Below the pieces are notes generated by a model, which saw nothing but the letters and a program-made list of their open reading frames with translations, made no database searches and was not told where the DNA came from. The position numbers and the translations under genes were made by a program. This document shows, one piece after another, positions 1 through 64,000 of a stretch of 64,000 bases of DNA. Position 1 is the first letter of the stretch; the number at the start of each line of letters is the position of its first letter. Origin of the DNA: Chrysomallon squamiferum (taxonomy: Eukaryota > Animalia > Mollusca); NCBI GenBank assembly GCA_012295275.1, contig CM022671.1, positions 35,030,001 through 35,094,000 of the forward strand, in the 5' to 3' direction.

Positions 1-760
1 TGATGACTGTCTTTAAATATTAATGCAGATTTGATCCAGTGGAACAGGTGCCACTTTAAATAATCAAAGTTTAGGGTGGAAACTCAGTACCTGTAGTCCA
101 CTAGCTGAGCACTTCAAGTGATATATTCCATTTCAGTCAGTGACTTGAATTTTGTTATATTTGGGAAAGTAAGACCCTTCTTTCTGAACAATGTGGATAT
201 TTGATAACTAAAAACATTTTTTGGAAATGCAATTCTCTAATTTTCTTCTTTTTTTTTCTCTTTTTTTCATTATAAAATAAATTAAAATTTTAAATTAATT
301 TGTCTTTTAACAATTAAAGGGTTAGCAATATTTCTCTTATAAAGAAATAATATAATTAATATATAGAAAAGTCTTCTTGTTCATATGATATGGCATCTAT
401 TTAATTTGACTGTTTTAGTCATAAATGTATATATATCTACATTAGATAGCATTTAATAATTATAATACATATCATAATGTTGTATGAATATATAATCAGT
501 GTTAAATTAGCCAGTATTTTTAAATTAATACAAGAACAAAATACAGTATTTTATCAGTTGTATAACTTTCCAACTTACATCCAGAAGTTAAGTCGATTAG
601 AGGCAGGTGGATTATTTAAAGTTGTAAACTTTGTCGTGCGTGTCTTCTGGCACGAAAACAACGAACGTTGTCTACTAGCACCGACAGGCGACACTAATAA
701 CTGTTTCCGATTGTCTACGCAGAAAAACCTTTTCTCAATAATTACAGTTTTACACCTGAT
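1..760 (-). other. Probable 5' non-coding exons of a gene divergent from CCT6 that continues off the left edge
   Basis: Minus-strand donor GAT|GTAAGT (intron begins 578), CAG acceptor at 184-186, and GC-elevated exon-like blocks at 579-760 and 1-183. No open frame is present in the window. Confidence 0.35.
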
Positions 761-1991
761 TTCACAGTAATATCCTAACTTGTGCCAAAAAGAGTGACAC
801 TTTAAGAAATGACTAACACTGACCCACTAACTCAGTTTGCTGGGTCATAGTATCATTGAACCTTTCATAGTCAATAACCTATAGACTGGATTTAGGTGAT
901 AACGTCACATAAGACAAAGCGCAACATCAGAGTAGAGACCGGTTGGGAATTGTTGACCCTAAGTGATGTGGTTCCACGTCAGAGACTGTCGTTTTGTTAG
1001 ATAGTCAACCTTTTATTCTTTTTCACTTTTCTTTATCCCATTTTGGTGAAGAATGTTAGCAGGCTTAATATTTAAAAAATGAATAATAATAATAATAAAA
1101 ATAATAATATGATGTAAAGTTCCTGTATTTAATTAAAGAAAATGAAATGAATACTCTTAGTTACTAAGAGTCTGCTAATGGTGAGAGAACGAAGGTATTC
1201 ATGAAGAATTATAATAGTAATAAAATATATTTTATTGTTAATGTTTGACGTCAGAGATATTTGTGAACATTGCAATGGCCGCTATCGTGGATGAAAAACC
1301 AATGGTACCGCAGATTTTTAATGTTTTCATCCAATTAGAAAAATGACTGTATTATTATATCTGGGAAGCTAAATTGCCAAAAGTCGGTACATCTGTCAAA
1401 ACTAATACAGATTGATTAAAGCTATACATGTACTGATTTTTTTGGTAGTAGTATATAAAAATATATATATAACAATCATTTAAACTTTATCGGTAACAAC
1501 TGATGATGAGTTTGTTGTAGTTTTTTATTATTATTATTTTTTTTTTTTTATATGACAACTTTAAAACTTTCGGCTGACGAAAATCGTAGATTAGGTACGC
1601 TACATACGTGAATATCCTTTTTGTTTTCAGAAAATATTACGAAATCATATATCAAAAATAAAACAATTTTTTTAAAAAGAAATAATACCAGAAGAGAATA
1701 ACATCAACATATACTGTATTTCATGTGCCTAACTTATTTTAAAAACTGATTTGATATAATCAACATTAATTTTTGGTGCTTCCATTCCTTCTCTCTCTCT
1801 CTCTCTTTCCTTGATTTAGATTCAGAGTTTGGATTTTTTGTGTCGTAAAAAGTATAAAGAACAATAATAATAAAAATTAAAAAAAAAACACCCAAAATCC
1901 AAAACAACAACGACAAAACAAAACAAACATTAACAAATAAATAGATTAATCAGAGATAGATAGAGAGGTTTATAGAACGTTTATGTTGATG

Positions 1992-2044
<53 letters not shown>

Positions 2045-2159
2045 AATGCTCTAATAAATGTGTGAGAGAAACAACAGAAGAAGAAGCTTCCAGAACGCAA
2101 AAGAACTGTTTCCTTGACGGAAGAAGCGTAACAAACAACGTGTTCTGTCAAGTATCAAA

Positions 2160-5100
2160 ATGTCGGCGGTGAAAGCGTTGAATCCAAAGGCAGAAGTTGC
2201 TAGGGCTGCCCAAGCTTTAGCGGTTAATGTTAGTGCTGCAAAAGGATTACAAGATGTTCTACGAAGTAATCTTGGTCCCAAAGGGACTATGAAGATGTAA
2301 GCATTTAGATAAATGGCTTGTTTAAGTTATAAACCAATTTGACGTTAGAGAGAAACACGTGCTCTTTTTCAGTTTTTGTTTTAATGCCTAATGGTTATTA
2401 TGGTGAATATTTTGTTAGGGTTACTGTAAAAAAACGACACGAATATTACTAAGTGCCATTTATTTTTCTCTTGATACAATTAATGAATTATTAGCACATA
2501 TAATGATAGTCGCAAACATGATGGCAAGATATAAATTAAATTATAAATTACTGCATTAAAATGATTAATAATAATATATTACTTTATTAGATAATTAAGA
2601 ATTGTAGAGATTAGACCCAGCAGTTTTTGAAAAGAAAGGTTTTAAAAAATTTCCATATCAGTGACATTTCTTTTTTTAATTTTTTTTTTCTATAGTTAAT
2701 AAAGAGGTCTGAACTTTAATTATTATAATCCTTAACTAATTATATATATGACTGATCATTATAGGTTGGTTTCTGGTGCAGGAGACATTAAACTGACAAA
2801 AGATGGAAATGTTTTGCTCCATGAAATGGTAATTATTAATTTCACTTTTAATAAAAGTTATAAAGTTAAATTTTAAAATTTCAGTGTTGATGAACATTTT
2901 TTTTTTTTTATGTTTACAAATGTAGTCAATTGTTAAAATTTCAAAAGTGTTGTTTTGATAATCTTGTAAATATTTTTTTGTCTTCTCCAGCAAATCCAGC
3001 ATCCCACTGCTTCACTAATAGCACGTGTGGCAACTGCCCAAGATGACATAACTGGAGATGGAACGACTTCAAATGTTCTTATCATCGGAGAGCTTCTTAA
3101 ACAAGCTGACCTCTATATAGCAGAAGTAAGCAACATTTTGAAAGGATGTACTATTTTCGTATTTTCTGACCTGAAAAACTTGCATTTGATTCTGTAACGT
3201 GTAAATATTAAAATATTGATATGGAGGGTTGTATATATAATTTTTTATTTTTTTTAAGATTTAGAAATATTATTTGAAACATCTCAAAGATGTTTGTTAA
3301 ATTGAATATTTTACATCTTTTTATTTTTTATCCCTCTGTTTGTAGGGTCTTCATCCACGGCTGATAACCGAGGGATTTGAGCTGGCAAGAAATAAGGCTC
3401 TGGAGGTGAGAGAGTAAATTGTTATAAATAACAAGTATGGGAGGACTTAAGAACTTTCTCAATTATGTTATCTAATTTTACTAAAACAGTTAAAATATTG
3501 GCTGTATCTGGTTAGTATAGTTGTTTGAGGTTTAACTAAGTATTTTTGTTTTGTTTTAATTTTTTGCAAGATGTCAACAGTTCGTTGTTACAGGTGCAGG
3601 TCTTAATGTCCAGACACTGGTCTGAAAGACAGTTATTTTTCAAGATCAATCCTCCTTAATGCTGTTGTAGCACTATTTTCCACTGCCTCTGATTTCAGAA
3701 TTATTTTTGTTTTTCTTTCCCAGTGGCTTGTTAACATTCTTGATGAAATGCTACTTTTCTTTCATAACTGTAAAGATTCTTGACGAGGTGAAGATATCAC
3801 GAGAGATAGATCGTGACATACTGATACAGGTGGCCAGGACCTCACTCAGAACCAAGGTGCACCAAGAGTTGGCTGATCTGTTGACAGAGGTGAATATTCA
3901 CTTGATGAATAAATAAAAAATAAAAAATTAGTTCAGACATAACTAATTTGATGTCAGCAGCTTAGAAATTATTTTAGATATAACTTGATGGAAAAGTTGT
4001 TCTGACATAAAAAAAAAAAATATATTAAAAATTATTTTTAGTAATAAAATTAATAATCTTTAAAAATTGATAATTGTATTGAGGAAATTTTCAAAATTAG
4101 CAATTTTAATTTTTTTTAATTAATTTTTTTCAGTATTAAAGTATTTTTGTTCAATACTGAACTATTCATTCATATTTAAAATATTAAAAAATCCAAGTGA
4201 AGCAGACCTTAATGTGAGCAAATGTTGTTTTTATTTCAGCATGTTGTGGATGCTGTTCTGGCTATTCGTAAACCAAATGAAGCCATCGATCTTCACATGG
4301 TGGAAATAATGGAGATGCAGCACAAAACAGACATGGACACAACGTTAGTTATTACATTTTGTTTATTAATATTAGAGTAATATATTGTTTTTAACACTTC
4401 ATATATTATTCTTAATAAAGTAAGAAATTGCTGGTTACACTTCCTATATTATTCTTGTTATAAACTGTTCTGATGAGAAATTTTATACATTTCTGAACAA
4501 TACATTTTGCATTCTAAATATTTACTTTTTTCCAGTACATTGAGATTTTTCAGATTAATACTGTATTAGTATAAATACTACTTTTAAAACATCAAGATGA
4601 TAATAATAATGAAATATTTAGTCAGTTGTACATACAATTTAAATAAAACTTTCAGCCTGGTTCGTGGTATTGTGATGGATCATGGTGCTCGTCATCCAGA
4701 TATGAAGAAAAGGACTGAAAATGCTTTCATATTGACTTGTAACATTTCATTGGAGTATGAGAAAACGTGCGTGTCACAATACTTGCAGATTTAATTTTTA
4801 TTATTATTACTTTTTATTTTATTTAATTATTATAAAGCTCTTCTGATAATAGTGGCAAAATTTGAAAATGTATTCCAGTTGTTTTTAAATGTTAAAAATG
4901 CACAATGTTTCTGTATAAAAGTTGGGTTGTTGTACAACTGTTTATTTTTTGATATATACATTCTTCAGCAAGATAAAGATTATGTATGATAAAATACTGA
5001 AAATAAGCATTTTGATTGAAAAAAATCTTCTTTTTTTTTTTTTTTTTTTAATTTGTAACATATTCCATGTAATAATTTGAAAGTTGCATTAAAACATAGT

Positions 5101-8100
5101 TCACACAAATATTTTAATTTAAACTTTAAAAAAATATATATATTTTTTATTAACATTTATATATTTACGACTTCGTAACTAATGTCGGCTCTGTGTTGCC
5201 ATGTTAATTTATTCACAATTTGTATGACAGTGAGGTGAATTCAGGGTTTTTCTACAAGAGTGCCAAGGAGAGGGAGAAGCTGGTTGAGGCAGAGAGACGG
5301 TTCATTGATGACCGAGTGAGGAAAATCATTGATCTGAAGAAGAAAGTGTGCAAGGGAAACAACAAAGGTTTTGTTGTCATCAACCAGAAGGGAATTGATC
5401 CCATGTCCCTTGACATGCTGGCTAAGGAAGGGATTGTAGCCCTTAGAAGAGCAAAGCGACGAAACATGGAGAGGTAATTTTAATTTTTTATGTATTCATT
5501 TTTATCTCTCTGTGTATAGATAGATATATCAAAATTTGTTGTTTGTTATTTGTTCTTTTATTCATTTCCTATTTTATGAACAAGAAATTTTTAAAAATTC
5601 CTCTCCAGTCTTTGTATCTTCTGCAGTGCATTGCATAAAGCACAGGTCATTCAGAAATAATAAAAATGAAATGATTTTCAGATTAGGACTTGCGTGTGGA
5701 GGAATGGCCTGTAACTCAGTGGATGACTTGATTCCTGAGTATCTCGGATATGCTGGTCTGGTTTATGAACAGGTTTTGGTAAGATCATCAACTTCAGTTA
5801 TTAGTAACAGTTACCTGTAACCATCAGGATTTAAAGTTTAAATTAATTTCCATATCCTCTGTTTTTTTTTTCTTTTTGTTTTTTTTAAATTTGTGTTATC
5901 ACAAAAACAACCAAAACATATTAATAATTATGATGAAAAGTTTTAAAATTCATATTTTCTATTTACAAGAAAGTTTGTCCTCATAGTTAAATTTAAAATT
6001 TTAGGATGTAATATTATTTTTAACCATTACAATAACATTCAGAGAAATCTTTGTAACAAAAATAGTGCAGACAGAAAATTGAATTTGGAATTTATTTTGA
6101 CACAGCACACTGCCCCAAAAATATGACAAATCTATGAATATGAATTTTAATGTTTAAAGGTAATCACAAGATGAATGCTAGCAATTACATTTTTTTTTTT
6201 AATACAGGGTGAAAGTAAATACACTTTTGTTGAGGACTCATGAATTTAAAATTCATTATGTCCCATAGAATGACAAATCTATAAAAATTAATGTTTATAG
6301 ACGATCACAAAATGTATACAAGTAACTGGTTTTTTTATGCAGGGTGAAAGTAAATACACTTTTGTTGAGGACTGTAAACACCCACTGTCTGTGACTATCC
6401 AAATAAAAGGACCAAACAAGCACACAATTACTCAGATTAAGGATGCTGTCAGAGATGGACTTAGAGCAGTGAAGAATGCTATTGAAGATGGTGAGTGTGC
6501 CGTCTTCAATTTTAGATATTGTTTCCATTACAGTGCTTAAATTTACACATCAAATATCAGTCACAAAAGATGTACTGAAATACAGAAATATGCAGAAAAA
6601 TGGCAGAATCCTGACTGTTGGACTCTCTCCAGGTCTATAAATGCTTCATAGCAGATTTATCAAAAGCATTTGTATCACCAGTAGATTGATGATGGTGTCT
6701 ACAAATATATTTTAACATTTATTTAATACAAAATATGTTGAGATTTGCTAAACAGTGATCTGTTTATAATCAGGTATTTTATATAATTTTGTTTTTTTTT
6801 TTTTTTTTTTGCAGACTGTGTTCTCCCTGGAGCAGGATCCTTTGAGATTGCTGCCTACATTGAACTAATGAAATACAAAGATACAGTTAAGGGAAGAGCC
6901 AGATTAGGTAAAATTTCATATCATTTGTTTATTTGCTTTTTTTTTAAACTTTAATCTCAGTTTTTTCATTCATTTTGCTAATGGTATTCATCTTATGAAT
7001 TTGGGGGTTTTGGTATTGTATTTGTTTAAATAAAACTGGACTGTGGTATTGAAATAGAAAGAGTTGTGTACCTTCAGTTACTTTTCCTTGATTATGCAAG
7101 GTGCTGAGAAATTTTAATACAGTTGTGTAAACTTTTTGTGTTTAGGAATCCAGGCATTTGCTGAGGCTCTGTTGATCATTGTGAAGGTTCTGGCACAAAA
7201 TTCTGGCTTGGACCCCCAGGAAGCGATTGTGAAACTTCAGCAGGAATACGTGGGACCATCTCAGGCTGTGGGTTTGGACATAAAAACAGGTGTGTGTATA
7301 ATACAGACACTGATTACACACTGATTCTTTCTAATTATTGTCCAAAACTGTGAAATGTGATTCTTTTCAGATGGATTAAATTTTATTAACTTACAGAATG
7401 TACTCCTTTTAAAAAATATTTCACCTGAAATTAGCATTTTACGTTTCTGTTTGGATGATAAGATTTATTATTGGATGGTGTATGGTCATCTTTAATACTG
7501 ATGACAATACTACATTATTTTTAAAACTGTTTTTATTTTATGAAGTATATACGTGTTTTATCTACTTAAAAACCTTATGAATACCTGACTGTTTTATAAA
7601 CAATAATATTCAAAATTCTTCACGGTTTCTGGTTCAAAATTATTACAATAAAATTTATTATGCACAATGAAAATGGTATTAAAAAATGTTTGTGTAATTT
7701 GTCATTACAGGAGAAGCTATGATACCTTTGGATGCAGGAATTTTAGACAATTATCGAGTGAAAAAACAGCTTTTACATTCGTGGTGAGTGTTTGTTTATC
7801 CCAAAAGTGATATAAGTATAATTGATGTTATTTTCTTTAAGAAGAAATACTTCCTGTGTTATTAAAAAAAAATGAAATAATTTCTAAAAATAAATAATAT
7901 TTTAGAAATTCCAATGTTAAATACTTAGTTTGTTTTCCTCCAGTTTCAAATTCCTGGACCAAAAATTTAAATTCCTTTCTTTGTTATATTTTGACAAGCT
8001 TTACGAGTTACAACATTTCTTCATTAACATCAGAAAAAATAAAAGAGCTTGTTTATTGTTTTATTTCTAAGATAGTGGATTTCTTATTTTATTTTATTTT

Positions 8101-8181
8101 TTTAGTACTGTGATAGCAACAAATCTTTTACTGGTTGACGAGATCATGAGAGCTGGCATGTCATCCCTGAAAGGAGATTAA
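2160..8181 (+). CDS. CCT6: T-complex protein 1 subunit zeta (chaperonin CCT subunit 6), 14 coding exons, 532 aa
   Basis: Exons 2160-2296, 2765-2828, 2991-3125, 3346-3405, 3776-3889, 4240-4343, 4656-4766, 5231-5473, 5682-5778, 6343-6490, 6815-6907, 7146-7289, 7711-7783, 8106-8181. All introns are GT-AG, phases are consistent and the total is 1599 nt. The translation [20 protein letters not shown]...[22 protein letters not shown]...[10 protein letters not shown]...[17 protein letters not shown] is diagnostic of CCT-zeta. Confidence 0.98.
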
Positions 8182-9082
8182 CAGAACAAAAAATTTCAGT
8201 GTTTCTATCAGAACCCACCATTTAGTCTGGACCGTATTTAGATGTGCGTTTATTCAGTTGTCTCAAGTATGCTGCTCGTTTTTGTTGAGTATTTTCAGTT
8301 TAAAGTTCATTATTGCTGCCTTCACGTAAGAGAGTGAAACTATGGGTAATTTAACACAGTAATTACACTACATATGTCTGTATCATTCATAATTTTTCAC
8401 ATTAAAATTCTTTAAAAAAAAAAATTAAGTCTTTTGTTGTTTATTAAATAATTTAATTTCTAAACAGTCATAATAATTTGATTATTTAGTTATTAGAAAT
8501 ATATGTGATGTAGTAGTTTTTGCAAAAATAATTATTACATTCTGCTCTTCTGTTTGTACATTTACTGCCATTTGTACACAAATAAGATATGCTATACAGA
8601 AAACAATGAACTGTTGGGTATTAGTGTTACATCTGTATAAGCTGATATCTTTTGTTTTTTTACTGAGGAATATTTTTATTTTTTACCTTCATTCATAGAT
8701 GATTATTTTACAAAAGCTGTTGTTGGAGTTTTTTTTAATGTTTTAATCTGTATTTTGATTATTTTCAGACCAAGAATTAAACATTTTTACAAAAATCTAA
8801 ACAGAATAACATTTTTATAATCTAAACAAAAATTTGTGTAGACATTCCTTTATTTCCACGTTTGAACTTTTTTTTTTTTTCGGTTCCCATTGCGATGTAA
8901 AGAAGCCTGATGTAATAATTACACAATTTTTGCAAATGATATTTTTATTTTTATTTTTATTTTTTTATTATATCATGTTATATATTAGGTTAGTTGAAAT
9001 ATTTTTTTTTTTTAAATTAATTAAATACCTTCCTTTAAAACATTAAAATATTTATCATTAGTGTTTGACGACAAATTGCCTG

Positions 9083-9113
<31 letters not shown>

Positions 9114-9390
9114 GGTGTGGGTTGTCTGGACGTCATTAAGTACATGTTTGTTAGCCTGGCTTAGTTTTGAGCTGCGATAGACATATTAATTCAAAGACAA
9201 AAACATGCTTCAGTAGTGTTTAATTTCTATTCACTGAATAAAATATTAAAATGATAAAAAGAAATGGTCAAAATATATTTTGTTCGTTCCATTTTATTAG
9301 CTTGTTGGTTTTTATTATTTTTTTTTTTATTTATTTATTTATTTATTGTTCGTAAAGATTTATTAAAAAAAACAGATTTGAAATATCTGA

Positions 9391-9510
9391 TCGCCCGCCA
9401 TTTTTCTGTTATTGTGACGTCATCGGGCACAGAGCGGACCTGTTTAATTCGTGCATTACTATTGTTAATGTTAGGTGTCAGTTCATGACATAAAGACTAA
9501 AATGGCGTTT
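9391..9510. promoter_or_regulatory. Promoter-like island: two opposed YY1 motifs flanking a CRE
   Basis: CGCCATTTT at 9396-9404, TGACGTCA at 9415-9422 and AAAATGGCG at 9499-9507. Confidence 0.45.
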
Positions 9511-12026
9511 AGCTGTTTTTTTATCAGTATCATTTTGTAATACCTCTGAATCGGCGACAACAGTTTGTCCAAAACAATAAAACAAAATAAATAAACTTCT
9601 AAGTATAAAGAATATTATTATATATTTTAGACTTTAAAACCAATACCCAACTAATAACAAATAATTATTCATAAATGTGTGAAACAACATCTGTCATAGA
9701 TTAATAAACCAAATATCCTGAGGCCGGAACAACAGCTGTCTGAATAATCACCATTATTTATTAAACAGCAAGTCAGATATGTAACACTAACAAGATTGTG
9801 TTAAACACGTAGATTGGTTATTAGATACTACTGCATTGCTGTGCTTATACATCGGACAGAGAAGCTGTTGGAAGTATGTGGCAGCTTTATGAATTACTCC
9901 TCGTATATCATCCAGTGGGCTGTTCGCATTCCCATAGATCAGAGGGCAGAAAAGTGCATTTAAAATATTCATTGCTGCTGAATAAAAAAATAACCGGTGT
10001 AATTGCAAAAATCTGTTTTTGTCACAAGGGTTCAACCATTCGACAACAGTAATTTTTAATGTCTGGAAAAAAATAAAATAAAATAAAATAAATAAATTTT
10101 GTTAAATATTTATTAAAATGTTACGTGGTGTCATTAATTATTAATTAATTTACTGTTTACGGAGCTGGTCGTTTAACTGATTTGGATTATTTCGGTTTGG
10201 GCTGAAATCAATAAAAAACGTTTTTTCGTTGTTGTTTTGTTTTTGTTTTTTTAAATTAAATACACCGTGAATAAAATTATAAGAATGATAAATGTAATTA
10301 ACAATCAATCAAATTTTACGGGTTCCACTTTGTTCAAATTACCTTGCAGTACTAGAACGATCATTTGCAGTTTTTTACTAGTTTTTATGCAATTGACAAA
10401 CAGATACAACTGAAAACTGTATTGTTCAAAGTTAGCAAAAGTTGTTTAAGTTGACGCAACTAATTTAATTGAACAAAACATACACGTATGCGCACACGCG
10501 CACGAAAGTAATATTTAGTAGCTTCTTCTATATTTGTGCTGTGTTCTAATGAACCTGAATCATATAGAAAAATTAACAGAAACACAATGAGTACGAATTA
10601 TTAATAATAATAAAAAGTTCTGTTGCAGCCACAGCCGTTCTCTGCTAATTTGTCCCTTTCATTGGAAACGTGTGATACATGGATGACGTTACGTCGAAAC
10701 CATAACCGTGGAGTAATCAATGGCTAATTAGCCTTATCCTTTACGTTTTTTTTTTTTTTTTTTTTTAGCTCACTGTTGATTTTCGTTGTCAATAGTTTGA
10801 TGACATATCACTGAATTATTTATGCAGATGACTAAGCTGTTTTGAAACAGAAAATTGTCTGGGTTTGTTTAGTAACGAATCAGGCTAGTCTTCGTTTCGC
10901 GATATAAGTGCGCGTGCAAGATAATATGCATTGTAATAATATGAAGTAATTAATCTTCTGGTTCATGTGTTAAATGTAGGCAAATACAACATTATTTACT
11001 GTGTTCATTGGTTATTTAATTATTTTGTTGTCTTGGACTTCACGAAGTCGAATTCTTTAAAATAAACATTATATTCGAAAAACAAATAGGAAATTGAAAG
11101 AAAAAAGTAAAAACGCATTCACTTCGGTTTATTTTATTTATTTGTTTATTTATTTTATTTCATTTAAATTTAATTAATTACATTTTTGTTCACATCACTC
11201 CGCTTTATTTTATTTATTTATTTATTTATTTATTTTATTTATTTATTTTATTTTTTATTTAATTTATATTTAACAAAAGAAGCAATAATAGTTTGAAAAT
11301 ACAAATGGAAGGGGTTCGCGACATCAGCATGCTATGAAATGATATTTTACAGCCATATTATATTTAAAACATCAATGTCATGATTTAGTGAACTTACAGA
11401 GCTATACGTGCTTAGACTAATAATGATTTCGTGTTCGACACAAAAGTAGGTACGATATGTTTTTATTAACTTGGCTCACATTTCGTTCCTGAATGAAGGC
11501 CTATTATATTCTGTTATGAAGGCCTTTAAGTAATATCAGGTCACTAGGTTGTTCCTCAGTAACTATGAAATGGATCCATTATTCAAATGTCATTGACACC
11601 GTGTCTGCAAATCTTTTGTGTGAGATTCTGACCCCAATTTACCAGGACAAAAAGCTAAAGAATAAGAAGAAAGAAAGAAAGAAGGAAAGAAGCAAGGAAA
11701 AAAAAAAAAGAAAACATTTATTTTGTGGTATTTACTTGGAAGCCTGGTCAGGATTCCACACTGTTGGCATGGTGAAGTTGGATGTTTGTATTGCGTGATT
11801 TTGGGGCTGTATAGCAATCTAAATATGGACATAGGTGCAGGTTTATTTTTTTTTTTCCAGAATTTTTTTTTAAAAAAAAACAAAATGTTTAAAATATAAG
11901 AGGTTGTTAACTTGCGTCTACCGAAAGTGAGGACAGCATATACCACGACTTTTTATTTTATATAAATGTTATATAATAACTGCAGGAATAATGGTCCATT
12001 GAAACATTGTGTCTGAAACTACATCA

Positions 12027-12136
<110 letters not shown>

Positions 12137-13539
12137 ATAATTGATCAGTTTTGTCTTCTGTATATTTATTTACCGATCTGTGCTTTTTTTTTGGGGGAGG
12201 GTTGTTGTTGTTTATGTACATAGATTTGGTTCACCGAAATTTTAGTCACTAAAGCGCCAGCGATTTATAATTAATGAAATGATCTTTTGATTAGCATTAA
12301 AAATAACAAACTACAGAACAAAATGAGTAAAATTGGAATCCTTTTAACGTTGTTGCCAAGATCTCACATTTTTTAATAATTGCTTATAAAGAAAAAAAAA
12401 AAAAATTGTTTAAAAAGTTTTATTATTTTAGTTGTCCAAAATTTAGTTTTTATTATTTATGATTTTAATAATACACACATTTCTTCTTGTAAGATACTAC
12501 CATTTTTGTGGACAGTTTTTCTACTTAAATTCCGCTTGCCACTAACATGAAAATTGGGCACGCGGGAACTGATGACGTCAAAAGACCTTGTTTCCTCCGA
12601 AATACTAGAAATGGACTTCCAGTCTAATGTCTGACTTGATTCTTTGCTATTCTTAATTTTATACATATAGATTTTCTTTATTTGAACGGATTTGTATTTT
12701 ACGAAAGTATCAGTTTAACGTCATCAGTTTGCGCGTACACACGTGGAAGACAAACGAGAGAATCAGATGAGTTTGTGACATTATATCTTTTCATCTTTTT
12801 AAAATTCCATTAAAAGGTCAGAAACGTCCATACGTTTTATTAAACAGAAGCACATAGATTCCATCAGTACAACGAGGATGGATATTAAACAGAAGTATTG
12901 CATAAATATGTAAGATATGCAGGCTACAAGCCTACCATTCTTCGACGTTATTATATGAAGATCTCGTTTGCAAAAGGCCTTAGATCCATGTTGTTAAAAT
13001 TGAGCTTGATTTTCAGACTGATGACAAACCTAATTCTTAAATACCAATGTAAAGGACCACCAAATGATTATTGACAGTAAAATGGGCTTAGATTATTATT
13101 ATTATTATTAGTTTTATTAGTTTTATTTAAATGTGATAAATGTAAATCCTTTTGCAGATAAGATCGTTAACATCCAGGCAATTATTAAAGGTACTGAATA
13201 ATTATTTTACGGATTTTTTATGTGAATCAAAGTGCAAATATTTAATGTTCCAAAGTATTTTAAATCGTCGGTACAAAATGAAAGGGTATTTACTTAATTT
13301 ACGAAACAAATATTTTCTATTAATTTAAATAAATAAATAAATATTTGAAATGTTTTAGCAAAAAATAATAATTTTAAAAAAGAAAGCAAAAAAAAAAAAA
13401 ATTCAAATAAGTTATATTTAAAATAAGAGAATATTATTTTATTTTACATGTAATAATTGCATTCACTAATAAATGCATTGATATTGATATGTTTAATTCG
13501 CAAGATAAAGGATCCAATTTCCATTGATTAATTGACCAG

Positions 13540-13694
13540 TACCTGCTCCGAGAACGGCTGGTTTCCGCAACGTGCTCCGCTTTAACAATTTGTCTGTTAT
13601 GTGGAAGAGGTTACCCAGTCCAATCGCCGGTGTATCTGACGTCACACTCAATCGCTCCTCATGTCAAGAAGATACCTTTCGTAGGCAAGGAGAC
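13540..13694 (+). promoter_or_regulatory. PITP proximal promoter/5'UTR with CRE at 13637-13644
   Basis: A CpG-containing island directly before ATG 13695, containing a perfect TGACGTCA. Confidence 0.55.
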
Positions 13695-16600
13695 ATGTTG
13701 ATAAAGGAATTGTAAGTTCTTTCTTTTGTTTATAGACAGACTTGTGGTTTATGAAAATTATTTAAAATAGGAGTTTTGATATCCAGTGTGTTAGAAGTCT
13801 TTGTCCCAGGACTAACTATATATATATCGATTCTGTTCCAAAAATAGAATCCCCCTTTCTGTCATATCATGATCATATTCCGTGTATCACCTGTGATCGG
13901 ATATTATATTGGTTTTGGTAAAGTAACATAGAAAATATTTTGTCGGTCGTTATAAAACCATAAATAACGATACATTTATATTAAAGTGGTTAATTAAAAA
14001 CTGTTTATAATTAATGGCACCACGACGTCCATGGCTGACCTATCCGAAACTGACACAATTGAATATTTTAGGGAGTGGCTGTTTCCATGATTCATCAAAA
14101 CAATGATTTTTATAAATACAGCTTTGAAAATACATCTTGTAATTATAATCAGTTTATAATTTAAGCTCTTAGAGAGGTATCCATTTGAATGACTGATCCA
14201 AATGATTGCAAATGTAAACACTCATGTGACACAAAGAACGAAGGCCCTGGTTCCAACTTCCTTATTATAAAACATAACTAAATATAATTATTTTACCCCA
14301 AACCACAGTATTCATGAACATTCTTATATATGCATTAATGTAAATGTGTCCAGTTTGTATGATATAGCACAATAAAATTAAATAGCATAAATTAAATTTG
14401 TGACATTAGTGATTAGATTTTAGATTTTAATTTTTTAAATAATGTTCATGTTAATTTATACATCCATGTTGGTATCATGAAAATATCATTTTATTTATTA
14501 TTTTTTTAATTTTATTATATATAAACATTATTTTATTTTAGTTCATTTTAAAATTAAATAACTTCAAAATCTGCATTGTCAGCGATTTATTTAAAAAAAA
14601 ATTTTGGTGTAAAGTTTTATTATTGAATTAATAATAGTAATTAAAATGCTAGTATGTTAATATTCAGATGATTTTCTGTATTATACTAGATTGTATTATC
14701 TACACAAATTATCAATGAATCAGTCTTTGTCTTTTCTCATCATTTACAGTCGGATTGTCCTGCCTATGAGTGTAGAAGAGGTAAGTTTATTCTTTTAATC
14801 TTCATATTTTAAAATAAAAATAATTTTTATGTTCAAATTGTATAAGTTTTTATTACAAAATTTACTGTCATGAATGTAGTCTATTTATACAGTTAAACGT
14901 GTTTTAAAAATATGAATTTTGCACTAAGCTTTCTCAAAACTTGGATTTAAAATATGAAATTCGTATTATTTATCTCATTTATTACTTTGCTTATTTTAAA
15001 CAAATGATTTCATCAGAAGCACAAGACCCAGCTTTGCATGGACTTTATATTAAACAGGCAAATGTAAACAAATGTGTCAAAATAGCAAATTAGCTAAGAA
15101 CAAGAATTTCCACATATATGCATACTAACATAATATGATATCTGCCTGCATGAATGCATGGTTTATTTTCAAATGTGTGTATGCTTATGTATCTGTATGG
15201 TTATACCTGCAGATATTTTGATAACATAAAAAAATCAACATCTTCCTTTAATGATTGCTCTGTGTATGTACATCTTTAACTAATCTAAAGGACTTTGATC
15301 TTAAATTGAGATTAATCTGTGCTACATGATCTGTAGATAAAAGAGAGTGATTAGTAAAACATGAGTAGTAGATTACTTGAAGGTTATGAAAGGTGTAACC
15401 TCCCCCAAACTGCTCCAAAAGCCCATAGATTTTTCTTGTAATATAAATATTTTTAAAAAGAATTATCTGTACTGGTTTAATAAATATAATATATTGTTGT
15501 TGGTACTTGATGTTCATAAACCAATAAGCAGTCAGTGGTACATATTATGCTTTAGTCACACAAAATATCTAAAACAATGGATTTGTGATGCTTTTGTTTT
15601 AAATGTGAATTGTTAACTGGAACTTTTGCAAAACTGGCATAAATTCAAGAAAATTTATAATTTGAGGATTATAAAAAGCAGCAGACAAAAAATAATTTAA
15701 ATAGCTTGAATTGTTTTTGCATGTCTTCCACCATTTTTTACCACTGGAATACTTTCAGAAAAAAAAAAAAAAAAAAATTAAATGTTATTATTAACTGTTG
15801 AATGTTTACCTTGTAATGAAGATTATATAATAATTGCATGTGTTTTCATTTATGGTAACCATAATTGTATATATCTGCCAAAAATTAACCTGAAATTATT
15901 TTCTACACCGAAAACTTGTTAATTATTTTAACTTTATGTATTAAATGCTAATTAATAATATCTTTATGTCTGTAACAAGAAGTCAGAATTCAGTGCTCAG
16001 AACTGGAAATGTTTATTTGATGTTTTTTATTTTATTTTTTTACATTTTTATGTATAACTTAATATCATGAGTTTTTGTTTAGACTTATTTTATTATGAGA
16101 AACATTGTGAAATTAGTCATTGCTGATGATTTAATATTACTTTTTGTGTGTTTGTATATTTATTTATTTATTTATTTATTTATTTCAGTATCAAGTTGCT
16201 CAGCTATACTCTGTGGCAGAAGCCAGCAAGAATGAAACAGGAGGTGGTGAAGGCATTGAGGTTAAGAAAAATGAACCATTTGATGAAACTAATGAACCTC
16301 CTGATGTTCCCATGACAACTAAGTTCGGAACATACACAACAGGACAGTTTACACATAAAATATATCATTTACAAAGGTTTGTTAACTTAGGTGTACCTAT
16401 GTATCTATATATCCCTTTTTTTAAATTTTATTTTATTTTATTTTATTTTATTTGTAAATTACACTTTTCTGAATTAAAACAGAAATGTAATACATTTAAT
16501 ATATTTTTCTTAAAAACTTAATATGTCTCTCAACAAATTATTCAGTTAAAAATTTTCTGAACAGTTAATCGCTTTTTATTCTCTATCTCTCTCTCTCTGC

Positions 16601-18224
16601 AGTCAATATAAAACATCATTTTTTTTTTTTTTTCCATTCAGTAAAGTTCCTGCCTGGATTCGGTTTTTAGCACCGAAAGGATCTTTAGAAATTCATGAAC
16701 GAGCATGGAACTCTTACCCATACTGCAGGACAGTAATATCTGTGAGTATTAGGCTGTATATCTACACTGTTGTTCAAAATTAAAAGTAAGAAATATATTT
16801 TTAAATATAACATGATCTAAGCTGTCAGTCTGTGGTATAGTTCAGTATAATGATAAGTATATACTAAATATTTACCTGTAGACTTACATTGTAGTACAGT
16901 GTAATCTCTGGTAACTATGTTCTTAAATACAAAAGGATCTAGACAGTACAACTGTGTGATAAGTTTCATGGTCAGTTCTTGTATCACAAGTTTTAACTCA
17001 GGTGGCCCAAACTGCTTCAAAATAGCCTTCAGTCATTGTAAAACAGAGAGGTCCTTCTTTAATAATTACAGTGATTTCATAATTATGGGGAATTCTTTTA
17101 AGAAATGTAGACTTCAGAAAAATATGTATTCCCCATCTTTGTGAAATATGGCTTAAAGCCTTTATGAAGTATCTTGAGCAAAAAGAAAACAAGGAATTTA
17201 GGAATGTATGAAATACAGTGTTTGTTTTTTAATAACTACAAAATTATAACTTCTCTGGCTATTTAAAAAAAATAATTTCATCTTGTTTTATTTCAGAATC
17301 CTGATTATATGAAAGAAAATTTTTTCATTATCATTGAGTCAATGCATTATGCTGATCGTGGGGAAACAGATAATGTAAGTATTTATTTTTAAGAATCAGT
17401 GTTTGAAATAAAAATGATACTTCAGTGTTGTTCATTTTAATAATTTTACAGCCCATTTGTTTCAGCAAACACTCTAAAAGTATTATACTGTACCAAATTA
17501 TATGGGTTTTTTTCTTCTTTTTCTTATGGTTATGATTTTTAATGTGACATTTTTAATAATAAATGTTTTATTTTTAAATTAGATACACGATTTGAATAAT
17601 GAAGATTTGAAGAAAAGACAGGTTGTAAATATCGACATAGCTAATGACCCAGTTAAAAGAGGGGTAAGCAGTGTTAAAACTTGACATTTTCGCTTGATCT
17701 TCAACTGCTTGTTGCCCTTGTATCATTACATCACACAAATTCTGTGATGCAGGTTACCTATTAAACAAACATTTGTTTAGCAGTAAATAGTCTTCCTTAA
17801 ATAACAGCTAACATAAATGGACTCACTTTTAAACCTTGTTGTTATATGTACTCTTGTTAGGTGTTTTATTTGAATGTGAACTTAGTTAAAAAATATTTTA
17901 AATGTGTAAGGAGGTAATTGGTTTAAAGGTATGATTAAATGAACATGGTAATGTTTGTAGGACTACAAGGAAGAATGGGATCCCACTTTATTTAAATCTG
18001 CAAAAACTGACAGAGGCGCTTTAGTAGGTCCAAACTGGAAGGTGAGAGTCGTTAGTGTAACATGTTTTAGTTTTTAAAGCATCTCTCTATTTTCTTAATT
18101 CATTAATTTCTTTCATTTAGTTTAAAAAAATTTAAATAATTTTTTATTTTTTTTATTATTATTATTATAATAATTTATTTTATTCTTTTTATTATTATTA
18201 TTATAATTTATTTTATTCTTTTTA

Positions 18225-18292
<68 letters not shown>

Positions 18293-19852
18293 GTTATTAT
18301 TATTATTATTATTAAATTTTTGTAATAATTCAGTTATTATTTATTATTTATTTATCTCTTGTTTTACTCAGTTATTTTTCAAATCCTGAAGTCTTTTCAT
18401 TACATTATATTGCAGTAACTTTCAGTTAACTAACACTGAATCTTACTCTGATATTCTGTCTTAAAATAGTGTGTAACAAGTTTGATTCTTCACATAATAA
18501 CTGTTTTCTAATTTCTTTATCTGCTGCAAGACTAAACTTTGTTGTTTATGGAATATATATTTCAGTGCTAGAGAAACAGAGAAGAATTGTGTTAATTGTT
18601 TTTTTCTCAATTCAGGAAAAAGTGCATCCGGTTATGTGTTCGTACAAACTAGTGCGCTGCTACTTCAAATGGTTTGGATTACAAAACAGAGTAGAAAAGT
18701 TCATAATGACAGTAAGTTTTCTTCTATATAATTTGAAAAAAAAACAAAAAAAACAAAAAATTTATTAATACTTTCATTATATTTTTTAAATGTTAGAATA
18801 AATAATTTCTGGATTTTTTTTTTTCTTCTTATTCATGATGGTTTTGTTCTTTTTGTTGTTCTTGAGTTTTTTTTATAATAAAATTTAACAGTATGTCAGC
18901 TTTTAGATATCAAAATCCAAAATATTTATTTTACTTCTGTGGGAGAAAGCACACAAAAGATGACTTTCATCTGACAGTGAGTCAAGTACTTGACTTTAGC
19001 TGCCATGTCTCACATCATTGTAAAATTATCTGATTTGAAACCTGACAGTTACCAAGTTGTTATTGTAAAAAAAAATGAATTTTCTTTTTTTAAAACAATT
19101 CAGCAAGAACAGCGATTGTTCTTCAACTTTCATCGACAAGTTTATTGCTGGACAGACAAGTGGTACGGACTGACTATGGAGGATATACGAAGAATCGAGG
19201 AACAGACAAAGAAGGAGTTAGACGAGGTATTTAACTTACCAGTCATTCCTGTCTGTCAGTGATGTCTCCCCAGCAATGTCACACTTAACTGATTTTAAGA
19301 TTTTATATTTTCTTTTTTCAAATTTTTGTTTATTATTTCTTTTTATCAATGAGTCTTTCAAAAAAAAAAAAAAAAAAACTGTAATGGAAGTTCTTTTGTG
19401 ATCTGCTGAAAATGGAAAGTTTAAATGCAACTATTTTATCTTCTACTTTTTTTTTTTTTTCTTACTGTATGTTATTTATTCTTTATAATTTTGTCTTCTT
19501 GATGTGCTTGGATGCCTCACAGCTAATCTATAAAAGTAGTATGAGAAGATTTCTCTGCTGTCAATACTAAAGTGTTTAGATACTGTTAAACTACCCTCCA
19601 TTACCAAGTTAATTCATTTATGTAAACACACACTAAATATTTATTTATTATTTTATTTTATTTATTTATTTGTTTGTTTGTTTGTTTGTTTGTTTGTTTG
19701 TTTGTTTGTTTGTTTGTTTGTTTGTTTTTTTTATTTATTTTATTTGTTTTATTATATCCAACAATATTGACTTCATACATATCTCTTCTTTCTTTCAGGC
19801 ACTTAACCATGGAGGTGTGAAAGGAACTTCAGCTGCTGATGATGATGCATGA
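13695..19852 (+). CDS. PITPNA: Class I phosphatidylinositol transfer protein (PITP alpha/beta family), 10 coding exons, 282 aa
   Basis: Exons 13695-13711, 14750-14780, 16189-16376, 16642-16741, 17297-17374, 17583-17663, 17961-18041, 18616-18711, 19104-19226, 19799-19852 (849 nt, GT-AG). Translation [41 protein letters not shown]...[10 protein letters not shown]...[15 protein letters not shown]...FKWFGLQ...[21 protein letters not shown]. Probably co-orthologous to vertebrate PITPNA/PITPNB, so the symbol is approximate. Confidence 0.95.
18150..18315. repeat. (TTA)n microsatellite in PITP intron 7
   Basis: Read directly. Confidence 0.92.
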
Positions 19853-20910
19853 GCAGAAACCCGATGCACACATAAAATACAAGAGTAAAAAAAAAACACT
19901 GTTTAGCTGTGTATTTTAACAATGTTTTGTGTCTGTGGCCGTGTTTCTGATAGACATCACGTTTACCTCGGTCCAGAATTAGTTGTCCCGTTTAGCCTGT
20001 GTAAAGGTAATGGGAGAAATATTCACCCCTGTTTTGTGCTAACATTTTCTTATCTATAAACTGTTTGTTTGTTTGTTTTTTTGTTGTTGTTGTTGTTTGT
20101 TTTGTTTTCTGTATTTTTTATTTTATTTTATTTATTTTATTTATTTATTTGCTGTTCTTTATTGTTTTATTAGAAAATGTTTTAAACAAAAAGAAAGTTT
20201 TCTTTTTATTTATTTATTTTTATTCAAATTTTTTTTGAATTATTATTAATGTGCTGTACTCAGAGTTATTTAAAGTGTTTGTGTTTGTTTTGAAAATGAC
20301 TTTTGGGGTGAGTTTGCATTTTTATCATTTTCCTTATGACGGATGATAAGTTTTTCATAAAGAATTGAAACTTTTTTTCTTTTTTTTTAATAAATATGTT
20401 TAGGTGCATATTACATTGTAATAAAATAAAAGTAGGATTATTATGACTTTGACACAAATGATTAATGACACTGGTTAGATAGTTTGATTTTTACTCTTTA
20501 AATGTAACAATAGTGTATTGGTAATTTCCATGTTTTCTATAATCTAGCTGATTAATATCTGTTACTACAACTAGACGGTGATAACTAGACAAATTAGGAA
20601 TCTTTTTGACTGATTCTCTTGTCATGTTTGTTTTTGTGTTTTTGTTTTGTTTGTTTTTTTCACAAAAATGCTAGATTGTATTTGGAATATTTTAATGCAT
20701 TTGTTATTTTTTGCTTTCAATAAATTGATTGTAGAAATAAATTTAAAGAGCAAGTGGAATAATTCATTTTAAAAAAAAAATTATGAATGTTGTTGATTGG
20801 TAATATTTTAGTTTTTTTATTTGTTTTATCTGTTTGCTTGATGTAATTTATTGAGAAAAGTTTCAAAGAGGATTTAATTAATATCATGTATACCTGTTTG
20901 GAATTTGGTT

Positions 20911-20962
<52 letters not shown>

Positions 20963-23900
20963 TCTAGGGACTCAAAACAAATCAACAAAAATAAGTCATA
21001 ATTTGATTTCATTCAACATAATTAATTAGTCTTGCCATGCTTTAGCTGGGAAGTGTGTTAAGATTTCCGATGTGGTATTTGTAAAATACTATTGTTTTGA
21101 TACGATACCTTATTCTTTGTCCTACGTTATTAATACCGAGAAACAAATCAGATGAATAGTGAGAATTTTGGACTAAATTCAGACCACTGTATGTAATATG
21201 TATATATTGTTTTGAAATTCAGTTTTGTGTGTTTTCCAATAGCAGAACCACAGTGTTTCAGTTGTAAAATATACATCTATGTTGACATCCTCACAATCAT
21301 AACAAAAATACTCTGCTTGTTATTTTTGCTTCTGTCTCATCATACAGTGATCATAAAGGAATAAGGCAGTAGATAAAGGTTGTTTTTCTTTTTTTTTTTT
21401 TTTTTTTTCTGAAACACTATTTGTTTGAAAAAATACTGAGGAAGATGGCATAATTGTATAACCAGTTTGTCAACATCAGTCTTGTCATGTTGTTTTTCTG
21501 AGAAACCACGTTTCTGTAGTAACATGTTAATATCTTTCTTCTGAAACTAATAAACCATGTAGAATGGCAGCAAATACTTTCTTACATGTAACCATTCCAA
21601 CATGTAACCATTGTACTATCATTTTTAACATTTGAATACCTGAATGGCTATTAATTTGTAGTTACTCATTTGTGTATTTTGTGGTAAAATCTTAACTGCT
21701 TGTATTAGAATCACTTCTGTTATTATATTTTAATATATGTATTTTTCTATAAAAAGAAAAAAAAAGAAAACCAAAACCCCCAAAATAGCTGCTGTTTTTA
21801 TTATTATTTAGTAATTATTGAAATATGCATTTTGTAGAATTATCATTGTTGTTGTTATCATTTTACCTAATTAATAATTTTCTTGTTTTTGTTTTGTCTA
21901 TGATTTTCCCATTCAATTCTCAGTGATACACATAATCATCCTCTACCACATAATCATTAGTTTTTTTATATCAAAAACACAGAGTAATGAAAAAAAAAAA
22001 ATTTAATAATAATAATTATAATATAGAATCCAAGAGTTTGCACTTTGAATCTAAACTTGTTGATGGAATTTTTTTTTTTATTATTCCATTCCAGTTTGAT
22101 TCTTCTAATTATTTTATTTTATTAAATTTACCAAAACATAACAACAAAAAACAATTAATTTTTATTAAATATATTGTTTTGATCTTCTGTCGCACAATAC
22201 ATTTGTTTTGTTATTTTCTTATTGTATGGTTTGCAAATGAAATGGTAGTGATGCAAATACAATAAAATTATAAACTAAATATATTTGTCTTCATCTTTGT
22301 GTTTGAAACCTTGGTGCATAAAATAAAAGTAATATTTATATCACTTTGTGTATATTTACTTAGAAGTACTTATGGATTTTTTAAACAAAATTTATTTATT
22401 TATTTATTTATTTATTTATTTTATTTTATTTTGTTGGCATGTTGTTTTTTTTTGTTGTTTTTTATAGAGGTTGGGAGGTTTATTCATTTTTATAAAGAAG
22501 AATTTCAATATTGAATTTTTAAAATAAAAATAATACTGTATTAAATAAGTGTTACGGTAGGAAATGTGACTTATTCTTCTAGAATGTAAATTTAACAAAA
22601 CACAACAAAACAAATCCTTTCATTATTGAGTTATCTACTATTTCTTTATTCTGTATACTGTTTACAATCAAACTCATTAAAATAAAAAAATAAATAAAAT
22701 AAATAAATAAAATAAAATAAACAATACATTTTTTAAATTAATAATACCACTGTACAATAACATTAAAATAATTTGTAAGTGTACATATATACTAGTACTT
22801 AAAACCCAACAAAATCATCCTTATATCTTAACAATTGTTGTAAAATATTCAAAGCACTTACAGGAATATTTAACATTCTTAATGTAGTGAACTGAAAAGC
22901 TGAAATAAATGGCTAGAATTTGGATTAGTATGAATAATATTATATATATTGCACTCATTGAAAATGTATTAAATATGTTAATAGGTATTAAATATTAATT
23001 TTAACACATATTGATAATACATATTGACAGTTTGCATTAATTATATGTAATATGCTAATGATATGCATTAATTATATTTATTGACACTGTAATACATGTT
23101 AAAAATGCTTAATGTAAAAAACAAACATATATATATATATATATAAGCTTACCTTTTCAAACTGTTTTCTGTTGTCAATAAACTCAGCTTTTTGTACAAT
23201 ATGGAGTTAAGTAATTTGTAAACCTGGTTTAATATCAAATATAATTAATTAGAAGACTTACTAGTTATTCATCATTATTTGATAGAGAAAAAAAAGGTAT
23301 TGATAACTGACAGCAAAATTTACTTGTTTAAAATACAGGATTTTGTGTGTGAAATATCACAGCTATTGACAGAACAGTTAAAATATTTAAATACCAAACG
23401 TAACTTCTTTTTTTTTCTTTTGCATTTGCTGTTTGAAAAATGTATAAATATGCTAAAGTTAAAGTGTTAACAAGAATGTTCAGTTGTTTAGTTTGTTTTT
23501 TTGTTGGGCATGTATGTAGTGAAGGAAATTCCAAGCCATTCCAAATTTTATTTTATTATTATCAAGTGTCTGTAATGGAACTGAATTATTATTATTTATT
23601 TATTTATTTTGTTAAATTATAATTTATTTATTTAGTTGTTATTTTTAACTGATATTTAAAATAGAATTGTCTTAATTTTAAGTTGTCAGTGAATAATAGA
23701 ACATATTTTTGTTTTGTTTTAAAACATCTATGTAAGTAATTATCATTGTATAGTTATAATTTTGTGACTGGGGTGTTGACCAAAACCTAAATGTTAGTAA
23801 ATTTAAATATTATAAAAAGTGTATAGAATTAATTTTATATGTTTATTTAGTAAAATAGCTGTTAGGTGATTATTAAAACAGAATATCAACAATATTTGTC

Positions 23901-25473
23901 TTTAGTAAAAATTATTCTATAGTAACTGTTGTCTGCATTATAATATAACATTTGTTTTCTTTTTCATTTTTTTTTTTTTTAATACTTCTTCATACTAACT
24001 AGATCTGTAATATGGTGATTACAATTAGAAAGATGAGGTATTTAGTTTACTTATGTAAAAATGTACCAACTGCATCTATTGTTAAACTAGTTAAATGCAG
24101 TTCACTTACTTAACTGATTTTTAATTGTTTGTCATTAATTGGTGAATTTTGCAAAAGAAATACAACCAAAAAAAATAAAATAAATAAAAACTTAAATGCT
24201 TAACTATATTGCAGTGTCTGCTTATGTAATGAATTAAAAAAAAATATATATATATATATAATGATCTTTAAGTTTCTTCTTATTATTATTATTTTTTATT
24301 TATAAATATTAAAAAAGAAATTTTGGGATTTAAAATTAAATTAAAATTAGTACATTTTATCCAGTTTTAAGTTGACATAACCAAAAATTACAATTAACTT
24401 GTATACAAAATTTATAAGTAAAACAAATGGACTGAATTTTTTTTTTTTTTTTTTTTTTTTTTGTACAAGTAAAATACAATTTTAGCATTTCCCTGAATAT
24501 ATTAACATGTATAATTATATAAATATACCAATCTGTGTAATCTGATTGGAATTTACTCTAAAAAAAAAATCTTTATTTTAGAGATTTTTATAAAGCTTAT
24601 TTCTTAATGAAATACAATCATGTGTTGGTAAAATTGTCCAGTAAATCATTCACAACTAATCCATGACTAAATGTTTGTTAATGTCAGTAAAAACAGAATT
24701 AATGCTGTTAATGCTTCAACATTCTAAATAAACATGAAATAATTTCTTTTGCGGTTGTTATTTTTTTTAATTTTCATTTTTCTTTTTATGTTCTTAAAGT
24801 GAATAATTTATGAAAGAGGTTTAAAATAGTTTAGTTCTGTCAGGATGTTTATATATTTTAAAAATATCTTCACAAATTTTGTTAGTTGTGGCTGTCATTC
24901 CTGTGCTATATGTATCAGCAGTAAAGAATCTTGTATTTGCACATCCTCATAAACAGGACACACATACCATATTTAACAAAAAGGTTGGATTAGGAAATAA
25001 GCAAGATTGATCATGTTTGATATTTAATACTCCAAAGAGTTAATACATATAATTTTATTTTATTTTGTTTAAACAACCAATGTTTAAGGATATTTTTAAT
25101 ATAAAAAAAAAAAATTTAAACAACAATGTTAACAGTTTTTAATCAGAAGGGAGGTAACTCTTAAAGGGTTTACTTCATACTACTTCATTAGAACTGCAAT
25201 AAATATTTAAATATTTGATCTTTTTAAATAAATATATTATAAAGATAACAAAAACTGACAGTTTATTATTCATAATATTCAATAAACATTTCATTTGTAT
25301 AATGTAAGACAAAAAAAACAAAAACATTGTGAAATGCTAATTAATTTAGACAAATTCCTGTTATTGTATCACTGTAAATATATATAAATCTTTACAATCT
25401 AGTTTATGTGAAATAATTAAAAAAATAATAATGATCAATAAATAAATAAAATTTAAAAAAATATGTAATTTCA

Positions 25474-28400
25474 TTATGGATATTTTGTTCCCTCTTCAAT
25501 CAGCTGTCTAATGGTTTCTACAAGAGTTCCAGCCTTATCAGTGTTCATCAGACTATGAATAATACTGGCTTTTTGTGAAACGGGAATTGCTGAAACAAAA
25601 AGTTCTTTTATGCTATCCATGCACAAAACTCTGAAGTCGTGAAAGACTGAGAATTCCAAAATTCTTGCGATGGTTTCAGGATGAAGAAATTTAGAAGACA
25701 AAACAATCATCATGTAGTGAGATAGGTCTGTCAAAAGGTACTGGTCTGCAAGAGACAAAACATCCAAGCTTAAATCTACCAGAATTTTTCTCTCTTTATC
25801 TTCATTTTCCATCTGTTGAATAACTGAACAGTTCATCCCACAGCCATGAAGATAGTGAACAACATAGAGCAAAGCATCATGGGAAGTGCATGGAATGCTG
25901 ATCTCCGATTGGTTGGCTTCGGTGTAATGTCCTTCCAACATGGCCGAAAACACTGCAGATCTTTTTATCAACGTTTCTCGATTTGATCCAATTTTTTGGC
26001 CATCAGTAGCAAAATAGAGATCAAACTGAGCAGTACTGTACTGGCATGTCGAACTGGAGCAGCCTAGTTTTGAAAAAATGGATTTAAAGCTAGTTTTTGT
26101 GACAGAATGTTTGAGTATTGATGTTCTGTCGACCATTTTGACTAGGAAGATAAATCCACAGAGAACAGCACTGAAGAGAGATCCCAGCTCACTGAACTGC
26201 AGGACTGACAACATTCTGTCTGCCACCTTCATGCTTATTAAGTAGTTCTGCTGCATACCTGGACTCCTGTAAACAACAAATATTAATATCAATAATATTT
26301 AGATATTTATTTATATAATAATACATATTCATATTTCTTACTTGCTTATTTGGAAACTGGTGTTCACAAAATTAAGTATAAAATTCTGTAACTTTAGCAG
26401 AGTATGACAAAACCACAAACTCAAGTAATAAAATATAAATAACAGAAAATAGATTGGAACTGGAGAAAAAAAAGAGAAGAAGATTTAAAGCTGCTGGGAT
26501 CACTATCAATTTTATGTAATGGCAAATAATTTAAGTGTTATTACACCATGCAACAATTATTTTGTAAACTTATTTTAAGTAAAATTTTATTATTCTGACA
26601 AACTCAGTTGTATAGCATCAGAAAGCTTCATCCTTCACTCAAAAATCATTATAAAAACAAACAAAAAAACAACAACAAAAAAACCACAAAACTGAAACAA
26701 TAACATAAAAATGTCTTATTTTAACACAATTAGAAAAAATTAAATCTGCTTTTAACTACATCCCAAGACATTTTTAATGTTGATGAAGAGATCATAAAAA
26801 CGAACAGACTTTACTTACCAGCACAGATAAAGTAAACACACGGAACATAAGATCTGGACATGCTCTGCTTTTCTCAACAAGATGTGTGAGATGACTCCTC
26901 GACCGAATGGCGAAGCTGCAGAAAAACTCAAATCCTTCAGCAGACTCAGACCTGTTCCAGCAACATCAATGACGTGGTCATCCAAGCCGTTGTTTTTTGA
27001 TGATACTGCTGATGCTGAACTCTCAGAATCAAAATCGTGATCCATTCTGGAGGGTGAAGTCAGTTGTGGGTCAGCAACCAGCTTGTACTTGGCTAAATCC
27101 AGATCGTACGAAATACTGAAACTGTTCGTGTCTCCAGACTGCACAGACCAGCTGCTGCGTCTTTCCGATTTCCTCCTGTTGAACAGTTCGTACAGAGAAC
27201 TGTCAACACCCTGATCGTTGAGCAACAGGTTCTTGTAAATGAAAGCTGGGGCTGCTATTCTCAGCAACGGTTCCAGGCAGTGTGGGTTTCGTAGAAGGCG
27301 TGACAGCATACGAATGCAGCGGGCCTGGGGACAGGATGCCAGGGTGAGATAGTCGAGCAGACAAGACAAAACTGGACTGTTGATCAGATGTGGAGATGGG
27401 TCTGTCTTCACTGATATTCTAGACAACAATATCAGAATGTTCTTCTCCGATGTTTTCAGAATAGTCATTTTCTTTGACTCGGTTTTGCATTTTTTTGGAA
27501 TGTTTTCAGAAAGGTCTAATTTCTGACTTTCTGGAGATCGTTCAGAAATTGATCTTTTCCCTTTCCAAATGCACGATATTTCCCCATCAACTGGAACACC
27601 ACCACCCTCATGATCACAGTGCAGTTCCTCTACCCTGACAGTATCCACACTCGGCCCTGTCTCATCTTTACAAGACCGTTTCAAACCCGATTTTTCAGCT
27701 CCCTTGCACATTTCAGTTAGTGACTTATCATCATTCTTAATCTCTTCTTTCTTCTGACCATCACCGTGGTTACTAACAGAGTCCTCATCAGCAGGACTGG
27801 CAGACTCCTCTTCAGAAGAGTAATGCCATATATTTTCAACATCATTTCCATGACTGTCTGGTGGAGACCAGCCAAGTGGTGAAAACTTTGGGGGTGGACT
27901 GCTGCACATGTAGGACTTGCTTCCAATGGGTCCATACATGTCAATGTTGAGAGGGCTGGTCACAGAGGAAGGGCTGGAAGGTGGACTAAACAAGCTGGAG
28001 GACATGGACGGTGAGGAAACAAAGGATTCGTTGCTAAGGGGGCTGTACTGTACTGTACTCAGACACGGACTAAGACTGGTTGTAACTTTCTGTCGGTTGG
28101 TGATACTAGCAGAACCACTGACCAGTGTCCATTCGGTGTTGATGGTGTACGTGGGACTGTCGATGCTGAAAACATGGTTATTGCATCCTGCTTTGTCGTC
28201 TTGGATTTCTGCACCTGCAGATTCATTAACTAATACTTTTTCACTTCTTTCGAGATCATCGTGAACACCGACGTTTTTAACGTCAACACTAGCTGATGTT
28301 TTCTCATCTGCCGATGATGAAGATATCACTGTTTCTGCTGTTGACGATGACGATAACGACGTTTTTATGTCTTGTCTCTTCATTTTTTCAGTTTTAATCT

Positions 28401-31031
28401 CCAGGCTCTCTGGCACAGACTCAAATGATGCAGATCGCTGAAGATGTTTCAACAAGACAGACACCAAATCGTTCTCCAGAAGAATATCGATGCTGTCATC
28501 ATCATAATGAAAACAGACCAGCCCGCTGATAATTCTGTCATGAACTGCAGAATAATAATCATCCTTTAAAGATCTGATAAACAGCTGAAGTCCTCCATGT
28601 TCTCGAATCTTTATTCTGTTCACTGCTTCCTTGCCACAAAGGCAGAGAGCGTTGACGACAGAAATTTTGTTGGTATGTTGGGATTCATCTTTGAGGAGTC
28701 TAATAAACAGAGGAATTCCGCCAGCAGCTCCTATAGAAGGTCTGACATCAGGAATGTCTGTGAGGTGAAGAAGTAGGGAAAGAGCATTGTGGAATGTGGT
28801 GGTGTCAGTGTTCTCAGCTAGCTTTACGAGTTCTTCAAGGATGTTGGCATCCAAAATCTGCTGAGCAAAACTTGCTGTACATCTAAAATAAATTTAAGAA
28901 CAAAAGGACACTTGTGAATTAAAACAGTGATATTAATTAAGAAAATAAATATGGTAAATTTTTTTTTTTAAATAATTAGTTACATTTTTTTAAATATAAA
29001 GACATTTTTTAATTGTTTTTAAAGTATGTTTAATGAAATTGATTTTTAAATAATTTTATAATTCAGTGAAACTTAAACACTTAAACACCCACAATTTAAA
29101 ATAATAATAAGAAAAATATTAATATAATAATAAGAAGAAATAAACTTAATAAATAAATAAAACTCTAAGACTATTTTTTCTTCTTCAATTTTTCAGTAAG
29201 ATTTAAAATATTTAAATAACTTACATATTTTAGTTTTAACAAGAAAAAAGAAAATTCTGATCTAGTGTTACCCTGATGTTGACAGTTCACACAGAGATCT
29301 TAGCGAAGATGTCAGCAATTGTGAATCTTCATTCTTCAGCTGCTTTGATAGTGGTAGAACAGCCCCATGATCAATCAACATCTTCCTCTCTGCTGATGTC
29401 TGGCCAAACAGTCTGTTGAAATAAATAAATATAATCTGATAACTTCAGTGATATCATTTTGTTGACAATTTTATCAATTCTGACTGTCTATCACTGCAAA
29501 AATATTGGATCTGTTATATAAATATAAATATATATATATATTTTTTTAAATGTGTTTTTTAATAATATAAATTACTTTTTGCCCAATGTTTTCCCTGGCA
29601 TAGTTGATTTTTAGAAAACGTTTTTGTATCCTACAACAAATACAAAACTGTAACACAGAAATACATAATAAAAAATATTTGTACCAATTCCTGTTTTAAA
29701 AATTTGTAAGTACATATTAACACAAAAATACTGTTAACGCTAAAAAAAGATCATATTTATTCAAATATTTTTCTCTATATTTTACCAGAATTTTAATATC
29801 AATGAAAATAATAACCATCTGCTACTGTGTGCATATTTAGAAGAGGACAGTCCCCACCACAATGCTGCACATTTGTCAGTTACATTGTGAGTTAACATGA
29901 CTTGCATTTCTCCACAATGGAGAAAATACCCCACACAGCCGACATTCATCTTTGAAAGTAAAACTAACTCATTTTAAACATGATATTACCTCAAAGCACG
30001 ACAGCTGACTGCGATTATATCTTTGTTGCTTGATTCCTGGAGGAGTTTAATAGCTTGAGGAAAGACGTCGCATTCTGAAATCACTTTGCAATTTCTTTTA
30101 TCAATCGCCATATTGGCCAAAACACGACAACTTCGCAGTTGTATGCTGCCAACACTGGACTTCAGAAAATGATTAGCTGAAACATTTAATATACACTGTG
30201 CCCAAGAAATGGAAGAAAAAGGATTTTATGGAAACAAAATCATAAAAATCCAAATTAAAACAGAAACATATGAATAGTTAAAGAATATAATTTAATAAAC
30301 ATTGTTTATAAATAAAATTATTTGTGTTAACATTTATTAAAATTGGAAAACAAAGTAATATCATTTACATTGTCACAGTGTCTGAGTGTGACAGTTTTTA
30401 TACATACCAACTATTTTAATCCCGTCTGCTTGACCAATCTGAAAGCAAAAATAAATAAATAAATAAATAAATAATGTTAATGTCAAGTCAAGTAAAACAT
30501 CAGCAAATAAAATTATATATTACTGAACATCTTTGCTGTCATTGTGCACTTACAGATCACTTAATGACTAACTATAATTATAATGATATATATCTATCAC
30601 ATGTTATTAATAAATAAATAAAATTTAAGTAGTTTAAACTTCTATTACATTTTATTACTTAACTTTATTATTTTTTGTTTATTTACTTATTTTTTAATTG
30701 CAATAAAATTTATGATAGATTTGCTAGAATATATATTTGACAGATTAAGTAAGGAACGTACTGCCTTTCTGGCGTGAACGTCCATGGCCAAGTTGCCCAA
30801 GATACTGAGGATGATATCGGCTGTTGACGTGTGTTCAGATTCGGGATCTTCCTTCCCAAGAAGTTCGACAACTTTCGGGATGATTGCCGCTGCCAGAACA
30901 TAAGCAACACCATTTTTATCTTTTGACACAAGCTTTCGAATGGTTACCAGTGCGTTGAAAATACGCCGACTGGAACCACACGAAAGAAGCTCTTTTAAAT
31001 TTGTAGACACAACTGCATTTTTGCTGCTCAT
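25474..31031 (-). CDS. ARMC5: Armadillo repeat-containing protein 5 (ARM repeats + C-terminal BTB/POZ; CUL3 adaptor), 6 exons, 1161 aa
   Basis: Minus-strand exons 31031-30762, 30438-30408, 30176-29990, 29412-29272, 28882-26819, 26266-25474 (3486 nt, GT-AG, phases consistent). N-terminal ARM repeats (ILSILGNLAM, RSCRVLANMA, NALCLCGKEAVNRIKIREHGGL) and a C-terminal BTB (RETLIKRSAVFSAMLEGHYTEANQSEISIP...LADQYLL) give the ARMC5 architecture. Confidence 0.88.
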
Positions 31032-32727
31032 TTGTTTGTCAAAAGGTACGGAAAAACAAAAAAAACAAAACACGGTCTATTCAGCTAGAATGATTACCGG
31101 TCACTATGTTAGGCACCGTAACATAGAAAATGCGCAGTCTGTTTCTTATTCTAACAAAAACTGTAGAATAAACAAATCCCAGCTTTGGGCGATGGTGAAA
31201 AAACATCAGTTTCAGATAAAAATGTAAAAAAAAAAAAAAAAAAAAAAAAATATTAATAATAATAATAATAATATTAATAAAAACAAATAAATAAAAGTTT
31301 TCAGTAAAATATATAATAACTGGGAAATGTACCTATGTTTAGCTCAATGATCATCATAATGATGAACAATCTTAACTAACTGTATTCAGTATTGTTTAAA
31401 AATAACACAATTGATAAATGCAACCAGAGCGATAACTGCAAATTTAGTGTTTACATCTTAACATCTTAAGAAGAAGAATGATTCTCACGTTTAATATAAG
31501 TTTAACTGCCTAACATAGTTGTTTGGATCATCTTTTTGGATCATTGTTTACAACAACAAATGTGCTAATCCATGTTCTCAGATAATGGCAACCCAATGAG
31601 CATACAGCCACATTTATACATTACTTCAGAAATCGGAGAATGATGTAGGGGAGATAAATCTTAAAATTTAATTTGGGTGGCAGTGATCGAATAGAGCAGT
31701 ATTCGAAAGTTATTATTTTCGAATGGTCACCTTATTAAGCAGCTGATTTTTATTTTAATAAAATTATTATATTGGTATGGGAAAACAACAACAAATAAAA
31801 CAAATAATAAAACAAACACAAACAAACCCAGTAATCTTTAAAATAAATAAAATTTAAAAAAATAATTATTATTATAATAAGAAGGACAACAGATTTAAGT
31901 CCAACCAAATTACGACTCTTTTCTTTCCGATAATCGTAGTTTGGAAACACAAATAATATATTTATTGATGGACACTTTCAAAACAGATTTTTTTTTTTTT
32001 TTTAATGAAGTAAAGAAATAAAAAGTTTTAGTTCTGATAAATATCTTTCAATATCTTTAGATAAATATTTAACTGTTTTTGCTTATCTCCGCATGAATGA
32101 AATACAGTTATTATTCCCGAATATATTGTAAAAACGATTCTGTTGATTACTGTTGTTGTTATTGTTGTTGTTTTATTTTCTCACAGTTTTGGAAACGCGA
32201 TGGTAATCTTAGTAGTTTTAATACATATATATATATATATAAACTGTTAAAATTCTTTTTTTTATTAAATACCTTCTCAGTCTTTTCTTTTTACATTACT
32301 ACTACTATTGTTTTTCTATTTTATATTCTATTCTTTCTTTTTTTTTCTTTTTTTAAATATGTCTCGCTATCTCTAAGCCCTTAATATATATTCCTTTTTC
32401 ACTGTGTATCGAATCAACAACTTATATATATATATACATACACACACACACACATACACACATATACATACACACACATGTAAACACATACATATGTTCC
32501 ATTATTTTTATTACCATAACTACTATTACTGTTTATTTATTTATTTATTTTTATCGACATAATTTTTATTTTTATGTCCACCAACCACTGTTGCCTAATA
32601 CGACGCGTGTGTCGGACACTTCACCTCCAAATCGAGTGCACAAATACCATTCGTGGCGATTTCCTGGCTAATACCAACACCAGGTCATCTTACTCTGTCA
32701 CGGCTGACCGGGCTGGTCATCTGGCGT

Positions 32728-32744
32728 TGACCTTACACTGACCT
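32728..32744 (-). promoter_or_regulatory. Perfect DR5 nuclear-receptor element (RARE-type) TGACCT-tacac-TGACCT
   Basis: Two exact AGGTCA half-sites spaced by 5 nt, inside a CpG-containing island with further half-sites (AGGTCA 32682, TGACCG 32705, TGGTCA 32714). Confidence 0.6.
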
Positions 32745-33839
32745 TTGACAGCGCGAGACCGGTATGCCAGCTGATGCGCGAAAGAGTTTTGATCTAAGTG
32801 TCAAATTCAACAACGAAGAAACATGTTCAAGCAGAAATTTTGTCACGGCCTGTAGAAAACTGTGCCTCGGGCATAATATGCTGTAGGAACAAATCTTCTA
32901 GGCGGGGCCATTTGGTCTACTCCATATTTCAGATCTTTCTGAACGATATGTACAACAGGTAAATATTTAAGACCCTGATATCTTTGAAGGGATACTTACA
33001 TGTTTAAAACATCATTTAGTCACAAAAGATTTGAATTTTTGTGATACGTGTACATATGAATGCAAACAGCACGCGATGAATGAATCTGTGTACAACTACC
33101 AATACACACTTGTCACTTCATACCTGCTAATGTTAAGATCTCATACAACGCTTTTATGGTAAGGTGTACGTACATATATTAATTCTGCACCTGCAAGATG
33201 CACGTTTAAAGTAATTCTGTCGATAAAATATTTTTATATTGCATTAAAGAACATAGTTACAAAAAATTAACGTTTCTCTTTAATAAATAAATAAATAAAT
33301 AAATAATGATACACAATGCAGACCGTTACTGCTATTAAAACATTTTACATCAAAATACGAATATAAATAAAATTATTATTATTATTATTATTATTAAAAA
33401 TAAGCTTTAGTCAAATTCCTTGTTGACATATAAGACTGTTCTCCCATAACATAACTCCTTAAGTAACGATGGCGCTTATGAACGCAGTATTTAATTCATT
33501 TTCTTAAATATCTTGTTCATAGAGGCTTCCTCAAAAGAGCTTTTTAAAATATATATTCCTTCAGAACATATATATCTTAGTCTTGATAACAAATGTTCTT
33601 ACATATTCCTTATTAATATATATATATTTTTTTTTTTTTTTCTTACTCCCCAGAATACTTTGAACCAGCTTGTCGTCATACACTCCATTAGGTCATGTGG
33701 GTTATTATAAACTCGTTTATAACAACGTAATCCTAGTCTCGATAACAGCTTATTTATCGCATGCTTCTTACATTGTCCTTTGAAACGTCTTGATCTTATA
33801 CACCCATTCTTGATACTTCGCTGATACGGACATTTTCAT

Positions 33840-34480
33840 AACATACTCAGTAACAACTTGTTCTCGCGTATTCCTTCCTAACATCTCGTTCTTACAAGTT
33901 GCTTCAAAACATGACATAAGAATGTTGTAACATCATGTTCTCACAACTTCATTCATAACATCTCCTTTTTACTAGAGCGGTCATAATATCTTGTTCTCAC
34001 ATATATCATGATGTTTGTGTTAAGCTTCTCTATAACATCATGTTCTGAAATATTTCCTTCGTTGTTTGTCATAACCACATTTATAACATCTTGTTCTTAC
34101 ATCTCCTTTATAACATCATGTTCTTATATCTCCTTTATAACATCTTGTTCTTACATCTCCTTTATAACATCATGTTCTGACATCTCCTTAAAAGAATCTT
34201 GTTCTAACATCTTTATAACATCATGTTCTTAATTCTCCTTCATAACATCATGTTCTGACATCTCCTTAAAAGAATCTTGTTCTAACATCTTTATAACATC
34301 ATGTTCTTACTTCCTCCTTCATAACATCTCATTCTTATATCTCCTTTGTAACATGTTGTTCTTACAACTCCTTCATAACATGTTCTTACATCGCCTTCAT
34401 AATATCTTGTTCTTACATCTTCTTTGTAACATCTTGTTCTTGTATCTCCTTAAAAGCATCTGGTTTTTATATCTCCTTTA
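33840..34480. repeat. ~27-bp minisatellite (TATAACATCTTGTTCTTACATCTCCTT-like), left part
   Basis: Tandem copies are directly visible, e.g. 34082-34190; the array degenerates leftwards. Confidence 0.9.
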
Positions 34481-34622
34481 GGCTTTGTCCCATATGGTAG
34501 AATCCCATTTCGTAGAAAGGCTAAATGTGGTTCAGTGGTCTTATTGACATGCTTGGTTTTACCTCAGTCATTATAATGAACTGCTCCAGATTATTTGGAA
34601 AGCGATTATTATTGTATAAATA

Positions 34623-35287
34623 CAGTAATATCTCGCTTAACGATATCACACTTTAACAATCTTTCTTCTTTACAAATTATATAAATAGAAATTTAATTTA
34701 ATAGTTAATTGCTCGAAATAAATGATACAAATGTATACAGTGCATGTTTTTAAGTCCGTTTTCTTTAATTTTTCGTCCATTCACGAGCTTCGCTCAGCTG
34801 TGTTGATCAGTTGATATGTCATACGTGCAACTGATATTCTGATTCTCTTTTGTCTTCTGCTTCGATTTAGACTTAAACTTGTTTGGAATTTACCCCTCCA
34901 ATATGTCAAAACGAATAACATGATACCGGAAAATGCTGATGATAAAAAGAAACTGAAGACAATAACTTTAAAAACAAAATACAATATCTTAAATGAAACC
35001 AAACCCACAATGAGCGGCATATAATTATTTCTTAATGTATTTGTATAAATTGATTTGTAAATGATTTACTGTTTACTTAATATCTACAATCTATTAAATC
35101 ATTTATGTCTAAACTGCCGTTTTATTTCTCCTTATTTCACCTTTTTTTTTATGTCAGATCTCATCAGCAAGAAAGTAACCACTGCTTTTAACCTTAATTT
35201 TATGTAAATTAGTCTCTCGCTTAATGATACCTCACTTCACTATAGAAAATTTGGAACCAATTACATCTTTAATCTGAGGTATTATTG
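34623..35287. mobile_element. Nested pogo/Tigger-like (Tc1/mariner superfamily) non-autonomous element/MITE
   Basis: TA on both flanks (34621-34622, 35288-35289). TIR CAGTAATATCTCGCTTAACGATAT vs reverse-complement CAATAATACCTCAGATTAAAGATGT. A subterminal CTCGCTTAA(C/T)GATA copy recurs at ~35216. Confidence 0.6.
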
Positions 35288-35422
35288 TAGTATGGATATC
35301 GCTTATCACATAAAATATGCAAATATGACAAATATCGAAATAATCCATGTATCGAATGTAGTGAATATAAATAATTAAAACAGAAGGTATTCATCTAAAC
35401 AAATTTATTTTCCAAAAAGCTA

Positions 35423-36787
35423 TCAATGCAACTTCATGAGGTGACCAATGGCGTCCAGGTACTGCATGGGTGTCTTGGTTATGTCAGTCAGCTGCTGCTT
35501 GAGTCGACTGACTCTGTTGTCAAGATCACGATAGACTCTCTTCCTTGGTGGTGGCGCAGCCCCAGCATTCAACTGCACCAGCTTCGCTCTTTCGCATTTT
35601 TCAATGCCCTTTATCAAATCAACAAATCTGTAGATGTTCGGATGTCGATGACGAAGCATCCTGTTGACCCGCGAATGGAAGCCTTCCAGATTGTTGTTCG
35701 TTCTTGGGCCAGCATTGGTGAAATGATTCCACACGACAAGAGGAAATCGTGCATCATCATCCACCCATGTTTTCACTACATAATCGTTGAATTCTGCAGC
35801 TCTGGGTAATGCTGGGGTGGTTTCCATTGCACCCAATCATGTTGTGGACCTCGATGATCGGAAGTAGTGGCAGACCAGCAGCTCTTCTCACCCAGGTTTT
35901 CACGGCATTATCGTTCTTATACTGTTCGGCTAGGCCTATCTGTTGGATCTTGCGCCAAATGGCCTGTGTGTAGTGGAACATGCAGCCTTTGATATCTGCA
36001 TTAGGAAACGACTGCACGGATAGCTGCCATTTCAAAGTCTGTTTGTACACAAGTGGGATCCAATACTCGACTGAACAGGCGCTGAACGTGGGTCTTCGGG
36101 TTCTCAAACAGACGGACGTAGTTGGTATCTGTCGGTCTGGAAGCAAGGCATACACCAGTGGGTAGGTCGTGTCATCTTTACGAGCATGCAGAATGTAGAG
36201 TTGGTTCCAGAGATGTGGACAGCAGGAGAATGTACCATCCATATATAGATTTTGTCCGCTTCTTGGAGAAGCCTCAGTTGATTTTCTGTAGAGAAGTCAA
36301 CCATCTTATCTGCGTCACCATCACTGAATAGCAAAAATCTCTTGCCGTCATGTGTTTGCGACCACGGACCCTGCAGATCGACGTCTTGGAATGTCTGTGG
36401 GAGAGTAGGCATCATGGTTCGTCGCTGTCGATACATTGAACTCTTGAGGCTGGGAAAAGTGGGGATTTCAGGGATGTCTTCATCATCTTTCTTCATTAGC
36501 TCGGAATTGAAGATCTGTTGCATAGGTGTTGTTTCGGATCGTGGTCTCTTTCTCATTGTACTAATGAACTTGATGGTAGTTGCAATATTTGGAGGATGGT
36601 CATGACCGAAGCTGTTTTTAACAAAACCAGCAACTGTGGTGATCTTGCCGACACAGGGTCTGTTGGTGCATCTCCAGTACTGGGTTTCTTCGTTAATACA
36701 ATTTTGACTGTACGTATAACCATCTAACAGAATGTGTTGTTTTCCATGACTTGACAGTACAAATTCAACCTTGCGTAAACCTGCCAT
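35423..36787 (-). pseudogene. FLYWCH-MULE transposase pseudogene (at least 4 frameshifts)
   Basis: FLYWCH zinc finger (LLDGYTY...YWRC...C...HDH), DDE pieces MDGTF / QTDFE (frame-shifted at ~36010-36120) / RTNNNLEGFH, and the CxxH motif GCMFHY. These are split across frames near 36245, 36125, 36010 and 35840. Confidence 0.9.
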
Positions 36788-38446
36788 TGTCACTAAGTTA
36801 GCTGAATCTATATAACGTCTGTCCTGTACGAGTTTAAAACTGATCTTCTCCAACCAAAACGCAACCTCTCCTTTTATTGCCTAGAAAAGACCACTTAGGG
36901 ATCTCTTTAACATTCCTGTCCAGGGAGTGGTGCCAAGATTGTTTGGAACTTTAGCAGACACGCAGGCGACAGAGGGTCCCCAAAACAACATTTCGCCATC
37001 ACTTATATAATTTTTAAGGAATCTAACATCAATTACCTATTAAAATGAGACAGTTGTCTCTGTGACACTTGGCTTATATAATTCTTAAGAGAAGGCAGGT
37101 TGTCTCAGTCACAATACTCCAGAGGCCATGGAGAACATATATTTGTAAATAAACCATTGAAAGTTTTATAAACAGTTTTATTCACAAAACACCATGGAAA
37201 AACCATGAAAAATATGAAGTCTACTTCCCATTACTCTGTCTTCATTCTGCAGTGATAACATTACAGCAAGAAGCGATTCAGGTTTGAAACGAACGATGTG
37301 CAGACATTGTTATATAATGGCAGGACACGTAAAATAATAACTGATATCACACACAACTTTATTCCATATCACAAATATTAACAATACCTCTTTCATCTCG
37401 ATTCAGATAATTGTGTGTTCCTGTATGATGAATAAATCCAAGTGCAAATATTAAAATAAAACTGTCCAGGCCTAAGGACAACGTGTTTAGTACAAAAAAT
37501 AAAAAATAAATAAAACTGAAAAAGTAATAATAAAAAAAAGTATTCCCAATGATTTGGTCCTTCATATAAACGTTTTCAGTCATAGCTAAAGTATTTGCAG
37601 TTCATAATATATTTAGTATACATACTATTAATATACTATGTCACATATATTGTATAATATGTGCACAATGTGAATATGTATGTGTGCATAACGTAAATAT
37701 GATCAGTAACAGATATCTTGAACATGTTTAAGTTGAATATGGTTGAATTCGAACAGTTAATGATAGATGTAACATTCACATATTCTATTTACTGAATATA
37801 AGTAAATTACTCGTATGTAAAATATGTTAGTTATTTATAATATTTTTGTCGTTTTCTTTTACAGAAGCAAGCCATAAGCATTAATAAAAACACATCATGC
37901 CGCTTTTTACTTTTCTTTTATATATTTATTTATTTTTTAATAGATAGATGAAATTGATGTAAAATTGTTTATTATTGGTCGCTTGTTTTGTAACGGAAAG
38001 GAAATGTTCATGAATTAGAAATGACCACCTTAAATTATAATAATAATAATAATAATAATAGTAACAGTAATTATAATAATAAGAATAAGAAGAATAACAA
38101 TAAAATTATAATAACAACAATAATAATAGTAATAATATTATAATAATAATAATAATGTTGATGATGGTAATTATGATGATGATAATGAAAAGGAGGAAGA
38201 TGATGAAATGATGAAAAAGTAACAAATCAACAACAAATGAGTTGTGAATGCTTATTCTGCTTTCGGTTGATGTTACATAATCGATTTAGGAACAATGCGC
38301 TCCGCCTCTGAATGTTAGAAAGAAACCAGATGTATGAACAGGCCAAGTTCATTATATACAGAGGTAATCAGGAATTGCGGTAAACCAGCTTTTTCTACGA
38401 AATGGGAATTATACGAACTGGGAATTCTACCAGATGTGAAGACACC

Positions 38447-38650
38447 CTCCTTTATATCATCTTGTTCTTATATCTCCTTAAAAGCATCTTGTTCTTACAT
38501 CTCCTTATATCATGATTTTGTTCTTATATCTCCTTAAGAGCATCTTGTTTTTATATCTCCTTTATAATCATCTTGTTCTGACACACTCCTTCATTTCATC
38601 ATGCTCACATCTATTCCTTTATGCCATCTCGTTCTTAAAGGCATCGTTAC
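38447..38650. repeat. Same ~27-bp minisatellite, right part (array split by the MULE insertion)
   Basis: CATCTTGTTCTTATATCTCCTT units resume immediately after the right TIR. Confidence 0.85.
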
Positions 38651-38810
38651 AACATTTTGTACATTTTTTTCTTTTTTACAACGGCTCGTCTGAATGACGC
38701 ATTTGGCCGATGTCTCGCTAATCAGCAACAGGCTGTGTACACAGATACACCTTGTTTACTTGTTCCAGTGTCGGAGTAACACACATTACACTTGTTGATA
38801 TTGAGGTTAT

Positions 38811-38905
38811 CTGCCAGTACAGTCCTGCCAGTACAGTCCTGCCAGTACAGTCCTGCCAGTATAGTCCTGACAGTATAGTACAGTCAGTATAGTCCTGCCA
38901 GTATA
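38811..38905. repeat. 14-bp tandem repeat (CTGCCAGTACAGTC)n
   Basis: About 6-7 copies, the first three near-perfect. Confidence 0.9.
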
Positions 38906-39742
38906 ATACTAAGCCAGTAAGCCAAACATTAAAAGCCACGGAAGGCGTTGTATTGTTGTCTGTTAAAAGTATACATCAAACACACATTCAGGTGAGTGAA
39001 AACATATCTGATATCCATATACGCGTCTGCCTGTAAGAAAAATAAACTTCTATTTCAGTTTAACTTGGATTAACATTACTGTTTATACATTAACTTTAAA
39101 TAATAAACTTAACAATAAATAACAACACAAGTTAACATTTTAAAACTTTTATTTGACAATGTGACAGAAACACCAACATTTTTTTCTTCTTTTCTTTCTT
39201 TTTTTTTTTTTTGTAATTTTTTTAATGTTTTTTTTTTATATATATATATATATATATATATTTATTTTTTTTTTAAACATACGCTACTCCATTTATTAAC
39301 CACATATATAATACAATATGGTATTCGCCTATTTAAAAAAGAAATACCATACAATACTCAGTAATAACATTTTAAAAACATACTCAAAATAACACAAACA
39401 TACATGAATACTGATAATGCTGTAGTCGAATTAATAAAACAAAACAAAAAACAAACAAACACAACACATCCATCTTAAACTAACATTCAATTGACACTTC
39501 AGCAAAAACTGTCTTGTTTATTATTCATTTGTGTCTGTTTTCAGTCCGCTGAGTTTTACATTTGATAGTGACCGTAATATGGATGGTGAAAACAGAATGA
39601 ATTTTTTAAGATCTCATATATATATATATTCTTTTAGAGATGTAAATTTATCTGCAACTGAACAGTTTACTTGCTTTGGCTGCAGGTGTAACTGATCCCT
39701 GGGTCAGAGTTACAATGACTGACTACACTTTTGGAGGGGGGA

Positions 39743-39781
<39 letters not shown>

Positions 39782-41650
39782 TCAAGTGCATATATGTAAA
39801 AGAAAGAACGAAAAAAACGAACGACATCATGAATATATCTTTCAGTCATAATTAATAATATACGCCATTCAGTCAATGAACTACGTAATTCACTGAATAA
39901 CATACGTCAGTCATATAATGAATACCATGTCACACAATCAGTAACATGTCATCCATTAATAAAAACACTGTCAATAACATATATCACCAGTGAGTAATAT
40001 ACGCCACGTCATAAAGTCAGTAACAATGTTTACGTCGCACTTTTAACCTGGAAACAGTTTATCAGGGGTGGGTTTAAATACACGCTGAACGACGGCTAGT
40101 AACCTGAGTTTGAAACAGATAATATTTGTTAAACATGGTTTCTATATCTGGTCTTCAGCTTACAGAAGCAACCTGAGGCAGTGATTAAGCTGTATTCTCT
40201 AATTATTGCCAGTCAGGGCTTGTACAGCTTCCCTCAACCAGCAGCTTGTAACTCAAGAGATACGTTTTGGTTACTTTTGAGCCTCTGTACGTAATAACTG
40301 CCAGACTGGACTTCTTAAAGCTTAGGTCTTGACATCGAATATCTAAATGCCTTGTATAAATAATCATTAATTTGTATATGCTAGTGTAAGCACAGGGTCA
40401 AACCTGCGAATATTTATTAATTAATATAGTAAAGATACAAATTAAAAAAAAAATAATAATAATAATATATAATAATAATAAATTATTGGTTGTAAACATA
40501 AATTCATCTACATCAACTTTTTTCTTCTTTATAAAGATAGAAACAGAGAAAAAAGTTTAACTTAAATTTCAATACAAATTTATAATTACCATTTTCATTT
40601 ATTATTATTATTATTATTTTAAAATTATTATATACAAGTTTCTGCTGAAATGATATCAATAATAGGTTGTATTAATGCTATTATGATACCAGTTCATCAT
40701 TGTTCTTTGGTTGTGTATGTGCGTATGTGCGGGTATATGTCACAGAGCTGCGGCAAGACAGTTTTGGCAAAGAAAGAAAGAAAAAATAATAACAAAAATA
40801 ATAATAAAGAAAGAAAGAAAAAAAAAAAAACTTGGCAAGAAATTGGCATGAAAAATAACAATGGCAAACATCTTTCTTGTTCAAAATAATAATAAAAATA
40901 GTAATATAATTCACTTGAAACTCCTCACACAAAACAAATCTTAAAACATTATCACTGCTAATTACACTTAAATAAAACATTGCCTCCAGCTGAATAAAAC
41001 GTCAAATTTAATAACTTATATATACATACCAATTTAACAATTGTTATCTGGACTGGATTTTAGCAAGAGATAATGAAAACTGCTGCCAAGGAGCCTACAA
41101 AGCCAAAGGGGTCTTTTGGAATTTTAGTTCCGATGGTAACATATGATGTCATCTGATACGAATTCAGTAGTACTGTTATATGACGTCATGTAACATTAAC
41201 ACAATTTGTACGAACATGACTTCGACTGATTTACATAAATATAAAACAATCACAGTGCCGTTGAAAATCGATGATGTGCTTGAACAATAATAACATACAA
41301 TTATCATAAATTATTTATGTGATCTAGTATAAGTGTACATCGTAAAAACTTTTAGTACTATTTTAAAACATAATAAAATAATTTAAATATTATTCTAAAT
41401 TTAGGTTGCTTTAAATAAGCACTGAGTATTGTTTTTAACAAGTTTCGAACAATAAACCGGTATCAGCGGGGTAACTGTAGAAGCTGAATGATAATTTGTA
41501 TTGCCACTATAAATTAAATCATAGATTTTTATACTTTTCTTTTTTCAAACAAAATGCATTTGAATGAGGATGATCAAATTTGATTTTAAGTTTTATTTAC
41601 TTGCTACTTTTTTTCTTTCTTATATCGTATTATTATTTTGCTAATGGATT

Positions 41651-41696
<46 letters not shown>

Positions 41697-41720
41697 AATT
41701 TAAAAATTTAAAAATTAAAA

Positions 41721-41761
<41 letters not shown>

Positions 41762-42365
41762 CCCACAGAATTGCCTTGTTTGGAAAGGGATGGCTAAAAA
41801 TTTAGGATCAAATTATAATGGCATAAATAATTTTTGTTATGTTTTTTTTTTTTTTTTTTTTTTTTTTTTCGACACTGGAGAAAATTGGTACTGTACTGAG
41901 TTACTGGTGGTATTTATCAGTTAAATTTGTCATCGATAAGCCAGTTTTGGTAGCCATTTTTCCCCCTTCAGATCCATCACAGTGCCGCTTGTAACTTCCA
42001 GTTTAAATTTTAACGTACTATTCTATACCAAGCCATCTTCGCAGGCTAAACCACAACTCTGTGCAGTATCCTACCAAGGTACCAGAGGAAAGATACTAAT
42101 GCTATGCCACGTCGACTTTCGAAGATGGTGTCAGATGTATCCAGATGTGATGTGCGCACCGGAAAAAAGGAAAACACAAACACAGAAGAGCTGTCAGCAA
42201 CCAATGACGTGATGTCAGCTTCGTGACGTGTGAAGACGAATAATGATGGAATTCAATCTCTGTTTGTTAGCGGAGAATCCACACCATGACCACTCCGCCA
42301 CCGGTATATCAACAAATAACTGATTAATCAATCTGATACTTCCACACTGATAACATCTACGACAT

Positions 42366-42400
<35 letters not shown>

Positions 42401-42530
42401 TTATAATAATGATAATAATAATAATTTTGAACATACGAAATATAATGAGACTTTATTTCATAATGAAAACCGTATTACTAAATTGACCATTTATTTGATA
42501 TTAATAATGATAATAATAAAATAAACGAAA

Positions 42531-42570
<40 letters not shown>

Positions 42571-43259
42571 GCATCAAAGTAACAATACATTTTACTTGTT
42601 TTTTTTCAAGCATTAGAAGTATGCCAAATATATTTAGACTATTTTTTTAACATCACAAATGCACAACTTTAATTTAAAAAGCAAAGGAAAGTTTCATGCA
42701 TTTAACAAAATTCGATAAACATATCTTAAACTAAAAAGTAAATAAACAATACAGATCGTAAAGTTATAAAGTTATAAAACAAGAGAAAAAATGTATTTAT
42801 ATTTGCTAATCTCTCTCTCTCTCATAATGAGTTTGGTTTATATATAAAGAATAACACAGCACATACATATTAAAGAATGTTCAATAAAAATGCATCATGG
42901 CACCCTTCATATATTTAGTTTGAATTTAAATACACAGAGTTCGCAAATTACCATCATTTCCCAAAGTTGAAAAAATAACCCAGATATTAATAATAATAAT
43001 AATAATAACAACAATAATGTCTATAATTCTAAACCGGTTTCAAAACTGTCTTAAGAAATTATGTGTTTTTTTTGTTTTGTTTTGGGTTTTTTTCACAAAA
43101 AAACTTTATATTTTAATTAATATTAAAGGGACATGGTTTGTCATTATGATGAAATAATCAACATCATATGTGAATTAAAAAAGTACTAAAATAAATACAC
43201 TGATGAGAAATCTTAGCAATAATTTTGCAGTGTCATCAAAATTATCTTAAAGCGATATG

Positions 43260-43298
<39 letters not shown>

Positions 43299-43444
43299 AA
43301 GAATGAATATCATTAAAGAAAGATATTATATAAATATTATGATACTACGATAATCATACAAATACCCTGACACTTGTTAGAACGGCTACAATCTAGTGAA
43401 CTGAACGACAGTATCAAATATTATAAAATATTGATGATAACACG

Positions 43445-44995
43445 TTAAACTTTGAGACTAGCCTCCACTTGAAGTTCTATCAGATCCACTAATCGCAATC
43501 TACCTTTACATTCACCTCGGTAGATGCGATTTATTTCTGTATTGCATGCTTTAAATGGTATGTCTATCCTCTCCACAAGCACCTTGGAAATGAGGTAATC
43601 CAAAGCACACATTTTCCTGTTTGTGTGTTCGAGCTGTCCACCTTGTTTTTCTTTCATCTCGTCATCATCTTCCGCATTATCCTCTTTTTGTTCTCCCTCC
43701 TCCTTGTCAGAATCCCACACGCTGGTCTTGCTGATGAGATACGGGTTCGATCTACGAAGCAAAGAACTTAATGTCTCGCTCGAAGCTGACGGAGGCAAGA
43801 TTTCGAATTTTGGCACCAGGTTGATTTCTGTCCGGTTCGCTTTGTTTAGCCTGTCTTGCTGATTTTTGTTGGTGTCATCGTCGACAAGCCAGTTTTGGCA
43901 GCCGTTTTTATCTGCTTGATCACAGTGCCGTTTGCCAGCAGATGGAGCGCTGTCGTTGTCGTCGTATTCCAAAACGTCTGACGTGAACTGTCGCTTCAGA
44001 TATTGCTTGTAACACAAACCCGCGGCTGGAGACCAGAGACCGTTCTCAGTTTGTTTGGGATAAGTTGATTCGTCTGTGGCATCAGTGGCATACGTAACTG
44101 ACAAGGACTGTTCTTCACTGGGTAAGGAAGCTAGATGGTTCCTCTGACTAGAATACCGTACATGTTCTTCCCGAGCTTCATCCTCAACCTTAGCTGCACT
44201 GTCCGCTGTGTAGGAATCTGCAGCCTGAGAGACAGAATCTGTGCTACCTACTGGAGAAGAAACCCGTTTTGAGCCAGATCCGCGAAATTTCGAAGAACTC
44301 GATTCGTAATACTTTCCTGTATCCATGCAAACAAAGGTTAATTTCTCTACATCACGATTATTTCCATGTCTCAAGCTTTTATTAATGTTTCGTTCAATGA
44401 ACGAAGTTTCATAATCTTGTCTGAAAGGTCCCCGGGGGGACGTTGAATTGTGATAATATAGAGATCGTCTGTTCGGCGATTCGCATTCATAAACAACATC
44501 AGAATATTCCCTTTCCAAAACAGGCACAAGTGGCTGTCGTATGTCGTAAGTGATACTGTTAGTGGAGGGAAAGGTGGACAACGGAACATCCTTACTGAAA
44601 CTGTTTTGAGAAACGCCTGTCATTGGAGGCGAATCTCGAACGGGAGATCGTGTTGTAGCGTTCCGTATATCTGGCACTGAGTAACGTTTATAAAGTGAAG
44701 TTGGTACGGGAGATTTCTTCAAATAGCCGCTCCAGTCCCGTTTGGTCGTTAAAATATTTTGCTCGTCTGCCGCATCTGAACCTTGTTTGACTTTATCTAC
44801 GTCGACGGCGGACAACTCATCGCTGGACGGGTCTGCTTCATCTTGATTTTCACTCTCAGCCAAAGTGCACGCGCACGACTTCACCATGCACAGTGGACTG
44901 TCGTTGCTCGGGTGTGGCTTTTTCGGACGAGTGTTCACCTTCATACTGAGATCAAGTGGTTCTTCTGAGAACCATTGTTCTTTATAAGATTCCAT
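43445..44995 (-). CDS. Uncharacterised 516-aa, largely disordered protein with PLDLS (CtBP-binding), LxxLL and two CoRNR-like motifs; putative nuclear-receptor corepressor
   Basis: A 1551-nt uninterrupted ORF with coding-like GC in an AT-rich background. A pyrimidine-rich CAG acceptor lies upstream (exon starts 45079). Motifs are PLDLS at aa 13-17, LSSLL at 43757-43771, LDYLISKVL at 43577-43603 and LVDLIELQV at 43466-43492. The coding call is solid; the function is inferred. Confidence 0.8.
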   Translation of the reverse strand: MESYKEQWFSEEPLDLSMKVNTRPKKPHPSNDSPLCMVKSCACTLAESENQDEADPSSDELSAVDVDKVKQGSDAADEQNILTTKRDWSGYLKKSPVPTSLYKRYSVPDIRNATTRSPVRDSPPMTGVSQNSFSKDVPLSTFPSTNSITYDIRQPLVPVLEREYSDVVYECESPNRRSLYYHNSTSPRGPFRQDYETSFIERNINKSLRHGNNRDVEKLTFVCMDTGKYYESSSSKFRGSGSKRVSSPVGSTDSVSQAADSYTADSAAKVEDEAREEHVRYSSQRNHLASLPSEEQSLSVTYATDATDESTYPKQTENGLWSPAAGLCYKQYLKRQFTSDVLEYDDNDSAPSAGKRHCDQADKNGCQNWLVDDDTNKNQQDRLNKANRTEINLVPKFEILPPSASSETLSSLLRRSNPYLISKTSVWDSDKEEGEQKEDNAEDDDEMKEKQGGQLEHTNRKMCALDYLISKVLVERIDIPFKACNTEINRIYRGECKGRLRLVDLIELQVEASLKV

Positions 44996-45198
44996 TGAAC
45001 AATTGCACTGAACCCGGCACGTGGTCGTTCTGCTGCGGCGTCTCGTCTCTTCGCGTGTGAATAGATTATCTGTTCGTATCTGTAAACAGAGAGAAAGTCA
45101 AATTATTCTTTACATTTGCTCCAAACAATTTGTAATGAAACTAAAATATTAATTACAAATTCAAGTATGCGTAAAACAGATGATTATTGATAGTTTAA

Positions 45199-45231
<33 letters not shown>

Positions 45232-47044
45232 ACCTTTTCTCCAACGATGCATACACATAATTTGTGGAAAAATTAAAAAATTAGTTACTGGCGGGCGTGA
45301 GCCCGGATTGTGGAAAAACCAGCAAATAAAATGATTCTCACGCGTTTTTACATGCTCTACATTTTATTTAGCAATACGACAGATAGAATATGCATCACTG
45401 CGTATTGCTTCAATAAATAAATAAATAAATAAGTTATGTACAATTTTCAAAATATTTACGTAAAGACCAATGATAAATAATACAGTTTAGAATCTGCAAG
45501 TGAAAATGATTTTTTTACAAACAGTGTATTTACACATTACTTAATACTTAGGCTTATCTAATTTGTAACCTTTGATGGCCAGAAATAATGATGATGGAGA
45601 TGACGATGTTGATGATGATGATTATATATATAATCCGAGAAATACAGAAAAATAATAGAAACAAAAAGCAAAGAAAATATGAAACGAATAAAAAAATAAA
45701 AATAAAAATAAAACAACATCGCGAAATTTCGCACGTTCTCTCGTCTATAAAAAAATATTAGTACAGATTTTTTTTCACTCCCTGGATTTAGAATAAGCGT
45801 TGAAATGTTTATCTTTACACATTCTGTCTACATTATTTATGCTGTAAATGAAACGGTCTTGTTATGTTATAAAAAAACAGGTCTAGGATATTGCAGCCTC
45901 TGACACCTAGTTACAGCGTAACCCTCAATATTAGACACTCTAAAGTTGAAGACATTACAACGGAACATTAATTTATTCCAATTCTTATTTACTTATTTAT
46001 TTATTAAAAATACTTCAAACCAACTAAAGCTCAAACTGAGAATTACTGTTTTAAATAACAAAAAATCAGTCTTTAAGATAATATGACTTGCCTATTTTTT
46101 GACGTCTGATAAATATGTTATGAAATCTTTTCCCATCTTTTAGCCTTACTACAAACTTAATACATCATCAAAGATATAAATTTTGACTACATGTTTAAAA
46201 TGTCAAATGTAATCACATACTTTGCTTGGCATGCTCTTTGTTCAGCAAATTAAAAAAAAAAAAATTATGATATCTTTATACATCTATTCATGTTACATTA
46301 TTGTAATTAATCTTAAAACATACGGATCGTGTCTAGTACTTTCATGTTACTACTCGTATATAAATATATGCTTTATGACAGAAGAAAAAAAAATAAAATA
46401 TTGGCCTTTATTTCATACCTTCATCTGCAAAAAATAAAATAAAAGATAAAAGAAACCATATCACAACACCTGCTGGCATAGCTACCAATATTATACGGCA
46501 TTTAAATATTTTGTTTAATTAATTTAAATAAAATAAATAAATAAATAAATAAACAAATAATTTAAAATAAAATACAAAAAAAATAATGAAATTAATAATA
46601 ACAACAACAACAACAAAACAATAATAATAATAATAACAACATATTAAAACAAATAAAATAAAAATAAAACGAAACAAAACAACTAAAGAGAGACCGTGAT
46701 GCTTGTCGTGTTCTCAGGAAACGTTATCAAACCTTTTTGCATGTACTGGCATTAAAACGAAGGCGGGAAAAGCAAATGCAGACGCTAGCTGTCAGCTTGC
46801 TCGAGGGTACTAACCTATGAGATTGGAATGGCTAAAAATGTTTATCTCGAGTATCGTGTACGGTGTATATTTCTGATCGTGATGGCATTATCCCAGTATT
46901 AATGAAAATTACCTCTGTAGAAAAAGTATCCTGTCTGGCCTTTTTAAAGGGCAAAATATAATATGGTGAACAGAAATAAACTATTATTATTATTGCTGAC
47001 GATGATCACGGTAATGATGATATTGATTATTATTATTAGTAGTA

Positions 47045-47093
<49 letters not shown>

Positions 47094-47464
47094 GTACAGT
47101 TATTGAAATTATGAAACATTAATACAAAAATACAATTTAATGCAACATTTTCGAAAATATATAGTTAAAACGTAATTAACATTTTAATTTTGCATACTGT
47201 TTTAAAATCTGCAAAAAATCGCTATTATTTAGTTATTTATTTATTTATTAAAATGTGACGGATAAGAACACTGAAATGATCTGATAGTTATGGCTTTCAT
47301 CAACACACATACTCACGCACACACCCACATTCCATACTCACGCGCACACCCACATTCCACATTCATCATTACACACAAAAACAATTTTAGTTTTATCAGC
47401 GCGCCAGATTCGATATAATACGAATCAACTATTTACCCCGCGATACACACAGACAACCACGCAC

Positions 47465-47608
47465 AGGGTCGACCTTTTGACCCCTGGAACGTGGAAGCGC
47501 ACAACCGGAGTTTACCCAACAGGTGAACACCGATTCGCAATAAAAGTACAGGTGACCCCGTGGGTCAACGATTTAACGACGTTTGCAGCTAAGGTCATAG
47601 GCGGGTCA
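47465..47608. promoter_or_regulatory. Nuclear-receptor element cluster: DR2 (47470-47483), ER3 (47553-47567), DR5 AGGTCA-taggc-GGGTCA (47592-47608)
   Basis: Six RGGTCA/RGGTCG half-sites fall within ~145 bp of a GC-elevated island 2.4 kb upstream of the 516-aa coding exon. Confidence 0.65.
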
Positions 47609-47774
47609 AGCGAATAGCAAAAGCCATCAAACTGGGTTTATAAATAATTCCACAGTTACACACACAAACACACACACACACACACACGCATAAAGATACA
47701 CACACAAACTTTATTCTGAATATTTTATTTCCTTTACGTTCACGTTGTTTTTTTTTTTTTTTTTTTGTTATTTG

Positions 47775-47814
<40 letters not shown>

Positions 47815-47955
47815 TTTATGAAGCTGGTCAACTAATAAAGACGTAATATTCATCGATTTATCAATCGTTTAATCAATAAAACTTAGTCTAGGAAATCGAC
47901 ACTATCCAAACTATTTAACAGCTCTAGTATGATGCTGTGATTTGAATAATGAATG

Positions 47956-47998
<43 letters not shown>

Positions 47999-48505
47999 TT
48001 CTTTTGTAAATAACTGACTGACGTAATTTATTCAAACATAACAATGTCCTACTTAAAATCTATTATTACATATTAGCCAATAGAACAACGTGTTACCAAC
48101 GGTATTATGTCATAAGTATGACACGTGTCAGATGTCAGCTGGTTCAATAGCAATGTACTTTAGCTGTGTTCCAAAATCGGGACACCGATGTCGGAAAGTA
48201 CAACCCCAACAGAAATGATGGCTAAATTTAGAAAATATGTAACGTGTTTACGAACAGGCAGTCACGCCTCTCAAAATAAGAGAACGTTAAAATTTTATTA
48301 TTACTAAATTTATTTATTTATTTTATAATTATTATTATTATTACTTCTTTTTCTTTTTGTCAGTCATTCGCAGACATCAGCAATGTCGTAATAATGTACT
48401 CATATAAAAAATGAAATTATATTTAAGGACTTTTATATCGAACAGCGCAGAATTAAAACTTTTATTTAACTCTCTTTGTGCATTTATATGTTCGAAACAT
48501 GCAGT

Positions 48506-48554
<49 letters not shown>

Positions 48555-50772
48555 CTCATGACAATATTGTAAGTAAATAATCGAGTTCCCTGCTGTTATA
48601 TTTATTGTATTAAGCACATATGTAAAATATTTAACAGTTCTGTCTTAAATGGATGACTGTCTATATTTAGTTACAAATAGAATGTATTAATGACCAGTCA
48701 TTCGGAACAATACGCATGAGTAAAGACGAACTTTTTTCTTTAATAATTTAAAAAAAAAAAAAAAATTGTTGAATGCTTGCACTTAGATGACCGGAGTTTT
48801 AAGGAACGGATCCAGAATTTCACAAATGGGGTGAATCCGCACCCCTCATTTTATATATTTTAAACACGCACGAATAACTACGCATCGGTTAACGATCGAT
48901 AGTTTGGGGATCGCTTCTAAACAGCGGCTCAAAGAGAAGAGAGATGTTTAAGGTTTGCCTTTAGCTTATAAATATTCTGTTATCACAAAATAATGGTAGT
49001 TTTAAATAACATTAGGAAGGAAAGAATAAAAAACGAAGAGAATTATTATTTTTAATTTGTTTTTCTTTATTTTTGACAAAATTAATAGGAAAGAGAAAAT
49101 AAATAAACATGGCCTGTAACACCAATAAATATGTAAAGTTATTAATCAGATTTTATTACCGTTATTCGAAAAGATTAATATAATAGCACAGTAGTAAAGA
49201 TAAAAGTGGTAACCAGGCAACATCTGTTAGCAAAATTATAATAGTAATTAACTTCTACAGTTTTTCATATTATTACAGCAGAATCTTTCATATAAGGTAA
49301 TTCATAAAAATTTTAAAATAAATATATAAAAAGAATATAAATTACTTCTACCGTGTACCAAGTATAATTAATATTAGTGATACAAGTAAACATAAAATCA
49401 TACGAAATGTCAACATTTTCATTTGCACATGTATATTTAATAGAGCGTGTAAAATGTATAAATATTTAAGTTTATCAGGGCATTTCTATTCATGAAAATG
49501 TGGAAGCTGATGAAGATTAATCAAAAATGTATCCACACACAAAAACGTACTCACGAGAGAGAGAGAGAGAGACTGAGTAATTCAAATAATTTTGCTCATC
49601 GATTCGTTTTCACTTTAATTTCTTTCTGCAGATTATATCCATTACAATAATAACGCATCTGCCTGTTTCAGAATCTTCGATTCACTGAGAAACTCTATCA
49701 TTTTCCCCTCTTTTCCCTTTTTACGTGTGTGAACAAACGTAATCCACCATCCCTTGATTGTGTTGGTTATTACAGTTAGTCCACGAAAGATATCGGTGAG
49801 ACGAAAAAAGCTGCTCAGTCAACAGATTGTACAACGAAATATTCGTATAACTATCAATACACAACAAATACGAAATGATGAACAACAACGATATGAAAAA
49901 AAAAAACACCCTTACCTTGCTAAATGTAAGTCGAACGAAAGAAAACAACAGTTACCAAACGATTCCCTCTCTCTCTTCTCTGGTCGCAAGGCTAACGACC
50001 TACTATAGCGAAAAACCTGTTAACAAGAGTTCAACGCCCTCGATCTTCACCGACATACTTCCGGCTTGTACCGGCTGACAGAATATATCTGTACAACGAA
50101 GGAAAACGCGCAGTTTTCCAAAACATGTCTGTTTTAACACAATGACGTTCATCGGTCGAATTATTATTATAATTATGCGATGATACTGAGGTTGGATAAG
50201 TCAGGAATGTGATTTTTAAACCTGAAGTTACTTTAGTCAATGTTTTTATGTAACAGCAATTACAATCAAAATGAAATATATTAAATATTTTAAATGAATT
50301 GAATCACTGTTTAAAATAAAATAAGAAATCATTAATCTTAAGTGTATGTGTGTTGCAGACCGAAAGACTAAATTATAAAAATCATTAATCTATTAAATTA
50401 ATTACTATATGGTGTGCTATATTTGCGTATTCAATTTTCAAATATTTACACCGCCTCTATCTGCTGGCTGTGTTAAAATGCTTAGTAATTTTTTTTAATA
50501 CTTTCTTGTTTTGTTTTTAACTATTTATTATAACCAATAAGCAAATAAATAAATAAAAGAAATACATTTTAAAGGAAGATATAAAAAGAAACCCATACTA
50601 TCTCAGTATGGGGGAGTGAATAATAATAATAAAAGTATAATTCAACGAAATACACAAAATAAACGAATAATTTAAGAAATATTAAACGTGCTCGGTAAAT
50701 AATTTACAAAATACAAACTTCTCCTGTAAAACGTAATTTTGAAAGTGCCAAAATAAAAATCATTCCGTGCGA

Positions 50773-50806
<34 letters not shown>

Positions 50807-51285
50807 AATGAAAAAAAAAAAAAAAAAAAAAAAAAAAAGAAAAATGAAATAAAATCCCCAAAGTAAAAGAAATGTACGTAAATTTAAAAAATAACAACTT
50901 CAAAAATAAGTAATCTGTCAGATGGAAAGACTTATATAAAACATTATTAAAACAGTGTATATATAACAACAACGGCATATAATTAACAAAACAACTACAA
51001 AAAAAAAAAAAAAAAAAAAAAAGAAAAAAAAGAGGAAAAATAGTAATAACTATCTGACTAACTAAATAAATAAATAAATCTGTTAAAACAAAATGATAAA
51101 CAAAAAAATAAATAAATAAATAAATTATATTAAATAAAATTAAATTAAATACCACAAAACAACTTAATAACGTTAACGAAAACTACTTTAAAAAGATGTA
51201 AACATTAAACTGATCAAATAAATAAAACATAACGAACCAACGAACCAAAACATTTCTGTTTATTTACTGCGCAACTTATTTCTTA

Positions 51286-51318
<33 letters not shown>

Positions 51319-51826
51319 TCTTTTTATATTTTATGTAACTGACATGTGACAACGTTTCAACAATATAAATTATAAAAAAAAAAAAAAAAAGACTAATGGA
51401 AAACATGACACTTATGTGACGTATATATGGACAAAAAGAAAAAAAGGAAAAAGAAAAGAAAGCCAGCCTACGCAAAAACACAGCGAAACCTCCATGACTT
51501 TAGTCGGTCACAGCGTTGTTACAAAGTTCACGGGAAATGGTTAATTGGATGCAAAACTATTCGTGCCGATTCCAGTGTGTGTATCTATGCGTGGTTTATA
51601 CGAATGACAGAATAAGAAGAAAGAATGAAAGAGTGTGAGAAGGAGAGAGAAAAAAAAAAAAAAAAAACAGATGAAGAAAGCGAGAATTAGTGACCAAAAA
51701 AATTTTATATAACTGATGAGAAAGAGAATAAAAAAGAGAAACAAATGAAAATAATATAAAATACGAGTGTTAATGATGAGAGGGAAAAGACAAAAACGCA
51801 TTAAAGAAAGACAAAGAAAAACGAAA

Positions 51827-51888
<62 letters not shown>

Positions 51889-52110
51889 ACGAGAAACGGA
51901 GAGAAAACGTCATGGATGTGTAAAAGAACGAATAATAGAAAAAGAAAGTAAGTGAAACCAGTAGATATATATTTTTTAATATTAACCGGTATAATTATTA
52001 TTTTAATGAACGTTTGGTGTTAATCCTAATTATTTATAACTAAGAATAAGCTAAAATCTGGTGTGAGGAAGTCACGTTCTCGCCTTTCAAACATGTTGGA
52101 TGATTCTTCT

Positions 52111-52315
52111 GATTATCAGCAAGGTATCTTTTTCTGTAGATTTTCTCATTAGCTGGGAACAACATCCACTCGCTTTTGACGCGGAGCATTCGTTAGAATG
52201 GGAATAACTCAGCAGATTATCAGCAAGGTATCTTTACAAAGGATTTTTACATAGACTAGCGAGTATATAAAACAGCTTTTATACAACACATGCAGAGCAT
52301 TTCCTGGATTGGGAA
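52111..52315. repeat. Two diverged ~100-bp tandem units beginning GATTATCAGCAAGGTATCTTT; probable old interspersed-repeat fragments
   Basis: An identical 21-mer occurs at 52111 and 52215, and the tails are similar (GAGCATT...TGGGAA). Confidence 0.6.
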
Positions 52316-52359
52316 AAAAACGAATGTATTCTTTGACAACTAATTGCGCATGTCCACGA

Positions 52360-52426
<67 letters not shown>

Positions 52427-53081
52427 ATATATTAATTTATAATAAAATCATATCTTAGGATCTTTCTACATCTTAATTTTTATGCGTTGCCATAATTATC
52501 TTTAATCCAAGCGTGGGCACAAAACTTCTTAAATGCTATTAAATATTTATATTTTACATCTGATCTCATTAATTCTGTTATTCCAAAGTTTCTTACTTTG
52601 CGATATTCGTGTTATATCAACTAAAAATAGACGATCGATTGCTGCCAGTGTTATCCACAAAGGAAACTATTTAATAGGAACAATAATGAGATAAATATTC
52701 AACAAATAGTTTTATGATCGTCCTTCACCTTCGTTTTATCTACCGCTATGTGTCCAAAACCTAATATTTGAAGGTAAATTATATCTATGTAATATGAATA
52801 TGGTTGTAAGACTGAGGTACACGTATAGCTTTACAGAAAGTTTAGAAAACCGAGAATGCTAAAAAGACTGACATAATCTGCGATTCCAGGTTTTCATGAA
52901 AGGAACATTGTGTCGCTACTGTTAATGGCGAGAGCATTTCTTTGAATGAGTGTGTGTGTGTGTGTGTGTGAAAATATAATAATCATCATTTATAATTACA
53001 TATAATTGATTTTCAATTTGGAACCACTACTGATCAAGAATTTTTCTTTGCCACTGTAGTTATAAAAAAATATATATAAAA

Positions 53082-53112
<31 letters not shown>

Positions 53113-53261
53113 TGTTACTGTTACATTTGAATAATTAGACTTTTTACTCCGATTTTACTATTTATATTAAACAAATAAATACAAACACAAAAACACAATA
53201 ATAAATGAAAATAAATAAAATATATATTATATTAATTTTAATCACACACACACACACACAC

Positions 53262-53310
<49 letters not shown>

Positions 53311-54599
53311 GTAATTCTATCCTACTAAGATATAAAAAAAAATAATTATGAATAAGAAAATGTTTTTAAATATCCTAAATCCTCAAATGGCATTTAACAT
53401 ATTTAATTTTTTTTTTTTTTTTTTTTTTTTTTTTCGGGATTGGTTATCTAATGTAATCTTTCCAGAAAATATGACCGTTTCGAAGTACAGTACAAAATAA
53501 CACCGTATTAGGTCGATAAGAGATTTTATTCACTGGAATTTCAGTATATCCCTACCAGTTGCTTAGAAGCAATGACTGATTACGAATCACCAGAATAAGC
53601 ACTTAAAGCAGAAATAAAAATGTCACCAACACTAGCCCGCCGAAAGTCTAGGATTAATATCGGCAGAAATAATAATGGCGGAACATGTATAATTAAAATA
53701 GATAAGAAGGATTTAGATTATTTGTTTTTCCCTTCATTCTGACCGATGTAGGTGGTAAAAAAATATATAAAAAAATAATAATGATAATAAATTAAAGAAG
53801 AACGAGGGGAAAAAAAAAAAAAAAAGGAAGTAAAAACAAAAAGTGAAGAATAAAAATAAAAGGTTAACGTTAATAATTATAATATACGACCTATCTTGGT
53901 GAAATCATTGGTTCAGGACAGTAAAGGCGTGCTTTGCCAGATTATAACTACTACTACTACTATTAAAGAAAAAGAACATGGACACAAGCTGAAGTCCGAG
54001 CTATAAACAAACAAGGATGTGTACACTTTACCTCACAGTAAAAATATTTAGTAACAGCTGGTTTCTCCTCTGTTGTGATTGCCTTATTTGAATACCATTC
54101 TAATATAATTGATAACCAAAAGCAATATATATGACAGCGTCAACAATAGTTATAGTAATTTCGTTCAAAATTAATAAATTAATGCATGTGTGTGAGAGTG
54201 CGCGAGATAAACAGATGTAGAAAAGATATAATAGAATATTTATATATATGTACACACACACACACACACATACAGCCAGCAGAAAATAAGAGCCAACAGG
54301 CGGAGTATTTGACTAATTCCTTTCCTCTGAAAGGCATTACAGAAAAGATTTGTAATCAACAATGTTTTTATTTACGATGATGTTGTTTGATTTAAAAACA
54401 GTTTAGGACTGGAAATAATTATCATGTTTATTTATTTATTTATTTATTTATTTTAAATAGCTGAACAATTCTGATATTCAGATAAACAGAAAAGAAAAAA
54501 AAAAAAAAAAAAAAAAAAAAAACCCAGAAGACTCCCTTTAAAATAATAATAAAATTAATAATAATTTAAAGATAAATTAATAAAAACAAATTTTAAAAA

Positions 54600-55130
54600 T
54601 GTAATCAATCATTTTGAAATTAAATGAAATCGCTAATTTTAAATATTTTGTAACTAAAATAAATGATAAAATTAGATAAATCGTCAGTTTCGAATATTCA
54701 CAAATATAAAATAAATAAATAAATCACTATTTCTGATAAATAATTTAAAATAATGAAATCACTATGCAGTTTTAAGACAACTAATTTGAAATAAATAAAT
54801 CACTAATTCTAAAATAAGTAACGAATTAAATTAAAACATTACTAATCTGGAATAAATGTAAAAGTACCTAATTTGAAATATATAAATCACTAATTTAAAA
54901 AAAAGTAACTAATTAAATAATTATTTCTAAAATAAGTAACGAATTAAATCAAAACATTACTAACCTGGAATAAATTTAAAGGTTCCTAATTTGAAATATA
55001 TTTTTAAATCAGTCATTTGACATGAATTTAAAAATCAATAATTCGAAAAAGATCACCATTTGAAATAAATAATTTAAAATTAATTGGTCACTAATTTCAA
55101 AGAAAGAAATCATTAATTTGAAATATATTT
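54600..55130. repeat. Degenerate AT-rich tandem repeat (AAATCACTAATTTGAAATAAAT-like) with an internal ~115-bp-offset duplication
   Basis: TTCTAAAATAAGTAACGAATTAAAT...ACATTACTAA...TGGAATAAAT...CCTAATTTGAAATATA occurs at ~54807 and ~54925. Confidence 0.7.
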
Positions 55131-56651
55131 TTTTTTTTTTTTTTTTTTAAATCACTGTTTCGGAATATGTTGCTTCCATACTGTATTGCGATAAATGCGA
55201 TACGTAACATGATTCTCCATTCTTGTTTGATTTCGACATTTAGCACAAAGCTTAAAAATAGAATATATAAATATAAGAAAAAAATACGGGCAGTTTCTGA
55301 TAACCAAATTAGTTTGGCATACTTTCGAAAGGTTTAAGCGTATCTACGTTAAAAAATCATGCTTTTTATAAATTGTTCTTAAAAAATACATAAATAAGGA
55401 AATAAGGAAACAAAAAATAATAAATAAGTAAGAATTTAAAAAAAAAAAAAAAAAAACAGAAGAAAAAAGATGAAAGTGATGGAGATTCACGAAGAAAATC
55501 GTACACATGTCATAAACCAGTTGTTTTGAACCATATATATATTTTAAAATATTAATTTAGGTTCTATTCCTAGTCTTAATTTATCATCTGGATAAACTTC
55601 TGATCAGTTTTAATAAACATGGCTTGCTGAATCGGCAACTTATTAACTTTCATATAAATCGATATGTAATTAAATGCAAAAAAAAAAAACAGACCTTTAC
55701 TTTGCCGAATACATCGCTGTTTCCAAATTAGAGTCTATGTATGTACAGTCGTGTTTGTTAATTTAAATTGTCCGCGTATAACAATGGGAGTTTAAAAAAT
55801 ACAAATCAAACCTAGTACAAAGGCTTAGCTTTAGTTTCTCATGTATCGTGGCTTATTTAAAATGCACCAAAACGTCTAGAACATAGGGGTTATTTTCAAT
55901 TCGTGCGACCTCTGAACAACAAATCTCATAAAATCGGTGAACTGTAGAAAGAGGTCAAGCGACCGAACAAAAAACACTTACCTATGGCTCTCCTCAGCTA
56001 TGGCGCAATGTTCGCTTGAAAAATAGCCGATTAGAAAGAACAAAGGGGAAAACACACACAGACACAGCCGCAGAGAAAACACCTATGACGTCGTATAACG
56101 TAACTGCAAATGCGCCGGGATATAACTTCGAAAGCACGCTAAAAATAGAGAAAATGTCCTTAACGTTAGAAACAAAATTTAAAAAAAAAAAAAAAAAAAA
56201 ATGAAAAAAAAAATAGACTGAAAACTTACATATAAAGGTTTCTGTCTGGGAAAGCCGTGAACCGTCTGAAAAACACTACTTTCTGATAACAAAGAGAAAC
56301 AAAAATCTACGCAGGTCAACGACCGAATTATCGTCTGCTAAAGAAGTAAACGATTCGACGAGAATATTGATTGGTGTTACATAAAAACGAGGTATGACCC
56401 AGCAGTGATAACCCTGCCACATCCAGCAAGTTATTCAGAGTGAGGGGTTCTTTGGCGATCAACAAAAGATGTCTTGAATAAAGGGTAGGGGAAATTTGTA
56501 TGCTAAATACGCGCAGGCTGAAATAATATTTGAATCAAATAATAATCTGCCTTTAAGAAAGATGCTTATCTGATGCACAATGACCGTTTATCATGTACCG
56601 TTGGTGATATGAAGATATTGTCTGCTCTATATATTACATTCGAAGTACTGG

Positions 56652-56697
<46 letters not shown>

Positions 56698-57053
56698 TAT
56701 TTCTTCTTCTTCTTTTTTTTCTTTTTTCTTTTTTTAAAGAATTCAGTTTAAAATAAACACTTTTCTGAACTAACGATATCATCGGAACCAATTTCTCCAT
56801 TCTTCAAGTCATGACGTCACGAATCCTTATGTAAAATGGCGGCGTTCAAATAATGGATCACCAAAAGCAAAAAAAAAAAAATAATTCATAAATATATATA
56901 TAAAAAAATAATAATTAAAAAATTAATTTGAACTGTAGCAGGGACAATTTAATAAAAGAAGATAACACTCACACGCATGCACTAAAATACATCCCTCCAA
57001 ATCTTTTACCACTTTTCTTTTACAAAAGGAAAGTAAAGAAAGAAAACGTATAT

Positions 57054-57097
<44 letters not shown>

Positions 57098-57532
57098 GCT
57101 ATTAATAGCAATGCAAAAAAATAATGGCTGCGTGCGATTTTCACAAAAAGCGATGATGTTATCGATGTTTTATTAATTAAATATACCAGTATTTTTTATT
57201 ATTTATCCAATACAATATCACTAAATATGCATGACTGGCCATGCATTCAGCTCCGAATTCCTGTACGTATGGTAAAGCAGTGTGTATAAAATGTCAAAAC
57301 ATTACGTAAAATGTCACGTAACTGACGAACTTCTGACGAGTAATTCTGCGCTTTCTACATAATGTTTTGTAACTTTACCCACTTATCTGTAATAAATCTA
57401 CCGACTGATTGAATGCCCGGCAGACAATCTTAGATTATCTCCTGATATGACTTTTTAGTAACAAATTTATCTCCATTTTATAATCATAATAATAATCATC
57501 ATCATCATAAATATGAACAACAACTATCATCA

Positions 57533-57564
<32 letters not shown>

Positions 57565-58578
57565 TTCACTTTAGTACATAAATATATCAGGCACTCAGAT
57601 TTTATTTTATTATAGAAGTCGGTGTTCGTCTTCCTTGTTTATATAAGTTTGAAAGATTACTTTCTATAGGCCTATACTGAGGTATAAAGAAACTTTCGCT
57701 AGGGGTCGCTAACTGATGGGGAAAAACAGCGAGTTTCTTCTCTTTTACGTGTAAACAGAAAACATTTATATTCACAAAATCATTTTCGTATCTGCAGTCA
57801 GATACAGTAAATCAACAAAGTAACCAATAACCAGTCAGTCAATAACTCAATGAACCAATAAAAGAGCAGTCGATTGTAAAGATGAAACATAGTTTAGTAG
57901 ATAAGTTTTAATATATGAGTTTATTCATAGGCATGACGTAACATTAAACCAAACATTATAGTAAGGCGTGACCCTGGTGGCAAGCTACAAAATCAAAACA
58001 AACAACGACGTACTTTCTGAATTGCTGTGGGGATCATTGTTAAAAGTTCAGTGACATAGTAAGAATGACTGGAAGAATGTCTAACAACAACTTTTGTTGT
58101 TAACGATTACGTGTGTAACAGTCACGTGATTCGGCCCGATTACCGGTGATTCACACTAACACTACGAAAGTAGATACCACAGTTTTTGATAACAAATTAC
58201 CGAGTTGAAAAGTAGCCTAAACGGACACCGAAGGGAACTGATCCTGTGGCCGCAATTTTCTTAGACGAACATTGTAGATGCTAAACTAACTGCCCGACCA
58301 AATTAAAAATAACAACAACAACAACAACAAAAAAATCAAACAAATCTGAACAGTTAAAAAAGAATATGAATAAGAAGAAAGTCTACAGAAAAGGGAAAAT
58401 AAAATAAAATAAAATAAAATAAAATAAAATAAAATAAATAATAATTGAAAAGAAAAGTATTTTAATTATTATTTTATATTTATATATTTATTTTATCAAA
58501 TATAACATTTAAAATATCATGCAGGAATTCTGATTATTAATTCAATCTACTTCCAATATCTTATTTATTGACAATACA

Positions 58579-58621
<43 letters not shown>

Positions 58622-60818
58622 ATAATAATAATAATAATAATAATAAACAGCTGTTTCCAAATAAGAGATTTCTGCAGATTACAGATTTGGATACACTGCA
58701 CATGAATTATTTAAGATGCATATAGTGGCTATCCATGCAATAAAAAATAATTACGTACGAAGACTGACTGTACAGTACATACATACGTATAATGTTTCGA
58801 TGTTAAACCAATGTCAAATGCTAAAGTTGTTTAAAAAGGGGTTTAAAAGTACGTATCTTCGGCACTTTCTTAAACATCTCCATGATTTACAAGCTAGGTA
58901 TTAGAATCACGTCTCTCTGTACGGGAAGGTCGACGTACGTTCGTACAACTGAGAAATGTGATCAGACTTACACAAAATTTATACTGGGGAGTGGGGTGAA
59001 AAAACCCACTAGATTTATAGTGCACTGTATATCTCCAGGCCATACCTTTGTTTAAAAAGAGATATAATTAATTTCTTTATGTCGTAAAACACTTAAGCTG
59101 TAACTAATAGTTGATTTGTTTCTTTACGTTATTATTATTTTTAAATTCTGTGCTTCTGACATTTGAATATACGTGTGTATGTGAGCGCATGTTAATTGAC
59201 TTGATCTTTTCTCGGTATTGCTTCCCGTTTAAAATATTAGCTTACATTAACATCCACAGTATTTAAATCCTGTAAAAGTAATTTATATCTTTCCAGATGT
59301 TATCGATTTGAGATGAGAACTGTCATAGAAACATGCATTTTTTTGTGTGTGTGTGTCTCCTTTACAAAATACGGTATTGACTTTTTTATCAGATGAATGG
59401 ATGCCGCTAACCGACTCGACCTGTTTTAAGAACCATATGCTGTGACCCGTATTATTTATAAAGTGCTGACGTAAGCGGCTATGCAAGAATAATCTATCTG
59501 AAGCTAAATAATAAAATGCACGCAAACGGCATAGCTGAGCTGAAAATGCTGACTGGACAATTTTCGAGTCTAGTATCGTCTGCTGCTGCTAGACATCAAT
59601 CAAACATCGTTGCCTTGACTACCAACGGAGAATTACACGACAACGTATATTCGTAACAGCACGAAGAGAGAGAGAGCATTGCTTGCATTCTAGCTTCGTC
59701 AGAGTGATACGTTAAACTGAGCACGTGGACATACATGATATCAACACATCTGATAACCAGATTTTATAATTTTCCGATTAACTGCGATCGATTTCTACTA
59801 CTTATCTGGCTAAATATCGATTAACCTTTACGACTGGCTTGCGATTTTGTTAGGGACACATATGCACGCACAAATAACAGACACACAGATAAAAGATAAT
59901 AAATAAATAAATAATAAAAATTAATATAGAAATTCCCAAACTAAACCAGTATCAAGTTTATATTAGTCTACTGTTGGTTTTTTCGTTGGTATTTGGGTGT
60001 ATTTTTTTTGTTTTTTTTTTTTTTGAGAAACCCCTTGTCATCGCAACATAATTGTTTCCTTGCCTCATTTTTTACTCATTAAAATGATATAATGCTATTT
60101 ACAAACTTCTGCGAATGTTGTAATTTACCACAATTATACACGATAGTTTGTGCCATCTGCTTCATTTCTGTTTGTCACCGCCAATGGAATCTTCCGTGAA
60201 ACATTTGCATATTTACCACAACTTTAATCCTTGTAATTTATAAAACAAACTGTTTGCCTCACGATGTTGGAAGTCAGTGCTCTTTTTAGATACAACGTCA
60301 AAGATAATCAAATCTTAAGTAGAGGTTGGGGTTATGGTGTTGGATACTCAGTATTACGAATGTCATGAAAACATATTTTTCTACATGGATAATTAGCACA
60401 CCTAACGCCATATTCATTTTAAAGGACAGAAATAGATAATTGGCTACGTTGGCGTGGAAACAGAAGACAGCAGTTGGTTTCAACTGCAGGGAATTCTTCA
60501 GAAAACAGCTGAGTTCATGTACAGGACATATATATGTGTATATATCTATCTATATATATATATATATCACAGAGCGTGGTTCCCCACCCACAAGGGTTAA
60601 ATCAGTTCCACCGTTGTTAATTTATTTAGCTTTATTTAAAAAAAAAAAAATTACATTATCCACGGTTATACGTTTTTAAGATTTGTTTTTAAAAGGCGAA
60701 ATCGATATTCACACATAGACACAATCACACACACACACACACACAAACATACGAACCTTTAATTACAAAAACCTACACATTATTTTATATATTCATACTA
60801 CCCGAACGCATATGCGCT

Positions 60819-60870
<52 letters not shown>

Positions 60871-61338
60871 TACGTATTCACAAAACATGCCAACATACGA
60901 AACTTACATTTATAATCAAGTTCTCTTTAAATATTTCATTAATGCTGCTAGAAGATCATAAATGGTTTGCTTTCAGAATAGTTACACAATTTTTATTTTA
61001 TTGGTTTATTCAACGAAACATTAAAGTGAACATCTTCTATGTACTTTTGTGTTTTTGTCTGTAAGTATACACTCCAACACATATACATACATAAAAATAA
61101 ACACATATCCACTAACGTAAAGGCTGTTTGAAAAAATTGTAACAGTTATATTATATATATATATATATATACACACACATATATATACACATACTCATAT
61201 TTTTAATTTGTACTTGTTCTCCAACATATTAATACTAAACAAAAATAACAAGATTATTACAAAACATTTTGTTTCTTTATATGCATGAAAGTATGCATGT
61301 ATGAATGTATGTATGTATGCTTTAGCTTATATATGAAC

Positions 61339-61412
<74 letters not shown>

Positions 61413-61731
61413 CAAGTAAGAAATATATTAAGTTACCTAAACCTAATACATCTTATTTTCTTACCTTTTCTTCAACTGAATCATTGATTAAAAATCCAAT
61501 TACTCTCTTTCTGCCAGTAGTCTGTTTGTCCAGATTAATGTGCAGCCTGTCAGAGCGTCTACAGTCGAGAATTAGCAGTATATTCTCTCAACATCAGTAA
61601 AGCAGTAACGAAGATTTGCTGGTGCAGTGAGCTATGGAAATGTCAAAGTGAAAGTCTGGCCGACACACCAAGGTCAACGCTCTCTCAGAAGTAATAATAC
61701 CACTCGTCACGGTTGTTGACATGTCCATGTA

Positions 61732-61757
61732 TGACGTCAGAGGTCACTTGGTGGTCA
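61732..61757 (+). promoter_or_regulatory. CRE (TGACGTCA) abutting a DR5-like AGGTCA-cttgg-TGGTCA
   Basis: Read directly. An extended half-site CAAGGTCA lies at 61669-61676, and the element is just upstream of a candidate minus-strand first exon (donor at 61465). Confidence 0.55.
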
Positions 61758-61872
61758 ACGGCAATTCCAGGCAGCCAACCGGTAAAGGTTTTTCGGGACT
61801 ATCCTGAAAACAGCAGAGAGTGGGTGGTTTGGATTAAACTTTATACGAACTCATTAACTGAGGCGTTTTGTG

Positions 61873-61910
<38 letters not shown>

Positions 61911-62651
61911 ATTAGTCCTTATCCACAAATTATTAATTTTTTGTCTGAATATAATACTGTCTATAGATTAAGTGATGATAAAAGATGGTAGCTGCATAAA
62001 TTAGCTATACGTCGTAGGTTCAGTAAATTGTAATATTATTTATAAATGTTTTAGTTATATATCCAGTATCTCTGAATAGAGTCCGGGAGGTTTAGGAAAT
62101 ACAACCCAAGGCTGTTTTTCCAGGATGCTAACTTCAGTCATAATGAAATAAAGATCGACTCTTTAGATAAGATAAATTAAACATGTAGCAAAACTAACAA
62201 AATATTTTCAAAGGAGCGAAACTGACTCTTTGTTAACCAAAATGCTATTTGTTTTTCTTTTTCTTTTTTTCTTTTTAATTATTCTGGACCTTTCACATTT
62301 CGACTTTCCAGTAGATCTTCAGCCAATATATACATGATAGTTATCTATAATTGTACAAAAGTCTTCAAATTATATTAGCTATCGTGACGTTATTTTTATT
62401 TATTTATTTACTGAACAGTTATAAACTGTTCGTGTGTGTGTGTGGGTGTGTGTGTGTGGGGGTGTGTGTGTGTATGTGTGCAGCAATTATTAATTTTCTA
62501 GACATAACTATATGTGAAAACTGATTGTTATATGTAGCAAATTAAGGACTGCTGCATTTAACCCACTCCAAACACATTTAATTAAACTTTATACCGCTCA
62601 GTGAACGGAGGGTCAAGTCATCTAAAACTGATCATTTAGACTACGAAGTGA

Positions 62652-62689
<38 letters not shown>

Positions 62690-63628
62690 CTTATCCGTGT
62701 GTGTGTGTTTGTGTATTCTTCTTCTCTTTTCTTAATTATTATTATTATTAAAGAAGAATCGGTTGTAAATATTCGTGTATTGCATCATGATAATTTAAAT
62801 AACGTAATAGGTGCCACGTGATCCGGCCGAAATGAACTCTGATTACGTATCACTCAGTCGAGTCTTTGGATCTGCAGATCGTAAGAGACCAATAACATAT
62901 ACACAGCCGTAACTAGACTCTTTTTGAAATGAGGCAAAAAACACTTAATCGCAACGATTTCGATAGACGACTTCAAACATTAACCATATACATAAACGAT
63001 TTCATTCAGTGGATGTCGTTTCTATCGGAATAGAGATTTATATATTATATATTTTTTAAATAAAATTTTTGTGTTAAAAAAAAAATATAATAATAATAAT
63101 AAATAAAATTGTTAATTTCGGTATGAGGCATTTGTCCCATTTGTCTCAATGTAGTTACGGCCATGATATATGATAGCCAACGTTTAATGTAAAACGTTTA
63201 TTGTTTTTTTTCTAATTTGAAAGTGGTCGCTGGGTTGGCACCATTCTATTTACCAACTGATTTTGTATCCTTTTAGTATAAATCCTTTGTTTTTTTTAAT
63301 GAATGTACTGGATTTAAACCCTGATCACAAACTGCACATCTCAATTAATCTATGCAATAAAATCGACTTTAAAAAGAAATATATTTTCATTTCTTAATTA
63401 AAAGAACCTTTAACAAAACACGCATGCGTACTTGAACAGAGATTGTAAGTTACGCCATTAAAGTATATTATATATTTAAAAAAATTTAATGGACGTAATT
63501 ATATCACCAAGCTGTAGATGGAGCAAAAATCGATAAATGATGTCTATTTTGATCAGCCGTTGGTCAGTTGCTACATGTAATGGTCAATATTTCTACACGT
63601 TAATTTTACTTACAGCTTCCACAATTCA

Positions 63629-63702
<74 letters not shown>

Positions 63703-63904
63703 ACACACAGAGACATTTGTGATAATAACATTAATCATAAAAGAACTGGTACATTTAGCAGATTTCAACTTGATTTGTAACTTAGAATTGTTTTCTGTTT
63801 TATTACTGTGTGGTAGAAAAAAAAAAAAAGAAAAAAAAAAGAATTGCATTAATGATTTAACAATAATACATCCTAATCGCTAACATTTTATTATTTTAAT
63901 AATT

Positions 63905-63945
<41 letters not shown>

Positions 63946-64000
63946 CTGGTAAACTGGAAATAAATTGTATTTATCCCAATACTGAATGGAACGTTTCGAT

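What the first reader, a model, noticed from the sequence alone, without database searches (positions are those of the whole stretch)
43445..61760. Candidate invertebrate RIP140/NRIP1-like corepressor locus wired for nuclear-receptor negative feedback
Seen: one coding exon encodes a 516-aa disordered protein with no recognisable folded domain. It has an N-terminal PLDLS, an LSSLL (LxxLL), and two C-terminal LxxLIxxxL/V helices. Upstream lie ~17 kb without a credible CDS but with several candidate non-coding first exons and paired nuclear-receptor half-sites. Known: PxDLS recruits CtBP; LxxLL and CoRNR (Lxx[I/H]Ixxx[I/L]) boxes bind nuclear-receptor ligand-binding domains. Vertebrate NRIP1/RIP140 has a single coding exon, multiple 5' non-coding exons, PxDLS+LxxLL motifs and retinoid/NR inducibility, and is generally regarded as vertebrate-restricted. 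Inference: this is a remote homologue or convergent analogue, an NR-induced CtBP-recruiting repressor forming a feedback loop, with both agonist-type (LxxLL) and apo-type (CoRNR) docking motifs in one small protein.
Basis: partly seen in the sequence, partly recalled or inferred. Interest (0 to 1): 0.85.

Follow-up and report, generated by a model that had tools for sequence, protein, structure and literature searches.

The report
Mollusc corepressor candidate, not RIP140
This is an expressed, uncharacterised gene shared by snails, bivalves and cuttlefish whose protein likely links hormone-type nuclear receptors to the repressor CtBP and is likely switched on by those same receptors, a predicted feedback brake resembling vertebrate RIP140 without detectable kinship to it.

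Summary
The 516-aa ORF (43445-44995, minus strand) is a real gene. RNA contigs cover it, and one contig splices to a non-coding upstream exon. It belongs to an unannotated family in gastropods, bivalves and a cuttlefish. The LxxLL is not conserved: 6 of 50 members have one, the chance rate. Neither helix fits the strict CoRNR consensus (0 of 54), but one fits a broader published form and the other follows the NCoR ID1 spacing. The locus has two perfect DR5 elements and two half-site clusters (0 of 300 shuffles), although one cluster lies downstream, near the ARMC5-like neighbour. No similarity to NRIP1, LCoR or NCoR was found. Verdict: likely a convergent, receptor-induced CtBP-recruiting corepressor of apo-receptor type (about 0.45), not an NRIP1 homologue. 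Receptor binding and induction are untested.

The parts
43445..44995 (-). CDS of 516 aa in one coding exon; low-complexity, likely disordered middle
   Evidence: RNA contigs of 4 runs of one study cover it, one contig spans 43390-45081; 49% identity over the full length to a Gigantopelta aegis protein
44996..45079 (-). 84-nt leader of the coding exon, after a polypyrimidine tract and AG acceptor
   Evidence: sequence; RNA contigs of X1, X3 and X4 stop matching at 45081
44945..44959 (-). PLDLS, residues 13-17, predicted CtBP-binding motif
   Evidence: PxDL[STR] in 46 of 50 long family members against 3.9% in shuffles; motif meaning recalled
44867..44890 (-). CxxxxCxC motif, residues 36-43; possible metal-binding site (inferred)
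   Evidence: 39 of 50 long members against 0.3% in shuffles
43757..43771 (-). LSSLL, residues 409-413; chance match, not part of the family
   Evidence: absent in P0001 and P0002; any LxxLL in 6 of 50 members against 12.1% by chance
43448..43627 (-). Conserved C-terminal 60-aa module, three predicted helices without a confident compact fold
   Evidence: alignments A2 and A3; AlphaFold2 pLDDT 81.9, pTM 0.43, helices 8-19, 30-36, 46-59
43577..43603 (-). CoRNR-like box 1 (residues 465-473)
   Evidence: fits the broad form I/LxxI/LI/LxxxI/L/F in 28 of 52 members where the box was found; strict form 0 (definition)
43454..43504 (-). CoRNR-like box 2 with a short hydrophobic lead-in (residues 498-514), at the extreme C-terminus
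   Evidence: NCoR-ID1-like spacing [IL]xDx[IVM]xxx[IV]xxx[LF] in 48 of 54 (pattern set by me after seeing the data); within 6 residues of the C-terminus in 54 of 54
49916..49979 (-). Non-coding upstream exon (at least this part), donor after 49916
   Evidence: 62-letter loose end of one X3 contig matches here; in-frame stop inside it
55982..56100 (-). Candidate alternative first exon, donor after 55982; extent not known
   Evidence: donor consensus and raised GC only; not tested with RNA
61465..61760 (-). Candidate distal first exon, donor after 61465, with a short upstream ORF that stops before the donor
   Evidence: not tested with RNA
47466..47608 (.). Intronic receptor-element cluster: DR2 with 1 mismatch (47470), perfect ER3 (47553), perfect DR5 (47592)
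55938..55957 (.). Perfect everted repeat ER8 just inside the 55982 donor
61668..61757 (.). YCAAGGYCA monomer-type site (61668, the only one in the window), CRE palindrome (61732) and DR5 with 1 mismatch (61741) at the distal candidate exon
   Evidence: site names recalled
32682..32744 (.). Downstream cluster of 5 GGTCA cores with a perfect DR5 (32728); may serve this gene or the ARMC5-like neighbour

Best explanation
The gene encodes a mollusc-family adaptor that likely acts as a nuclear-receptor-induced corepressor: its N-terminal PLDLS is predicted to recruit CtBP, and its C-terminal CoRNR-like helices are predicted to dock on unliganded or repressive receptor ligand-binding domains. Shown: the gene, its expression, one spliced non-coding exon, the family, the conserved motifs and the non-random DR5-bearing clusters. 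Inferred: an RXR heterodimer (RAR/RXR is the first candidate, from DR5 and DR2) binds the intronic and promoter elements and drives transcription from alternative first exons. The protein would then tether CtBP to receptor-bound sites and damp the response, a negative feedback loop. It would work like RIP140 in logic and gene layout, but dock as NCoR does and not through LxxLL. My estimates for the steps: CtBP binding 0.85, direct receptor target 0.65, C-terminus binds a receptor 0.5.
For: Conservation is confined to the ends: identity to the abalone P0003, the Nucella P0004 and P0005 is 79-84% in residues 474-516, 33-42% in 1-43, and 2-28% in the bins from 44 to 430. PxDL[STR] is in 46 of 50 long members. 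Box 1 fits the broad CoRNR form in 28 of 52. Box 2 puts L, D, I, V, L at +1, +3, +5, +9, +13, where the NCoR ID1 peptide printed in 10.1101/2020.05.05.079277 has L, D, I, I, F, and a hydrophobic residue sits at -2 in 54 of 54, as in the ID1 strand that pairs with RAR and REV-ERB. The helices are predicted with no compact fold and their spacing varies from 30 to 40 residues, as expected of binding motifs. Independent of the protein, the DNA has 2 perfect RGGTCA DR5 (0 of 300 shuffles) and 2 clusters of five cores (0 of 300); only GGTCA among 60 letter permutations gives two DR5. Annelid RAR/RXR binds DR1, DR2, DR5 and NCoR ID1; gastropod RARs do not bind retinoic acid (PMC5821490 passages), which suits apo-type docking. 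RIP140 has one coding exon, several non-coding exons and retinoic-acid feedback (PMC2763268 passages).
Against: Strict CoRNR consensus: 0 of 54 for both boxes; box 2 also fails the broad form (0 of 54, V at +9); box 1 loses its +9 hydrophobic residue in mussels and P0061. Polar residues of box 2 (E, Q, E) and parts of the linker are as conserved as the hydrophobic face, which hints at another kind of partner. The boxes are 37 residues apart against about 200 in NCoR (10.1101/452482 passage). No corepressor peptide in the PDB scored at E<=10 with the profiles or single helices (low power). Perfect pairs of any geometry are not enriched window-wide (4 against 1.5; 20-23 of 300), 6 of 60 permuted 5-mers also form a cluster of five, and one of the two DR5 lies 10.7 kb downstream, 1.7 kb from the ARMC5-like gene. 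Conservation of the elements in other species was not tested.
Confidence: 0.45

Rival explanations
1. The protein is a CtBP-recruiting adaptor whose C-terminal module binds a transcription factor or cofactor that is not a nuclear receptor; it may be a receptor target gene but is an effector, not a feedback brake.
For: Strict CoRNR is never met; polar positions and the linker are conserved; amphipathic helices of this kind bind many partners (established knowledge).
Against: Two tandem CoRNR-like helices, one in ID1 spacing, occur in a gene with receptor-element clusters; no other known motif class was matched.
Confidence: 0.3
2. It binds CtBP or receptors but relieves repression, as a decoy competing with NCoR or sequestering CtBP, in the manner described for RAI2.
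For: No enzymatic or other repression domain is seen; RAI2 inactivates CtBP through short motifs (title and abstract start of PMC11187106).
Against: Only one PxDLS per protein, whereas the RAI2 title names multivalent motifs; joining a CtBP motif to a docking module is the usual layout of a tethering repressor.
Confidence: 0.1
3. The protein has nothing to do with nuclear receptors; the DNA elements are chance or belong to neighbours, and the C-terminal module is a small fold or self-association domain.
For: Broad half-site density is not raised; one DR5 cluster is nearer the ARMC5-like gene; the linker is partly conserved.
Against: The cluster statistics, an extended half-site found 7 times in 32.7-61.8 kb and never in 1-31 kb (post hoc), pTM 0.43 and a variable linker.
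Confidence: 0.11
4. It is a remote orthologue of vertebrate NRIP1/RIP140.
For: Similar gene layout and a CtBP motif in a disordered protein.
Against: RIP140 docks through multiple LxxLL motifs and has four repression domains (PMC3315023 passage); LxxLL is at chance level here; no named non-mollusc hit; no Pfam family reaches its cut-off in 45 members.
Confidence: 0.04

Closest known systems
NRIP1/RIP140 (vertebrates)
   Same: Largely disordered; CtBP recruitment (predicted here); one coding exon with several 5' exons; receptor elements in the locus and a feedback logic (shown for RIP140; inferred here).
   Different: No conserved LxxLL, no detectable sequence similarity, about half the length (RIP140 length recalled), CoRNR-like helices at the extreme C-terminus, an extra CxxxxCxC motif.
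NCoR1/SMRT receptor-interaction domains (CoRNR boxes ID1, ID2)
   Same: Two tandem amphipathic boxes; box 2 follows ID1 spacing with a hydrophobic lead-in; box 1 fits the broad CoRNR form.
   Different: Strict consensus not met; boxes 37 against about 200 residues apart and in the reverse order; no SANT domains or C-terminal SHARP motif; a CtBP motif in place of the HDAC3 core.
LCoR
   Same: Links receptors to CtBP.
   Different: LCoR uses an LxxLL on liganded receptors and has a helix-turn-helix domain (recalled); neither is found here.
RAI2
   Same: Disordered CtBP-binding protein with a retinoid link (listing).
   Different: Several ALDLS motifs and CtBP inactivation, against one PLDLS plus a conserved C-terminal module; no sequence similarity seen in any search.

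Membership tests
NRIP1/RIP140 | Multiple conserved LxxLL receptor boxes | tested here: not met
   One LxxLL, absent from the closest relatives; 6 of 50 members have any, chance 12.1%
NRIP1/RIP140 | Sequence homology to NRIP1 repression domains | tested here: inconclusive
   No Pfam family at cut-off in the window protein or 45 relatives and no named vertebrate hit; a direct profile comparison with NRIP1 could not be run
NRIP1/RIP140 | CtBP-binding PxDLS motif | tested here: met
   Motif in 46 of 50 long members; binding itself untested
NRIP1/RIP140 | One coding exon and several non-coding 5' exons | tested here: met
   Uninterrupted ORF; 1 of 3 candidate exons shown by RNA; isoform sets in Haliotis, Mytilus and Pomacea differ only at the N-terminus
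NRIP1/RIP140 | Induction by receptor ligands | not testable with these tools
   Only response-element statistics are available
NCoR/SMRT | At least two CoRNR boxes L/IxxI/HIxxxI/L | tested here: not met
   Strict form 0 of 54 for each box; broad form 28 of 52 for box 1 and 0 of 54 for box 2 (definitions)
NCoR/SMRT | Two SANT domains and a C-terminal SHARP motif | tested here: not met
   No Pfam domain; the protein ends with box 2; criteria from PMC4554918
LCoR/LCORL | LxxLL box plus helix-turn-helix domain (domain recalled) | tested here: not met
   LxxLL at chance level; no Pfam domain
Receptor-to-CtBP bridging corepressors (functional class) | Physical binding to a receptor ligand-binding domain and to CtBP, with repression | not testable with these tools
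   No receptor or CtBP sequence was available for a complex prediction

The most novel reading that the evidence does not exclude
Molluscs evolved their own RIP140-like feedback corepressor: a gene induced through DR5 elements by RXR heterodimers, whose product clamps the ligand-blind molluscan RAR/RXR through NCoR-type boxes and silences it through CtBP, making it a candidate node in retinoid and organotin (imposex) responses.
Probability: 0.25. Interest if true: 0.8.

Novelty: new variant of a known kind. Interest (0 to 1): 0.55.

Why it matters
Coregulators of molluscan nuclear receptors are barely described: none of my searches found a paper on this family. Gastropod RAR does not bind retinoic acid, while RXR responds to 9-cis-RA and organotins and is tied to imposex. 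A conserved, receptor-induced repressor with apo-type docking would give a testable way for this pathway to be damped, a possible exposure marker, and a case of convergence on the RIP140 design from different parts. Even if the receptor link fails, the 60-aa module and the CxxxxCxC motif define a family with no Pfam entry.

Tried and rejected
LxxLL as a functional box: rejected. Terminal exon of a larger protein: rejected; the spliced upstream exon has an in-frame stop and the shortest isoforms of relatives start close to PLDLS. The 84-nt leader is open in frame, so short N-terminal extensions like those of relatives remain possible. Pfam scans of the protein, of 19 C-terminal stretches and of 45 relatives: nothing at cut-off. 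PDB sequence searches: no hit better than E 1.4. Fold search: best Z 3.3, none at 5 or more, uninformative. Homodimer prediction of the C-terminal 60 aa: no answer, score 0.00, alignment not used. ESM Atlas: no usable hit for the C-terminus, two weak leads (0.80, 0.77) for an oyster member. Metagenome scans for orthologous loci: none with the profile (143 candidate stretches); one 1793-bp mussel-type contig with only 803 bp upstream, too short to test element conservation. No whole genome was held. Element clusters as copies of a repeat: no similarity between them in blastn. Rfam on 31-64 kb: 0. Gene-id literature search: 5 LOC ids absent from main texts, hits were unrelated numbers. Earlier scan findings: none. 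RNA contigs show no cover over 45146-49250, which is no evidence by itself.
Full report
Observation. The window holds a 516-aa ORF at 43445-44995 on the minus strand with no Pfam match. A splice acceptor lies 84 nt above the ATG. Five public runs of two studies hold the stretch, four on record as RNA. Contigs of those four RNA runs, all of one study, were laid on 42000-49250 only. One spans 43390-45081 without a gap, three runs stop matching at the acceptor, and one contig carries a 62-letter loose end that maps to 49918 onward, ending at an AG|GTAAG donor. So one non-coding upstream exon is shown, by a single contig. Two more donors of the same consensus lie at 55982 and 61465, with none on the opposite strand; these are candidates only. 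No credible coding frame lies in 45080-62000.

Family. A word-indexed search gave 5 relatives, an unfiltered HMMER search with the single protein 22, and two profile searches with the C-terminal 60 aa gave 49 and 51 (only about 8000 candidates scored each time). Every named hit is a mollusc: Gigantopelta (49% over the full length, so the window is likely from a related snail), Haliotis, Patella, Lottia, Nucella, Littorina, Pomacea, pulmonates, scallops, oysters, mussels, Pinctada and the cuttlefish Sepia pharaonis. The names are 'uncharacterized', 'hypothetical', 'unnamed' or low-complexity labels. The profile hits end at E 1.5e-10 and 1.9e-12 with nothing weaker listed. Many hits are unnamed, and some well-sequenced molluscs did not appear, so restriction to molluscs is not shown. 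Isoform sets of Haliotis, Mytilus and Pomacea share the whole shortest protein and differ only at the N-terminus, so alternative 5' exons on one main exon look like a family trait.

Motifs. Of 56 representatives including the window protein, 54 were parsed (P0033 and P0060 dropped by the pattern) and 50 of these are 300 aa or longer. PxDL[STR] is in 46 of 50 (3.9% in shuffles); CxxxxCxC in 39 of 50 (0.3%); any LxxLL in 6 of 50 (12.1%). The window's LSSLL is missing from its two closest relatives. The strict CoRNR consensus (PMC4554918 and 10.1101/452482, passages) is met by neither box in any member. The broad form I/LxxI/LI/LxxxI/L/F (10.1101/2020.05.05.079277, passages) is met by box 1 in 28 of 52 and by box 2 in 0 of 54, because +9 is V. 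Box 2 nonetheless follows the spacing of the NCoR ID1 peptide printed in that paper, with L, D, I, V, L at +1, +3, +5, +9, +13 in the window protein and a matching pattern in 48 of 54; I set that pattern after seeing the data. A hydrophobic residue at -2 (54 of 54) matches the ID1 strand that pairs with RAR and REV-ERB. AlphaFold2 gives three helices with good local confidence and no confident overall fold (pLDDT 81.9, pTM 0.43); the fold search was uninformative. Against the CoRNR reading, polar residues of box 2 are invariant or nearly so, box 1 loses +9 in mussels, and PDB sequence searches did not retrieve corepressor peptides.

DNA elements. In 45080-62000 strict RGGTCA half-sites number 12 against about 6 (3-8 of 300 shuffles), perfect pairs 3 against 0.25-0.29 (1-2 of 300), but broad RGKTCA sites are not enriched (24 against 21-23). 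Over the whole window there are 2 perfect DR5 (47592, 32728) and 2 clusters of five GGTCA cores in 150 bp, each reached by 0 of 300 local shuffles; perfect pairs of any geometry (4 against 1.5) are not significant. Both clusters combine a DR5 with an ER3-like pair and are not copies of a repeat. The 32.7 kb cluster is 10.7 kb below the stop codon and 1.7 kb above the first ATG exon of the ARMC5-like neighbour, so its owner is unknown. A post hoc look found the extended half-site GGTCA-A(G)CG 7 times, all in 32.7-61.8 kb (mean 0.54, 0 of 200 shuffles), which suggests one factor binding across the locus. Conservation in other species could not be tested.

Mechanism. The best reading is a receptor-induced adaptor that tethers CtBP to receptors in a repressive conformation (0.45). 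The protein evidence and the DNA evidence point to nuclear receptors independently, which is the main reason to prefer it. Annelid RAR/RXR binds DR1, DR2, DR5 and NCoR ID1, and two gastropod RARs do not bind retinoic acid (PMC5821490, passages); mollusc RXR binds 9-cis-RA and is tied to organotin imposex (PMC13262680, passages). An apo-type box suits such a receptor pair. All binding and induction steps are inferred. The main rival is a CtBP adaptor for a non-receptor partner (0.3).

Comparison. RIP140 has one coding exon, several non-coding exons and retinoic-acid feedback (PMC2763268, passages) and docks by multiple LxxLL motifs (PMC3315023, passages). This gene matches the layout and the CtBP motif but fails the LxxLL test and shows no homology, so it may work like RIP140 but is not filed as one. 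It also fails NCoR and LCoR membership. That PxDLS binds CtBP, and that NRIP1 is vertebrate-only, are recalled and not checked here. Searches for the family in print found nothing (listings only, main texts of an open-access library, no supplements).

Verdict. New variant of a known kind; interest 0.55.

Noticed in passing
window 25474-31076 (-): Multi-exon ARMC5-like gene: BTB hit E 8.6e-6 and a weak ARM_ARMC5 hit E 3.6e-5, below cut-off.
   Followed up: partly
window 2250-7330 (+) and about 11500-19900 (+): Exons that read like chaperonin subunit CCT6 and a phosphatidylinositol transfer protein (names recalled from translations, not searched).
   Followed up: no
window 35423-36880 (-): Frameshifted transposase-like remnant with a FLYWCH domain (E 4.7e-6), between the gene and the downstream DR5 cluster.
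   Followed up: partly
window 32728, 47563, 47604, 55953, 56314, 61672, 61753: Seven copies of an extended half-site GGTCA-A(G)CG, none in 1-31 kb; binding factor unknown (post hoc).
   Followed up: partly
window 42000-42358: RNA contigs of two runs cover this GC-richer patch about 1.1 kb below the stop codon; it may be a long 3' UTR or a separate transcript.
   Followed up: no
proteins P0024, P0030-P0032, P0036, P0038-P0045, P0047-P0049, P0052, P0056, P0057, P0061, P0132-P0134: These 23 of 50 long members, the named ones all bivalves, share extra motifs absent from the window protein: HPKRR/K-like and LPKKR-like basic motifs, and in 18 a helix resembling LKADMIREID.
   Followed up: partly
proteins P0038 and P0040; P0004 and P0020; P0059 and P0111: Two family members each in Pecten maximus, Nucella lapillus and Bradybaena similaris, so the gene has duplicated in several lineages.
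   Followed up: no
L001 300-780: Mussel-type locus with about seven imperfect tandem units, each an acceptor-like site plus a short segment, directly above the coding exon; possibly a source of 5' isoform variety.
   Followed up: no
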